This document shows, one piece after another, positions 1-58,078 of a stretch of DNA of 58,078 bases (position 1 is the first letter of the stretch; every line of letters starts with the position of its first letter). The notes under the pieces were generated by a model. The model ran no database searches, was not told the origin of the DNA, and saw nothing but the letters and a program-made list of their open reading frames with translations. The position numbers were made by a program, and so were the translations under genes. Origin of the DNA: an uncultured Candidatus Saccharibacteria bacterium (GTDB lineage: Bacteria > Patescibacteriota > Minisyncoccia > Phycocordibacterales > DSPV01); contig CAZTXT010000001.1 in the NCBI GenBank assembly GCA_964617735.1, positions 78,260 to 136,337 on the forward strand, in the 5' to 3' direction.

Positions 1-34
1 AACAATCGGCACAAATAAATTTGTGCCGATTGTT
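1..34. repeat. Perfect 16-bp inverted repeat (terminator or REP-like hairpin) downstream of tRNA-Arg
   Basis: AACAATCGGCACAAAT-AA-ATTTGTGCCGATTGTT read directly; lies 5 nt past the tRNA 3' end on the - strand. Confidence 0.8.
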
Positions 35-39
35 CTTTA

Positions 40-111
40 TCCCCCCGCGAGGAATCGAACCTCGATCAACGGCTTAGAAGTCCGCTGTTCTATCCATTGA
101 ACTACGAGGGG
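40..111 (-). tRNA. tRNA-Arg (anticodon TCT)
   Basis: Cloverleaf on - strand: CCCCTCG acceptor, loop CTTCTAA, GGTTCGATTCC T-arm. Confidence 0.95.
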
Positions 112-204
112 TAGTTTATCATCATGCGGGATAAAAGGTGCGCGGGCAAGTTGAACTACGAGGGCGTCTGTACATCCTACTCGACACATATTCCCTGTAC
201 AGGC

Positions 205-519
205 CTATCGAGAAGGATCCGCGGGAATCGGAAAATCGCTGACACGCATCGCATTCTGCCTTCCCTCATAATACTGCACAATGCGCGTGATGGTTTCCTG
301 GGAAAGGATCTCGGGAGTCGAAGTCGCCACATCTCCCTGTGAGGGCGATCCTTGAGCTAAAAAATCATTCGTGTATATGGTCAAGGAGAATAGACTTGCG
401 AGGACAGTACACACCAGAAAGCCGAACAGCATCAGACGCCAATCGCGGGCACGGTCATTCCCGAGCGGGTACCGAATGCCGCTGAATGAAAAATGAAGAT
501 TTTTGATTTTCTGGAACAT
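205..519 (-). CDS. Single-TM hypothetical protein, last gene of the pilMNO-like operon
   Basis: ATG at 519 overlaps the upstream stop; one hydrophobic segment; operon context. Confidence 0.6.
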   Translation of the reverse strand: MFQKIKNLHFSFSGIRYPLGNDRARDWRLMLFGFLVCTVLASLFSLTIYTNDFLAQGSPSQGDVATSTPEILSQETITRIVQYYEGRQNAMRVSDFPIPADPSR

Positions 520-1076
520 TACTTCTGTTTTAATACCAAAAGGCTGATATCGGCCTGCCATGACGCGCTACCCTTTTCCTCTTCGATCTTTTGCAAAGTC
601 ACCCGCGTGATGCTCGAACGATACGGCAGTCTCTCAAGGAGACCCAGGAATCGGTAGGAATTCTGCCACGATCCTTTGGTCGAGAGCGAAACCGACAGCG
701 CTTCCCATTTAGAAGATTCCAAACCCTCCCAGCTCGCGTCGGTGACCGAGTTGGTCTGGCTCTCAAGATTCGTGCTCGTCGCCAGATGCTCAAGCTCTTC
801 GAGAAAGTCCACGACACGGTCAGAGGTTAGAAAGAACGTACCGATCGTAAGCTGTTCTGATTTCGTATCTGCAAGCAGGGCTTTGATCTCGGAAGCGCTC
901 AACTGCTCCGCTTGAGCTTCCTGGGCTTCGCGCTCGGACTGGTCCACCGCATTTTGCGCGTACTGATGTCCCCAGTACACGCCGAAGTACAGCAGGGCCA
1001 TAAGGCCCGCGACGACACAGGCAATGATGAGTTTGGTTTTGGTATTCGATCGTTCGAACATGCTATTTCTTCTCAA
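519..1076 (-). CDS. PilO-like type IV pilus assembly protein
   Basis: N-terminal TM, coiled segment, C-terminal alpha/beta domain; follows pilM and pilN-like genes. Confidence 0.65.
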   Translation of the reverse strand: MRRNSMFERSNTKTKLIIACVVAGLMALLYFGVYWGHQYAQNAVDQSEREAQEAQAEQLSASEIKALLADTKSEQLTIGTFFLTSDRVVDFLEELEHLATSTNLESQTNSVTDASWEGLESSKWEALSVSLSTKGSWQNSYRFLGLLERLPYRSSITRVTLQKIEEEKGSASWQADISLLVLKQK

Positions 1077-1608
1077 TGGTTAAGGTCATCGAAAAATCAA
1101 TGTGATCTTTCTTGCTCAAGTTAGAAATGGGAAGCTCCACCGTAGTGAACAATCCGCTATCCGTGAGATTCTTTGAAAAAGAGACCAGTGCCTCCCTCGA
1201 ACTTGAGATGCCAGAAATAACTATCCGTTCGGTTTTTTCGCCGTCATACGCCGCAACAAAACTGTTGAGGGCAAGGCCGGCAGGCTTTTGCGCCAAAATC
1301 TGGCCGATCAGTCCGGAAAATGAACCGGTTTCTTTGATCCGATTAGGGTCGAGCACGCGGAGCATATCTTTGAATTGCTGGACATCTTTCGCCGCCACCT
1401 TCTCCTCATCGGTCTGTTCATGGGAGATTGGTGCGCTAGCTTTATCGAGTGAGAAGTAGCTCACCGCGAGAGAAAAAACGCGGGGGACCATGACTACCGT
1501 GCCGATCGCGAGAGAGAGACTTACGAAGAAGAGCGCGACGATGAGAAAACGAAGACGGTATTCTCGCAGTGCCAGCGCGCGCGCGTTTTCAGGAAGAAGG
1601 TTTATCAT
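1063..1608 (-). CDS. PilN-like type IV pilus assembly protein
   Basis: MINLLP start motif typical of PilN, one TM helix, directly after pilM. Confidence 0.75.
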   Translation of the reverse strand: MINLLPENARALALREYRLRFLIVALFFVSLSLAIGTVVMVPRVFSLAVSYFSLDKASAPISHEQTDEEKVAAKDVQQFKDMLRVLDPNRIKETGSFSGLIGQILAQKPAGLALNSFVAAYDGEKTERIVISGISSSREALVSFSKNLTDSGLFTTVELPISNLSKKDHIDFSMTLTIEKK

Positions 1609-2693
1609 TTCTCGTTGAGTGAAAGCCCGATAACCGACGCGAAGGAAAGTGAGTCTTTCCTGGAGATCGGGGGAATATAAGAATCGAGGGAAAGTGCATT
1701 CGCCCAGACATTGGCAAGCTCGGCGCGCATACTCAAACTCGCCTCGAAGTATTCGGGGAGCCCCTGTAGGCTCGACTCCTTGCCACAGAGCACGACGCGC
1801 GTGATCTTTTGTTTAACATCGGAATAGCGCTCGATATGAGTTTCCCAATAGCTGGAAATCTTTTCGACTTCATCGCGCAGGGCAGAGAGTGTGCTCACCA
1901 GAGACGAGAACAGCGCTGCATTCTCCTTTTTGCCGCTGATGCCACGCTCCTCTTTTATTTTTTCCGCTTCTTTGGCGCTGACCGAGAAATATTTTCGTAT
2001 CGCTTCAGTGAACGAATCGCCTCCTACCAACACCGTCGAGGTGAAATGGACTACCCGATCTGATACCAGATAGAGTCCCGTTTTCTCCTTCCCGAAATTA
2101 ACGACGATGACCGGCGCGCGGTCCGCGTGCGGTATGATCGCGTTGACAATCGCTTGCGCCGAGACCTGGAATGAAACCGGCGTGAGCTTCGCCGAAGTGA
2201 AAAAATCGAGGTACCGCTCAACGATGAGCCGCGGCACTACGGAGACGCTTACCGCCACACGATCGCCCGGAAGGACATTCACGATCTGATAATCGAACAC
2301 CGCCTCGCGCGGAGGTATCGGCACATATTCTTCCAGTTTGAGCTCCAAACTTTCCCGCATCTCCTCGGGAGAAACACTCGGCACTTCTGCGCGGAAGATA
2401 TACGTCTTCTCCTCGGGGAGCGCGACGCTCACCAAGTTCAATTTATGGCGCTCTCTGATATCGGAAAGGAGTCCCCGTAGGGCCTCTCCGGAGGGAAAAT
2501 TCTCCTCGTCGACAGCCTGCTCGGGCACCTCATAGCTTCCGTACCTTCCGATCCGGTGTCCGCCGCCCGTTTCGAGGAGTTCGAGGAATCGCACGGTATC
2601 AGGAGTTATTTCCATGCCCACCGAAGCGAGCGTGAGAAATCCCGGAGTAGGAAAATACTTCAATATGCCGCTATGGAGGCTATGATGGGACAT
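1605..2693 (-). CDS. pilM: Type IV pilus assembly ATPase-like protein PilM
   Basis: Actin/FtsA-like motifs (GMEIT, VVNFGKEKT, VGGDSFTEAI, VLCGKES); start moved to ATG 2693, just after a TATACT -10. Confidence 0.85.
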   Translation of the reverse strand: MSHHSLHSGILKYFPTPGFLTLASVGMEITPDTVRFLELLETGGGHRIGRYGSYEVPEQAVDEENFPSGEALRGLLSDIRERHKLNLVSVALPEEKTYIFRAEVPSVSPEEMRESLELKLEEYVPIPPREAVFDYQIVNVLPGDRVAVSVSVVPRLIVERYLDFFTSAKLTPVSFQVSAQAIVNAIIPHADRAPVIVVNFGKEKTGLYLVSDRVVHFTSTVLVGGDSFTEAIRKYFSVSAKEAEKIKEERGISGKKENAALFSSLVSTLSALRDEVEKISSYWETHIERYSDVKQKITRVVLCGKESSLQGLPEYFEASLSMRAELANVWANALSLDSYIPPISRKDSLSFASVIGLSLNEK

Positions 2694-2731
2694 GACCGTG
2701 GCCTTAAGTATACCGCGGTTTGGGAGAATTG

Positions 2732-3325
2732 TTATGCGGACGGGCGGCGGATGAACTTGAACACCGCCGGCAAGAACGAGAGGATGATGATAGCCACGAT
2801 AATGGGAAGAATGTATTCCTCCGCATTGGGCAGCACCTCTCCGAGGTAGTATCCCATCGCACAGAGAAGGACGCTCCACATAACCGCGCCCGTGAGGTTG
2901 TAGACGAAGAAGGTCTTAAAATCCATGCTTCCGATACCGGCGATGATCGGCACAAAGGTCCGGACTATGGGGAGAAATCGGCCAAGTATCAAGGTCATCT
3001 TTCCGTGCTTTTCGTAGTAAGCTTGCGTTTGCAGCAGATGCTTTTTGTTGAAAAAGAGCGAGTCTTCGCGCGAAAAGAGCGCGTTCCCCACTTGCTTGCC
3101 AAAAGCATAGCCGACCAGCCCGCCCAGCGTCGCTGCGGACGCGGTGCCGAGGATAAGCATTGGAAAGCTCAAAAAACCTCGGGAGGCAAGAAGGCCTGCG
3201 GTGAACAACAGTGAATCGCCCGGGAAGAAAAACCCGAAGAAGATCCCGGACTCGATGAAAATAATAGCCAAAACCCCTATGAGGCCGACAGCTTTTATCA
3301 GAAAAAGCGGATCGAGGAAGTGCAT
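2732..3325 (-). CDS. DedA/VTT family membrane protein
   Basis: FIESGIFFGFFFPGDSLLFTAG and GRFLPIVRTFVP motifs. Confidence 0.92.
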   Translation of the reverse strand: MHFLDPLFLIKAVGLIGVLAIIFIESGIFFGFFFPGDSLLFTAGLLASRGFLSFPMLILGTASAATLGGLVGYAFGKQVGNALFSREDSLFFNKKHLLQTQAYYEKHGKMTLILGRFLPIVRTFVPIIAGIGSMDFKTFFVYNLTGAVMWSVLLCAMGYYLGEVLPNAEEYILPIIVAIIILSFLPAVFKFIRRPSA

Positions 3326-3328
3326 GGG

Positions 3329-3655
3329 TTATTGTACGAGACTGCCTTCCGTTATCGAAGCGTCGAGCGTCAGTAACGAAAGAGCGTCCGTATCTTTCGC
3401 CGCAAGGATCATCCCTTGGCTCTCAAGGCCCATCAGCGCACGCGGTTCGAGATTGAAAACGAACGCACACTTTTTCCCGATCATACTCGATAAGTCAGGA
3501 TAATGCTTGGCGATCCCCGCGATGATCTGCCGCTCGCCCAGTGCGCCGAAACTCACGGTGAGCTTGACGAGCTTCTCTGAAGTGGGCACGGGCTCTGCGG
3601 CCGCGATGCGTCCGACGCGGATCTCTATTTTTTTGAAATCTTCAATGGTTGCCAT
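3329..3655 (-). CDS. Stand-alone tRNA-binding OB-fold protein (MetG C-terminal/CsaA-like)
   Basis: IEDFKKIEIRVG...SEKL...RQIIAGI...NLEPRALMGLESQGMILAA; start moved to ATG 3655. Confidence 0.88.
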   Translation of the reverse strand: MATIEDFKKIEIRVGRIAAAEPVPTSEKLVKLTVSFGALGERQIIAGIAKHYPDLSSMIGKKCAFVFNLEPRALMGLESQGMILAAKDTDALSLLTLDASITEGSLVQ

Positions 3656-4034
3656 TATGGTGGCGGTCGAGATAGCTTTTGAGTATGAGCGCTGCAGCCG
3701 ATGCGTCATGCATCTCGTTCTTTCCTTGTATCCGCGCGGCCTGCGCGCTGGTATAAAACTCGGGCTCGAGATAGATCGGGATCGAAAGTTTCGCTTCAAG
3801 CGCCGATTTCAGCAGCATGATATCACGGAGCACTTCGTTCTCGCTCCCATCGAGATTGCGAGACTCCCCCAACACGACTGCATCCGCGGCTTTTTCGATA
3901 CAAAGCGCTTTGATGTCTTCGACTAAGTTCGGGCTGTTCTGCCAAACCGCATGCGGGAGTGCAAACTTCGCCTCGTTGTCGCTTATCGCGATGCCGACAC
4001 GCTTTCGTCCGTAATCGATGCCGATGAGTCGCAT
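3642..4034 (-). CDS. ruvX: Holliday junction resolvase-like YqgF/RuvX
   Basis: IGIDYGRKRVGIAISD, VVLG, EFYTS, DASAAALIL motifs. Confidence 0.92.
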   Translation of the reverse strand: MRLIGIDYGRKRVGIAISDNEAKFALPHAVWQNSPNLVEDIKALCIEKAADAVVLGESRNLDGSENEVLRDIMLLKSALEAKLSIPIYLEPEFYTSAQAARIQGKNEMHDASAAALILKSYLDRHHNGNH

Positions 4035-4171
4035 CGAGACATTCTAGCATACGGCGCTTTACTGCTTACGTCCGCCTACCAAAACTCCCTACAAAGAGAA
4101 CCATTTCCGCGCTTACCATAATGGGACATCTTTGCTCATCAATTACTCATTAAGAAGCGGGCATACTGACG

Positions 4172-4921
4172 ATGCATATGACACGATATCAAAAAATGCT
4201 CGTAGCAGTGGCTCTGGTCGCGTGGATATGGGCCGCTTGGCATCCGCTCTCACGGCGCGACTGGATGCTTGAGAACATTCCGATACTGATACTCGTCCCC
4301 TTGATACTGTTGCTTGGGCAATACTTCAAGTTCTCAAGCCTCTCGTATACGCTCATGGCCGTCTATGTAACACTGCACGTGATCGGTGGACACTATACGT
4401 ACTCTGAAGTTCCGTTCGGGTACACGCTCGCGCGATGGTTCGGCTCCAACCGCAATATCTATGATCGCCTCGTGCATTTTTCATTTGGCCTCTTATTCAC
4501 CTACCCCATACGCGAATTCTATGTGCGGCTCTCCAAAACAAAAGGGTTCTGGGGATACTATTTCCCCTTCGATGTCGTACTCGCGATCTCAGCCGCCTTT
4601 GAGATCATGGAGTGGCTCGTCGCAACGCACGTTGATACCGTTTTGGGACTCGCGTTCCTCGGAAGCCAGGGAGATATCTGGGACACACAGAAAGATATGC
4701 TCATGGCGGCCGTGGGATCCTTACTAGCGCTGGTTATCATTTTCTGCATCAATCGGATATTCGATAAAAACCATTTCAAGGATTTCTGGACAAGCCTAAG
4801 GATCCCGCTCGGCGACAAACCGATGGGAGAAGAAGGGCTCAAGCGTCTCATCAAGACGAATGGCAAAGGAAATGTTCCCGAATCCAACGAACCCCACGAT
4901 CCGCATCTTTCCGGACTTTAG
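4172..4921 (+). CDS. DUF2238 (YjdF-like) membrane protein
   Basis: DWMLEN, GGHYTYSEVP, RNIYDRLVHF, GSQGDIWDTQKDM motifs. Confidence 0.85.
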   Translation: MHMTRYQKMLVAVALVAWIWAAWHPLSRRDWMLENIPILILVPLILLLGQYFKFSSLSYTLMAVYVTLHVIGGHYTYSEVPFGYTLARWFGSNRNIYDRLVHFSFGLLFTYPIREFYVRLSKTKGFWGYYFPFDVVLAISAAFEIMEWLVATHVDTVLGLAFLGSQGDIWDTQKDMLMAAVGSLLALVIIFCINRIFDKNHFKDFWTSLRIPLGDKPMGEEGLKRLIKTNGKGNVPESNEPHDPHLSGL

Positions 4922-4948
4922 TTCGATTTGAGAGATAGCTCCGCCTCC

Positions 4949-5623
4949 CTATGACTGCTGTTTCCGCAAGAGTTTCTCGGCAAGCTGCCAATCACTCGGC
5001 TCATCGATATCGATCGCTTTATCTTCGGACATTAGATAAATGCCGATCTTTCCTCCGAGGCGATTGCGGTTCTGCTTGAGTATCTCTTTCTTGGTTAGAT
5101 AGAATGCGCCGTTCTCATTCACTACCCCTTCGAACTCCTGCCGCCGCGGCCGATTGAGGTAATCATAGTTGAGCGGCTTGCCGTCGGGCGTCCAATAGAA
5201 TTTCTTGTAGAGCACGCCGGTTAAGAGCGAGTCATGCCCGTTCTTAAAGAACAATTCAATGGCGGCATCCAAATCAAGAGCGGTAGTGAACGGAGAAGTC
5301 GCTTGGATCAGATTGAGAATGTCGAAATCAGGCACTTGCTCCATGAAGTGGAGCATGACGGACTCGGTGGACGAAGTGTCCTGCGCGAATTCTATCGGTC
5401 GATCGATGACGATAACGCCGAGATCAAATCCCAAAACCGTTTCCTTGATCTTCTGATCTTCGGTCGAGACATAGACTGCGTCTATGTACTTCGATTCCGT
5501 TGCCGCCTTGATCGTCCAGTAGACCAATGGCTTCCCTGCCATCAACTTGATGTTTTTGTACGGGATGGACTTTGATCCTCCCCGCACCGGAATGAGCGTT
5601 ACGATCTTTTTCTTCTTGAACAT
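4949..5623 (-). CDS. Acylneuraminate cytidylyltransferase (CMP-NeuAc synthetase family)
   Basis: IPVRGGSKSIPYKNIK...GKPL, QATSPF, ENGAFY, DIDEPSDW motifs. Confidence 0.88.
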   Translation of the reverse strand: MFKKKKIVTLIPVRGGSKSIPYKNIKLMAGKPLVYWTIKAATESKYIDAVYVSTEDQKIKETVLGFDLGVIVIDRPIEFAQDTSSTESVMLHFMEQVPDFDILNLIQATSPFTTALDLDAAIELFFKNGHDSLLTGVLYKKFYWTPDGKPLNYDYLNRPRRQEFEGVVNENGAFYLTKKEILKQNRNRLGGKIGIYLMSEDKAIDIDEPSDWQLAEKLLRKQQS

Positions 5624-5686
5624 ATTAGCCACAGTACCTTAAAACGAAATGTGAGACAAATCTATAGTGGACCGGGCACGATTTGT

Positions 5687-5710
5687 GGAGAGGGTGAGAT
5701 TCAAAAAATG
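5687..5710 (-). repeat. tRNA-Ser 3'-end remnant (att-like), left boundary of the guaA islet
   Basis: GGAGAGGGTGAGATTC matches the tRNA-Ser 3' end (7366-7381); the following AAAAAATG also occurs after the 7323 copy. Confidence 0.75.
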
Positions 5711-5751
5711 TACTTTCTAAATCACTTTGTTTGAGCATGTCTCTTTTAGTT

Positions 5752-7284
5752 TTACTCGTATTCGATAGTTGCAGGTGGTTTTTGGGTAATGTCGTAAAGC
5801 ACGCGATTTACTCCTCGTACTTTGCCGATAATCGTGCTTGAGATCTTTTCCAGCAGATTATTCGGGATTTTGTGCCAGTCGGCGCTCATACCATCAATCG
5901 AATCAACTGCATGAAGTGCGACGATGTATTCATAGGTTCGACCATCTCCCATAACACCTACCACTTTGACTGGAAGCAGGGCGACAAACGCTTGCCAAAT
6001 CTTTTCGTATTCTCCGGCTTTTCTCAATTCCTCGATAAATACAGCATCAGCTTCACGAAGAATCTGAAGCCGTTCTTCCGTAATTTCTCCGACAATCCGT
6101 ACTGCAAGACCTGGGCCTGGGAATGGATGTCTCAAGAGTAGTTCTGGTGGCAGTCCAAGTCTTAGACCAACGTGACGCACCTCATCTTTGTAGAGGTCTT
6201 TTATAGGCTCAAGGATTTTGAAGCCCATATTTTCAGGGAGAGTAAGATTATGGTGGCTTTTAATTTTCGCTGCGGTTTTAGAAGTTGAGGCAGATTCAAT
6301 ACGATCAGGATAGATCGTTCCTTGGGCTAAGTATGCTATCGGGTGCTTTTTGAGTTCATTCTTGATCGCTTTTTCAAAAACATCGATAAAGCTGTGCCCA
6401 ATTATTTTGCGTTTCTGCTCCGGATCAGAAATGCCCTTTAACCGTTTTAAGAAAAGGTGTCTTGCATCTATGACATGAAGTCTTTTGAAGCCAAGCTTGC
6501 GCAGATAGGAAGCTACTTGCTCAACCTCTCCTTTGCGTAGAAGTCCTGTATCCACAAATACTGCATGGAGATTGTTGCCAATAGCTCTGTGGATAAGCGT
6601 GGCGGCTACTAGAGAATCTACGCCACCAGAAATACCTACAACGATATGATTATCCCCAACCTCGCTTCTAACTTCCGCGATAATATTTTCAGTGACCGAG
6701 CTAATTTTCCAATTCTTTCTCGCTTTGCAAATTGAAAATAGGAAGTTCTTGAGCAACCTTTCTCCATGCTGGGTATGAGTAACTTCTGGATGGAACTGGA
6801 TACCGTAAAAATTGCGCTTTGAATCAGCAAAAGCTGCATATTTGCAGCCGGTAGTAGATGCTGTCTTTTTAAATCCTTCTGATAATACTGACACCTGATC
6901 GCCGTGTGAGAACCAGACAACTTCTTTCGAAGCTAGGCTTTCAAATATATCATTCTTGCTTTTAATATTTAGAATCTCCTTCCCAAATTCTCGATGCTGA
7001 CCTTTGTCCACTTTACCGCCGAGCATGTGAGCCATTACTTGATGGCCGTAGCAAATACCAAGAATGGGAACATTTAACCTAAAGATCTCTTTGTCTGGTC
7101 GAGGACTTCCTTTTTCCAATACCGACGCGGGACCTCCTGAAAGGAGGAGACCAATTGGATTATATTTCTGTATTTCTGACGCTGGAGTATCAAAAGGCAA
7201 AATCTCGGCTTTTACACCGAGATCCCGCACGCGCCTTGCTATGAGATGGGCAAACTGGCTTCCAAAGTTAAGGATTATGACCAT
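5752..7284 (-). CDS. guaA: GMP synthase (glutamine-hydrolysing)
   Basis: NFGSQ, LGICYG, QFHPEV, SGGVDS, QGTIYPD, KSHHN, RHPFPGPGLAVR, KPPATIEYE. Confidence 0.97.
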   Translation of the reverse strand: MVIILNFGSQFAHLIARRVRDLGVKAEILPFDTPASEIQKYNPIGLLLSGGPASVLEKGSPRPDKEIFRLNVPILGICYGHQVMAHMLGGKVDKGQHREFGKEILNIKSKNDIFESLASKEVVWFSHGDQVSVLSEGFKKTASTTGCKYAAFADSKRNFYGIQFHPEVTHTQHGERLLKNFLFSICKARKNWKISSVTENIIAEVRSEVGDNHIVVGISGGVDSLVAATLIHRAIGNNLHAVFVDTGLLRKGEVEQVASYLRKLGFKRLHVIDARHLFLKRLKGISDPEQKRKIIGHSFIDVFEKAIKNELKKHPIAYLAQGTIYPDRIESASTSKTAAKIKSHHNLTLPENMGFKILEPIKDLYKDEVRHVGLRLGLPPELLLRHPFPGPGLAVRIVGEITEERLQILREADAVFIEELRKAGEYEKIWQAFVALLPVKVVGVMGDGRTYEYIVALHAVDSIDGMSADWHKIPNNLLEKISSTIIGKVRGVNRVLYDITQKPPATIEYE

Positions 7285-7322
7285 GATAAATTATACCACT
7301 AAATTTATCTAAAAAAACCTTC

Positions 7323-7349
7323 TGGCGGAGAGGGTGAGATTCAAAAATG
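7323..7349 (-). repeat. tRNA-Ser 3'-end duplicate including CCA (att-like)
   Basis: The - strand reads GAATCTCACCCTCTCCGCCA, a copy of the tRNA-Ser 3' end about 20 nt downstream of the tRNA. Confidence 0.8.
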
Positions 7350-7364
7350 CATTTTGCTCCGGTG

Positions 7365-7451
7365 CGGAGAGGGTGAGATTCGAACTCACGGTCCCCTTGC
7401 GGAGACTCCGGTTTTCAAGACCGGTGCATTCGACCGCTCTGCCACCTCTCC
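7365..7451 (-). tRNA. tRNA-Ser (anticodon TGA)
   Basis: GGAGAGG acceptor, CCGGT-CTTGAAA-ACCGG anticodon arm, long variable arm, T-arm. Confidence 0.95.
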
Positions 7452-7622
7452 GCACCAGAGCAAAACTTATGAACAAACTCGCGCTTCCTTCTTTCTTTGA
7501 TAACCCATACGATGCATGTGCAGATAAGAGACTGGGTTGCTTAGCACTGCCGTTTAGAGACCTACCTCAATACCATACCACAAGCGGTAGCCCTTGAAAC
7601 AGACTTACAGTAGAATGAGCTG

Positions 7623-8087
7623 ATGCATAATGAAAAGGTGGCATGGCAGACGATCGAATATCAATATCAAGAAAAGAGTCATGAATGGTTCGTGGGGCTC
7701 GCTGTCATCGCCACCGCGCTCTTTATCGTTGCGGTACTCCTAAAGAATTTTCTTTTCGGCATCATCATTCTCGTCGGCGCATTCGCGATAATGCTCTCGG
7801 CGAAACGCCCGCCCGATGAGATCGAATACGAGATCAACCGCAGCGGTATCGTCAATCACAAGACGTTCTACCCCTACTCCTTCTTAGATTCTTTCTGGAT
7901 CGACAACACCAACCCAAGCTGGCAGAAGCTGATCGTAACGTCGAAAAAATTGCTCATGCCCATCATCGTCATCCCGCTGGGCGAACAGGACCCCGATGAA
8001 ATAAAAAATTTTCTCGCGAACTATCTTCCCGAAAAAGAGCAGTACGAGCCCCTCTCGCACCGCCTGTTTGAATATTTTGGATTCTAA
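7623..8087 (+). CDS. Conserved two-TM hypothetical protein (CPR-type, PH-like C-terminal domain)
   Basis: Clean ORF, TAGAAT immediately upstream, two TM helices. Confidence 0.7.
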   Translation: MHNEKVAWQTIEYQYQEKSHEWFVGLAVIATALFIVAVLLKNFLFGIIILVGAFAIMLSAKRPPDEIEYEINRSGIVNHKTFYPYSFLDSFWIDNTNPSWQKLIVTSKKLLMPIIVIPLGEQDPDEIKNFLANYLPEKEQYEPLSHRLFEYFGF

Positions 8088-8116
8088 GAGCCCTGTGGTA
8101 TCGTCTCTCTGCAGAC

Positions 8117-8188
8117 GCCCTCGTCGTTCAACGGATAGGACACAAGATTGCGGATCTTGTAATCGAGGTTCGATTCCTCGCGAGGGCA
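8117..8188 (+). tRNA. tRNA-Arg (anticodon GCG)
   Basis: GCCCTCG acceptor, CAAGA-TTGCGGA-TCTTG anticodon arm, GGTTCGATTCC. Confidence 0.93.
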
Positions 8189-8231
8189 TAGCAATATTAA
8201 CTCCAATGTTGTAAACGATAATAAATCTACA

Positions 8232-8513
8232 ATGAACATTGAATTTGTTCTAAGTGTTTTTGTAAGCATCTCTTCGCTCGCCTTGGTGTTGGTTGGTATT
8301 CCCGCTCAGATTGCTAAAAATTATAAAGAGAAACGATCTGGTCAGCCACTAACGACAATTCTGATTGCGTTGGCGTTCTACGCCTCACAAATTGCTTTCT
8401 TTTTTATTACCAAGACCTACCTTCCACTTTTGTCATTTTTGGCAGGATTCATTATGTGGGGAATTACCCTAATACAACACTTTCTATATAGAAATAGAAG
8501 TGTTTCCAAGTAA
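8232..8513 (+). CDS. PQ-loop/SemiSWEET-like three-TM protein
   Basis: 93 aa, three TM segments, IPAQIAKNYKEKRS resembling the PQ-loop motif; AT-rich. Confidence 0.6.
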   Translation: MNIEFVLSVFVSISSLALVLVGIPAQIAKNYKEKRSGQPLTTILIALAFYASQIAFFFITKTYLPLLSFLAGFIMWGITLIQHFLYRNRSVSK

Positions 8514-8611
8514 TCTATGTTAGACAAATATTGTTCCGGAATGCTTTTCAAAAACCATAATTCCCGGAATACCTGGTTTCAATTCAATCCCTTCAAGTGC
8601 ACCGATTAAAA

Positions 8612-8632
8612 ATGACGGGTGAAACCCGTCGT
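8612..8632. terminator. Hairpin between convergent genes
   Basis: GACGGGT-GAA-ACCCGTC. Confidence 0.5.
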
Positions 8633-8745
8633 CTTGAATTGGTCTACGGAATCGAAAGCCCCAGCGAGCAAAGGCGAGCGAGGCGGGTCGCAGGCGAGCC
8701 GAGCACGGCGAGACCAGTGACCGACTCCTCACGAGGGCAAAGAGT

Positions 8746-9015
8746 TTATTTCTTGACTGCTTTATTAACAAAGAGAACCAGACGGGATTTCATTCGCGAA
8801 GCAGCGTTCTTTTTTATATAATTGGTTTTTGCCGCTTTATCAATCGCCGCATAGGCCTGCGGGATGAGCTTAAGCGCCTCCTTGTGCTTCGTTTCCTTCA
8901 CTAGGTTCCGGATCTGTTTCTCGATAGCATCCATGGCATGCTTGCGGCGCAGATTGAAAACGCGCTTGCGCGCAGCTGAACGGATCGCTTTCTTCGCTGA
9001 ACTCGTAATTGCCAT
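8746..9015 (-). CDS. rpsT: 30S ribosomal protein S20
   Basis: MAITSSAKKAIR...AIDKAAK...IKKNAASRMKSRL. Confidence 0.96.
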   Translation of the reverse strand: MAITSSAKKAIRSAARKRVFNLRRKHAMDAIEKQIRNLVKETKHKEALKLIPQAYAAIDKAAKTNYIKKNAASRMKSRLVLFVNKAVKK

Positions 9016-9072
9016 AAGGACATCATCCTAACAGAAGTCGCTGGGCTTAGCAAATTCTGCTATGCTCTAGAC

Positions 9073-9645
9073 ATGATCGCAAAACTCACCGGCACTGTTT
9101 CGCATCGCGGCAGCGGTTTTGTTGTCCTCGACGCGGGCCCGGTCGGCTACAAAGTCTTCGTCAAAAACGCAACGATGGAGGAGATTGTGAAAGCAGGGAC
9201 ACAACCCGTAACCCTGCTGACCTACCTTGCGGTCAAAGAGAACGGGATGGACCTCTATGGATTCCTGCACCGCGAAACAATGGAATTCTTTGAACTTTTA
9301 CTGACCGTAACCGGCATCGGTCCCAAGTCGGCACTTGCGATACTTAATATCGCGCCCGTCCCGACACTCCAGTCGGCCATCGCCTCCGGCGATCCTTCGC
9401 AGTTGACCAAAACGACCGGCATCGGAACCAAGCGCGCCGAGCGCATCGTGATGGAACTTAAAGATAAATTGGAAGTCGGCGCGGGAGAACTCGCCGTGCA
9501 TCAAGATGCTTCCGACGTACTGGAAGCACTCAAGGCGCTCGGCTATTCGCAGAAAGAAGCGCGCGATGCTCTACAGAAGCTCCCTAAAACCGGAGGAACC
9601 GCGGAAGAGAAGATAAAACAGGCACTCAAAACGCTTGGGAAATAA
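9073..9645 (+). CDS. ruvA: Holliday junction branch migration protein RuvA
   Basis: MIAKLTG, LYGF, VTGIGPKSAL, GIGTKRAERI, ALKALGYS. Confidence 0.96.
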   Translation: MIAKLTGTVSHRGSGFVVLDAGPVGYKVFVKNATMEEIVKAGTQPVTLLTYLAVKENGMDLYGFLHRETMEFFELLLTVTGIGPKSALAILNIAPVPTLQSAIASGDPSQLTKTTGIGTKRAERIVMELKDKLEVGAGELAVHQDASDVLEALKALGYSQKEARDALQKLPKTGGTAEEKIKQALKTLGK

Positions 9646-9668
9646 GCGCAGTCTAACCATCAATCATT

Positions 9669-10475
9669 ATGAATTCAGCTGAATATTCTTCCTCCGAAAG
9701 ACGACAATTGCTCGATCGTTTTTATACCCTGCGGCGCAATCTTTCAGCCCCGCACCATAAGGCGTTCACTATGGCCCAGAGCCAGATGATGGTGAAAGAA
9801 AGAGATGCGGTATTAGATGAATACGCCAAGCGCTTACCTCTCGTCCCGTTGAGCCGTTGCCCGTTTTGCGCCGAGCCGCTCGAATATTCAATAGATGTGC
9901 AGGGACTTGATGGTCCTTGGTGGTTTAATGGGCCGATGGCGGAATTCCCGCAACCCAAATGCTGCACGCACTTTCGGGTTCTGCTCGGCGCGATGGATTT
10001 TCATTCGAATCGTCCGCTTGAGACCGAGCTGATACCCGAAGTGCTGCCCGGTCCTGGGGTTCCTTTTGTCGTGCCCCGACTCCTAGAAATACCGACGATG
10101 AAAACGGTGGTCTCCAGTTTCACTATACCTCCGAACTATATGGCTTATGCGATCGCCTATTTTAGCGAAAATCCCCTTCACGGCGCTTTATTGCACCAGC
10201 CTTGGGGACGTCAGGCCTACCAAGTCCTTGACGAGAATGGAAAATATGAGGGTTGGACTGCGGCCAACGATAAGATTGATTTTGACCTCGGGCCTTGGAT
10301 TGATAAAGGTTTGGTTCTCTGGGTCAACCCGGGCGATTCGACGTTAACTCTGCAGAATCGCCCGCCCTGCCCTTACGTCAATCTTCCCGGCGTTCGGGCA
10401 CCACAGAAAATCGTCCGCGGAGAACTTGAAACCATGCCCCTCCCTACCGGCAAACGGCTTCAACCTTTCGAATAG
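9669..10475 (+). CDS. Hypothetical protein with Cys motifs, just beyond the last CRISPR repeat
   Basis: 268-aa ORF with SRCPFC, GLDGPWW and KCCTH; not a typical CPR core gene. Confidence 0.75.
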   Translation: MNSAEYSSSERRQLLDRFYTLRRNLSAPHHKAFTMAQSQMMVKERDAVLDEYAKRLPLVPLSRCPFCAEPLEYSIDVQGLDGPWWFNGPMAEFPQPKCCTHFRVLLGAMDFHSNRPLETELIPEVLPGPGVPFVVPRLLEIPTMKTVVSSFTIPPNYMAYAIAYFSENPLHGALLHQPWGRQAYQVLDENGKYEGWTAANDKIDFDLGPWIDKGLVLWVNPGDSTLTLQNRPPCPYVNLPGVRAPQKIVRGELETMPLPTGKRLQPFE

Positions 10476-10496
10476 CAGAGCCATATAGGCATTCGG

Positions 10497-10531
10497 GTTG
10501 CACACCATCCTCTTCGCAACGTTACTGCAAG
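10497..10531 (-). repeat. Repeat R6 (leader-distal, degenerate, 35 bp)
   Basis: GTTGCACACCATCCTCTTCGCAACGT--TACTGCAAG: 4 substitutions and a 2-bp deletion versus consensus. Confidence 0.85.
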
Positions 10532-10633
10532 GCCTTCCTGCAGGCAATGCATTTTATAAGTGATTCAGAGAAGCTTCAGATGAAGAGCAGGCCTGTTCGG
10601 AAATCATCCGAACAACGATTCAAGCAATGTTAT

Positions 10634-10664
10634 GAAAGAAAAAGGCCAGCTCCTGCTGGCCTTT
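10634..10664 (-). terminator. Intrinsic terminator in spacer 5
   Basis: AAAGGCCAGC-TCCT-GCTGGCCTTT stem, T-rich tail on the - strand, downstream of ORF 10690-10899. Confidence 0.7.
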
Positions 10665-10689
10665 CGTGATTGCAGCACTCCAAACTTAC

Positions 10690-10899
10690 CTAAATACCAA
10701 CTTTAGCAAGCTCTTGGGGATTGCGGAGCGTGAGCAGCCGTGCTCGCGAAATATGACCCCTCGCCAACTTTTGAAGTGCTCGAAGTTCAGACTTCTCTAC
10801 AGCGGAAAGCACTGAAGACATCTTTTTGCGTAAAAGGGTTACTCGACGGGCATTCTGCCGTTTCCTGAACTTTGATGTACTACTAGACAAGGTTTGCAT
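10690..10899 (-). CDS. Small basic hypothetical protein (spacer 5 cargo)
   Basis: 69 aa, GAAAGGA SD upstream, terminator downstream. Confidence 0.6.
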   Translation of the reverse strand: MQTLSSSTSKFRKRQNARRVTLLRKKMSSVLSAVEKSELRALQKLARGHISRARLLTLRNPQELAKVGI

Positions 10900-11061
10900 A
10901 TATAATCCTTTCTAATTCAGATGATAAGGATTATTGAATAATTTGCAATGGAGTTATTGGAAGCAAATTCAGAGCGCATGTCAGAGAGGACACTTGCACG
11001 GGGCTTCAAACATAAGCAAGGCATTTCTTAACCTTAAAGAATAGGATTTCGAGGGAAAGTG

Positions 11062-11098
11062 GTTGCACACCATTCTTTTCGCGACGTAGTACTGTAAG
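11062..11098 (-). repeat. Repeat R5 (4 mismatches)
   Basis: GTTGCACACCATTCTTTTCGCGACGTAGTACTGTAAG. Confidence 0.92.
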
Positions 11099-11132
11099 CT
11101 TTTACCGTGCGGTCGCGAGGTAGTGGGCCTTG

Positions 11133-11429
11133 TTAAGAGGGCTTGATAATTCGAGCGCGACATGCGCCAAGAAGCGCCCCCAAGAGAAAGAAGATCGGCA
11201 CTCCAAGAGAAATTTCCAACCAATATGGGGGATAAAAATCAAGAATCTCATTAAGTGCCCAGAAAGGTATCCAGGGAAATGCCAAAGGAATGCACTCAAA
11301 TCCTAAACCGGTGTATCCGGGAACAAAAATGTGGTGCATGCAAGATTCGTATAGAGCGCCAGATATCAGCGAGCTAATTCCCGCAATTGCTCCTCCGCGC
11401 AGCCAAGGTGGCCAAAACTTCCAGTGCAT
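11133..11429 (-). CDS. Small membrane protein (spacer 4 cargo)
   Basis: MHWKFWPPWLRGG..., 98 aa, TM segments; start placed just after a TG-n-TATGAT extended -10. Confidence 0.65.
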   Translation of the reverse strand: MHWKFWPPWLRGGAIAGISSLISGALYESCMHHIFVPGYTGLGFECIPLAFPWIPFWALNEILDFYPPYWLEISLGVPIFFLLGALLGACRARIIKPS

Positions 11430-11435
11430 AAGGTT

Positions 11436-11465
11436 ATCATACCAAAGGTTGTTTATCATTGTCGA
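11436..11465 (-). promoter_or_regulatory. Putative sigma70 promoter inside spacer 4
   Basis: TCGACA-N18-TATGAT with TG extension, 6 nt before the ATG. Confidence 0.45.
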
Positions 11466-11521
11466 CAAGAGTGACTGAAAAGCCGATGCACTAAGCATCG
11501 GCTGTGTGGCTCACGACGCTA

Positions 11522-11558
11522 GTTGCACAATATCCTTTTCGCGACGTAGTACTGCAAG
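11522..11558 (-). repeat. Repeat R4 (consensus)
   Basis: Exact 37-bp match. Confidence 0.97.
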
Positions 11559-12061
11559 TTTACTCATATCTGGTTCTTTCTTTTGGGCGAGCGTGCACGT
11601 CGCCAGGCCATGTTTTTGGAGGTGGAGCCACACAACATCAATGCGGTGCGACTGAACCACGGTTGTGCAATAGTTGTAGCCGCGGACGGTCGTGCCAGGT
11701 TGGCTGAGCGCGTGGCGCGAATACAACCACCGAAGATAAAGATGGAAACGGGAAGAATCTGATCCGACTGAATGCTACAGAGACGGACAAGCAAAAACCC
11801 CAGAACACGGTAAGTTGCTCTGGGGAAGCACCTCGCCAGAAACCAAGTTCTGGGGCTGGGTGAGCGTTGGGGAAATCGGAAGCCCGACGCCATCCAGGAT
11901 TAAGTATAATTGTGGATTCTCGATCGTCAAACCTGGTAGTCTGGGAGTCCTGCGGGTTGAGGACGTTTTTATAAAAATGCATTTTTTGTGAAACAGAAAC
12001 GCCCACTTTGCCGTCTTTGTGAGTAGAGTTTCCGATAAAGTGCGGGAATTCTTCAACATGC

Positions 12062-12736
12062 ATGAAGCGAGAAATCGGCTGGGCGCTCGTGCGCCTTGCA
12101 AAAATGCGCCTCTCCCCGGACGCGTGGCATCACTGGGAGCAAGTGCGCAAAGACTGGGCAATGGTTGCGCGTTTTGTGAGCCATTGCCAAAAGGTAACAA
12201 CGGGATGCCACTGCAATCTCTGGGAGGAGGGCTGCCACTGCGAAGCGGAGGCTGAAGTCCTCGTCCAAGAGACCTTGGTTCGAATAGACACAAAGTTGTT
12301 GCCAAAATGCGAGACGATGGAAGTGTGGAGAATAGGTAATTACGTGGAAGAGATTGCGCGGAACGTGGCTTATGGTGAATTCGCGAAAGCTTCAGCGCAG
12401 AAACGTGGAGGTCGTAAAGGGAAAGAGGGGCGACACCAGCTTCCAGAGCGGATTTCGTATCCCGATGCGGAAGAAAGCGAAGACCAGCGGTTGAATCTTC
12501 CTGTAGTTGCCCTCCCTACGCAGGTTCAAACTGCTTCACTCAAAGAATTCGACCAAAAAGTGCGTCGGTTATATTACGATGGCGTAATCGATGACAGAGA
12601 GCTTGAGGTTTTGAGAGACCTCATGGAAGAGCGTACGCAACGCGAGATTCGAGATCGAAGGCGTATGAGCTTGAGCCGAGTTAACGCATGCTGTAAGAAG
12701 CTGCGGGAGATTCTGCGAATGCATTGGAGTTGGTAA
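12062..12736 (+). CDS. ECF-type RNA polymerase sigma factor-like protein
   Basis: Region 2-like AEVLVQETLVRI, KRGG motif, C-terminal region 4 HTH (RTQREIRDRRRMSLSRVN). Confidence 0.65.
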   Translation: MKREIGWALVRLAKMRLSPDAWHHWEQVRKDWAMVARFVSHCQKVTTGCHCNLWEEGCHCEAEAEVLVQETLVRIDTKLLPKCETMEVWRIGNYVEEIARNVAYGEFAKASAQKRGGRKGKEGRHQLPERISYPDAEESEDQRLNLPVVALPTQVQTASLKEFDQKVRRLYYDGVIDDRELEVLRDLMEERTQREIRDRRRMSLSRVNACCKKLREILRMHWSW

Positions 12737-12755
12737 TTCTCTTCAGCCAGAAAAT

Positions 12756-12784
12756 GCCGCCTGGTTCGAAAGGAACCGGGCGGC
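12756..12784. terminator. 12-bp stem-loop between the sigma and anti-sigma-like genes
   Basis: GCCGCCTGGTTC-GAAAG-GAACCGGGCGGC. Confidence 0.45.
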
Positions 12785-12799
12785 TTACTAATACTTGAA

Positions 12800-13090
12800 A
12801 TGAGCAACTTGAACGCGAAGTCAATAGGCACGGGAACAGTTTGTATTTCGGAAGATGATCTTCTGCTTTTCGTCAGCGAGAACTTCGCTGAAACAAAAAT
12901 GGGCGCGTATGTAATTGCGGAGCACTTAAACCAGTGCCGGAAATGCCGGGACCGGGAGGGTCGGATTCGGGCGCGTTTGCAACATTTATTAACAACCGTC
13001 GCACAGATGCCGAACTGGAAGTGGCTGGATAGCGAGCATTCCGTTTACCGAGAAAAAGGCTGGCTAAAACTCAAGAGGAAGGGCGCGTAA
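12800..13090 (+). CDS. Putative zinc-binding anti-sigma (zf-HC2/ZAS) domain protein
   Basis: EHLNQCRKCR matches HxxxCxxC; directly downstream of the ECF-like gene. Confidence 0.55.
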   Translation: MSNLNAKSIGTGTVCISEDDLLLFVSENFAETKMGAYVIAEHLNQCRKCRDREGRIRARLQHLLTTVAQMPNWKWLDSEHSVYREKGWLKLKRKGA

Positions 13091-13177
13091 AGGAAAGTGC
13101 GGAGCTGGAAGAAAGGGAGCCTGCTCCGGTTTCTCAGGGTGAGTCCGATTGAATTGCTTTCGTAGGACTTGTTCGGC

Positions 13178-13432
13178 TCACTTGACCCGCTTGGCTGCGA
13201 GTTCTGCCTCGTGTAGGACGGTTGAAAGTTCCAGGCGGAGCGCGCCCGAGATCCGAAGCAATGTTTCGAGCGATGGGTTCCGTTGCTCACTTTCGATAAG
13301 GCTGATCATGCCTTGGGAAAGACCAGACATTTCTGCCAGGCGGGTCATGGAAATGTTCTGCTCTTTCCGCTTTTCACGCAATATGCGGGCGACGTGCGAA
13401 CAAACGGATTCGCGATAGCCGATTTTTGTCAC
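13178..13432 (-). CDS. XRE-family HTH transcriptional regulator
   Basis: LREKRKEQNISMTRLAEMSGLSQGMISLIESEQRNPSLETL. Confidence 0.9.
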   Translation of the reverse strand: MTKIGYRESVCSHVARILREKRKEQNISMTRLAEMSGLSQGMISLIESEQRNPSLETLLRISGALRLELSTVLHEAELAAKRVK

Positions 13433-13464
13433 AGTTAAGGGCTACCAAAAAAATCCATTGACAA

Positions 13465-13489
13465 CGGACATTACTATAGTAATAGTCCG
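13465..13489. promoter_or_regulatory. Palindromic operator in the divergent promoter region
   Basis: CGGAC-ATTACTATAGTAAT-A-GTCCG with a perfect 14-bp core palindrome, 1 nt after TTGACA (13458-13463). Confidence 0.6.
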
Positions 13490-13491
13490 AT

Positions 13492-13734
13492 ATGTTCATT
13501 CGGCGTCTTGGCCCGGATCCGCACGCAAACGGGAATCGAACCTTTGCGGTGAAAGGGTGCCCTGATATTTTCGAGCTGGATGGTGGTGATTTCGCGGTTA
13601 TCGGCACGGACATTACTGCGGTGGCCGAGAGCAAATTGCCTCCTTCTGCCAGTTGCGGGGCTGACGAAAGGGTTGTTCGAATACCCCGGAAGACCCTTGT
13701 ATTAGCGAAACCAGACATACCCGACAAGATATGA
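13492..13734 (+). CDS. Small hypothetical protein (CPDIFEL...GDFAVIG motif)
   Basis: 80-aa ORF divergent from the XRE gene; well-formed protein-like sequence. Confidence 0.7.
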   Translation: MFIRRLGPDPHANGNRTFAVKGCPDIFELDGGDFAVIGTDITAVAESKLPPSASCGADERVVRIPRKTLVLAKPDIPDKI

Positions 13735-13767
13735 GCCGCCACTTGCTTTTCGTGTTAAAATGGGCCG

Positions 13768-14223
13768 GTGGAAAGCTGGCTTGCAAAAAACTGGTTCGAA
13801 GCCGTGAGCACAATCGGGATTGTTGCCAGTCTGTTATTTACCGCGCACTCGCTGCGCGCGGAGACAAACTCACGAAGGATCAGCAATTTGATTACGTTAA
13901 CGCACAATCATCGCGAAATTTGGAGCGAATTTTTCAAAAATCCGAAATTGGAGCGGATCCTTACCGGGCAGCCAACGATTTTGGAACGCCCGATCACAAT
14001 CGAAGAAGAAATATTGGTGAATCTGGTCATTCAGCAATTGCAGAGCGTGTTTTACGCCATATCGGACAAGCTAGTACTCAAGCCGGAACAATTGGGCACA
14101 GATGTAAGGGATTTTTTGTCGCTGCCGATCCCCCGCGCAGTTTGGGAGAAGAACAAAACTCTGCAAAATCGCGATTTCGTTTCATTCGTGGCGGAGCAGC
14201 TTCAACCTCGTCGCAGTGGTTGA
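13768..14223 (+). CDS. Hypothetical protein with N-terminal TM (DUF6082-like, tentative)
   Basis: 151 aa, one TM then a helical domain; GTG start. Confidence 0.65.
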   Translation: MESWLAKNWFEAVSTIGIVASLLFTAHSLRAETNSRRISNLITLTHNHREIWSEFFKNPKLERILTGQPTILERPITIEEEILVNLVIQQLQSVFYAISDKLVLKPEQLGTDVRDFLSLPIPRAVWEKNKTLQNRDFVSFVAEQLQPRRSG

Positions 14224-14293
14224 AGCGTGCAAGAAAGGGCTTTTGACTGACTAAAACCATACGGCACAGGGGAGGCAACATATCAGGTGTCAT

Positions 14294-14515
14294 TCACAAA
14301 TCGGCAACAAGATCGGACACTTTAACGTGTAACGCATCGGAGATGCGGAGTAAGGCATGAAGGCTGATCCATTTTTCGCCTCGCTCGATTTTGCCAAGAT
14401 AGACCGGGTGGAGGTTCGCCTGTTCTGCAAGGTTTTCCTGGGTAAGTTTTGCGTGTTTCCGATGCTTCCGAATTGCTTCACCGAGATTTCGTCTTCGTTG
14501 TTGAATGCGCGACAC
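14294..14515 (-). CDS. XRE-family HTH regulator
   Basis: IRKHRKHAKLTQENLAEQANLHPVYLGKIERGEKWISL. Confidence 0.9.
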   Translation of the reverse strand: MSRIQQRRRNLGEAIRKHRKHAKLTQENLAEQANLHPVYLGKIERGEKWISLHALLRISDALHVKVSDLVADL

Positions 14516-14706
14516 AGTCGTTTAGGAGAGCAAGAAGCGCAGGCGGAAAACACACCCCATAGGGGTTCATTTTGTTCTTGCATTTGGGAAGGGTTTTGTC
14601 AGTATCGGCATAGCGTGGGCGATGGTTCAGTCTATTGGCGGCGCTCCACTGGCTGAGTTTCCATCCTTCCGGGAGTTGCATTTAGAAGTCAGCAGAGAAC
14701 TTAATC

Positions 14707-15957
14707 ATGAAAACGAGTAGACCAATTGGGACTTCAGCGGGTCTTTTGATTCTGATAGTAGTGTGGTTTGCGCCGGGAGGACTTGCTCAAGTGAACAGTG
14801 GGAGTGACGGGCGTGATGGCCCACTCGATCCCGGAATATGCCCAGGCGGGGCGTGTAGTGTCGTCATCGACATGCACGATCATCCAGATGGGGTTTATCA
14901 ATATACTGCCGTTAATATGGCTCCTGGAGTTACTGTGACGTTTGTGCCAAATTCGAATAATACTCCGGTTGTTTGGTTGGTGCAGAGCAACTGTGTAATT
15001 AGCGGAGGCGCAACCGTCATTGTGACGGCACAAGGTGGGAGCGGTGGGTCAGGTGGGGCAGGAGGGCCCGGTGGATTTCGCGGAGGCAATGGAGGAACGC
15101 TTAGCGCTGGAGGAATGGGGCCTGGCGGGGGATTGGCGGGCGGCTACGTTGGCGGCACTGGATCATATGGAATGTTTGGCACGAATGCCGCGGGGACTAC
15201 TAATGGAGATGGAGCTATCTATGGAAATCAATTTCTGCTGCCCCTGGTTGGCGGTTCCGGTGGGGCTGGCTCAATGGGAAGTTGTAGCACCATCGCCTTT
15301 GGCGGCGGGGGCGGCGGGGGAGCGCTATTGATTGTCGCGTCCGGAAGAATCCTGCTGGATGGGAGTATCGAGGCATGCGGTGGTCCAGCATGCGGAGGAT
15401 TTTACGCCTGTCCTGGAGGATTCAGCACGAATATCGCGGGAGGTGATGGCAGCGGGGGGGCGGTGAGGCTAGTTGCCTCACAAATTCTTGGCAGCGGCAG
15501 CATCTATACCGGTCGCTCAGGAAGCTATTGCGGTGAGGCCAGTTTTGGAGGTTTAGGAAGAGTCAGACTTGACTCCCCGGATTTAAACTTCGGTGGAATA
15601 ATTACGGCTGTAGCAAGTCAAGGATTCCAGCCGATAATTATTCCTTCACAAGGGACAGGTGTTCAACTAGCGATTGCAAGCATTGGCGGAGTACCGGTTT
15701 CTGCGTCTCCAACTGGACAACTTGCAACTCCTGACGCTGTGCTCTCCAGTCAGCAGAGCAACCCTATTCCCATCGTTGTGAATTGCTCGAATATTCCGTT
15801 AAACACGCAGATCACGGTGGTAGTCAGGCCAGCTACTGGCCCGGCTGTAAGCGCGACAGGACTCAACAACACTGGGACGCTCTTGGCGAGCACGGCTACC
15901 GTTTTGCTTAATATGCCGCGAGGCGGGGGAATCATTTACGCAACTGCAGCAAACTAA
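14707..15957 (+). CDS. Secreted glycine-rich protein
   Basis: Signal peptide, SGSDGRDG, long G-rich tracts, C-terminal beta-sandwich-like region. Confidence 0.8.
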   Translation: MKTSRPIGTSAGLLILIVVWFAPGGLAQVNSGSDGRDGPLDPGICPGGACSVVIDMHDHPDGVYQYTAVNMAPGVTVTFVPNSNNTPVVWLVQSNCVISGGATVIVTAQGGSGGSGGAGGPGGFRGGNGGTLSAGGMGPGGGLAGGYVGGTGSYGMFGTNAAGTTNGDGAIYGNQFLLPLVGGSGGAGSMGSCSTIAFGGGGGGGALLIVASGRILLDGSIEACGGPACGGFYACPGGFSTNIAGGDGSGGAVRLVASQILGSGSIYTGRSGSYCGEASFGGLGRVRLDSPDLNFGGIITAVASQGFQPIIIPSQGTGVQLAIASIGGVPVSASPTGQLATPDAVLSSQQSNPIPIVVNCSNIPLNTQITVVVRPATGPAVSATGLNNTGTLLASTATVLLNMPRGGGIIYATAAN

Positions 15958-15965
15958 AACGCCGG

Positions 15966-17951
15966 ATGAGGTCTTCGACGCAACTTGGAATAGTTGCAAC
16001 CTTGCTCTTGAAATCGCTCTCGTTATGCGCAGACGAGGTTACTACAAACGCCATGTCGCCTATCGTGAGCTACCAATACCTTAATGCCGTGGATGAGCAG
16101 GGAACAACGCTGGCAAGTCCGATAGTTAGTTTCCAATTCCTGAGCTCATTGGGCGAGGCGGCAACGACAGTATTTAGCCGCATTGTGGGCTACCAGTATT
16201 TGGATTGGGCAGGCAATGACGCGTTACAACTGGAGAGCAGTGATCAGGTGAGCTATTACTATCAATTTCTAAACGTCCCGCCTCTCGTTATTATCCCTAC
16301 GAATCGCACGGCAACTGCCACAGAGGTCAGTCCTTCAGTTGTTCTCCCTGGCCCAGATCCTTGGCAACTCAAGACGTTCACAAATGGCATGCTTAGGACT
16401 AACGTGGCGCCTGATTCAAACTGGATGAGCGTTGTGCTGACCCATGGCTGGAACAGCAGCCCGGAGGCATGGGCAACGAACATGGCACAATTGATTTCTG
16501 CAAACGCTACAACATCGGCGAATATTTTAATTTGGGACTGGACGAGCGCTTCGCAGTCCACGCCATGCCTCTCATTGCAGGCGGATTTCGTTGGAGCGGC
16601 GCGACTGACACCTGACCAAGGATTCGCGTTAGCGATGGCATTGCGCTCGAAATTAGGAACAAATTATTCGCACCAGATTCATTTTATCGGGCACAGCCTT
16701 GGCGCTCTGGTAAACGGATTCGCCGCAATCTACCTCCATCACCACGGATTCGCTCCTACTAACACTCAAATAACAATGTTTGATGAAGCAGAAGTAGCAA
16801 CAGATCTGAGTTGCCCGGAACTCTTGAATGCAGTCCTGTTCAACCAGTGGAATCCTCTTTCGCCGAAGCCATACTATTGTCATCCCCTGCCGCGGCAATT
16901 CGCCTGGGCAGACAACTACATCACTGCGTTCGGGCTTCTGCATCCTGATGCGCACAACGTCATCCTTACGAATGGTTTCCCGGGCAATGCTGCGAACCTG
17001 ATAAACTTGGGTCAGAAGTTAGCTAATTTTCACAGTTACCCTTGCGATTGGTACGCCGAGACGGTTAGCAGTAACAATTCGGCGATGGGGCATCAGTGGT
17101 CGTTTGAGCAGGGCGGATTTTCGGGAGGGCGCGACACGAACACCGTCTTCCGTCAATCGTTTAATGGGTCGCTTTGGAATCTTGCGGAGTTGGATTATGC
17201 TGCTGGCAGCAATTACTTGGCCGGGCGATTTGAGAAGTATCGCGACGCCGTGAAGTATGCTGTTACTAATAAGTCTCCGAGCGCTATCGCCGCAAATGGA
17301 ATTGTGTTCGGCTTCGTGCTTCTTGGGCTTACATTTGACGGCTTCGTTTTGTACTTGCAAACCAGCGCTGCCAGTCCTCAAGTTTCTGAATTCCCCCGCC
17401 AGGGTTCCCACGGGCACGACGGTGGTGCGGGCGGGAACGGGAGCACGGGCGCATGTGCCTGGTTGAGGCTACCGATTCCTGCCGACGGAGTTTCCATCTC
17501 CTTTGATTTCAAGGTTGACGGCGATTGGCAGGATGATTCGCTGGCGGCGGCACTAAATGGAACAAACTTACTTCTACTTGCCGCCAGCCAAGTCGAGACC
17601 AACATTGTGCTCAATAGCGGCCTCATTGATATAAGGTCATATGCTGGCCAAACGAACGAACTCTTTGTCGGAATCGTTGGAGGCACCTCCACGAATGCTC
17701 TGCTGACCGTGGGGAACGTTGCGATCTACACAGCCGCAGTGCCGTCATTGCACGGGGAAGTAAGCGGAAGGGATTTCAACATTTCGTGGCCGCTCACGGC
17801 ACAGAACTTCAACTTGGAATCTACAACCAATCTGGAGCTGATAAATTCTTGGACGGCAGTCACCAACACCCCGGCCATAGTCAATTTCCAGAACATAGTC
17901 ACGAATGACGCTTCCACGGATAGTAGGTTTTACCGTCTAAGAAAGTATTAA
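15966..17951 (+). CDS. Secreted alpha/beta-hydrolase (lipase-like) with C-terminal Verrucomicrobia-style appendage
   Basis: VLTHGW, nucleophile elbow GHSLG; C-terminus ISWP...FNLESTTNL...W...VTN...RFYRLRK. Confidence 0.75.
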   Translation: MRSSTQLGIVATLLLKSLSLCADEVTTNAMSPIVSYQYLNAVDEQGTTLASPIVSFQFLSSLGEAATTVFSRIVGYQYLDWAGNDALQLESSDQVSYYYQFLNVPPLVIIPTNRTATATEVSPSVVLPGPDPWQLKTFTNGMLRTNVAPDSNWMSVVLTHGWNSSPEAWATNMAQLISANATTSANILIWDWTSASQSTPCLSLQADFVGAARLTPDQGFALAMALRSKLGTNYSHQIHFIGHSLGALVNGFAAIYLHHHGFAPTNTQITMFDEAEVATDLSCPELLNAVLFNQWNPLSPKPYYCHPLPRQFAWADNYITAFGLLHPDAHNVILTNGFPGNAANLINLGQKLANFHSYPCDWYAETVSSNNSAMGHQWSFEQGGFSGGRDTNTVFRQSFNGSLWNLAELDYAAGSNYLAGRFEKYRDAVKYAVTNKSPSAIAANGIVFGFVLLGLTFDGFVLYLQTSAASPQVSEFPRQGSHGHDGGAGGNGSTGACAWLRLPIPADGVSISFDFKVDGDWQDDSLAAALNGTNLLLLAASQVETNIVLNSGLIDIRSYAGQTNELFVGIVGGTSTNALLTVGNVAIYTAAVPSLHGEVSGRDFNISWPLTAQNFNLESTTNLELINSWTAVTNTPAIVNFQNIVTNDASTDSRFYRLRKY

Positions 17952-17981
17952 CTCACCGCAGGGGCTCAGCGGCAACCGCCG

Positions 17982-18392
17982 CTAGTCGTGGAAGATGGTA
18001 GCCAAAAACGGTATGGCGACCAAAGAGACAAAGAGATCAAGCACGACGGCTAGAAAGATGCCGAAGGCAATTAGTTTTAGGATTATTTGGAACTGGGCTC
18101 GCGGCGGCTTCTGGTTGATTGTGGCTTCTGTGGATGGTTGATGTGAAGTGCTTGGCCTGGATCTTGTCTGATCTTGGGTTGGACGCAGGAATAGGAGAAT
18201 CAGTATAGAGCCGACAATTAGAATACCTGATAGAAGGCCACCCCGTATCATAACCTGCATTTCTGCCATGATATCGTCGGCAGGTTGCGGCATAAAGACG
18301 ACATATGACAGTATTATAGCGCCAACGAAGGAGCCTAACGTGATGGCAACGTAAGAAATGTAGCGAATAATGTGAATCAAGGCGTTTTTCAT
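17982..18392 (-). CDS. Three-TM hypothetical membrane protein
   Basis: 136-aa ORF with hydrophobic segments. Confidence 0.6.
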   Translation of the reverse strand: MKNALIHIIRYISYVAITLGSFVGAIILSYVVFMPQPADDIMAEMQVMIRGGLLSGILIVGSILILLFLRPTQDQTRSRPSTSHQPSTEATINQKPPRAQFQIILKLIAFGIFLAVVLDLFVSLVAIPFLATIFHD

Positions 18393-18529
18393 ATGTCTTG
18401 TTGTCTTGTTGCGCAGGGGTGACCATTATTGTACCCGAAATTAGTTTCATAAAAAAGCCGACGTTGTGGACGTCGGCTGTGTTGGCTCAAAGCATCCGTT
18501 GTAGGAGGCCTGTGAGCAGCAAAATAATA

Positions 18530-19171
18530 TTAGGCAAGTCGAGCACGTGCCGTGCGACAGTGGTGCTCGTCCAGTTCAATGAGGACGAACTTGCGATGAG
18601 CAGCCCTGGCGGCAACACCAGTGGTGCCCGAACCTGCAAACGGATCTAGCACAATATCGTCTGGTTGCGAGAATGCTTCGATCAGCGGCAAAAGACAAAT
18701 CACCGGTTTTTCCATTGGGTGAAACTCATTTCCTGTGTATTCCCAATCGAAAACGTCATCTGGCGGATAGGCCGGCCTCAGCGGTTTGCCTTTGGCCAGG
18801 AGGAATGCTACTTCGTGATAGCTGCGAGTGTAGCCCTCGCGTGAACAATAGTCTTTCACCCAGATCAGATGACTGACCGGACGAAACCCCACCTGTTTCC
18901 AAACGTGCATAAACCGATCAATCCAAGGCCAGCCATAAAAGCTGGCGCAAAATCGGTCGGGCTTAAGCACGCGATGAATCTCGTGAAATGCCGGCCGCAA
19001 CCAATGATTGTTGTCATCGTTGGCGCAACGCCGACCGTCGCGAGCAACATACCTGGTTAGGTAAGGTGGATCGGTGAGCACTAAGTCAACACTTGCGTCG
19101 GGCATCGTGCGCAGAACGGAAATGCAATCGCCGTGAATGACCTGGTTAAGGAAGCTATCGATGGTTTGCAT
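18530..19171 (-). CDS. Orphan DNA methyltransferase (N6-A/N4-C, beta class)
   Basis: Motif IV TDPPY precedes motif I DPFAGSGTT; HPMEKP. Confidence 0.92.
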   Translation of the reverse strand: MQTIDSFLNQVIHGDCISVLRTMPDASVDLVLTDPPYLTRYVARDGRRCANDDNNHWLRPAFHEIHRVLKPDRFCASFYGWPWIDRFMHVWKQVGFRPVSHLIWVKDYCSREGYTRSYHEVAFLLAKGKPLRPAYPPDDVFDWEYTGNEFHPMEKPVICLLPLIEAFSQPDDIVLDPFAGSGTTGVAARAAHRKFVLIELDEHHCRTARARLA

Positions 19172-19185
19172 GTTAAGCCTCCTTT

Positions 19186-19473
19186 TCAGTAATCCTCAGG
19201 CAACAGCACTGTTGTGACAGACCGATCAGCTTCGGTGATAAGCCAGAACTTCGTGCCGTTCTGTGCGTGATATACGGAAAGCAAACGGAAGCCTTCTTTG
19301 AGTGAAAGGTCATTTTCGCTTCTGTCATCTTCACTCACGTCGCCCCAATCGCCAGCCTGGTGCCGTTGAATGGCGACCAGGATGTCTTGGTTTGATACCT
19401 TTCCAAGCGCATTTGGGGTGGCCACAATCCTGCCAAGCCGTAACCGAGCAATGGGTGGTTTGTGAGCGCTCAT
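19186..19473 (-). CDS. Plasmid/ICE-associated conserved small protein
   Basis: LGRIVATPNAL...RHQAGDWG...RLLSVY...WLITEADRSVTTVLLPEDY, a family I recall from mobile-element leading regions. Confidence 0.75.
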   Translation of the reverse strand: MSAHKPPIARLRLGRIVATPNALGKVSNQDILVAIQRHQAGDWGDVSEDDRSENDLSLKEGFRLLSVYHAQNGTKFWLITEADRSVTTVLLPEDY

Positions 19474-19799
19474 AAGCCGAAGTCCTCCATTGCCGAGGCA
19501 ATGGCGTCTTCGTCATCGCCAAGGATTTCCACCAAACCTGCTTTTAACGCTGCCTTGTCGAGGTCGGGTCTGGCCCCCTTGGGACAAGCAGGGCAGCGGA
19601 TAACATCGAGAATTGAGGCACCGAACTCATAACCGGCCGCTTTGAACTGCTCGCGATACCGCCCCGAAAGCCGTTTGGCGACGGGTAGGGAGCGCCAAGC
19701 TTCGGCTTCAGCATGGTCGACGGTCGTTTCGAAAATGGCATCGTGCCGGAGGTGATAGACATCCCACGGCTCATTGCATGATGAACAATGAACATCCAT
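19470..19799 (-). CDS. Hypothetical protein with CxxC pairs
   Basis: MDVHCSSCNEPWD...CPAC; overlaps the next gene by 4 nt. Confidence 0.7.
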   Translation of the reverse strand: MDVHCSSCNEPWDVYHLRHDAIFETTVDHAEAEAWRSLPVAKRLSGRYREQFKAAGYEFGASILDVIRCPACPKGARPDLDKAALKAGLVEILGDDEDAIASAMEDFGL

Positions 19800-19814
19800 A
19801 CGCGTGCTCCTTTC

Positions 19815-20490
19815 TCAGTTGTAGAAGTAACCAAGCTGTCGGAGCGAGCAATGGTTGGGATTGCCAATTATGACATGATCGAGGACCTCAATTTTAAGAA
19901 GTTGGCCCGCGCGAATGAGGTCTCGCGTGACTTTGATGTCTGCCTCTGATGGTTGCGGCTCACCGCTAGGATGATTGTGCATGAGCACAACGGCCGCTGC
20001 CGCCGTGATTATTGCGACCCGGAACACCTCCCGTGGATGGACGAGGATTGTATCGAGCGTGCCGATGCTCACCATCTGATGCCCTTTCACACGCCGGCGT
20101 GTGTTAAGCATGAGGACAGCGAAACATTCGCAGTCCGGCATGAAATACGGATTTGTGGCGATATGGGACCGCCAATAATCGGCAGCGTTCTCTGGAGTTT
20201 CGCACAAATGCATTCCCTCCGGCATGGGGCATTCGCGCAATGTGATTACTTTGTATTCCTTGGCCGGCGGGATCGGTTTGGGATCTGCCGGGGCCTCCTG
20301 CAATTCGAGAGTTGAGGCGGGAACGATTGCATACTTATCCCTGGGGTCATTTCGGGATCGGTGCGTTGGCGCACCGCAAGGATGTTGCCAGCAACGGCGC
20401 CCGGCATTCCAATGGAAGCCAAGATCTTTCAGTTTATCGCGGATTTCCTTGAGTGGCGCGACCGAAAATTCGAGCCACACCCATTTGCCG
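19815..20490 (-). CDS. RadC/JAB-domain protein, 5'-truncated at the repeat
   Basis: VHPREVF, HNHPSG...PSEADI, LDHVII; the frame runs into repeat R3 with no native ATG. Confidence 0.85.
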
Positions 20491-20527
20491 GTTGCACAAT
20501 ATCCTTTTCGCGACGTAGTACTGCAAG
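20491..20527 (-). repeat. Repeat R3 (consensus)
   Basis: Exact 37-bp match. Confidence 0.97.
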
Positions 20528-20591
20528 AACAATCACCGATTTGCTGCAATCTCGATAACGGATAGGAAAGGGCCTGGCAAAAGTTGCAAGC

Positions 20592-20621
20592 AAAAAGGCA
20601 ACGAGAAGAACGCGTTGCCTT
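20592..20621 (-). terminator. Intrinsic terminator in spacer 2
   Basis: AAGGCAACG/CGTTGCCTT 9-bp stem with a T run on the - strand. Confidence 0.55.
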
Positions 20622-20651
20622 CGTGTGAGTCCTCTGCGAACCCTATCTGCA

Positions 20652-20828
20652 TCAGGAAATGCCGAACTTCGCAATCGTAAGCCGGAAGTTTCGTGAGGGC
20701 TTTACCCTGGCATGATTCCGAAGGGATAGATTCAAGGATTCCGAGATCCTGCGGACCTTTTCTGCCATACTTTGGACCTCTCGAATCTCTGACAGAGTCA
20801 AGGATTGTTTTGAGTGTAGTTTATTCAT
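20652..20828 (-). CDS. Small basic hypothetical protein (spacer 2 cargo)
   Basis: MNKLHSKQSLTLSEIREVQ..., 58 aa, followed by a terminator. Confidence 0.35.
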   Translation of the reverse strand: MNKLHSKQSLTLSEIREVQSMAEKVRRISESLNLSLRNHARVKPSRNFRLTIAKFGIS

Positions 20829-21197
20829 AATGGTAAGCCAACAAAGCAAGTGAGAGGCCGTCTCTAAAGGGTTGCCGTACGCAATTATAGACATTTGAAT
20901 GAACCGTGTTCTCCAAAGAGGAACTTGGACAGGCCTTCTGCATCCTAGACATTCCTCCTTTGCTTTGCTGATGGTACCAAATTAGTCCGATTCTGTAAAT
21001 CGGCTTTGGGGTATTGTGCCCATCACAGAAAGCAGGCACACTTTGTCCCCGCCTGGTACAGCTTTGAGACAAACAGACTTGGAACCGCTCAAAGAAGACC
21101 CCGAATCCTTAATTGGCGGAAGAAGGAGTAAAGGGCTTCCACAGCCGCCGCTGCGCCAACTTAGACGTGATAGGTATTGCGTGGTTCCGAACTGACA

Positions 21198-21234
21198 GTT
21201 GCACAATATCCTTTTCGCGACGTAGTACTGCAAG
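21198..21234 (-). repeat. Repeat R2 (consensus)
   Basis: Exact 37-bp match. Confidence 0.97.
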
Positions 21235-21335
21235 GTAAGGGGCCTTTCGGGGGCTGTTATGTTGACGATCAGATCAAATTTGCCGTCACCGTCCCACGGG
21301 CGGTTGACACGCCTGAAAATCTGAAGAGGACCATA

Positions 21336-21629
21336 ATGGTTGAGAGCTTGAAGGCTCAATTGGAATCCTTGCGTGAATCACGACGCGAGAGGGATGAAGC
21401 CGCCGAGATTATCAGGAATGCTTTTAACGAGGTGAGTACCATCAACAAGGTGGCGAATGCGTTTAATACTATGCATCACCAAATGAAAAAGGAGAAAGAA
21501 GAGGCGGCACGGAAAGCAGCTCAAGAAGAACGATTGACCCCTGAGCAAACAGAGGAATTTGTAAAGGAGGCCCTGCAACAAGTTGATAAGCTCTTCCTCG
21601 CCTTGACGGACCGATACTTGCCTAAATAG
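21336..21629 (+). CDS. Coiled-coil hypothetical protein (spacer 1 cargo)
   Basis: GAGGA SD then ATG 21336; 97 aa, charged and helical. Confidence 0.65.
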   Translation: MVESLKAQLESLRESRRERDEAAEIIRNAFNEVSTINKVANAFNTMHHQMKKEKEEAARKAAQEERLTPEQTEEFVKEALQQVDKLFLALTDRYLPK

Positions 21630-21657
21630 AAAAAAGGGGTGCCAGTGGGCACCCCTT
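21630..21657. terminator. Terminator between convergent spacer 1 ORFs
   Basis: AAGGGGTGCC-AGTG-GGCACCCCTT with an adjacent A run. Confidence 0.7.
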
Positions 21658-21691
21658 GTCGCGCGACTGAGCCAAGAATTCCGACCCGCAC

Positions 21692-22132
21692 TTATAACCT
21701 CATTGTGGGCGACGGCGACCCACCGCAGAGCTGTTCGAATTCCTTAGCGGCTTCGTCACCTACCTCCTGTTCGGATGGCGGCTCAACGTAAATCTCGGCG
21801 CAAAGCCGTTGGAAGGTTTCTTGGTAAGACCTGAAGAACTCGGGGTGGCGCCGCATACCGTTTCGCAGCAGATCCTTGATGAATCGGCAACAGGCCTGTT
21901 GCTGCTGATGGTGAAGTTCGCAAATCTTACTTACATGCGAAAAACTCACATGACTCTCCAACTGACGGCGGGCTTCTTCCCTGCAGACAGAGGAGACGAG
22001 CTCACCAAATTGACGCCGTTCGTCCAGCGACAAACGAGGGAGCGTGAGTAAGAAGAGGCGCTTCCACGCAACTTCTCCCTGACTGTCATTTGAGTTCGGG
22101 GTCAGTAGCGCTAATGATTGGGAACTAAGCAT
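21692..22132 (-). CDS. Hypothetical helical protein (spacer 1 cargo)
   Basis: GAAAGGA SD then ATG 22132 (MLSSQ...); 146 aa. Confidence 0.65.
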   Translation of the reverse strand: MLSSQSLALLTPNSNDSQGEVAWKRLFLLTLPRLSLDERRQFGELVSSVCREEARRQLESHVSFSHVSKICELHHQQQQACCRFIKDLLRNGMRRHPEFFRSYQETFQRLCAEIYVEPPSEQEVGDEAAKEFEQLCGGSPSPTMRL

Positions 22133-22250
22133 AGTTGAATTCCTTTCGTTGGCTGATTGGCAGTGCAGAACTCCGCGTACACCATGCACGTGGCGTTCTG
22201 TCTGCCAACCGAGGTTTCTCTGCTTAGTACCGCCCCCTCCATCTTTCGCC

Positions 22251-22278
22251 ATTATATCACGCCTATAATCTATGTCAA
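22251..22278 (-). promoter_or_regulatory. Consensus sigma70 promoter inside spacer 1
   Basis: TTGACA-N16-TATAAT on the - strand. Confidence 0.75.
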
Positions 22279-22524
22279 GAGTATTACAGCCTGACTAAAA
22301 AGCAGAGATTTGCTTGCTGACAGTCTGGGCAGAAGGCTAACTGTCCGGTCTGCGGCCATGCACGACATTCATTCGCGGATGGAGTTTCGCGTCAGCCTGT
22401 TCGTCCTCGCCGGTGAGAACCAACAATGCGATTGGGTAGAAGCGTTCATCATCAAAAACGGAGTGTGCGTCGCGCGGACCGGATTACCATCGTTCTTAAT
22501 ATGACGCATAAGCACGCTGATCGA

Positions 22525-22561
22525 GTTGCACAATATCCTTTTCGCGACGTAGTACTGCAAG
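22525..22561 (-). repeat. Repeat R1 (leader-proximal, consensus)
   Basis: Exact 37-bp match, 38 bp from the cas2 stop. Confidence 0.97.
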
Positions 22562-22599
22562 AGCCAGCAATTTAAGGATTGCCTTCTGAATTTACTTGA
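22562..22599 (-). promoter_or_regulatory. Putative minimal CRISPR leader (38 bp)
   Basis: The only sequence between the cas2 stop and the first repeat. Confidence 0.5.
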
Positions 22600-22881
22600 C
22601 TAAACGATCTCGTATGGTTTTCTATTGCGTGTAATGGCATAGGAAACGTCGTGCCGTTTGAAACAATCTGCGCACAAGACAACTACATGGTACTTATCAT
22701 TGCGACCGTTGAAAATATTTTTCATTTTATTTTCAAATTCAAGTCGTTCGTTTGTACTTATTGGCCCCGAAAATAAATTGCGATGAAGCGAAATAAGTCC
22801 ATAATCAGCACACACAGTCCGCGCCCGTTCTGCCTTTCGAGCATTCTTTGCAAACCATAGTACTATAGAACCCGAATTCAT
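22600..22881 (-). CDS. cas2: Cas2-like protein (divergent)
   Basis: 93 aa directly after cas1; DYGL...LFSG...D...VVLCADCFK aligns by eye with Cas2; the N-terminal YDI motif is replaced by WFA. Confidence 0.75.
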   Translation of the reverse strand: MNSGSIVLWFAKNARKAERARTVCADYGLISLHRNLFSGPISTNERLEFENKMKNIFNGRNDKYHVVVLCADCFKRHDVSYAITRNRKPYEIV

Positions 22882-22892
22882 CCTATTGATAT

Positions 22893-23894
22893 TTATAAGA
22901 GCACAGAGAAATCTATCGACAAGTAGGAGGTCTGATTTCCCAGAAAACATCGACTCAAAACACGGTTCTGCTCTAAAATGACATCTCTTAGCGTTCGGCG
23001 TTTCCCCTTCCAAAATATCCTCTGGTTCAGACGATTTAACACACCTTCAACTACCTTGGCCTTCCCTTCTGGAGAAAGACGGTATTCATCTTTGCTTATT
23101 TTTTCAAAATCACTACGCTTGCCGAGTTTTTTCTCTATGAAGAGCGGAATGATCGCGGAATCCACGATTGGAACTCGAAATTCCTCAACAAGGTCAAGCA
23201 CCAAAGCCGGTTTACCGTAGCGGTCGGAGTGGTATAAACCCAGATAGGGATCGAGTCCGACATAGAGGCACGCGCGTTCGACTTCATTATAGAGAATTCC
23301 GTATCCGTAGTTGAGTGCGCTGTTGAATTTGTCACGTCCTTGTGGAACACGACCAGGAAATTTATGCAGACGTTTCAAACAGTCCCAGTATTTATCTGCT
23401 ATAAAACCCTCAGTCCCCAGTAGCTGGTTACGGGCTTTTTCTCCACCTGGGATTCCCCAGATATTCTGTAGTAAAGTCTCGGCTTGCACGATTTCTTTTC
23501 CAAAATCCTTGCCGTATTTTGCCGAGAGGAATTTAAGGTATGTGATCTGATTGCGACATTTTCCATAAACAAATTGTTTTGCCAACTCGAATGATCGAAT
23601 CGGATCACTAGATACGACAAGTTGACCTCGACGCATTGTTGCTAACCCCTTCGAATCGCTCGAGAAAATTCTTCCAACAGGTTTTCCGAATGACCCGAGA
23701 TAAACAATGTCTACTTCATGCTCGATAGCGAGCCGGACGGCATGCGTAGAAATAGAAGAGGGTCGCAGGATTACAATTTTATTCAGACGCCGGATGGGAT
23801 ATTCCTTGCGCTTTTTCGTTTTCGGAAATCGCAGAGCGATACGTTCACCAGTCGATCCTATAAAGGTGCCGTATGTATCAATGAGTAGGTCCAT
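22893..23894 (-). CDS. cas1: CRISPR-associated integrase Cas1
   Basis: LLGTEG, NSALNYGYGILY, GLDPYLGLYH, LVLDLVEEFR; catalytic E/H/E present. Confidence 0.96.
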   Translation of the reverse strand: MDLLIDTYGTFIGSTGERIALRFPKTKKRKEYPIRRLNKIVILRPSSISTHAVRLAIEHEVDIVYLGSFGKPVGRIFSSDSKGLATMRRGQLVVSSDPIRSFELAKQFVYGKCRNQITYLKFLSAKYGKDFGKEIVQAETLLQNIWGIPGGEKARNQLLGTEGFIADKYWDCLKRLHKFPGRVPQGRDKFNSALNYGYGILYNEVERACLYVGLDPYLGLYHSDRYGKPALVLDLVEEFRVPIVDSAIIPLFIEKKLGKRSDFEKISKDEYRLSPEGKAKVVEGVLNRLNQRIFWKGKRRTLRDVILEQNRVLSRCFLGNQTSYLSIDFSVLL

Positions 23895-23924
23895 AAGAAT
23901 TTCTCTTAAACCTATAACAGGCCA

Positions 23925-23952
23925 ATATTAACACAGATAAGAATAATGTCAA
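23925..23952 (-). promoter_or_regulatory. Putative cas1-cas2 promoter
   Basis: TTGACA-N16-TAATAT with TG extension, 30 nt upstream of cas1. Confidence 0.55.
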
Positions 23953-23989
23953 CATACGGCTTCCCAGCAAATCACGCTAGTATGGAGCC

Positions 23990-25255
23990 ATGGATTCGAT
24001 ATTGCGTTTGGGGCGTACGATTATCCCTCGAAAACTTTTTGTCGCGCTCCAGCCGACCTACCACTATCTGCTCGCATGGGGCGCGGCAGTGATCTACGGT
24101 TTTCCTTCCCAAAAACTCAAGATCGTCGGGATCACTGGTACTAAAGGAAAAACTTCGACTGCCGAACTGACCGCAAGCATTTTAGAAGCCACGGGCTTCA
24201 AAGTTGCCCTCGCGGGGACGCTTCATTTCAAGATCGGTGACCATGAGGAGCCGAATCTTTTTAAAATGACGATGCCGGGACGCTTTTTCATGCAACGATT
24301 CCTGCGGCGCGCCGTCGACGCGGGATGCCAGTGGGCAGTACTCGAGATGACGAGCGAGGGGGCGCGGCAATCCCGCCACGCGTTCATCGAGCTTGATGCA
24401 CTCATTTTCACTAACCTCTCCCCCGAGCATATCGAATCGCACGGCTCGTACGAAGCGTACCGAGACGCCAAGCTCAAGCTCGCGCGAGCGCTCGAACAAT
24501 CGCGAAAAGAGAGGCGCGTGATGCTCGCCAACGCCGACGACAAAGAAGCCCCGCGATTCCTCGCGGCCAAAGTCCCCCGCAAACTCACCTTTCAGTTACG
24601 CGATGCAGGCGCGTATCAGCTCACCGACCATGGCGTTTCGCTCATCTATAAAGGAGAGCGGATCAGCTCTCCTCTGCGCGGCCTCTTCAACATCTACAAC
24701 ATCATGGCCGCCGCGACGTTCGCGGAATCCCAAGGCATCCCACCGGAGATCGCGAAAAAAGGCATCGAACACATAACGGAGATCCGCGGCCGCGCGCAAG
24801 AGATAGCAGCCGGACAGGATTTCACCGTCATCGTTGACTATGCGCACACCCCCGATTCGCTGCGCGCGATCTACGAAGCATTCGAAGGAAAGCGAAAGAT
24901 CTGTGTGCTCGGCAGCACCGGCGGCGGACGCGACACGTGGAAGCGCCCGGAGATGGGAAAGATTGCCGATGATTCGTGCGACAAAGTCATCCTCACCAAC
25001 GAAGACCCCTACGACGAAGATCCCGAAGGGATCATCAAAGAAATTGCATCGGGAATGAGCAAACAAAAACCGGAGATCATCATGGATCGCCGCGCAGCCA
25101 TCGCGCATGCGCTCTCTTGCGCTCGCACATCTGACGCAGTGATCATCACCGGCAAAGGCACCGACCCCTACATCATGGGCCCGAAAGGCTCCAAGATTCC
25201 GTGGAGCGATGCGAAAGTCGCAACAGAAGAACTTAAGAAAATGAGAGCAGTATAA
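23990..25255 (+). CDS. murE: Mur ligase (MurE-like UDP-N-acetylmuramyl-tripeptide synthetase)
   Basis: GITGTKGKTST, EMTSEG, FTNLSPEH, VDYAHTPD, NEDP, GKG. Confidence 0.88.
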   Translation: MDSILRLGRTIIPRKLFVALQPTYHYLLAWGAAVIYGFPSQKLKIVGITGTKGKTSTAELTASILEATGFKVALAGTLHFKIGDHEEPNLFKMTMPGRFFMQRFLRRAVDAGCQWAVLEMTSEGARQSRHAFIELDALIFTNLSPEHIESHGSYEAYRDAKLKLARALEQSRKERRVMLANADDKEAPRFLAAKVPRKLTFQLRDAGAYQLTDHGVSLIYKGERISSPLRGLFNIYNIMAAATFAESQGIPPEIAKKGIEHITEIRGRAQEIAAGQDFTVIVDYAHTPDSLRAIYEAFEGKRKICVLGSTGGGRDTWKRPEMGKIADDSCDKVILTNEDPYDEDPEGIIKEIASGMSKQKPEIIMDRRAAIAHALSCARTSDAVIITGKGTDPYIMGPKGSKIPWSDAKVATEELKKMRAV

Positions 25256-25329
25256 ATAGGCTCTCGTAGAGAGCTCGTTACTATAGACTCGTATCGGGAA
25301 TTTCTCTGAACTTCTGATATGATGGGTAT

Positions 25330-26490
25330 ATGCCGCCGCTCAATCCCAATCCGATTCCCCCACAACAGATCAAGCCGCCGGGTATGGACTCGCAAACGAA
25401 GAAGATCGTGTTGTTTGCGATGATCTTTTCAGTGCTCGCGGTGGTGGTAGTCGCCGCTTTTGTGCTCCGGCCGGGAAATAAAACGGGTGCTACAGCACAA
25501 TCAAACTCGATCTCCACTACAACGCAGTTCATCACCAGCACAACCACAGCAAAAAAGTCTATTTTCTCTTCTTTCTTCAACTTTAATTTCGGAAGTCCAA
25601 ACCAAACAGCTAAACAAAATCTCTTCTCGATCACAACTAAGACTTCATCGACATCAAAAACCAGCACCGCTCCTCGTCCCACTGCTGCGCCGAAAACCAA
25701 AACCACTAGTGTGCCGACGACCAATGTCCCGTATAAGCAACTCGAAGGGATATACAGCGAGCGCCCATCCGCCGAAACACAAGTGGGACTCGAGCTGTTC
25801 CAAACGGATCTTCCCTCTTCTCCGCTGCGCGGAAAACTCTGGATCAGCGGAGTGCATCGGGCGACAAAAGCAGATCAAGAGTATGTCACCATCTCAACGA
25901 AAAGCACGCTTCCCCCAGGCACGCTGATCACCGATATGACGCTCAAAAGCGTGGTGAGCGGAGAAGTCCTAACGATACCGAAAGGGGTGGGCCTGCCGTT
26001 CGCGAATCAGATAAACCAAGCCGACCCTATCTACATAAACCCCGGCCAGAAAATTTATGTAGTGAGCGGCATATCGCCCTTAGGCTATTCATTCAGGATA
26101 AACAAGTGCACAGGGTACTTTGAGCAATTCCAGAATTTCTATCCAATGCTTCCGCTGACCTGTCCGATCATCAAATCGTATCCCCGCCCAGCGCCGCCCA
26201 ACGAATTAAGCGACAAATGCATCACCACCATCAGCAACTTATCGAGATGCAAGCTCCCCGCCTCGTACACCGATCCCGGTACCAACGATCAGGAGCATGA
26301 CTGCGTAACCTTTATTCAAGATCATGTCGGATACGACAACTGCGTGAACCTGGAGCGCTATAACACTGATTTTCTGGGCACGGGCTGGTGGACGTACGAA
26401 AACCATGGAACTCCCGTCTGGAAAACCACACGTGAAATCATTTGGCTTCTCGATAGGGACGGAAAATTCATCTCGCAGTATAGCTACTAA
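25330..26490 (+). CDS. Membrane-anchored exported protein with Thr/Ser-rich linker
   Basis: N-terminal TM, low-complexity stalk, Cys-containing C-terminal domain. Confidence 0.75.
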   Translation: MPPLNPNPIPPQQIKPPGMDSQTKKIVLFAMIFSVLAVVVVAAFVLRPGNKTGATAQSNSISTTTQFITSTTTAKKSIFSSFFNFNFGSPNQTAKQNLFSITTKTSSTSKTSTAPRPTAAPKTKTTSVPTTNVPYKQLEGIYSERPSAETQVGLELFQTDLPSSPLRGKLWISGVHRATKADQEYVTISTKSTLPPGTLITDMTLKSVVSGEVLTIPKGVGLPFANQINQADPIYINPGQKIYVVSGISPLGYSFRINKCTGYFEQFQNFYPMLPLTCPIIKSYPRPAPPNELSDKCITTISNLSRCKLPASYTDPGTNDQEHDCVTFIQDHVGYDNCVNLERYNTDFLGTGWWTYENHGTPVWKTTREIIWLLDRDGKFISQYSY

Positions 26491-26522
26491 CTGCGCCGGA
26501 GGCGCAGCGAGACACTCTAGCC

Positions 26523-27020
26523 TTAAACGTCAAACCAACGGTAGAGCACGACGCCTGCCGCAACGGAGACGTTGAGAGACTCTTTCTCCCCACGCATTGG
26601 CAGTACCGCAATGACGTGCGCGATATCCCTGATGGCTTTCGGCAACCCCTCTACCTCATTTCCAAAGACGACCACGACCGGGCCTTCAGGGAGAGCGACT
26701 TTTTTGTAGTCAATTGCGCGTGGATCCTGCTCAACCGCGACGATGTACGTATCCGCTCGGAGAGCCGTGAGCTCTTTGAGCGCGTCGGGCGCATGCCGCC
26801 ATGCAAGCGAGTGCTCTGCTCCGAGCGACGCTTTGAGAAACCGCGGCGCCTTTCTGCCAAACCGATCAACGGGGGTGGGGGTATATCCAGCGAACACAAC
26901 TGCATCAGCTCCGACCGCATCGGCGGTGCGCATGATCGCGCCGGCATTCTCCGCACTGCGTATATCGCAGAGAAAAACCGTGCGACGGGGCCGTTCTATA
27001 TCTTTTCGCTTACGCTTCAC
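26523..27020 (-). CDS. TrmH/SpoU family RNA methyltransferase
   Basis: DIRSAENAGAIMRTADA, VFGNEVEG, ESLNVSVAAG. Confidence 0.92.
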   Translation of the reverse strand: MKRKRKDIERPRRTVFLCDIRSAENAGAIMRTADAVGADAVVFAGYTPTPVDRFGRKAPRFLKASLGAEHSLAWRHAPDALKELTALRADTYIVAVEQDPRAIDYKKVALPEGPVVVVFGNEVEGLPKAIRDIAHVIAVLPMRGEKESLNVSVAAGVVLYRWFDV

Positions 27021-27038
27021 ATCTGCTATACTACGGTC

Positions 27039-27443
27039 ATGCTCAATATTTTTCCAGACCTGCTCACCTACAGCCTCTTGGGGCCTTTTATCCTACGCGT
27101 CTCTCTTGGAATTCTTTTCATCAATCTCGGTTACCTGGAATTGACGCGCGAAAAAGAGCGGTGGCTGCGGGTGTTCGAGACTATCAGATTCTCGCCCGCG
27201 CGCTTTTGGGTAAGGGTCTTCGGCGTTGTCGAAATAGCGGGAGGGCTGCTCTTGGTGTTGGGGGTTCTGACGCAGGCGGCAGCGCTTTTGTTCACGGTGA
27301 TAAGCCTCGCGGAAATGTATATCGAATACCGAGCGCCAGTCGTCTTGCGGCGCAACATCGTCTTCTACGGACTCATTTTTGTCATCTCCGCTTCCCTGCT
27401 CCTAACCGGCGCTGGCGCATTCGCATTCGATCTACCACTCTAA
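27039..27443 (+). CDS. DoxX family membrane protein
   Basis: LRVSLG...EIAGGLLLVLGVLTQ; TGCTATACT just upstream. Confidence 0.8.
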   Translation: MLNIFPDLLTYSLLGPFILRVSLGILFINLGYLELTREKERWLRVFETIRFSPARFWVRVFGVVEIAGGLLLVLGVLTQAAALLFTVISLAEMYIEYRAPVVLRRNIVFYGLIFVISASLLLTGAGAFAFDLPL

Positions 27444-27446
27444 ATC

Positions 27447-27932
27447 TTAGAGCGGGATGATGCTGCTGCCGAGATGACGCAAGATCTCGGCACGGCGGTC
27501 TTCTTGCCCTACCTCTTTGATGTGTTTGATCGGGTAACACTCGGGAGTGTACTCGTAGTGCCCGCGCACCTCGCCATCGGCGAAGATGCGGACATGGTAT
27601 TGATATTCGAAGCTGTCTACATAGCGCAGACTAATGATCTGCCCTTCATCCTCCCAGGCGACGAAGTGGTTCCCGTATCCCAGTTTGACGAGCGCCGATA
27701 CGATAGATTCGAGAGACTCATGGGGTGCCACATGACCGATGAGATAATCCTGTCGTCCCTCGTGACGGATGATACGCATGAAAAGAAGCGTATCCCTCAC
27801 GAATGAATGATACGGTGTGTACATCCTCCAAAACACATATTTCATGCGGTCTTTAAGGCTGCCGGGGTATACCATCCGTGATGCCGGAAGCGTCTGGATC
27901 CAATTTTTTAAGGCGTTGGTCTGTGATGCCAT
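27447..27932 (-). CDS. Hypothetical protein
   Basis: 161-aa ORF (MASQ...), YQYHVRIF...GHYEYTPE. Confidence 0.7.
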   Translation of the reverse strand: MASQTNALKNWIQTLPASRMVYPGSLKDRMKYVFWRMYTPYHSFVRDTLLFMRIIRHEGRQDYLIGHVAPHESLESIVSALVKLGYGNHFVAWEDEGQIISLRYVDSFEYQYHVRIFADGEVRGHYEYTPECYPIKHIKEVGQEDRRAEILRHLGSSIIPL

Positions 27933-28111
27933 AGGGTAATCCTTCTGCGTAAGTAGCGTGTAGGTATTGTACGATGAGAATGCGAAATTTTCCAAATTCC
28001 CCTGTGTAATACTAGGATGTAGGCGGGATGAGGTATAGGTGAATTCGAACTACGCCTTTCGATCCCTGGACGAACGCACGCAGGTGCGTTCTTGGTCGGA
28101 TCACTTCGTGA

Positions 28112-28184
28112 TCCGCCCACCAGGGATCGAACCTGGGACCTTCTCCTTAAAAGGGAGCTGCTCTACCAGCTGAGCTATGGGCGG
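28112..28184 (-). tRNA. tRNA-Lys (anticodon TTT)
   Basis: CCGCCCA acceptor, loop CTTTTAA, GGTTCGATCCC. Confidence 0.93.
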
Positions 28185-28360
28185 GTATTTAATTTTCCTA
28201 GTGCTACCAACCGCTGTTGTGACGTCGAGCCATCGACCTGCCAGAACAGCTATGGCGGATATTTAGTTTTCTCACTGCTACCAAGTACTGTTATGGTGTT
28301 GAGCCATCGACCTGCCAGAACAGCTATGGGCGGGTATTTAATTTTCTCGGCGCTATCAAA
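28173..28360. repeat. Tandem repeat, about 2.5 units of 74-75 bp, each containing the tRNA-Lys 5' end
   Basis: Units start at 28173, 28248 and 28322 with AGCTATGG(G)CGG.TATTTA.TTTTC; GAGCCATCGACCTGCCAGAAC is shared. Confidence 0.85.
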
Positions 28361-28480
28361 ACACCCAGGGACACTTTAAAACACAAAAACTGTAACAGAT
28401 TTTTCTCGTATCTGCAAAAACTTGCGTTTATGCAAATCAAGGTTATGCTCTAAGAAGAGGCCTTTCAAAAAGATCATTTT

Positions 28481-28699
28481 ATGACAATACATATACACAT
28501 GGTTCACAGTGACCGTACCTACACGGTTGAGATGGGGGAAGGAAAGACGATCGCCGACGCACTGCCGATGATCGGATATCCCAAACAAGGGCACGCATCA
28601 TGGTGCGCCCGTATATGCAACGCTCCTGTTTCGCTCAATACCATCGTAACCGCTGACACGAAAGTAAAAATATCCCATCGCTCGATGGGCAATCCGTAA
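28481..28699 (+). CDS. Small ubiquitin-like (beta-grasp, MoaD/ThiS-like) protein
   Basis: 72 aa, TIADAL pattern, C-terminal SMGNP; followed by a terminator. Confidence 0.5.
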   Translation: MTIHIHMVHSDRTYTVEMGEGKTIADALPMIGYPKQGHASWCARICNAPVSLNTIVTADTKVKISHRSMGNP

Positions 28700-28712
28700 A
28701 CGAAGAAACAAT

Positions 28713-28739
28713 GGCCGCCGGCTTACCGGCGGCCTTTTT
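28713..28739 (+). terminator. Intrinsic terminator
   Basis: GGCCGCCGG-CTTA-CCGGCGGCC-TTTTT. Confidence 0.85.
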
Positions 28740-28808
28740 GTTTGCATTTTACAGGAAGGATAGGTAGCATCACCGTAGACCGAACATCAACAAAACGAAA
28801 GGAAGCTG

Positions 28809-29924
28809 ATGAAGACATTGAAACTGCAGCGGCCGAGCGACTTCCATACGCATTTGCGCAGCCCTGCGCAGGTCGGTGAGAAACTGTTTAGAATGATCGT
28901 TGCGCTCAACTGCGCGCACTATCGATATGTTGTCGTCGAACCCAACACATACCTCGACAAAAATAAACCAGAACGACATATCGAGACAGCCGATGACCTG
29001 GTCAAATACCGAAAACTCGTCTCGGCGGCATTGCCCGAGCAGGACCCGAGCACACCCTTATTCCTCATTAAGCTCACCCCTAAAACCACGCCGCGCATCA
29101 TCCGTGACGCTGATGACGCGGGCTGCATCGGGGTGAAGCTCTACCCCGAAGGCGTTACGACCGGCTCGCAGCACGGAGGCGTCTCTGACTTCCATTCGAA
29201 ACAGCTCTACCGCTGTCTCGAGTATTTGGAGGAACAGGACCTTGTATTCCAAATCCACCCCGAGATGCCGAAGACATTTTGCCTCGAGCGGGAACATTCG
29301 TTCCATGACGTGCTTACGGAATACGCGAAGCGCTTTCCGAAGCTACGCATCTTCGTGGAACACATCACTGACCGCAGGACCCTCGAGCTGGTGCAGGAAT
29401 TGCGGCACGATCAGGGGGCGCGGGTGTATGGGACCATCACGGGCCACCATCTGCGCCTGACCTTGGATAATGTGCTCGGACAAGTGGATCACCACTGCTG
29501 GCCATGCGCCAAGTTCCCGGAAGACCGGGATGCATTGGTAAGCTGGGCGCTTCCCCGTAGTAGTTGTGGAGTCGAAAAATTTCTCATTTCTATTACGGAC
29601 AGCGCACCCCATGAGTGGCAGACGAAGCACGGAGTATCGTGCGCATGTGCGGGGGTGTTCAATCCTGCGCATATCGCTATCCCATGGCTCGTTACGCTTG
29701 CGCACGAGCGCAAAACCCCGACGGAAACACTCGAGACATTCTGGGCATTCAACGGTATGAAAGCGTACCAATTGAAACCATTATCGAAATACCTCATCAC
29801 ACTCGTACAAAAACCGTGGGTGGTCCCCGGGAGTTTCGGGACAGGACACGGCTGCTACAGCGGAGAAAAGATAACTCCTTTCCTCGCTCGTGAGACGCTC
29901 CCGTGGCAAATAGCCACTACGTAG
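28809..29924 (+). CDS. pyrC: Dihydroorotase (class II-like amidohydrolase)
   Basis: DFHTHLR, GVKLYPEGVTT, HPE, EHIT, HHL, TDSAPH. Confidence 0.85.
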   Translation: MKTLKLQRPSDFHTHLRSPAQVGEKLFRMIVALNCAHYRYVVVEPNTYLDKNKPERHIETADDLVKYRKLVSAALPEQDPSTPLFLIKLTPKTTPRIIRDADDAGCIGVKLYPEGVTTGSQHGGVSDFHSKQLYRCLEYLEEQDLVFQIHPEMPKTFCLEREHSFHDVLTEYAKRFPKLRIFVEHITDRRTLELVQELRHDQGARVYGTITGHHLRLTLDNVLGQVDHHCWPCAKFPEDRDALVSWALPRSSCGVEKFLISITDSAPHEWQTKHGVSCACAGVFNPAHIAIPWLVTLAHERKTPTETLETFWAFNGMKAYQLKPLSKYLITLVQKPWVVPGSFGTGHGCYSGEKITPFLARETLPWQIATT

Positions 29925-29964
29925 TCAGAAATCAAAACGGATTCGCCTATGCGAATCCGTTTTT

Positions 29965-30699
29965 TTATATTGAAAGCGCTAGACGTTCGAGTGACGTCGC
30001 AAAATCATGGATGCCGCGGTGTGCATCGTGGTACATCGCAATGAGTTTTCGAGAAAGAGAAACAAGCGCCTCGCGGCCATAGGCATCGGCGTAGCGGCGC
30101 GATTTTGTGTACACGAATGGTTTAAGGCCGGATAGAGCGGCGCTCGGCGCAGAAGCGGCCGCGAGCATCGCTTTGGTCTGCCAGAAAAGCACACCGTTTA
30201 TTTCCTCGGGAGATATACCCTGCATAAACGCTTCGGAAAGAAGTGACCAAAATCTGACTTTATTCCGACTCCCTAATGCATCAGCGAGCGTAAATATATT
30301 GAAACTAGTGTTAAACCCCGGACGGCTCACATATGTTTTCTCGGCCGCATCAAACTTCTTGCTTTCTTGCGCGACTTTTTCTATTTTCTTCAATGACTCC
30401 GCATCGACTTTCCTCTCCAGAAAAATAAAACCGTTCTCCGACTCCTTAAGCTCCTTTAAATTACCCGAAACCCATTCTTTCGCTTCAACATTCTCAAAAA
30501 TCCCGTCGGCAAAGACGATGAACTTGCGTTCAAACAATCCTTGCCCACCGGCAAACTGCTCAAAGTCAGCCGCGCTCCACGTATCCGGCGTCACGCGAAA
30601 ATATTCCGCCCCCGGCCGCTTCGTCTGCATGATGCCGACGACCGCTTTCGCCCTCGCGCGTGCCTTGTCGCTGTCCGTTCCATGAATAAAGAAAAGCAT
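29965..30699 (-). CDS. holA: DNA polymerase III delta subunit (short CPR form)
   Basis: FFIHGTD, QGLFERK, FNIFTLADALG, FWQTKAM. Confidence 0.75.
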   Translation of the reverse strand: MLFFIHGTDSDKARARAKAVVGIMQTKRPGAEYFRVTPDTWSAADFEQFAGGQGLFERKFIVFADGIFENVEAKEWVSGNLKELKESENGFIFLERKVDAESLKKIEKVAQESKKFDAAEKTYVSRPGFNTSFNIFTLADALGSRNKVRFWSLLSEAFMQGISPEEINGVLFWQTKAMLAAASAPSAALSGLKPFVYTKSRRYADAYGREALVSLSRKLIAMYHDAHRGIHDFATSLERLALSI

Positions 30700-30812
30700 T
30701 TACCCGCCTAAATTTTAGTGATTGTTAATTCTGTACCGAGATTCGAGATTATTTTAACACAATCCACATCTCAAAACGGACTAAAATTTTAGCGGGTGAA
30801 CAGTATACAAAA

Positions 30813-30839
30813 TCAACCACTCGCATTGCGAGTGGTTGA
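30813..30839. terminator. 12-bp hairpin downstream of the DGR template repeat
   Basis: TCAACCACTCGC-ATT-GCGAGTGGTTGA. Confidence 0.7.
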
Positions 30840-30856
30840 AGGGTACAAGGCACAAG

Positions 30857-30982
30857 TTACAAGGTAACAACTGCACGGGAACGAAGGTTCGAATTCCGAT
30901 TGTTGGCATAGCCCCAGCTGACGTTGAGCTCGCGGTCGTTCCAGTTCACGTTAGGCACGTTGCCGTCGGAGTTCCGAGAACC
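30857..30982 (-). repeat. DGR template repeat (TR, 30887-30982) plus IMH*-like tail
   Basis: 96-nt copy of the 3' end of ORF 31191-31931; all 6 mismatches fall at TR adenines in AAC/AAT codons. Confidence 0.9.
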
Positions 30983-31144
30983 TTCGTTAGCCGAAACTCG
31001 TCCATCTCACCGAAAATCTAAAAGAGATTTTCTGTGTTCTCTCGCAGCAAAGCGAGCGTCGTGTAAGTTTCGGCAAGCAGTTTCTTATTTAGGTAAATTG
31101 TTGTCCGAAGACCAATTTGGCAACCCGCTTCAGTATATAAAAAG

Positions 31145-31173
31145 TTCCCCTTATCCGAATCGGATAAGGGGAA
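31145..31173. other. Hairpin/cruciform downstream of VR (DGR retrohoming element-like)
   Basis: TTCCCCTTATCCG-AAT-CGGATAAGGGGAA, 17 nt after the target stop codon. Confidence 0.7.
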
Positions 31174-31190
31174 GTGTAAAAGGAATAAGG

Positions 31191-31931
31191 TTAGAGTGTA
31201 ACTGCCTCGCGAGAACGCAAGCCCGAATCCCGATCGTTGGCATAGCCCCAGCTGACGTTGAGCTCGCGGTCGTTCCAGTTCACGTTAGGCACGTTGCCGT
31301 CGGAGAACCGAGAACCCGAACAGAGTGTCCAGTTCTTGAGGTCAAGATGCTTCTTCGTTTCCGAGAAGTACTTAAGCTCGTAGAGGAGACGTTCGGTCAA
31401 GGTGATGCCCTTGATGTTCTCATTTTTGAGATCATCCGCCGATTTACTTTTGAGTTCTTCGTCGGCTTCCACTCGGTCGCGAATCCAGATGGCGTAGCTG
31501 CCGTTTGTAGCAGTGCGGTCGTTCGTGGGGACGGCTTCGTCCAGACTCTTCTCCGTGTATTTCCAGGTCTTTCCGTTGAAGCGTTTGGTGCAGAGGTCGA
31601 AGGCTCGTTGGGCTGTCATACCCTTGGGTACCACGATGAGGCGGTCGAAGCCTTCCCGACGGGCGGGGATTTTTACCTCCTCGGGATTGAGAGTGATGCC
31701 GAACTCTTGGTAGAGGGTGAACCACTCGTAGAGTTGGTCTTGTACTGTCTTAATAGAGAGCGCTGTCGGCTGTGGTGGAGGACGCACAAGGCTTTGCGCG
31801 ATCTCGCCCACACGGCCGGTCTCGATAATCTCCTGCACATACTCCCGCGGCGCATCTTCAATTCCCACAAGGGCTTTGAGAAGCGAGGTCCCTAACTCGA
31901 CCATCTGGTCTTTACTGGCATACGTAGTCAT
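31191..31931 (-). CDS. DGR target protein (CLec/FGE-like C-terminal domain)
   Basis: AAAGGA SD; C-terminus SGSRFSDGNVPNVNW...LRSREAV carries the VR. Confidence 0.85.
   Translation of the reverse strand: MTTYASKDQMVELGTSLLKALVGIEDAPREYVQEIIETGRVGEIAQSLVRPPPQPTALSIKTVQDQLYEWFTLYQEFGITLNPEEVKIPARREGFDRLIVVPKGMTAQRAFDLCTKRFNGKTWKYTEKSLDEAVPTNDRTATNGSYAIWIRDRVEADEELKSKSADDLKNENIKGITLTERLLYELKYFSETKKHLDLKNWTLCSGSRFSDGNVPNVNWNDRELNVSWGYANDRDSGLRSREAVTL
31221..31316 (-). repeat. DGR variable repeat (VR)
   Basis: AAC>TTC, AAT>GAT, AAT>GAT and AAC>GGC relative to TR. Confidence 0.9.
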
Positions 31932-32064
31932 ACGCATTCCTTTCTTTTTAATGTTCATCGGCGCATACCACTTCCTCACAACATGCGAGGTTTATACGGC
32001 ATTCGCTCGACATCCGAAAATAAATTACTATGTGTAGGCTATATTGTCAAGTATACGGCTCTAC

Positions 32065-34470
32065 TCAATTGATTTTCTCCATTTCCTCCCAATTGTCCCC
32101 TTCCCATGCTTCGGTAGTGCAGATGACGCCTCTGGTTTCTTTGGGGTCTATCGCAGACTCCATTATTTTTTTGATTTCAGGCGCGACTTTTTTGACGAGC
32201 TTTTCATCTATCTCAAACACTAATTCGTCGTGGACTTGGAGGAGCATTCGAACCTTATCTCCCCAACCCTGCTTTTCGGTTTCCTTATCAAAATTCACCA
32301 TCGCGAGCTTGATGATGTCTGCCTCTGTGCCCTGAATCGGCGCGTTGATAGCCATGCGCTCGGCTTGCGCGCGCACATACGGCAATTTTGATTTGAGCCC
32401 TTCGAAATATCGCTGACGGCCGAAGTAGGTCTCCGTATATCCTTTTTTATGCGCTTCTTTTTTGATTTCATCCAGATATTTCGCGAGCGTAGAGAAGCGC
32501 TCAAAGTATGCGTCATAGAATTTCTGCGCCTCTGCACGGTCAGTGCCGAGCGCTTGCTTGAGGCTGTTGACCCCCATCCCGTAGAGGATGCCGAAGTTGA
32601 TAACTTTCGCTTTCCGCCGCATATCATGATGCACTTTATCCCCTGGCACACCGAAGACTTCCGCTGCGACGGCTGTATGCACATCAATCCCCTCTTTGAA
32701 AATCTCGATAAGCTTCTGGTCGCCCGAGAGAAACGCCACGATACGAAGCTCTATCTGTGAGTAATCGAACGAAACAATTTTAAATCCTTTCTCGGCGACG
32801 AACGCCTTGCGAATCTCGCGCCCCTCGTCGCTTTTTATGGGAATATTCTGGAGGCCCGGATCTTTGGTCGCCATGCGACCCGTCGCCGCACCGATCTGGA
32901 TAAAGTGTGTATGCAAGCGGCCGTCCGGTGCCATCAAGGTCGGAATGTTGTCGATGTAGGTCGAGAGGAGTTTTTGGAACTGGCGGTAGTTGAGGATTGA
33001 GTCAATGATCGGATGCAGTTCTTTGAGTTTGACCAGCTCCGACTCGCGCGTGGATAAGGCACCCGTGCCGGTGCGCTTCTGATACTTCGCTTTGAGCTCA
33101 AGTTTCGTAAAGAGGATTTCGCCGAGTTGTTTGGGAGAGTTGATATTGAACTCCTCACCAGCGTGTCGCCATACTTCTTTCTCGAAGGTAGAAAGTTTCT
33201 TATGGTAGTCTTTTGAAAGTTTCTTGAGATAATCAACATCAATCTTCACGCCCAGCTTCTCCATCTTCTCAAGGACTGGAATTAAGGGCTTCTCTATCTC
33301 CTTAAATACCCGGTCGAGCTTCTGTTTTTTGAGCTCTGCAAAAATAGCCTGTTTCGCCTCCGCGAGTGAATTGGACTTCCCTACGCGAAGCGCATCTTCG
33401 ATGGTCGGGTCGGCAATATTGGAATTGAGAAGCGAGACCGCGACAAAAAGCTCTTTTTGCTCACGCGGCTCAAGTGTTTCGGCGACCGGCAACGGCTCCT
33501 GTTTTCCTGCGCTTTGAACCGGCATATCTATCTTCTCGCCCCGAATCTTCTCAAGTACCTCCTTCGCGCGCGAACCGAGCATCCTGAACTCGAGTTCATT
33601 GAACAGCGCGAGTATTTTTGATAATTCCACTGTTTCCACCCAACGCTTTGATGGAATAGAAAAATCTATAGGTGCATCACGCCGGATCGTCGCGAGCTCT
33701 TTTGAGAAGAGCGCTTCTTCTTCGTGCTCTTCCAAGAGTTTTACGATCCGCTCTTTAATGCCCGCTTTTTCATACGCCTTTTTATCACGCTTCAGCTTTT
33801 TATACATCTCCTCGATCGTGCCGAAGTTTGTGATGAGCGTCGTCGCGGTCTTCTCGCCGATGCCCGGCACCCCCGAGATATTGTCGGATGCATCACCCGA
33901 GAGACCTTTATAGTCAGGGATGAGCTCGGGGCCGAAACCGAAGCGCTCTTTCACTTTATCTTCGTCATAAGTGACGGTGTCGGTGATCCCTTTTCGGAGC
34001 GTGAACACTTGAACTTTTTTATCATCTACCAGCTGCAGTGTATCCATATCGCCCGATGCGATGACGATGGAAATTGTTTTGTCTTTTTTTAACTTCTCCA
34101 CCACCGTGCCTAAAATATCGTCCGCCTCGAACCCCGGGCAATCGTAAATCGGGATATTGAATGCTTTGAATACGTCGCGCGAGCGCTTGAGCTGGGCGAC
34201 AAGGTCTTCATCGGCCTTCATGCGTGTGCCCTTATACTGTTCGAATGCCTGATGTCTGAATGTCGGTCCGGGAAGGTCGTATGCGGCCACTAAAAAATCG
34301 GGCTTAAGATCATGGATGAGTTTGAGAAGCATTGAGGAGAGCCCGTAGATACCGCCCGTCGGCTCCCCTTTAGAGGATATGAAATCCGGCAGAGCATGAT
34401 ACGCACGATGAATGATCGCGTGGGAATCGAGCAGCACGAGCTTCTTCGTTTTTCCATCGGCTTTTGCCAC
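32065..34470 (-). CDS. polA: DNA polymerase I (5'-3' exonuclease plus polymerase)
   Basis: LLDSHAIIHRAYHA, EADDILGT, DYSQIELR, KVINFGILYGMG, QVHDEL. Confidence 0.97.
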   Translation of the reverse strand: MAKADGKTKKLVLLDSHAIIHRAYHALPDFISSKGEPTGGIYGLSSMLLKLIHDLKPDFLVAAYDLPGPTFRHQAFEQYKGTRMKADEDLVAQLKRSRDVFKAFNIPIYDCPGFEADDILGTVVEKLKKDKTISIVIASGDMDTLQLVDDKKVQVFTLRKGITDTVTYDEDKVKERFGFGPELIPDYKGLSGDASDNISGVPGIGEKTATTLITNFGTIEEMYKKLKRDKKAYEKAGIKERIVKLLEEHEEEALFSKELATIRRDAPIDFSIPSKRWVETVELSKILALFNELEFRMLGSRAKEVLEKIRGEKIDMPVQSAGKQEPLPVAETLEPREQKELFVAVSLLNSNIADPTIEDALRVGKSNSLAEAKQAIFAELKKQKLDRVFKEIEKPLIPVLEKMEKLGVKIDVDYLKKLSKDYHKKLSTFEKEVWRHAGEEFNINSPKQLGEILFTKLELKAKYQKRTGTGALSTRESELVKLKELHPIIDSILNYRQFQKLLSTYIDNIPTLMAPDGRLHTHFIQIGAATGRMATKDPGLQNIPIKSDEGREIRKAFVAEKGFKIVSFDYSQIELRIVAFLSGDQKLIEIFKEGIDVHTAVAAEVFGVPGDKVHHDMRRKAKVINFGILYGMGVNSLKQALGTDRAEAQKFYDAYFERFSTLAKYLDEIKKEAHKKGYTETYFGRQRYFEGLKSKLPYVRAQAERMAINAPIQGTEADIIKLAMVNFDKETEKQGWGDKVRMLLQVHDELVFEIDEKLVKKVAPEIKKIMESAIDPKETRGVICTTEAWEGDNWEEMEKIN

Positions 34471-34510
34471 AATTCCATTCTAACATTTCATCAAAAGAAA
34501 ACGCTGAACA

Positions 34511-34969
34511 TCATTCAAAATCTATCTCGCGTGTGCGATCATCGATGAATTTGAAACGGACACGAAGCGCCTCCGGCGGCAAAAGCCGTTCTACCTTATC
34601 AGCCCACTCGACGGCAATGAGATTCGTCGGCTCGGCAAGAATATCGCGCCAACCGAGATTCGCGAGCTCTGCATCGGACTCAAGACGATAGCAGTCAATA
34701 TGGAAAAAGAGTTTGTACATAGAACCGTGGGCATTGGGCGGCCGCTGCTTGTTTTGAATTTTATACGTTTTCATGATGACGAACGTGGGGCTCGTCACCA
34801 CTTCCGAGATACCCAATACACCAGCAAGCTCCTGCACGAAGGTTGTCTTACCTGAACCTAAATCTCCATAGAGCGCGAGCACACCCGCATGTTTCGAAGG
34901 TAGTAGTTGGGTCAGAGCCGATGCCGCGAGTGCCGTAGTTTCTGGTAACGAGGCAGATAGATGTCGCAT
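34511..34969 (-). CDS. tsaE: tRNA threonylcarbamoyladenosine biosynthesis ATPase
   Basis: GDLGSGKTTF, VTSPTFVI, HIDCYRL, VEWA. Confidence 0.95.
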   Translation of the reverse strand: MRHLSASLPETTALAASALTQLLPSKHAGVLALYGDLGSGKTTFVQELAGVLGISEVVTSPTFVIMKTYKIQNKQRPPNAHGSMYKLFFHIDCYRLESDAELANLGWRDILAEPTNLIAVEWADKVERLLPPEALRVRFKFIDDRTREIDFE

Positions 34970-35016
34970 GTCGGCATTGTAGCACAGCTACCTAACCGCG
35001 GCGTTAATGACCTCCT

Positions 35017-35035
35017 CCCCGGGCAAAGCCCGGGG
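35017..35035. terminator. GC-rich hairpin (terminator or REP-like)
   Basis: CCCCGGGC-AAA-GCCCGGGG. Confidence 0.5.
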
Positions 35036-35096
35036 TTTCCTGGTATAGAAAAAAGACGCACCGGTTACGGTGCGTCTGATGCCTGTAAAGGCTTGG

Positions 35097-35759
35097 CTAG
35101 TAGCGCGGATTGCCAGAGTAGCCGAGACGGTACGTGGCTCCGTAGGAAGAGTGCATGATCTGCTCTTCGTAGCGAGCCTGCTTGGCTCGCTCGGCAAGGA
35201 TGGCGGTCCGCAGTCTCTCTGCCCCCAACTCGCTTTCTGGCGAATGAGCGGATGGAACGGAAGGGTCAGCGGCATATGCTTGAACCCTCTGCCTGGGAGA
35301 CCTCCTGACTGGTGGAGTGTGCGGTGCTTCCGATGGAGTATCGGAGAGTAACGAGCGCTCTACAAAATTTGTCACCGTCACCGTAACGAAGTTGGTGACC
35401 GTGATCGTGTTCGTCACAAAGTAGTGGCGAACACGGGGAGGTGGGCTCTCGACAGATGGCGCCGACGGGGCCGGTGTTGTGTAGATGATGTTGTTGATCA
35501 CCAGTGGTGGCATCAACCGCGGCGCCTCGACGGCGCTCACCGTCTGTGTTGACTGAACCGGATGATTGGGCTGATTGGTTGAGGCCAAGGTACCTTCCGG
35601 AGAGTTCGATCGAGGTTGCGCCTCGGTCGCAACCCGCTGCTCATTCGTCGGTGGCGGCCCGGCGGGGTGTGTTGAGGTTTGTGTAGATGTCTTAGCCTGT
35701 TGTTTGCAAGCCGAGAGCGCTACCAGTGCGACAATAACAATAAGAAGAACTGACTTCAT
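35097..35759 (-). CDS. Putative lipoprotein, Pro/Thr-rich, with VTN repeats
   Basis: Lipobox-like LSAC; VTNTITVTNFVTVTVTNFV; GAAAGGA SD and TTGACT-N17-TACAAT promoter (35807-35835). Confidence 0.65.
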   Translation of the reverse strand: MKSVLLIVIVALVALSACKQQAKTSTQTSTHPAGPPPTNEQRVATEAQPRSNSPEGTLASTNQPNHPVQSTQTVSAVEAPRLMPPLVINNIIYTTPAPSAPSVESPPPRVRHYFVTNTITVTNFVTVTVTNFVERSLLSDTPSEAPHTPPVRRSPRQRVQAYAADPSVPSAHSPESELGAERLRTAILAERAKQARYEEQIMHSSYGATYRLGYSGNPRY

Positions 35760-35894
35760 GTCTTTCCTTTCTGTTTTGATTGTTTTTACCGAAACTTCTA
35801 GGCACGATTGTATAACATATATTATAGAAAGTCAATGGTCTGGCTTCGCATAATTTCCTTTGTATAGAGCCATAAAAAAGGCTACTATGTCTGC

Positions 35895-37577
35895 ATGATC
35901 CAATTCGAGGAAGAAAAACAGAACCTCAAACTCGAAGAATTACGCAATAAAGAAGAAGAGGAATTCGTGTCCGCGGCCGCGGCGAATCGCGGACTTAAGT
36001 ATTTCAACCTCATGCAGGTCTCTATCGACCCCGACGCCCTTGAGGTGATCCCCGAAGCGGCCGCGCGCGCAGCACAGGCGGTTTGTTTTGATGCGGTGGA
36101 TAAGCAGATAAATGTTGGGGTGCTCAATCCCGATGACAAGAAAACAGAGGCGCTTCTCAAAGAACTTGCGACTAAGGGTTTTATCGTGACTGTTTTTTTG
36201 GTATCGGCGCGCAGCCTTGCCCATGCGTTCGAAAAATATAAAGAAATAGTACACACAACCAGTGAAAAAGCCGGGACCTTTGATATCTCAGGCGAAGAGA
36301 TCACGTCCTTGCTCGAACAGGTCACTTCCATCGAAGCCATCAAGAACCATGTTACCGAAGTCCTCACCCAGAAACAGCATGCGCAGACCACGAAGATCGT
36401 CGAAGTGATCCTTGCGGGAGCGCTCGCGACGAATACGTCCGATATACACCTTGAGCCCGAGCAGGAAGAAGTGCGCCTGCGCTACCGCCTCGACGGGGTG
36501 CTTAACGACATCCTGCGCATTAATTTCGATACCTACCACTACATCCTCTCGCGTATCAAACTCATTTCGGGCCTGAAGCTCAACGTTAAAACCGAAGCGC
36601 AAGACGGCCGTTTCAGCATCCACGCGAAAAATTCCGACATCGAAGTGCGCACCTCTATACTCCCGGGGGCGTACGGGGAGTCTATCGTGCTCCGCATCCT
36701 CAACCCTAATGCGATAGCGGTGTCCATGGATGAGCTTGGTCTTGAGCCGCACTTACGAGAGCTCCTGGATCGTGAGATCGCCCGACCCAACGGCATGATA
36801 CTGACTACCGGACCGACCGGGTCAGGAAAGACGACAACGCTCTATGCGTTCTTGAAAAAAGTGCACACGCCCGAAATAAAGATCATCACGATCGAAGACC
36901 CGGTTGAATACCATCTGCCGGGTATCGTCCAAACGCAGGTCAATGCTGAAAAAGGCTACACGTTCAACTCGGGCTTGCGCGCGGCCCTGCGCCAGGATCC
37001 GGACGTCATTATGGTCGGCGAGATCCGCGACGGTGAAACCGCGGAAATTGCGGTCAACGCCGCAGTGACCGGACATTTGGTGTTCTCCACTCTGCATACC
37101 AACACCGCGGCAGGCACGTTCCCGCGTCTCTTATCGCTCGGCGTCAATCCGAAAGTCATCAGCTCAAGCCTCTCTGTGAGCATCGCCCAACGCCTCGCAC
37201 GAAAACTCTGCGAGCACTGTAAGAAAGAAGTGACGCCTGACAGTAAAACAAAGACGCTTATAGACCGAATAATGGATGCAGTGCCGATAGCGGAATACAA
37301 AACACTCCCAAGAAAATCAATATGGGTCTCCGGTGGTTGTGACAAATGCAATATGACCGGCTACAAGGGTCGCATCGGCATTTTCGAGGCTATTTTGATT
37401 AATAAAAAGATAGAGCAAGCGGTTCTTGAAAACCCTAGTGAGCGCGATATCCAAGAGGCGGCAAGAGATCAGGGACTGTTAACCTTAGAGCAAGACGGCA
37501 TCATCAAAGTGCTGCGCGGCATCACCTCGCTCGACGAGTTGAGGCGCGTTATCGACCTTACAGAAGACACGTCTTAG
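35895..37577 (+). CDS. pilB: Type IV pilus / T2SS assembly ATPase (PilB/GspE)
   Basis: SDIHLEP, QDGRF, TGPTGSGKTTTLY, IEDPVEY, LRQDPD, tetra-Cys motif. Confidence 0.9.
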   Translation: MIQFEEEKQNLKLEELRNKEEEEFVSAAAANRGLKYFNLMQVSIDPDALEVIPEAAARAAQAVCFDAVDKQINVGVLNPDDKKTEALLKELATKGFIVTVFLVSARSLAHAFEKYKEIVHTTSEKAGTFDISGEEITSLLEQVTSIEAIKNHVTEVLTQKQHAQTTKIVEVILAGALATNTSDIHLEPEQEEVRLRYRLDGVLNDILRINFDTYHYILSRIKLISGLKLNVKTEAQDGRFSIHAKNSDIEVRTSILPGAYGESIVLRILNPNAIAVSMDELGLEPHLRELLDREIARPNGMILTTGPTGSGKTTTLYAFLKKVHTPEIKIITIEDPVEYHLPGIVQTQVNAEKGYTFNSGLRAALRQDPDVIMVGEIRDGETAEIAVNAAVTGHLVFSTLHTNTAAGTFPRLLSLGVNPKVISSSLSVSIAQRLARKLCEHCKKEVTPDSKTKTLIDRIMDAVPIAEYKTLPRKSIWVSGGCDKCNMTGYKGRIGIFEAILINKKIEQAVLENPSERDIQEAARDQGLLTLEQDGIIKVLRGITSLDELRRVIDLTEDTS

Positions 37578-37960
37578 AAGATCTTTCACAAAAAATCTTT
37601 GGTGTTGTGTAGTGAACGCAGTCGAATGTCCCATTGACTGTAAAAAGAAGGTAATGAGCAGTGAAAACCACTATTGCCTTCTGGTTCGGCAGGCTTATAG
37701 TCAAACTAGAACGAATGCGCGTTCCAAAATATGAATCTCTAAGCAATGCTTTCAACAACGAGGTATTAAAAGTGAGATTAATCGTCTAAGGATTCCGCCA
37801 GTACAGCACGAAGCTGACCAGCGAGTCCTCGATGAAGAATCAAAAAGGTGAAACACCCTATTGCTTAGAGATTCATGCTCTGGAAAGGGCTTTGCGGCAG
37901 AAGCAAAATATCATAACCTTGATTTCAACAACGTAAGGAATCTAGCATATATAGCAAAAA

Positions 37961-38971
37961 ATGTCAAGAACTCCCCCAAATAAACCCGCTGCTGAAAAAG
38001 AAGAGTTGTTCCTCGACCACGCGCTCCGACCAGCTCGCTGGGATGACTATATCGGGCAAGAGAACATCAAAGAAAACTTGAAGATCCTCCTTTCGGCTGC
38101 GCGCGAGCGCAAACATCCACCCGAACATATTCTTTTCTATGGCCCGCCCGGCTTGGGCAAAACCACGCTGGCCTACCTGGTCGCGGGAGAGACAGGAAAC
38201 CAGATCAAAGTAACGTCAGGACCAGCGATAGAGAAAGTTGGCGACCTTGCGTCGGTACTGACCAACCTTTCCCCTGGGGATGTACTCTTTATAGACGAGA
38301 TACACCGTTTGAATAAGACGATCGAGGAAGTTCTCTACCCCGCGATGGAGTCAGGGTCACTGAACATCATCCTCGGTAAAGGACCGTCGGCGCGCACGAT
38401 CCAACTTGAACTACCTCCATTCACCCTCATCGCCGCGACAACGCGCATCGCGCTGGTTTCCGCCCCGCTTCGCTCGCGTTTTTCCGGCGGCGTGTTCCGT
38501 TTGGATTTTTACACCGATAGAGAGATCGAGGAGATCGTGCGACGTTCGGCGAAGATCCTCGGGATCAAAACGAATCGGGAAGCAGTCTCCGAGATCGCTA
38601 AGCGAAGCCGTGCGACTCCGCGCACCGCCAATTATTTGCTGAAACGATGCCGCGACTTCGCGCAGGTTAAGCGCAAAGAACTGACCAAAGAGCTCGTGCA
38701 CGACGCGCTTGAACTTTTAGGGATAGACCCGATAGGGCTCTCTGCTTCGGACCGGAAGATCCTTGAGACTCTGATAGAGAAATTCGGCGGCGGGCCAGTA
38801 GGATTAGGGACGCTTGCGGCCGCGCTCTCGGAGGATGAAGCGACGCTCGAAGAGTACAACGAGCCGTACCTGATGCAGATCGGCTTTCTGGAGCGCACGC
38901 CGCGCGGCCGTACCGCGACCCGTCATGCGTATGAGCATATCGGTACAAAAAATCTGAATTCCCTGCTATAA
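37961..38971 (+). CDS. ruvB: Holliday junction branch migration helicase RuvB
   Basis: LRP, GPPGLGKTTLA, FIDEIHRL, ATTR, ERTPRGR. Confidence 0.97.
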   Translation: MSRTPPNKPAAEKEELFLDHALRPARWDDYIGQENIKENLKILLSAARERKHPPEHILFYGPPGLGKTTLAYLVAGETGNQIKVTSGPAIEKVGDLASVLTNLSPGDVLFIDEIHRLNKTIEEVLYPAMESGSLNIILGKGPSARTIQLELPPFTLIAATTRIALVSAPLRSRFSGGVFRLDFYTDREIEEIVRRSAKILGIKTNREAVSEIAKRSRATPRTANYLLKRCRDFAQVKRKELTKELVHDALELLGIDPIGLSASDRKILETLIEKFGGGPVGLGTLAAALSEDEATLEEYNEPYLMQIGFLERTPRGRTATRHAYEHIGTKNLNSLL

Positions 38972-38978
38972 CATATCC

Positions 38979-39509
38979 ATGTCCGGACATAATAAATGGT
39001 CACAAATAAAACATCAGAAGGAAAAGTCTGACGCCAAGAAAAGCCAGACCTTCGGGAAATTCGCCAAACTCATCACCGACGAAGCACGAAAAGCTAAAGG
39101 CAACAAAGAATCACCGGGCCTCAAGAGCGCTATCGAGCGCGCTCGGGCAGTGAACATGCCCTCCGACAACATTGAACGGGCGATATCTAAAGCGACCGGT
39201 GCTGGAGCACAGGCGCTTGAACAGGCAACGTACGAAGCTTATGGACCGGGTGGTGTAGCGCTCGTCATCGAGACGCTCACTGACAATAAAAATCGCACGG
39301 CGCAGGAGATAAAACACATTCTTGCTGAAAATGGCGCGACCCTCGCCGGGCAAGGCGCCGCTATTTGGGCGTTTCAAAAGACTAGCGAAGGCCTTGTCGC
39401 ACAAACGACGGTACCACTCGAAGACGGGGACGTAGCGATACTTGAAAAGCTTGTGGATTCGCTTGAAGCGCACGATGATGTCCAGGCGGTCTTCACAAAC
39501 GCAGAATGA
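38979..39509 (+). CDS. yebC: YebC/PmpR family protein (short form)
   Basis: MSGHNKWSQIKH, YEAYGPGG, TDNKNRT, DDVQAVFTN. Confidence 0.93.
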   Translation: MSGHNKWSQIKHQKEKSDAKKSQTFGKFAKLITDEARKAKGNKESPGLKSAIERARAVNMPSDNIERAISKATGAGAQALEQATYEAYGPGGVALVIETLTDNKNRTAQEIKHILAENGATLAGQGAAIWAFQKTSEGLVAQTTVPLEDGDVAILEKLVDSLEAHDDVQAVFTNAE

Positions 39510-39510
39510 T

Positions 39511-39987
39511 ATGCGGGTAATCTCTGTCGATCCTGGTTATGGGCGTATCGGCATCGCCATACTCGAGAAAGAAAAGGGGAAGGAGAAGCTTGTTTTCTCA
39601 GAATGTTTTGAAACTGATGCGAAAGAGGCACAGGCTATGCGTTTAGCGCAGATAAAAACGCGCCTCGGCGAGTTGATAGCAGAATTCAAACCCGAAGCCC
39701 TCGCTATTGAGACGCTTTTTTTCAGCAAGAACCAGAAAACGGCGATGGGGGTCGCCGAGGCGCGTGGCGTTATCACCTCTGAAGCGGCCGCACAGGACTT
39801 ACTAGTCTTTGAATATCGCCCATCGGAGGTGAAGATCGCCGTCACCGGCTATGGAAGCGCTGATAAGCGACAAGTAAAAGAGATGGTGAAAAAGATCCTC
39901 AAGGTTGAGAAAGAAATAAAACTCGATGACGAATATGATGCGATCGCAGTCGGTCTCACCCACCTTGCGATCTCTCGGGGAAACTAG
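39511..39987 (+). CDS. ruvC: Crossover junction endodeoxyribonuclease RuvC
   Basis: VDPGYG, AIETLFF, EARGV, DDEYDAIA. Confidence 0.95.
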   Translation: MRVISVDPGYGRIGIAILEKEKGKEKLVFSECFETDAKEAQAMRLAQIKTRLGELIAEFKPEALAIETLFFSKNQKTAMGVAEARGVITSEAAAQDLLVFEYRPSEVKIAVTGYGSADKRQVKEMVKKILKVEKEIKLDDEYDAIAVGLTHLAISRGN

Positions 39988-41180
39988 GAGTTGAGGCGAA
40001 TGCGAACGAAGCGGTGCTTGCCGATGCGCAAGTCCATATCAGTTGTTACCACTGCCTTCCGGTCTGCAACTTTTTGATTCGTCTTGAAATCAAATATGGC
40101 GCCGTCCGCGATGAGACGCGCGAACTCCGATCTTGAACCGGCGACATCAGCGATCACATCAGCAAGCGACGTGCCAGATAACACCTTCTTCTCGGGCGCA
40201 TCTGCGGGAAATGCCTTTTGAGAAAAGATCGATATGAAATTCTCCTGCGCTAAAGCAGCTTTCTTGTCACCGTGATAGAGAGAAACGATCTCCTTCGCCA
40301 GACGGAGTTTCGCATCGCGCGGATTAGGAGATTTTGATAGAGCTTCTATGTCTGACTCCGCAACATCTGTGCAAAGAAGGAGGTATTTGGAGACGAGCTC
40401 ATCTTTGACGGACATGATTTTGCCGAACATATCGTCGGGTTCATCGGTGATATTGATGACGTTCTCCCAACTCGTGGACATCTTTCGTCCATCCGTCCCC
40501 TCAAGCATCGCGGTAGTGAGGATATCTTGCTCGGGTTTTTGGTAGTGGCGCTGGACGATGCGACCGGCCTTGAGATTGAACAGCTGATCGAATCCACCGA
40601 TCTCGACATCAGCCTTGACGGCAACTGAATCGTACCCCTGCATCAGAGGGTAGAGGAATTCACGCAGGGAGACTTCATCGCCGCGCTCGAGCCGGGTTTT
40701 GAAATTGCGCCGAGCCGACATCTGAAGCACCGAGAAACTCTCGGAAAGCTCAGCGATCTCCGCGAATTTAAGTCTCGAAAGCCACCGGCTGTTGTAATGA
40801 AATTCGGCGCGGGAAAGATCGATGATCTTCCCAACCTGCGATCGGTAATGCTCGAGATTCTTCTCTATAGCCGCTTTAGTGAGCATCGGACGTTTTTCAA
40901 GCTTGTCCGAAGGATCGCCGATCATAGCGGTAAAATCACCGACAACGAACACCGCTTGGTGCCCAAGATCTTGGAATTCTCGTAATTTACGAAGAATGAT
41001 AGCGCGACCGATATGGATCTTCGGCCCTGTGGGGTCGAACCCGAGTTTTATCCGAAGCACTTTCCCACTCATAAGTTTCTTCTCGAGGCTCTCGCGCACC
41101 AAAACCTCCTCGACCGCGCGCGAAAGGAGCCGGCCGATCGCAGCTTTGTCAGTAGCAACGGTCTTTGAGCGTCCGAACAT
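39984..41180 (-). CDS. tyrS: Tyrosine--tRNA ligase
   Basis: GFDPTGPKIHIG, YPLMQGYD, GGFDQ, KMSTS, C-terminal S4-like domain. Confidence 0.96.
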   Translation of the reverse strand: MFGRSKTVATDKAAIGRLLSRAVEEVLVRESLEKKLMSGKVLRIKLGFDPTGPKIHIGRAIILRKLREFQDLGHQAVFVVGDFTAMIGDPSDKLEKRPMLTKAAIEKNLEHYRSQVGKIIDLSRAEFHYNSRWLSRLKFAEIAELSESFSVLQMSARRNFKTRLERGDEVSLREFLYPLMQGYDSVAVKADVEIGGFDQLFNLKAGRIVQRHYQKPEQDILTTAMLEGTDGRKMSTSWENVINITDEPDDMFGKIMSVKDELVSKYLLLCTDVAESDIEALSKSPNPRDAKLRLAKEIVSLYHGDKKAALAQENFISIFSQKAFPADAPEKKVLSGTSLADVIADVAGSRSEFARLIADGAIFDFKTNQKVADRKAVVTTDMDLRIGKHRFVRIRLNS

Positions 41181-41242
41181 TCACTTACTGTATCATAATT
41201 TCATTCACTCACCTAAAAATGGTATAGTCTTGTTCGTCTACC

Positions 41243-43789
41243 ATGAAGCACCGACGGAAGCATACATCATCACTGATCAAACACCTACTGTCGCTCTTGG
41301 CCGTAGTGGCTCTTATCTTCGGAGGGATCTTTATACTCTGGGTCTCGAGTTTCAAGCTACCCGACCTGTCGGACATCGAAAAACGGGAAGTGACGCAGTC
41401 AACGAAAATCTACGATCGCACGGGCGAAGTCCTACTCTATGACGTCCATGAAGATATAAAACGGACTATCGTGCCTTTTGACCAGATCAGCCGAAACATC
41501 CGGAATGCGGCTGTGGCGATTGAAGACGAGGAGTTTTATCAGCATCACGGCATTAAGATAAGCTCGATCCTTCGGGCGATCATTGCAGACATCACCCCGG
41601 GCGGCGTTACCCAGGGCGGTTCCACGATCACCCAACAAGTGATTAAAAATACACTCTTAACCTCGAAGAGAAGCCCTTCGCGAAAACTTAAGGAATGGGT
41701 ATTGGCGCTCAAACTCGAAAGAGTGATGTCTAAAGACCAGATCCTCGCGCTCTACCTCAACGAAGCGCCTTATGGAGGCAATATCTATGGGATCGAAGAA
41801 GCGTCAAAAACGTATTTCGGTACTAGTGCGGCAAGCACCACACTCGCGCAGGCTGCCTATCTTGCAGCTCTTCCCAATGCGCCGACATACTACTCGCCCT
41901 ACGGCAATCATAAAGATAAACTCGAGGAGCGAAAAAACCTTGTCCTCTCGAGAATGCTCGCAAATAAATTTATCACCCAGCAGGAGTATGATGCGGCAAA
42001 AAAAGAGACGGTTGCATTCAAGCCGCAGTCAGATATGGGCATCACTGCGCCGCACTTCGTATTGTTCGTAAAAGAATATCTTGAATCGAAGTATGGCCCG
42101 CGCGCGGTCAACGATGAAGGTCTCGAGGTAGTCACCACTCTCGACGCAAACCTGCAGGCGAAAGCCGAGGAGATCGTCAAACGCAATGCCCTCGCGAACA
42201 AACAGAAATTCAATGCGGAAAACGCGGGACTCATCGCGCTTGACCCGAAAACAGGAGAGATACTCGCGATGGTCGGCTCGCGTGATTATTTTGATAAGGA
42301 AATAGATGGAAACTTCAATGTCACACTTGCAAAACGCCAGCCGGGATCTTCATTCAAGCCTTTTGTGTACGCGACAGCGCTCATGAAAGGATACACACCC
42401 GACACGATGGTGTTCGATGTTCCTATTGAGTTCTCGACGTACTGCAATCCTGATGGAACGCCGCAAGACCCTGCTGATGAAGATAAGTGCTACATGCCGG
42501 AGAACTACGACCATGTCTACCGCGGCCCTATCTCGATGAGGAACGCCTTGGCACAATCCATCAATATACCCGCCATTCAATTTCTCTATCTCGCGGGTAT
42601 CCGCGATTCTTTGCAGACTGCCCGGGAAATGGGAATAACGACGCTGACTGATCCAGATCGTTATGGATTGACCTTAGTTCTCGGCGGTGGAGAGGTGAGC
42701 CTGCTTGAGATGGTGAGCGCATATAGCGTATTCGCCAACAGTGGAGTCCGTAATCCCTATCAGTCGGTGCTTTCAGTCAAAGACCGAAATGGGAATATCC
42801 TCGAGCAATTTTCCCCCGCCCCCGAACAAGTGCTCGACAAAGATATCGCATTGCAGATCAGCGACATCCTATCCGACAATAAAGCCCGAGCGCCAGCCTT
42901 CGGCGAAACATCAGCGCTTTATTTCCCCGGCAGAGAGGTTGCGGTGAAAACCGGCACCACCAACGACTACCGTGACGCCTGGGTCATCGGCTATACCCCA
43001 TCACTAGCCGTCGGCGCATGGGCGGGGAACAACGATAACTCCCCGATGGAGAAAAAAGTTGCGGGATTCATCGTAGCTCCGCTCTGGCATGAATTCATGG
43101 GGTTCGCGCTTGGAAGCACTACCAATGTCGAGCGTTTCGAGCGTCCCGCGCAGAAAGACATTTCCAATCTAAAACCCGTGCTTCGCGGCATCTGGCAAGG
43201 TAATACCACCTACTCCATCGACAGTGTGTCGGGGAAACTAGCGACCCAATACACGCCGCCCGAGACGAAGGTTGAAAAGGTGCTCACCGATGTCCACACC
43301 ATCCTCTACTGGGTCGACCGTAACGATCCGCTAGGGCCGAAACCTGAACATCCGGAGAATGACTCACAATTCCCCTACTGGGAATACGCGGTACGCAAAT
43401 GGGCGACGGAGCACAATATGGCCCAAACTGAAACTGATGCGAGTATTCCAACAGTGGTCGACGATGTGCATACCGCTCAAAACTCTATTCATGTCTCCAT
43501 CGCAGGAATCGACCAAAACCAGACCTACCCAGAGAACTCGCCGCTCACCATCTCCGTACTCTCGCAAGGACCCTACCCCCTCTCGCGCGCCGATTTCTTT
43601 TTAAATGACCAATTCATCGGATCGAGTAGTGCTGCACCGTTCTCCATCACTTTCACACCATCATCCCTCGATCAAATTAGCGATATAAACACATTTAAAG
43701 TCGTTGGTTATGACACCGCATACAATAAAGGTGAGTTTGTGTCGGGTCTTAAACTTGATTTAAGCGGCAATGTTAACGCACATCCGTAA
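41243..43789 (+). CDS. Class A penicillin-binding protein (PBP1A family)
   Basis: EDEEFYQH, GGSTITQQ, RQPGSSFKP, SINIP, KTGTT. Confidence 0.95.
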   Translation: MKHRRKHTSSLIKHLLSLLAVVALIFGGIFILWVSSFKLPDLSDIEKREVTQSTKIYDRTGEVLLYDVHEDIKRTIVPFDQISRNIRNAAVAIEDEEFYQHHGIKISSILRAIIADITPGGVTQGGSTITQQVIKNTLLTSKRSPSRKLKEWVLALKLERVMSKDQILALYLNEAPYGGNIYGIEEASKTYFGTSAASTTLAQAAYLAALPNAPTYYSPYGNHKDKLEERKNLVLSRMLANKFITQQEYDAAKKETVAFKPQSDMGITAPHFVLFVKEYLESKYGPRAVNDEGLEVVTTLDANLQAKAEEIVKRNALANKQKFNAENAGLIALDPKTGEILAMVGSRDYFDKEIDGNFNVTLAKRQPGSSFKPFVYATALMKGYTPDTMVFDVPIEFSTYCNPDGTPQDPADEDKCYMPENYDHVYRGPISMRNALAQSINIPAIQFLYLAGIRDSLQTAREMGITTLTDPDRYGLTLVLGGGEVSLLEMVSAYSVFANSGVRNPYQSVLSVKDRNGNILEQFSPAPEQVLDKDIALQISDILSDNKARAPAFGETSALYFPGREVAVKTGTTNDYRDAWVIGYTPSLAVGAWAGNNDNSPMEKKVAGFIVAPLWHEFMGFALGSTTNVERFERPAQKDISNLKPVLRGIWQGNTTYSIDSVSGKLATQYTPPETKVEKVLTDVHTILYWVDRNDPLGPKPEHPENDSQFPYWEYAVRKWATEHNMAQTETDASIPTVVDDVHTAQNSIHVSIAGIDQNQTYPENSPLTISVLSQGPYPLSRADFFLNDQFIGSSSAAPFSITFTPSSLDQISDINTFKVVGYDTAYNKGEFVSGLKLDLSGNVNAHP

Positions 43790-44033
43790 CACGTTCGCCG
43801 AACTCCTTCTGTATCGAAGCGAGTATCTCCTTTTTCTTTAATAAAATCTCATTTTTAACAGCTGGATGCGCGTCTACAAATGCGGTGCGCCCCCGCACCC
43901 GCACACTATCCTCAGGGAGTGTGATTGAAAGTGATTGAGTGATAGCTCGCGACACAGCTTGTTGTAGTAGTGTATAGGATTGGAGTTTCCCACTGATCTT
44001 TGAGAGAAGCGATTGTATATCTTTCCACTCCAT
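43773..44033 (-). CDS. DciA/DUF721-like small protein
   Basis: Position after dnaN; HPAVKNEILLKK...VTDVR pattern. Confidence 0.55.
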   Translation of the reverse strand: MEWKDIQSLLSKISGKLQSYTLLQQAVSRAITQSLSITLPEDSVRVRGRTAFVDAHPAVKNEILLKKKEILASIQKEFGERVTDVR

Positions 44034-44045
44034 TGCAACATTCGC

Positions 44046-45146
44046 CTATTTATTCATCGGCATCACTAAATAGGTGAATGTCTGGTCCCCTACTCCTTTA
44101 ACCACTAACGGTTTTTGCGCACCATTAAAACCAAGAGATACACTGTCAGAGTGAATGGACTGGAAACAATCCATAATATAACGATGATTGAAGTTGTTGA
44201 GCAGTTCCTCCCCTTTAACCACTGATTCCAACTTCATGGTGTTTTTCCCCACATGATTGTTTTCGGAGCTGACCTCGAAGATTTTTTTAGCCGGCAAGAC
44301 TTTAAGCTCAACTCTATGGAAGGATCCTGAAAAGATATTTGAGATCTTGAGGGCTGATACTAGATCTTGCTTGAGGAGAACCACTTCGGTTTTGAAGTTT
44401 TTAGGAATTATCTGTTGGTAATCGGGGAACGATCCCTCTACCGCCCGAGAGACTATATAGAGATCATTCCCTGAAAGGGAAATTTGGTTTTTACTGATCG
44501 TAAGATTGAGCGGACCTTTATAATCCTCAAAAATCCTGATGATATCGGCAACATTTTTAAATGGTATTAAGATGGGGTGGAATTCAATAGGTTTTTTCAC
44601 TTGGATCCTCTTTTCTGCAAGCCGAAAAGAATCAGTGGCTGCAAATACAATATCTTTGTGATCACTATACACATACACACTTGAAAGTTCAGGCTTCATT
44701 GATGAGGTCGCCGCTCCATACCAAACTGACTGCAAGCCGTGTATAAAATCAGAGCCTTGGAGGATTACCGAAACACCATCAACCACAGAAGGGATAGAAG
44801 GAAAATCATTTGAATTGAGTGATTTTATCGTTGTTTTAGAGTGTTTAGTAGAAACCAATAAATTCCCCTCAACCACCTCAAAAACTACATTTTCCTCATT
44901 AGGTAATTGTGATAAAAAACCACCCAAAATTGATGCGGGTACCGCAATTCTCCCTTCCATAAAAACCCGCACCAACAAACTTCCACTGATTCCTATATCT
45001 AAATTTGTCGCATTTACTTTTAAATGACCATTTTCAACTTGTAGTAATAAACAACTTAAAACAGGGAGGTTGGGATTTCTCCCAGTTACCCGTTCTGCTT
45101 TAGAAACTAAATCAGTTATTTTATTTTTTATACACTCAATTTTCAT
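44046..45146 (-). CDS. dnaN: DNA polymerase III beta sliding clamp
   Basis: ATNLDIG, AATDSFRLAE, FPDYQQIIP, YLVMPM. Confidence 0.95.
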   Translation of the reverse strand: MKIECIKNKITDLVSKAERVTGRNPNLPVLSCLLLQVENGHLKVNATNLDIGISGSLLVRVFMEGRIAVPASILGGFLSQLPNEENVVFEVVEGNLLVSTKHSKTTIKSLNSNDFPSIPSVVDGVSVILQGSDFIHGLQSVWYGAATSSMKPELSSVYVYSDHKDIVFAATDSFRLAEKRIQVKKPIEFHPILIPFKNVADIIRIFEDYKGPLNLTISKNQISLSGNDLYIVSRAVEGSFPDYQQIIPKNFKTEVVLLKQDLVSALKISNIFSGSFHRVELKVLPAKKIFEVSSENNHVGKNTMKLESVVKGEELLNNFNHRYIMDCFQSIHSDSVSLGFNGAQKPLVVKGVGDQTFTYLVMPMNK

Positions 45147-45161
45147 ATTCTCTCTAAACAA

Positions 45162-45354
45162 AACTATTACTATAGTTATAGATGTGGATATGTGGAGATA
45201 TATTTTTTATAAAAGGTTGTAAGGGTTTTTTGGTATAAAATTTTTCATATAGTGTGGAAAATTTTTAAGAATTTTTTTTCTGTATATTGGGTTTTTTAAA
45301 AAGATGGTTATTTTATACACAACTAATAATAGGATATTCACTCATTCTTCATAG
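45162..45354. other. Probable oriC (dnaA-dnaN intergenic region)
   Basis: Very AT-rich; DnaA-box-like TGTGGATAT (45183), TGTGGAAAA (45253), TTATACACA (45313). Confidence 0.7.
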
Positions 45355-46719
45355 TCATATCAATGCTCTAATTTGGTTGAGTTCTTGAGATAGGAGGGAA
45401 TTCGCCTTTAATTCATTTTTAACTTTCTCACAGGAGTGGATAACTGTCGTGTGGTCGCGCCCTCCCAATTTTTGCCCAATTGAGGGGAATGAGAAATTAA
45501 AATCTTCCCGTAGGATATACATCGTCAACTGCCGTGGACGGACCACTTCCTTCCTGCGAGTTTTCTCATAAATACTATTCTCTTCGATGTTATAGAAGTC
45601 AGCAACAATCTTAGTGATGTCTTTTATCGATACATTCTTTTTGGGTTTGTTCGAGTTTTTAAGAAGGTTGCGGATCTCAGAGAGATTCAACTCACGGCCT
45701 TTTAATTGCGATTGGCAGACGATTGAGTTAATTAAACCTTCGAGCTCTCGGATATTCGATTCCATTTCAGTGGCGATGCAATCGATGACCTCTGGGTTCA
45801 TTTGGTAATTCTGCTGGGCTAATTTAGTTTTTACGATCGCCTGTCTTGATTCATGATCGGGTTGCGGAATGTCCACGATCATACCAGCTGCGAAGCGCGA
45901 TTTAAGGCGGTCTTCGAGGTTGGGAATGAAATTCGGATGTTTATCGGATGAGAATATTATCTGTTTATTATCCTCATAGAGATTATTGAATAAATGGAAT
46001 AGCTCCTCCTGCATCTTTTCTTTATTTGAGAGGAATTGGATGTCGTCCATAATAAACACGTCGTAGCGGCGGTATTTTTCTTTGAACTGATTAACTTTTT
46101 GTAGTTGTATCGCGGTCACCAACTCGGTTCCGAACCGTTCGGAAGTTATATAGAATATTTTTTTATCCCGATAAGTGTTTTTTATATGATTGCCGACCGC
46201 TTGTATGAGATGGGTCTTACCCACACCAGTCGATCCGTAAAAAAAGAGCGGATTATAGATCAAGCCGGGTTTGCGCAACACCGCCTGGGCCGCCGCATGA
46301 GCGAGTTCGTTGAAGCCTCCGACCACGAACGACTCGAATGTGTAGCGTGGGTTGAGGTTGTCTTCCCGGTTTATATAGTATTCCTGCAACGGGAGCTCTT
46401 TATTATGCGAATTCATCGTATAGGAGGGTCCAAATCGTTCAACCTCTTGGTTTAGGCGAGATTCAGTGGAGATAAGGTACTCGACACTGCGCACATGCTC
46501 TCCGAAATTACGCAACGCCTTGAGGATGAGTTTATGATATTTGTCCACCAGCCAGTTCTTTACAAATGTGTTGGGGACGCCGACGTACACTACTCCATTA
46601 TCCTGCTTGATGATATGGGTATCCTTGAACCAAGTCGTAAAATTCGCCTTCGATACATTCAGTTCCATGTCCGCAAGAACGCCGTCCCATAATTTTTTAT
46701 TTTCCGCTATCGGAGGCAT
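45355..46719 (-). CDS. dnaA: Chromosomal replication initiator DnaA
   Basis: LNPRYTF, YNPLF.YG..GVGKTHL, DDIQF, RELEG, RDHTTV. Confidence 0.97.
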   Translation of the reverse strand: MPPIAENKKLWDGVLADMELNVSKANFTTWFKDTHIIKQDNGVVYVGVPNTFVKNWLVDKYHKLILKALRNFGEHVRSVEYLISTESRLNQEVERFGPSYTMNSHNKELPLQEYYINREDNLNPRYTFESFVVGGFNELAHAAAQAVLRKPGLIYNPLFFYGSTGVGKTHLIQAVGNHIKNTYRDKKIFYITSERFGTELVTAIQLQKVNQFKEKYRRYDVFIMDDIQFLSNKEKMQEELFHLFNNLYEDNKQIIFSSDKHPNFIPNLEDRLKSRFAAGMIVDIPQPDHESRQAIVKTKLAQQNYQMNPEVIDCIATEMESNIRELEGLINSIVCQSQLKGRELNLSEIRNLLKNSNKPKKNVSIKDITKIVADFYNIEENSIYEKTRRKEVVRPRQLTMYILREDFNFSFPSIGQKLGGRDHTTVIHSCEKVKNELKANSLLSQELNQIRALI

Positions 46720-46889
46720 GATGAGAATTTATTTCGTTGCACCATTATAACCCCTAGCTTGATTAGTTACAGTTGCTGAACAGGCCCACATGTGTTGGTA
46801 AGTTGTTCATAGTGTGTGGATACGTTGCGGCAGGAAATACTGTCAAGAAAATTTGCCATTTTGCTTTTCTTTTGATATAAAACAGTCTT

Positions 46890-47024
46890 ATGTACGTCAC
46901 CTATAAACCTAAAAAACGCAAACGTGCAAGAACCCACGGCTTTTTGAGCCGGAGCAGAACCTCTCGCGGGCGCCGAGTTCTTACAAACCGCAGGAGAGTG
47001 GGGCGGAAACGTTTGGCGCTTTGA
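46890..47024 (+). CDS. rpmH: 50S ribosomal protein L34 (not in the ORF track)
   Basis: Manual translation [44 protein letters not shown]. Confidence 0.93.
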
Positions 47025-47374
47025 TGTTGAAGCGAAAAAATAGGCTCGATCGTTTGGCGTTCGATACAGTGCGCCGATCCCGTAACCTCATAAACGACCC
47101 CCTTATCAATCTTCGGTATCTTTGTGGGGGCTTCGGAGGGGAGAGCCGCTTTTCTATTATTGTCTCGCGCGCTGGCGGTCTCTCGGCGGTACGGAGGAAC
47201 ACCTTGCGTCGCTGGGTTTATTCAAGTATTCAAGAAACAAAACCGTATCCTCCGCTCGCTGGTATTTTCTATCTCTCACGGAGTGATGTTGCCCGCGATG
47301 AACTCTCGCAATCTGTCAAAAAACTCCTCAAAACCGCCCATTCTCGCTGCACCCATACCCTTAAAGAAAAATAG
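47024..47374 (+). CDS. rnpA: Ribonuclease P protein component
   Basis: LKRKNRL, IIVS...AVRRNTLRR; follows rpmH. Confidence 0.88.
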   Translation: MLKRKNRLDRLAFDTVRRSRNLINDPLINLRYLCGGFGGESRFSIIVSRAGGLSAVRRNTLRRWVYSSIQETKPYPPLAGIFYLSRSDVARDELSQSVKKLLKTAHSRCTHTLKEK

Positions 47375-47417
47375 CCGCGGCTTGAAGGTTCTCGGTGAGT
47401 GAGCTACACTAGCTTCC

Positions 47418-48146
47418 ATGACGCAGGGAGTATTTACGACTCTTTTTTCACAACCCCTCTACAATGGGTTGATTTTTTTGACCCATCTTATTCCAGGAGC
47501 AGATGCTGGTGTCGCTATCATACTCTTTACGATCATCGTGCGTCTGATCCTCTACCCCCTTTCGCGCCGCTCGATAGAAACGCAGATAAAAATGCGCGGT
47601 GCGGAGAAAGAGCTTGAACAGATACGGCTCAAATATACCGACCGAGCGGAGCAAGCAGCGAAGACAATGGAGTTTTACCGCTCGAAAGGGCTCAACCCTC
47701 TTTCGGGGTTCCTGCTTATTTTAGTGCAGATCCCTATCATCTTCGCGCTCTACCGGGTCTTTTTGAGAAGTGGTTTGCCGCAGGTTGATGCCACCCTTCT
47801 CTATTCTTTCGTTCAAGCACCGGCAAGCATCAATATGCACTTTCTCGGTCTCGTCGACATCTCAATGAAAAACTATCTCCTCGCGTTCATCACCGCTGTC
47901 AGCCAATTCGTGCAGATCAGATTCTCGATGCCGCCGGCGAAGCCCGCGGGAGAGGGCGATACGTTCAAAGACAATCTCGCCCGAAGCATGAACTTGCAGA
48001 TGCGCTACCTATTCCCGGTGATGGCGTTCTTCATCGTCTACAATTTATCAGGCACGATCGCCCTTTACTGGACCACAAATAATCTTTTTGCGATCGCGCA
48101 GGAATGGTTCATTCGCAGGAAGTTCGCGAAGCGCACCAGCGCGTAG
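47418..48146 (+). CDS. yidC: YidC/Oxa1 membrane protein insertase
   Basis: IILFTIIVRLILYPL, LVQIPI, LYWTTNN. Confidence 0.93.
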   Translation: MTQGVFTTLFSQPLYNGLIFLTHLIPGADAGVAIILFTIIVRLILYPLSRRSIETQIKMRGAEKELEQIRLKYTDRAEQAAKTMEFYRSKGLNPLSGFLLILVQIPIIFALYRVFLRSGLPQVDATLLYSFVQAPASINMHFLGLVDISMKNYLLAFITAVSQFVQIRFSMPPAKPAGEGDTFKDNLARSMNLQMRYLFPVMAFFIVYNLSGTIALYWTTNNLFAIAQEWFIRRKFAKRTSA

Positions 48147-48147
48147 T

Positions 48148-48612
48148 ATGGAAACACAGGAAAAGATAAAAAAACTGATAGAGGAATTTCTGCGCCGCTT
48201 AGGGGTCGCTTCCGATTCGATAGAGGTGCACGAGGATTTGGGCAGGACCTCGTTCATCATCAAGAGTCGAGAGTCGAGTCTTTTGATCGGGTCTCGCGGT
48301 GCGCATATCTCGGCGATCAATCACCTCATTAAACGCATGGCTGGCAAAGGCTCTCCCGAGGGCAGCGAACCGTTCAATTTTTATGTTGACGTCAACGACT
48401 ATCACGAGACTCTGGTGCAGGAGATCAAAAATAAAGCGTTCATACTTGCCGAGCGCGCGCGTTCGTTCAAAACAAGCGTTGAGATGGATCCTATGTCTTC
48501 GTACGAGCGGATGATCATTCACACATTCTTCGAGAATATCCCCGATATCAAGACCGAGTCGCAGGGAACTGGCGCCAAGCGGCGCGTGATCATCAAATAC
48601 GTCGGAGATTGA
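48148..48612 (+). CDS. jag: Jag/KhpB-like KH-R3H RNA-binding protein
   Basis: LIGSRG, DVNDY, MSSYERMIIH, SQGTG..R. Confidence 0.88.
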   Translation: METQEKIKKLIEEFLRRLGVASDSIEVHEDLGRTSFIIKSRESSLLIGSRGAHISAINHLIKRMAGKGSPEGSEPFNFYVDVNDYHETLVQEIKNKAFILAERARSFKTSVEMDPMSSYERMIIHTFFENIPDIKTESQGTGAKRRVIIKYVGD

Positions 48613-48616
48613 TCTC

Positions 48617-49876
48617 CTACTTCAAGTCTAAGAGCCAGAGGCTCAAATCTTTTTTGTTACTGAACAATAAGTAGTTTTCTTTTGCGTCGAGCACGAGGTT
48701 CTCGATGTCCATCGTCTGTTTCGCTGCGCTCTGCGGGGTGAGCATTATTTTAGTCTGCCCGGTGGTGGTATCGATCCGTATGATATCGTCGGTGAATGAG
48801 ACCAAGCCTTGGTACCAGAGGTCGGGGTAATCACCTGCCGGAATGGAGGTCGGCACGGCGCAGTAGAGGAAATTCTTCTGCACGGTTCCCCAAATGCATT
48901 TTTCGGGAAGCGTCGTGACCTCGAGGTCGGTGATCTTTTGGAGTTTGGTGTCGAGGAGTTTGAGGGCGAAGCCGCTCGAAGTGGTTTGCGAAAAGAGCAC
49001 CTGCGATCCATCACTGTTGGGAAGCGCCGTCAGGCCGGCGACATCGCCGAGTGTCCGGGTCATATTCCCCGTATTGGCATCGAGGTAGTAGAGGAAGCCG
49101 GGTACTTGCGCAGAGGGTTTGGTCGCAAGCGAGATGATGCGCCCGGAAGGCCAATCGGTCAGCCACTGGTGCGCGGGAGAATCGAACAGCTGCGTTTTCT
49201 GCGTCCCGTTGGCATTGGCGCGAATTCCGTAGGTCGAATCGCCGCTATCGAGCAAGTAGAAGATCTTGTCTTCCCCGGGCGATACCGAAAGCGTTGTGAT
49301 ACCGGTTTGCAGGAAGGTCCCGTCAACAAGCTCTGCTTCAGATGAGGTGCTGCTCTGCTTGAGCGCCATGTAGAAGGTCTGGATCTCATCGCTGTCCTCT
49401 TTAAGGTAGCGCAGGATGACCGCTTGGCCGTCCCGTACCCAGTACGCTTCGTAGATCTTGGGGATCGTCGTGTTTGAAATACGGTTCGGAGGATTCTGGT
49501 CGGAGGTTTTCGCTTCGAAGATATGCCCATTCGCCCGCTCGACGTAGCGGATGAAAGTCTCCGCATTTTTGGTAAAGAGGGTTGCGCCAGAGACGGGTAG
49601 CGAGGAGATCAGGCGCAGTTTTTGCGCGAATTGCTGGGGATGATTTTCATACATCTGGCCATGGGAAGTTTGTCCGGGATTGGTCTCATTAGCTCCCGTC
49701 CCCCCCTCACCGTTGTTATTCGTGCTGGTGGATATCGGAAGGGTGCCGTTGTTCTCGGGATTCACTGGCGTATACGGGATACCGCTTTTGCGGAAGAAGA
49801 GATAAAAGATCACGAGCGCCGCGATGATGAGGATGATGATCGATATGATAAGGATCTTAGCGTTTCGGCTGTTCAT
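48617..49876 (-). CDS. Membrane-anchored beta-propeller-like exported protein
   Basis: N-terminal TM and repeated beta-rich segments (SVSPGEDKI, TLPEKCIW). Confidence 0.7.
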   Translation of the reverse strand: MNSRNAKILIISIIILIIAALVIFYLFFRKSGIPYTPVNPENNGTLPISTSTNNNGEGGTGANETNPGQTSHGQMYENHPQQFAQKLRLISSLPVSGATLFTKNAETFIRYVERANGHIFEAKTSDQNPPNRISNTTIPKIYEAYWVRDGQAVILRYLKEDSDEIQTFYMALKQSSTSSEAELVDGTFLQTGITTLSVSPGEDKIFYLLDSGDSTYGIRANANGTQKTQLFDSPAHQWLTDWPSGRIISLATKPSAQVPGFLYYLDANTGNMTRTLGDVAGLTALPNSDGSQVLFSQTTSSGFALKLLDTKLQKITDLEVTTLPEKCIWGTVQKNFLYCAVPTSIPAGDYPDLWYQGLVSFTDDIIRIDTTTGQTKIMLTPQSAAKQTMDIENLVLDAKENYLLFSNKKDLSLWLLDLK

Positions 49877-49887
49877 GATGGTTATGA

Positions 49888-50907
49888 TTACTCATAAGGA
49901 CTTACGCATTTATTTTGCGAGAGATCGCACCGTGAATAGTTCGGATCCGTGCAATCACTATCGAACGTACAGACGCTTCCCTCACCGCTGCGGTTGCTTG
50001 AACAGGAAGCAGTCACCAGCATTGGGTCAATAAGCCTCTCCGTTTCTTGGCATGCAGTTAGAGTGCTGAAGATATTGGTGGTCGGCTGGGCTGCGGTGGT
50101 CGGGGCGCACGGAGTACCGATAACCTCGTATTTGTCATTCCCGGTGATGTTTGCGAGGTTGCTGTTGCATTTATCGAGAGCATCATAGAGTTGAGGAACC
50201 GGATCTTTCGCCGGACAGCTTGAGGCGTTGATCATTTCGACATTATAGGGGCAGCTGGAAGCATCAGCGGCTTGTACTCGAGCGCACGTTGCACCACTCC
50301 CTGGTAGTATCGAGGTCGAGCTTTCCACACGCTGTTTATTGGTCTGGCAGTCAGTGCTCGTGCGATAGCGTATCCTTACCACATTATTGTCGCTGTTTAT
50401 GTATCTCAGTTCGTAATCGTAAACCTGGACATTAAGGTTATAGGTTGTTTTATAGTAGGAGAGACGGTAATCACCAGTTGTTGTTGGTGAGGGACCTCCA
50501 CCCACGCCAGGGGGAAGATCTACTGACGGACCGAACCGTATCGAGACTAGGTCTGGGTTTATTGTTTTAAGAAGGAGAAAGCAGCCGATAGCTAGCAAGA
50601 GCCCGAGGAGTGAATTACGGATGCGATCCTTCGCCGCTGATTTGCTGGTTGCGACATCGCTCATCATCCACTGCAATCCGGCGAATGCGATGGAGAGTAC
50701 GGCAAGCCCTCCGGCGATGCCGATGCCGACCTTGAACAGGTAGGGTATATATTCTTCGGGGGTGACAGCTTGAGACGCTGGGATATTCCCTAGCGGTGCC
50801 AGGGGAACGTAGCTTTGAACTGTTTGTGCGAAACTGATCAGTGGCGCGAGAAAGGAGTAGAAAAGCGCTCCGGCCGCCGCTATGTTTTTTGTACGCCAGA
50901 ATGTCAT
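49888..50907 (-). CDS. CPR pilin (TrbC/VirB2-like) with Cys-rich C-terminal extension
   Basis: YVPLAPL, IGIAGGLAVLSI..AGLQW, AKDRIRNSLLGLLL...INPDLV. Confidence 0.75.
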   Translation of the reverse strand: MTFWRTKNIAAAGALFYSFLAPLISFAQTVQSYVPLAPLGNIPASQAVTPEEYIPYLFKVGIGIAGGLAVLSIAFAGLQWMMSDVATSKSAAKDRIRNSLLGLLLAIGCFLLLKTINPDLVSIRFGPSVDLPPGVGGGPSPTTTGDYRLSYYKTTYNLNVQVYDYELRYINSDNNVVRIRYRTSTDCQTNKQRVESSTSILPGSGATCARVQAADASSCPYNVEMINASSCPAKDPVPQLYDALDKCNSNLANITGNDKYEVIGTPCAPTTAAQPTTNIFSTLTACQETERLIDPMLVTASCSSNRSGEGSVCTFDSDCTDPNYSRCDLSQNKCVSPYE

Positions 50908-50911
50908 TGCC

Positions 50912-51904
50912 CTAAAAACTTATCGTGAACTCCGAGTCCCCCCGCTCGATGAGCGAGGCATCATTGTTGACATTGAGGTAAACTTTCGCGGATCCCTGCT
51001 CGCTCGATTCTTTTCGCAGGGTGAGCGAGGGGCCTTTGAAATTCTCGGTCGTCGCTCCGTTGACGGACCAGTCATAGGTCAGCTTGTTGCGGTCGTTGAC
51101 CGTGAAGAAGTACGGAAAAGCTTCGATCGTCGCCTCCTTATCGACGAGGGAGAACATGCCGGTGATGGCATGGTTGAAGAGGATTCCATAGAGCGGGCTG
51201 TTCTCATAGAGAAGGACCAAGGGCTCTGCGGTGTCGAGAGTTACTTTGCCGGAGGCGCGGTAGTTGTTATCGAGAGTTGATACGTCCGCGGAGATATCGA
51301 TCGGCGTGCGCAGCTCTGCGGTGTCGAGCAAGAATACATTTCGTCCGTACCCGGAATGGTCGGCCAATGGTTCGTCGTTCTTACTCCATTTATAGAGGAT
51401 GTTCCTCGGCGAGATTGTTTTCCCGTCGGCACCCGTTATCGCCGGTATGGCGATTATTCTCGCCTGGCCGAAGAGACCGTAGAGTGATTTGCCTTTGTAG
51501 AACGGTGGTGCTGACGAGGGTGACTCCCAGATGAGGTCAACGTTCGTTGGCCGGAAGGCGATCTGTTTTTCATAGATAGCTCCGTCGAGCGTTTTTACCA
51601 CCGCGGAGACGACCATTGAAGACCCGGATTTACCCATAAGCACCCGATGGGTGGTCTTGCCAATGCCGCTTTCCGCCAATTTCCCATTTTCGAGCCATGC
51701 GATGGTCGCTGTCGTGAGGTCGAAGAATGTTGTCGCCACGCTGATGCTCGCGTAGGTGTTGGGTGCCGGATTCTCCGGCGTGACGTTGAATACCAACATC
51801 AAGTCGGCGGAGAAGCTGGGGATTGCTTGCGCGCTCGCATATCCCGGCATTAGCGCACAAAAGCCGACCGTGATCAAAATAAGCAATGCTGACGTTCGCA
51901 TCAT
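50912..51904 (-). CDS. Exported Ig-like protein
   Basis: Signal peptide, PENPAPN, VDLIWE, PPFYKGK, YDWSVNG. Confidence 0.7.
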   Translation of the reverse strand: MMRTSALLILITVGFCALMPGYASAQAIPSFSADLMLVFNVTPENPAPNTYASISVATTFFDLTTATIAWLENGKLAESGIGKTTHRVLMGKSGSSMVVSAVVKTLDGAIYEKQIAFRPTNVDLIWESPSSAPPFYKGKSLYGLFGQARIIAIPAITGADGKTISPRNILYKWSKNDEPLADHSGYGRNVFLLDTAELRTPIDISADVSTLDNNYRASGKVTLDTAEPLVLLYENSPLYGILFNHAITGMFSLVDKEATIEAFPYFFTVNDRNKLTYDWSVNGATTENFKGPSLTLRKESSEQGSAKVYLNVNNDASLIERGDSEFTISF

Positions 51905-51936
51905 ACGTCTATATGGTAGCACAGCCGGCAGTCCAA

Positions 51937-52791
51937 TTATCCACTGCGGGGAGGCTGGCGGGATGCCACCCACTCGTCGTAGGTCCTCACCCCGCCACGA
52001 TGCGCTTCTGCGGCTTGCCCTTGTGCGATTTCCTGGTCATGTTGGAACGTTCTCCCGATCATCTCTGGCCCTGAACGTGCGGCAGCAGGAGAAGGTCCTG
52101 CACTTGTTGCTGCATCAGGGCGATATTGCCCTGCGGACGTGGCGTATACATCCCGTGTCTGCAAAGGTTGGGCTTTAGTCATCTCTATGGCGCCCGTCGG
52201 TTCAGGTCTTGCCCGCGGCGCCGCTTGTCTTGCCGGCAGTGCGTTCTGCGCTGGTGCGATCTTGGGCGGCAGAGGAGAGACAACTGTGACTGTAGGTTTT
52301 ATATCCGCTATTCGTGCGGGAGTGGTTGGTGCAGGGGTACGGGTTCCTATCACCGGCGGGACTTTTCTCCCTCCACCCGCGAGCGCGTCCCCAACCTTTC
52401 CTTCAGCGAGAGCAGTGGTGGTCGATACGAACTGGGAGATCATTCCACTACCATGTTCTGCTTTGTATGAAGCGAAGAGAAACCCGACATCGGCGGTCCA
52501 GAAGGGGGCGACGTCAAGCGCGGGAATGAATTCCGCTAGGGTTGCACCGAGGATGCTCATCGTTCGCGTCGGGGTGAGTTTTATACCGCGCAGAAAACAA
52601 TACGAGAAGAGCATGAGGCCTGTGATGAGGTCGATCATGCGGTTGACTATCAATGAGAATGCGATGCCGATGAGCGTAAGGTCGAGCGCCTCTACAGCCA
52701 TTTGCAGCAGGTCGATTGCAACCGCGACGCCGCCGACGAAACCCCATTCGAAGTTGCTTATTCGATTGTCCAGCGCTGCGTCGTCTTCCAT
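51937..52791 (-). CDS. Hypothetical membrane protein with low-complexity C-terminus
   Basis: TM segments, EFIPALDVAPFWT; operonic with the VirB4-like gene. Confidence 0.65.
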   Translation of the reverse strand: MEDDAALDNRISNFEWGFVGGVAVAIDLLQMAVEALDLTLIGIAFSLIVNRMIDLITGLMLFSYCFLRGIKLTPTRTMSILGATLAEFIPALDVAPFWTADVGFLFASYKAEHGSGMISQFVSTTTALAEGKVGDALAGGGRKVPPVIGTRTPAPTTPARIADIKPTVTVVSPLPPKIAPAQNALPARQAAPRARPEPTGAIEMTKAQPLQTRDVYATSAGQYRPDAATSAGPSPAAARSGPEMIGRTFQHDQEIAQGQAAEAHRGGVRTYDEWVASRQPPRSG

Positions 52792-52795
52792 AGTC

Positions 52796-54625
52796 TTAAT
52801 TTAAGGGCTTCCCGCTCTCCCGTTGCTGATCAGAGAATTCTTTTTTCGCGCGCTTGATCGCCAGAAGTTGCGAGGGATCAGAAGTGATGATCTGGTCTTC
52901 AGTGTATGACGCGATGACCTTGATCGCGACGTGCTTGAGCCCTACGAAGAATATCCCCTCTCCAACATCGGACTCGAGCAAGAGATATTTTTCCTCTTCA
53001 GTGAGGTTGAACACTTGTTGGATGCGCTCAATCGCAGTCGGTGATTGTTTGAGGAGCATCTGGATGGATGAGTTGGTGAGTATGGGGAGACCATACGGTG
53101 ATTTAAGGAAGTCGTCCACGTCTTGGGTTATGGTCGCAAGGCCAAGATAGTATTTGCGTCCTCGCTTGGCAAGGCTTAAAAGGAATGACGCGGTGTCATC
53201 GGATTTCATCATCCACCATGCCTCGTCGATGACCAGCAGGCGCTTGCGCAGCGTGTGTCGGATCGCGTTCCAGATGAAGTGCATGACGATATACATCGCG
53301 ACAGGCTTGAGCTCATCCTCCATATCTCTAATGGAGAAAACAATGAATTTGTTCTTGATATCCACGTTCGACGGCTGGTTGATGAATCCGGCCCAGGTTC
53401 CCTTGGTGTACTTCGAGATCTTCTGGACGAGCGATTGAGCCCCTTCCATCCCCGAGAGCACCAGCTCGAAATCCGACATCAACGGCACCTCGGCTTGCGA
53501 GAAGTCGCTGTCAGCAGTGATGTCTTTGAGCGCGTACGTCTCGGTGATCGCACGGTCGATGATCGCATCTTCTTCCGGCGTCAGCCCGCCGAGCATGATG
53601 CGAAAGAGCCCGACTAAATTGATGATGTTGGATCGCAGGACGTCCGCTCCCGACTCCCCTTCTCTGGGCGGCGCGAGGTCGAAGGGATTGATGTGGTGTT
53701 CGGAATTGAGCGAGATATTGAAATACTTTCCGCCGGTGACATCCGAGAGGTGCTCGTACTCGCGCTCCGGGTCGATGACGATGACATCGGTGTCGAACAT
53801 CAAGGTCCGCAGTATCTCGAGCTTCGTCTGGTACGACTTGCCGGACCCTGATTTAGCGAAGGTTATCGAGTTGTAGTTCTCGAGCGAGAAGCGGTCGAAG
53901 AGCACGAGCGAGGAATTGTGGCGGTTGATGCCGTAGAGGATGCCGCGGTCCGATGTCAGATCGAAGGAGACGAACGGGAAAATACTCGAGAGGGGCGAGG
54001 TATTGAGTTTGCTGTGCACTCCGAGTTCGTCGTTGGCGATCGGTACCGTGCTTCTGAAGCCCGGTTCCTGTTGGAAGAGCGCTGGTTTAAGATACGTCAG
54101 GCGCGCGTCGAGCATCGTTTTGACTTCTGTTTCCAGTTTGTCGAGCTCTTCCTCGGTATCGCCGTAGATGGTGATGTAGAGGCCTATCTCAAAAAGTTTT
54201 TCTTCGGCCTGCTGGAGCTTGTCACGCAAGTTTTCGAGGTCTTGGTACGCCGTGTCGAGTTTGGGATCGCGTACGAGACCCTTCTCTTCGCGTTGGGATA
54301 TCTGGCTTTGCACCTCCGCGACCTTTTTCTGGAACAGCCGCAGTATCTGGGATGTGTCGATGGGGTGGATGTGGATGCCGATATCGAAGACTTTGTCGAG
54401 GTTGACCACCGGCGAAAACCAGTTGTCGGTCAAGTAGCGCGGATACGAGATAACGAAGAACGTGCGGGTGATTTTTTCCCCGAGATTGAGTTCCCGCGGG
54501 CTGATCTTAAGAGCGCTCGGCGCGATGATGTCTTTGAGCTCGAGTGCGGCGGCTTCGTACATCTCACCGGGCAAGACGGAGGGTATTGCCGGTTCCTTTT
54601 TTTTAAAAATATCCAAGAGCGACAT
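52796..54625 (-). CDS. VirB4/TraC-like ATPase
   Basis: AKSGSGKS, VIDPEREY, INPFD, VIDEAW, RKY, ITQ. Confidence 0.92.
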   Translation of the reverse strand: MSLLDIFKKKEPAIPSVLPGEMYEAAALELKDIIAPSALKISPRELNLGEKITRTFFVISYPRYLTDNWFSPVVNLDKVFDIGIHIHPIDTSQILRLFQKKVAEVQSQISQREEKGLVRDPKLDTAYQDLENLRDKLQQAEEKLFEIGLYITIYGDTEEELDKLETEVKTMLDARLTYLKPALFQQEPGFRSTVPIANDELGVHSKLNTSPLSSIFPFVSFDLTSDRGILYGINRHNSSLVLFDRFSLENYNSITFAKSGSGKSYQTKLEILRTLMFDTDVIVIDPEREYEHLSDVTGGKYFNISLNSEHHINPFDLAPPREGESGADVLRSNIINLVGLFRIMLGGLTPEEDAIIDRAITETYALKDITADSDFSQAEVPLMSDFELVLSGMEGAQSLVQKISKYTKGTWAGFINQPSNVDIKNKFIVFSIRDMEDELKPVAMYIVMHFIWNAIRHTLRKRLLVIDEAWWMMKSDDTASFLLSLAKRGRKYYLGLATITQDVDDFLKSPYGLPILTNSSIQMLLKQSPTAIERIQQVFNLTEEEKYLLLESDVGEGIFFVGLKHVAIKVIASYTEDQIITSDPSQLLAIKRAKKEFSDQQRESGKPLN

Positions 54626-54630
54626 GGCTT

Positions 54631-55287
54631 TTAGCTGTTTAAGGGGATCGGCTTATCCGTCTCCCCGGGATTAAACAACTTGTAAAAGAGCTCGATCATC
54701 TCTTCCGAGCCGAGGCGCGCGGTGCGCAGGCCGCATCTGATGAGGCCTTGATCTACCACTGCGATGCGCTGCTGCAGCTGAACCTTGTTCTGCTCGAATT
54801 CGTCTTTATGCTGCTGCTCCTGCTTACCAGCCTCGCCTTTTTTCTTGCTGATGAGGTCGGAGACCGCTTCGAGCGGATTTTTCTTGATGGAAATGACGCT
54901 CGAGCTGTACGGCACGACGACCATGAACGTCTTGGTCATGATGTTGACGCTTTCAGTGAATGTTTTGATGAATTCGATGTATTCACGGGTTTGTATCTTC
55001 ATCAGATCACTCTCCTGCGCTTTGTAGCGCTCCTCGAGCAGGGCGAGATACGGTTTGATGTCCATCTTGCGCGATTGGATGAAGATCTGGACCGAGAAAT
55101 CGAGCGAATTGAGGAAATTTTGGAATTGCGAAACGATGGCGATCTGGTTTTCTTCCGACTGCAGGGCGAAATTGATCGACGAGGTCATGAGGATCGCCCG
55201 CAGGGAATCATCTTTCAGCACGATCACCCCATCCCGTACTTCTTTGATGGGCACGAAATCCTGCGCTGGTTTTACGTTCGATGCCAT
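54631..55287 (-). CDS. VirB4-associated (TraC/TcpE-like) protein
   Basis: QDFVPIKEVRDG, INFAL, FLNSLDF; sits between the PrgI and VirB4-like genes. Confidence 0.7.
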   Translation of the reverse strand: MASNVKPAQDFVPIKEVRDGVIVLKDDSLRAILMTSSINFALQSEENQIAIVSQFQNFLNSLDFSVQIFIQSRKMDIKPYLALLEERYKAQESDLMKIQTREYIEFIKTFTESVNIMTKTFMVVVPYSSSVISIKKNPLEAVSDLISKKKGEAGKQEQQHKDEFEQNKVQLQQRIAVVDQGLIRCGLRTARLGSEEMIELFYKLFNPGETDKPIPLNS

Positions 55288-55363
55288 AGGGAGACGTTTA
55301 CGTTCTGTTGTTTACCGCTCTTCCTTTGATACATCGCTATTATACCTTGTATCGAGGGAAGCT

Positions 55364-55771
55364 CTAAACACCGTCTTCATTCTTCCGGGCATCGAGCTGC
55401 CATGTCATATCTTTGAGCTTGCTGCCCGACATTTTGGGCGTCTCCATCCGTACATAATGCTCGGTCAAAGGGTCCGCAGGCTTAGCCGATCGCTCTTTCC
55501 GCTTCCAGATATAGAGACGAGAGCCGATGAGGTACATGAAGAACGATTCCACGAGCTGGATGAAGGGTTTGTTATTGACTCGGTAGAACGCAAGCGCAAG
55601 CGCGAGGACCGCAACAACGATGATTCCGGGGATCGCGAGCAGTTTCGGGAGCACCCGCAAGAGCAAAAAGCAGATGCCGGCCCCGCCGCCGAGGTACACG
55701 AATTGCTTGAAGGTGAACGGACCGAACACCTTGTCTTCAATATCGATGAATTGTGGCACCTGGAAGCGCAT
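55364..55771 (-). CDS. PrgI family protein
   Basis: MRFQVPQFIDIEDKVFGPFTFKQF signature. Confidence 0.88.
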   Translation of the reverse strand: MRFQVPQFIDIEDKVFGPFTFKQFVYLGGGAGICFLLLRVLPKLLAIPGIIVVAVLALALAFYRVNNKPFIQLVESFFMYLIGSRLYIWKRKERSAKPADPLTEHYVRMETPKMSGSKLKDMTWQLDARKNEDGV

Positions 55772-55805
55772 GCGCGATAACGTTGACTATTGAAGCCCAG
55801 TTGGA

Positions 55806-56759
55806 TTACTGGTCGAGCGGCTCTCGGTACGGATCCACTCGGTATCCGGGCTCTCGAGGTCGAGTTACGCCCACCTTAGGGACGCTTGGCTCGCTTATTT
55901 TATCAGGGTCCTCGATCCCGCGCAGTATCTCCTCGCGATTCAGTCCTTCAGTATCGTCGAGTGTTTTCGGTGTAGCCCCTTCTTCTTCTGAAGTTGTCCA
56001 AAGATTCTCGCGCGTTTGCGGCGAGGAAAGCGGTGCATGGATCGGAGGTTGGGGGGTTCTTGGTAGAGGAGATACGTCAGTTCGTTGATCCATTGGTTGC
56101 ACCCACTGCACTTTGGGCTCGGGAGTCTTTGGCACGGGTGCAATGGTCACAGGCGGCATTGGAGGAGTGTTGGGCGCATACATAGCTGGCGGGATTTGCA
56201 CTGGAGGAGGGGGTGTCATCGAGGGCGCTGGTTTTGGTGCGGGAGGATTCATTGGGGCTGCGCTACTGGGGTGATTTCTTAATGCATCCTGCAGTACCGC
56301 GGCGAGGGGTTTTTGGTCCCCGCCCGCACTTGAGCTTCTCTGTTCTTCCGATTTCGCTTCATCAAATCTTTTCCTTAAACCAACATTTTCTTCAAGCTCG
56401 ACATCGAGAGGTTTCTTGCTGCCATCACCATCAGATAGCCCGTAGAGTTTCATCAAATCTTCCCTTATGGGCCTGAAAATACGCTCATTGATTTGCTGTG
56501 CTATGGCTGCGGAAGTTGCCGCGTCAGTATTCAGCGCTTCTCCGATCTTGCGAACGAAATCCTTTGGTTGTGTGAGGCCTAGCATGACGAATACCGTCGC
56601 GTTATCGAGTTTTGCGGCTTTGTTGGTATCGAGATTGTATCGCGAGACGACCTCGTTAATGACTGTTGAGAAGTGATCGGAGCGCAGCACGGACTTGAGC
56701 CGCTCGGGTAGCGTGCTGAATTTTTGCGTGACGATCTTTTTTAGGGCGTCATTTTCCAT
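55806..56759 (-). CDS. Hypothetical protein with Pro-rich tail
   Basis: N-terminal helical domain (INERIFRP) and C-terminal DPYREP. Confidence 0.75.
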   Translation of the reverse strand: MENDALKKIVTQKFSTLPERLKSVLRSDHFSTVINEVVSRYNLDTNKAAKLDNATVFVMLGLTQPKDFVRKIGEALNTDAATSAAIAQQINERIFRPIREDLMKLYGLSDGDGSKKPLDVELEENVGLRKRFDEAKSEEQRSSSAGGDQKPLAAVLQDALRNHPSSAAPMNPPAPKPAPSMTPPPPVQIPPAMYAPNTPPMPPVTIAPVPKTPEPKVQWVQPMDQRTDVSPLPRTPQPPIHAPLSSPQTRENLWTTSEEEGATPKTLDDTEGLNREEILRGIEDPDKISEPSVPKVGVTRPREPGYRVDPYREPLDQ

Positions 56760-56771
56760 ACGTGTGCACTT

Positions 56772-57233
56772 TTACTTGAGCCAGTCGCGGATGCGTTCGT
56801 TACTCATGTTGTTAGAAAGTGCGGAGGGAGCGGCTGATGGCTTAGGTGGAACTGGTTTGTATAGCTCACCAGCTTGCAGTGGTCTCTGCATGTTCGGGGG
56901 TGGTTGAGGCGTAGGGATTTTGTTGGTCTTGGCTAGTTCGGATTGGACAGGTCGAAAAATCTCATTGTTTATTTTGTCGCCAATTTGCTGGGCGTCTGTG
57001 AAACTTATGTTGAGGCGCTCTTTTACGTTAGCGACGAAGTCAGACTGTTTTGAAAGACCCATGAGCGCATAGTCAACCTCTTTACCCAAATCTCGGAGTT
57101 TTTCGGCAGGCATATTGAATTTTTGTATGATTCCCGTGAGGGTATCCACTTTATGAATTGATGCGATCATATCAAGGACCGGCCCTGGGGTTTTCTGTAA
57201 AGCTTCTTTGATTTGTAATTTGGAGTACTCCAT
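56772..57233 (-). CDS. Hypothetical protein, paralogous to the N-terminus of 55806-56759
   Basis: GL...DF...IN.EIFRP shared. Confidence 0.7.
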   Translation of the reverse strand: MEYSKLQIKEALQKTPGPVLDMIASIHKVDTLTGIIQKFNMPAEKLRDLGKEVDYALMGLSKQSDFVANVKERLNISFTDAQQIGDKINNEIFRPVQSELAKTNKIPTPQPPPNMQRPLQAGELYKPVPPKPSAAPSALSNNMSNERIRDWLK

Positions 57234-57243
57234 TGTGCTGCTT

Positions 57244-58078
57244 CTATAGGCCCCACAATGCCGCGTTGGCATTAACATAATTTAGTTGGGCCGCTTTGTT
57301 AGGATACGCTATTGGGCCAGTGATCTGATTGATTATTTCATTAGCTTCATCGGGTAGAAGATTTCCATTCCTTTGGAGATCATTGAGGTGTCTTTGGGTG
57401 AACCGCCTGATAACGTCAGGATGCTTGCGTGCCTGATTGGATAGATTGCGTGTTTGGTCAGGGCGCAATTGAGCGATGATAGCGTCGATCTCGGTGGGTG
57501 TGTAGGCGGCACTTGTTGCGGGATTAACCGCTCCACTGGCGATCCTTTCTGTATCAGTGATTTTTTCTCTATTCTTCACCTCGATCGCATCTTTTCTTAT
57601 CGCTTCTTCGGTTTTTTCCCGTTCATCAGGCGAGAGCGATTCTTTGAGCCATTCTGGATGTGTAATGGGCGCCCCAGTCCTTGGGTGCAGCAAGGGAGGT
57701 CTCCCGATAACAGGAGGCAAGGCACTCATCTCCCGAAGCATTGCTGCACGGTCTCCCGGAGAGAGTTTGTCAAACGCGTGTGTTCGGAGTTCGGGAGAAG
57801 AATTTAACTCTGCGTCGAAATGAGACGCGAGTTTTCGCGGATTGTCTCTGAACTCACGCAGATATGATTCCTCCAATTTCTCCTGTTGATCGCGGTTGAG
57901 TTTTCCCTTGTACCCGCTTAGGTCGCGGAGGAGGCCGGCACTTCCACGCCTGCGCGCTTCTTCTTCATAGAGGACCTTCTGACGATCACTCATATTTTTG
58001 TAGAGCAATTCCTTATCAGTTCCGGTCATGCCGACTATACCGCCACCGCGCTCCATCATATCGTGCAACTTCGCAGGG
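57244..58078 (-). CDS. C-terminal part of a large hypothetical protein (runs off the window)
   Basis: Frame is open to the window edge; charged helical sequence. Confidence 0.6.
   Translation of the reverse strand, partial: PAKLHDMMERGGGIVGMTGTDKELLYKNMSDRQKVLYEEEARRRGSAGLLRDLSGYKGKLNRDQQEKLEESYLREFRDNPRKLASHFDAELNSSPELRTHAFDKLSPGDRAAMLREMSALPPVIGRPPLLHPRTGAPITHPEWLKESLSPDEREKTEEAIRKDAIEVKNREKITDTERIASGAVNPATSAAYTPTEIDAIIAQLRPDQTRNLSNQARKHPDVIRRFTQRHLNDLQRNGNLLPDEANEIINQITGPIAYPNKAAQLNYVNANAALWGL

Follow-up and report, generated by a model that had tools for sequence, protein, structure and literature searches.

A cas1–cas2 module with a variant Cas2, kilobase-sized inserts between its repeats and no effector among the families searched

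Introduction

Canonical Cas1–Cas2 complexes measure prespacers. Control of spacer length is regarded as a built-in property of the two proteins, and adaptation modules are thought to feed effectors. In the solved complexes the N-terminal domain of Cas1 contacts Cas2 and additionally brackets the prespacer. For the type I-E system of E. coli, Cas2 is reportedly needed as a structural bridge during spacer acquisition, whereas its nuclease site is dispensable. In casposons, terminal inverted repeats are present, Cas2 is missing and a family B polymerase is usually encoded; the DNA that they move is their own.

Here we describe a cas1–cas2 locus in a window of 58,078 nucleotides, the window being the whole stretch of DNA that was analysed. 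Similar to the adaptation modules of class 1 systems (types I-B, I-D and III with 37-nt repeats, for example locus L044), it shows the gene order cas1–cas2, Cas1 family scores together with an E/H/E site, and a Cas2 with ferredoxin fold, CxxC motif and hydrophobic C-terminal tail. The array is likewise located downstream in the same direction with decaying distal repeats, and the repeat ends in ...TTGTGCAAC, resembling outgroup repeats with the ends ...ATTGAAAC or ...ATTGAGAC. Among relatives, structures have been solved for A. fulgidus Cas1 (4N06) and Synechocystis Cas1–Cas2 (7CR6). In contrast to class 1 modules, the locus lacks Cas4, Cas6 and, within the families searched, an effector; in the Cas1 clade to which it belongs, inserts measure 140–8932 nt instead of 35–40 nt and the leader comprises only 2–40 nt. 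Further, Cas2 of the clade carries W-x-T-R-N and lacks YDI and QxSxFE, and Cas1 differs at 32 clade-specific positions, which are mostly N-terminal.

Like casposases and casposons, the locus combines a Cas1-family integrase with DNA of kilobase size and target duplication, but Cas2 is conserved, inverted repeat copies are absent and the inserts are foreign with arbitrary ends. As in the E. coli type I-E protein, the acidic position of Cas2 is free to vary here (E, Q, R, S, I or F) with the fold being conserved. In E. coli, however, the residue is naturally present and spacer length is fixed, whereas here the motif is missing from an entire natural family and length is unconstrained. A purely functional analogy exists to integrons, in which gene-sized DNA gathers between repeated sites at a chromosomal position adjoining the integrase gene; unlike integrons, the locus has no tyrosine recombinase, its CRISPR-type repeats are duplicated on insertion and its inserts cut genes. 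The clade challenges both ideas given at the outset, as both proteins are under selection, no effector was found among the families searched and inserts are never spacer-sized. A full-text search of the literature returned no description of effector-less Cas1–Cas2 arrays with kilobase spacers, and we are not aware of biochemical work in which a Cas1–Cas2 complex integrated kilobase DNA in a concerted manner.

Results and Discussion

The features of the locus and its flanks are collected in Table 1. The integrase site of Cas1 is intact, Cas2 has kept its fold and lost the motifs of its nuclease site, and kilobase segments follow the operon. The locus is probably a CRISPR adaptation operon that functions on its own. 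It would belong to a distinct Cas1–Cas2 lineage descended from class 1 (I-B/I-D-like) adaptation modules and lacking an interference partner.

Table 1. Features of the cas1–cas2 block and its flanking genes in window positions.
Feature	Position	Strand	Evidence or remark
ruvA, left flank of block	9073..9645	+	Pfam RuvA_N/HHH_5/RuvA_C
Repeat 6	10497..10531	-	4 substitutions and 2-nt deletion; AT>CC in common with repeat 5
Repeat 5	11062..11098	-	4 substitutions
Repeat 4	11522..11558	-	exact copy
Insert 3, 8932 nt	11559..20490	.	gene-bearing: RadC, N6/N4 DNA methylase, others
Repeat 3	20491..20527	-	exact copy
Insert 2, 670 nt	20528..21197	.	
Repeat 2	21198..21234	-	exact copy
Insert 1, 1290 nt	21235..22524	.	
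Repeat 1 (cas2-proximal), 37 nt, in cas direction CTTGCAGTACTACGTCGCGAAAAGGATATTGTGCAAC	22525..22561	-	exact copy; homologous to repeats of clade relatives
Gap between cas2 stop and repeat 1, 38 nt, the only "leader"	22562..22599	-	no terminator found in gap
Variant cas2, 93 aa	22600..22881	-	hhalign, AF2, Foldseek, family alignment
cas1, 333 aa	22893..23894	-	Pfam and TIGR00287 scores; invariant catalytic residues
Cas1 catalytic codon E237	23184-23186	-	
Cas1 catalytic codon H222	23229-23231	-	
Cas1 catalytic codon E162	23409-23411	-	
cas1–murE intergenic region, 95 bp	23895..23989	.	cas1 start 23894, murE start 23990
Promoter-like site facing cas1, TTGACA-16-TAATAT with upstream TG	23952-23925	-	inside the 95-bp gap
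murE-type Mur ligase, right flank	23990..25255	+	Pfam Mur_ligase_M/C

Over its full length, Cas1 scored 225.6 bits with Pfam Cas_Cas1 (PF01867, cut-off 22.3) and 229.6 bits with TIGR00287 (cut-off 71.7). None of the subtype-specific NCBIfam models reached its cut-off, and the best-scoring PADLOC model was Cas1b. The three best sequence matches in the PDB were A. fulgidus Cas1 4n06 (E 1.8e-33), Synechocystis Cas1 7cr6 and, in third place, the casposase 6opm (E 1.5e-26). An E/H/E triad had been read from the window in the preliminary description and is present as E162, H222 and E237, which line up with the corresponding motifs of 4n06. Together with D234 and E238 these residues are invariant in 39 Cas1 proteins of the clade and conserved in 20 outgroup sequences. 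Among the 32 conserved residues that are specific for the clade, 22 fall into the N-terminal domain (residues 2–92). In the unsaturated group L016–L019, dN/dS amounted to 0.04–0.07 for cas1 and 0.16–0.46 for cas2, indicating purifying selection on both genes; outside this group, pN was far under a saturated pS.

The start codon (ATG) of cas2 follows 11 nt after the stop of cas1; the homologous proteins share this start and open with M-N-x. The gene ends 38 nt before repeat 1, and an intact cas2 lies directly behind cas1 in 32 of the 36 clade loci. With Pfam Cas2 (PF09827) the 93-aa protein reached only 21–22.3 bits, which is under the gathering cut-off of 23.8; NCBIfam gave no match, and PADLOC matched it as Cas2 with E 1.3e-7. 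As a single query it found nothing significant in the PDB (E 0.62) and only itself in a word-indexed database. Since single-sequence searches were marginal, an alignment of the clade was needed, which was assembled from 26 orthologues, each encoded immediately behind a cas1 gene of the clade. The five best PDB sequence matches of the resulting profile are all Cas2, and the alignment with a profile of 11 canonical outgroup Cas2 proteins by hhalign gave a probability of 96.8% with E 2.9e-10.

In the profile alignment W9-F10-A11 is placed opposite Y-D-I, and H33-R34-N35-L36-F37-S38 opposite Q-x-S-V-F-E. F10 occupies the place of the catalytic Asp, and H33, N35 and S38 stand where Q, S and E would be; neither motif is present, whereas the 11 canonical relatives all have D, Q, S and F. 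The preliminary description, which had recorded WFA in place of YDI and HRNLF in place of QxSVF, was thus confirmed residue by residue. Its further statement that Cas2 lacks the catalytic acidic residue holds for the protein in the window but not as a trait of the clade: of the 26 orthologues 13 have E at this position, while Q and R occur five times each, S, I and F once each, and D never. A ferredoxin-like Cas2 fold of the 93-aa protein, on which the earlier assignment depended, was found as well. The AF2 monomer model (pLDDT 85.6, pTM 0.73) shows the order beta-alpha-beta-beta-alpha-beta, and with this model roughly the top 30 Foldseek matches in the PDB are all Cas2 with TM values of 0.65–0.73.

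Near-invariant residues of the clade's Cas2 are W9 and N13 (both in W-x-T-R-N), C24, G28, L29, G39, E45, C70-x-x-C73 and E91, the last of which lies in a C-terminal phi-E-phi-phi tail. The protein in the window retains G39, C24, C70-x-x-C73 and a C-terminal Y-E-I-V tail. As the CxxC motif, the Gly behind the aromatic residue of beta2 and the hydrophobic tail are common to the nearest canonical Cas2 proteins too, the clade-specific change is concentrated in the beta1/alpha1 loop and in beta2; the W-x-T-R-N loop is conserved and basic. When 1.84 billion representatives were searched exhaustively with HMMER, 71 proteins were found at E<=1e-10 (about 70 clusters at 50% identity). The best 66 matches all lack both YDI and QxS, the first canonical sequence with YDI or IQxSxF stands at rank 67, and from about rank 77 such sequences are in the majority. 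The distribution is thus bimodal, and intermediates are few. Judged by its sequences, the variant Cas2 is a discrete family with W-x-T-R-N in place of Y-D-I and not a local oddity.

The genome has a size of 763 kb in three contigs, is 99.99% complete with 0.31% contamination and carries a single cas1. No Cas4 or effector gene is found beside the cas1–cas2 module and no ordinary-period, short-spacer array on any contig. A six-frame search of the genome revealed no Cas9, TnpB/Cas12f-type domain, RAMP, Cas10 or DevR-type Cas7 (TIGR01865, PF07282, PF03787, TIGR02578 and PF01905, all without match), and for Cas3 only sub-threshold matches of generic helicases were obtained. The Cas12a model TIGR04330 matched no control genome either, and the search with it carries no weight. 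Measured against complete CRISPR–Cas systems of types I–VI, the effector module is thus missing in the families searched. Nor was an interference partner found with these families in 11 other genomes with a Cas1 of this clade; one of them, 4.4 Mb in size, is an exception in having an unlinked Cas3 as well as a second, weak cas1. The view of the locus as an adaptation-only module with neither Cas4 nor effector, put forward from the window alone, is borne out for this genome and the 11 others within the families searched, and a genome-wide look for an effector and for a short-spacer array with the same repeat yielded neither.

A 286-aa protein about 380 kb away (C1:481787-482647) gave a marginal match to the Cas4 family PF01930 and was considered as a candidate. 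With 55 bits for PDDEXK_1 compared to 23 bits for Cas4, it was rejected as a generic solo PD-(D/E)XK nuclease. A scan of the 40 largest ORFs, joined into a pseudo-alignment, with PADLOC and Pfam was uninformative, as UvrD-helicase families took up the output.

The array of the window contains inserts of 1290, 670, 8932, 423 and 530 nt, and none is in the range of an ordinary spacer (roughly 25–50 nt). It is polar, the four cas2-proximal repeats being identical and the two distal ones decayed. Beyond these six copies the 37-nt repeat was found nowhere else in the genome. For the newest insert, insert 1, phage and plasmid collections gave no donor match. Rfam revealed no CRISPR-DR, tracrRNA or other match, and the repeat RNA is predicted to be no more structured than shuffled sequences. 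The inserts cut through genes and have no common orientation, with convergent and opposed ORFs inside. Misassembly of the array was ruled out, as numerous independent assemblies share the layout, one of them an 876-kb chromosome in a single contig.

Homologues of Cas1 with 58–75% identity are numerous and mostly labelled Patescibacteria. In the 36 clade loci examined, a homologous 37-nt repeat (CCTGCA...GTCGCAAAAAGGAnnTTGTGCAAC) was traced with a repeat profile. The first repeat is located 325–394 nt past the end of cas1, directly behind cas2 and always in cas direction. Altogether 45 inter-repeat segments in 16 of the clade loci range from 140 to 8932 nt with a median of 1429 nt, and none is spacer-sized. 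Two further loci, one of them from a DPANN archaeon, exhibit the same layout with diverged repeats. The profile search of the 36 loci found no repeat copy on the minus strand, and across 47 junction pairs neither a conserved motif nor an inverted repeat was detected at the ends of the inserts.

Outgroup loci, with Cas1 identities of up to 36%, contain a canonical Cas2 and ordinary arrays with a period of 66–78 nt and spacers of 35–40 nt. In the Cas1 tree the loci with long inserts and those with a single repeat form one clade of 28 (SH-aLRT 97), the sister of which is a Cas1 lineage from Chloroflexota. To this sister lineage belongs L044, a complete type I-D/III-B locus with spacers of 36–39 nt. 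The short-spacer state changes a single time on the tree. The variant Cas2 is accompanied by inserts of 0.14–8.9 kb in every clade locus examined, the canonical Cas2 by spacers of 35–40 nt in every outgroup locus. The loss of the effector and the 32 clade-specific residues of Cas1 fall on the same branch as the change in insert length.

A scheme for such an operon may be outlined as follows. Cas2 would act as a structural bridge only within a Cas1–Cas2 integrase, which would take up long double-stranded fragments by joining their 3' ends to both borders of the cas2-proximal repeat. Gap repair could then duplicate the repeat as in ordinary spacer capture, here with no fixed length of the prespacer.

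An unlikely alternative, though the best of the three that we weighed, is that the inserts enter by recombination at the repeat and that Cas1–Cas2 only provides or maintains the site. A circular foreign element with its own copy of the repeat could recombine with the chromosomal repeat by a single crossover or site-specifically, or a host repair pathway could act at nicks made by Cas1. The perfect direct repeats around each insert would equally result if such a circle were integrated by a single crossover. Two relatives show that repeat-bounded units can move, as a truncated cas1–cas2–repeat unit is itself situated between two repeats in L036, and a repeat is located 7 kb upstream of cas1 in L020. 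Nevertheless, diverse donor DNA would have to bear a repeat that is specific for the lineage, and the genome at hand offers no copy outside the array. Moreover, the arrangement is linked exclusively to one Cas1–Cas2 clade, and in the gene tables of three genomic contexts and of the window no other recombinase recurs beside cas1–cas2.

The surroundings of the block bear on a second alternative. In a genome of the same genus, ruvA is followed by a gap of 390 nt and then by murE, with no cas block; the end of ruvA and the promoter region of murE align to the window, and no repeat-like site is present in the ruvA–murE gap. With the block being absent there, the approximately 14.3 kb between 9646 and 23989 are an insertion in the lineage of the window. 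In other genomes the cas1–cas2–repeat unit is found inside a ribosomal-protein operon or beside tpiA/pgk. Of 401 genomes sampled evenly over the phylum, only one carries the variant Cas2, and in a genome of 4.6 Mb the unit is present in multiple copies. Evidently, the unit is rare, patchy and mobile between genomes. Such unrelated sites and such a distribution would also be expected if the unit were a selfish, casposon-like mobile element with cargo or insertion debris between its repeats, and the rank of casposase 6opm among the PDB matches points in the same direction. We hold this explanation to be quite improbable, since all repeat copies in the 36 loci are direct, terminal inverted repeats are lacking, and in the window neither a repeat nor a duplication is found on the cas1 side. 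A conserved Cas2 is present as well, and the inter-repeat segments are unrelated foreign fragments and not copies of the element.

Least probable of all appears a decaying class 1 remnant with deleted effectors, a drifting Cas2, an idle Cas1–Cas2 and an array broken by unrelated insertions, a picture to which the lack of an effector among the families searched, the sub-threshold Pfam score of a Cas2 with no catalytic Asp and the reductive nature of CPR genomes would conform, but which is opposed by the recurrence of the layout in bacterial as well as archaeal phyla (at least 18 independent loci, 0 of 45 segments spacer-sized), by purifying selection on both proteins, by the motifs that the discrete Cas2 family conserves as its own, by four identical proximal repeats and by invariant catalytic residues of Cas1.

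With a functional stand-alone adaptation operon as the preferred reading, the loss of length control most likely goes back either to a co-evolved platform of Cas2 and the Cas1 N-terminal domain or to absent end-trimming partners together with the absence of length selection imposed by an effector. A release of the length constraint by the altered Cas2 in particular, as suggested in the preliminary description, is plausible and agrees with the strict co-occurrence of variant Cas2 and long inserts. Cas2 is, however, not singled out as the cause, because a single transition, the loss of the effector and the changes in Cas1 coincide on one branch. Remodelling of Cas2 and the Cas1 N-terminal domain as a unit is supportable. 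The absent acidic residue would fit a purely structural Cas2 and is in itself not informative about the length of inserts.

Going one step further, the remodelled Cas2 and the co-evolved N-terminal domain of Cas1 might form an integrase that works by capturing the ends of DNA and measures no duplex, an idea that we regard as doubtful. If correct, two proteins would constitute a site-specific machine for the insertion of 0.1 to at least 9 kb of DNA at a 37-bp repeat, and its role in genome-reduced symbionts would be that of a DNA archive or capture device with no RNA-guided immunity. Replacement by the canonical platform of the sister clade would then be expected to bring back spacers of about 35 bp. 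Comparison of the variant Cas2 and Cas1 N-terminal domain with the canonical type I-D sister makes the question of what sets the ruler directly testable. Kilobase insertion at a 37-bp site would, if true, also be of interest as a compact tool for the insertion of large DNA and as a path by which genes reach ultra-small symbionts.

Two minor observations concern the borders of the operon. The 95 bp given earlier as the distance between cas1 and murE are exact according to the start positions of both genes, and this short gap holds the conserved promoter region of murE in addition to the site facing cas1. At the opposite end of cas1, the 93-aa cas2 ORF sits within a 137-aa frame that begins with TTG and overlaps cas1.

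Results and Discussion

The layouts of related loci point towards mobility of the cas1-cas2-repeat unit itself. In L036, a relative's locus, a 5'-truncated cas1 is placed together with cas2 between two array repeats, at the position of a 'spacer'. The same contig (CAVYRH010000003.1) also carries a further locus, L033, and the 4.6 Mb genome contains four cas1 matches in total. In another locus, L020, a repeat is found at position 3038, 7 kb upstream of cas1. From the arrangements in L036 and L020, capture or duplication of the unit seems possible. In L001 the unit is located between rplE and rpsH, co-directional with the surrounding ribosomal-protein operon.

Coordinates of the features discussed
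Feature	Location	Remarks
ORF, 268 aa	window 9669-10475	no Pfam match
Repeat-crossing ORFs	window 20224-20565, 21177-21629	(+)
Repeat-crossing ORFs	window 20982-21359, 22369-22560	(-)
tRNA-Lys(ttt)	window 28112-28184	
5'-truncated cas1, cas2 and short downstream gap	L036:9951-11105	flanked by two array repeats, 'spacer'-like position
cas1-cas2-repeat unit with one 4.2-kb insert	L001:10001-15663	Adlerbacteria-labelled genome, ribosomal-protein operon
Solo PD-(D/E)XK nuclease, 286 aa	source genome (G000) C1:481787-482647 = L108:2288-3148	outside window; PDDEXK_1 55 bits

At the outer end of the inserted block, ruvA is separated from the most decayed repeat by 851 nt, most of which is taken up by the 268-aa ORF. 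Since this ORF is missing from the same-genus empty site, it is part of the inserted block, and its region may represent an old insert that has lost its outer repeat.

The repeat-spanning ORFs yield recurrent peptides, YYVAKRILCN from one strand and VAQYPFRDVVLQ from the other. They are mechanical calls over the repeat copies, and gene callers could be misled by ORFs of this kind.

The solo PD-(D/E)XK nuclease of the source genome gives a marginal match to the Cas4 model at 23 bits, compared to 55 bits for PDDEXK_1. Its gene is unlinked to the cas locus, and a counterpart was found in one further clade-bearing genome (G001). The enzyme might work on DNA ends in trans.

Beside tRNA-Lys(ttt) lie two pairs of perfect 24-nt direct repeats, spaced 74-149 nt (window 28112-28400; C1:106432-106581). 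The arrangement resembles a partly duplicated tRNA region, for example an att-like scar. At window 44000-46000 the G+C content is 0.355-0.40 compared to about 0.51 in the remaining window, and this stretch may be a further foreign island.
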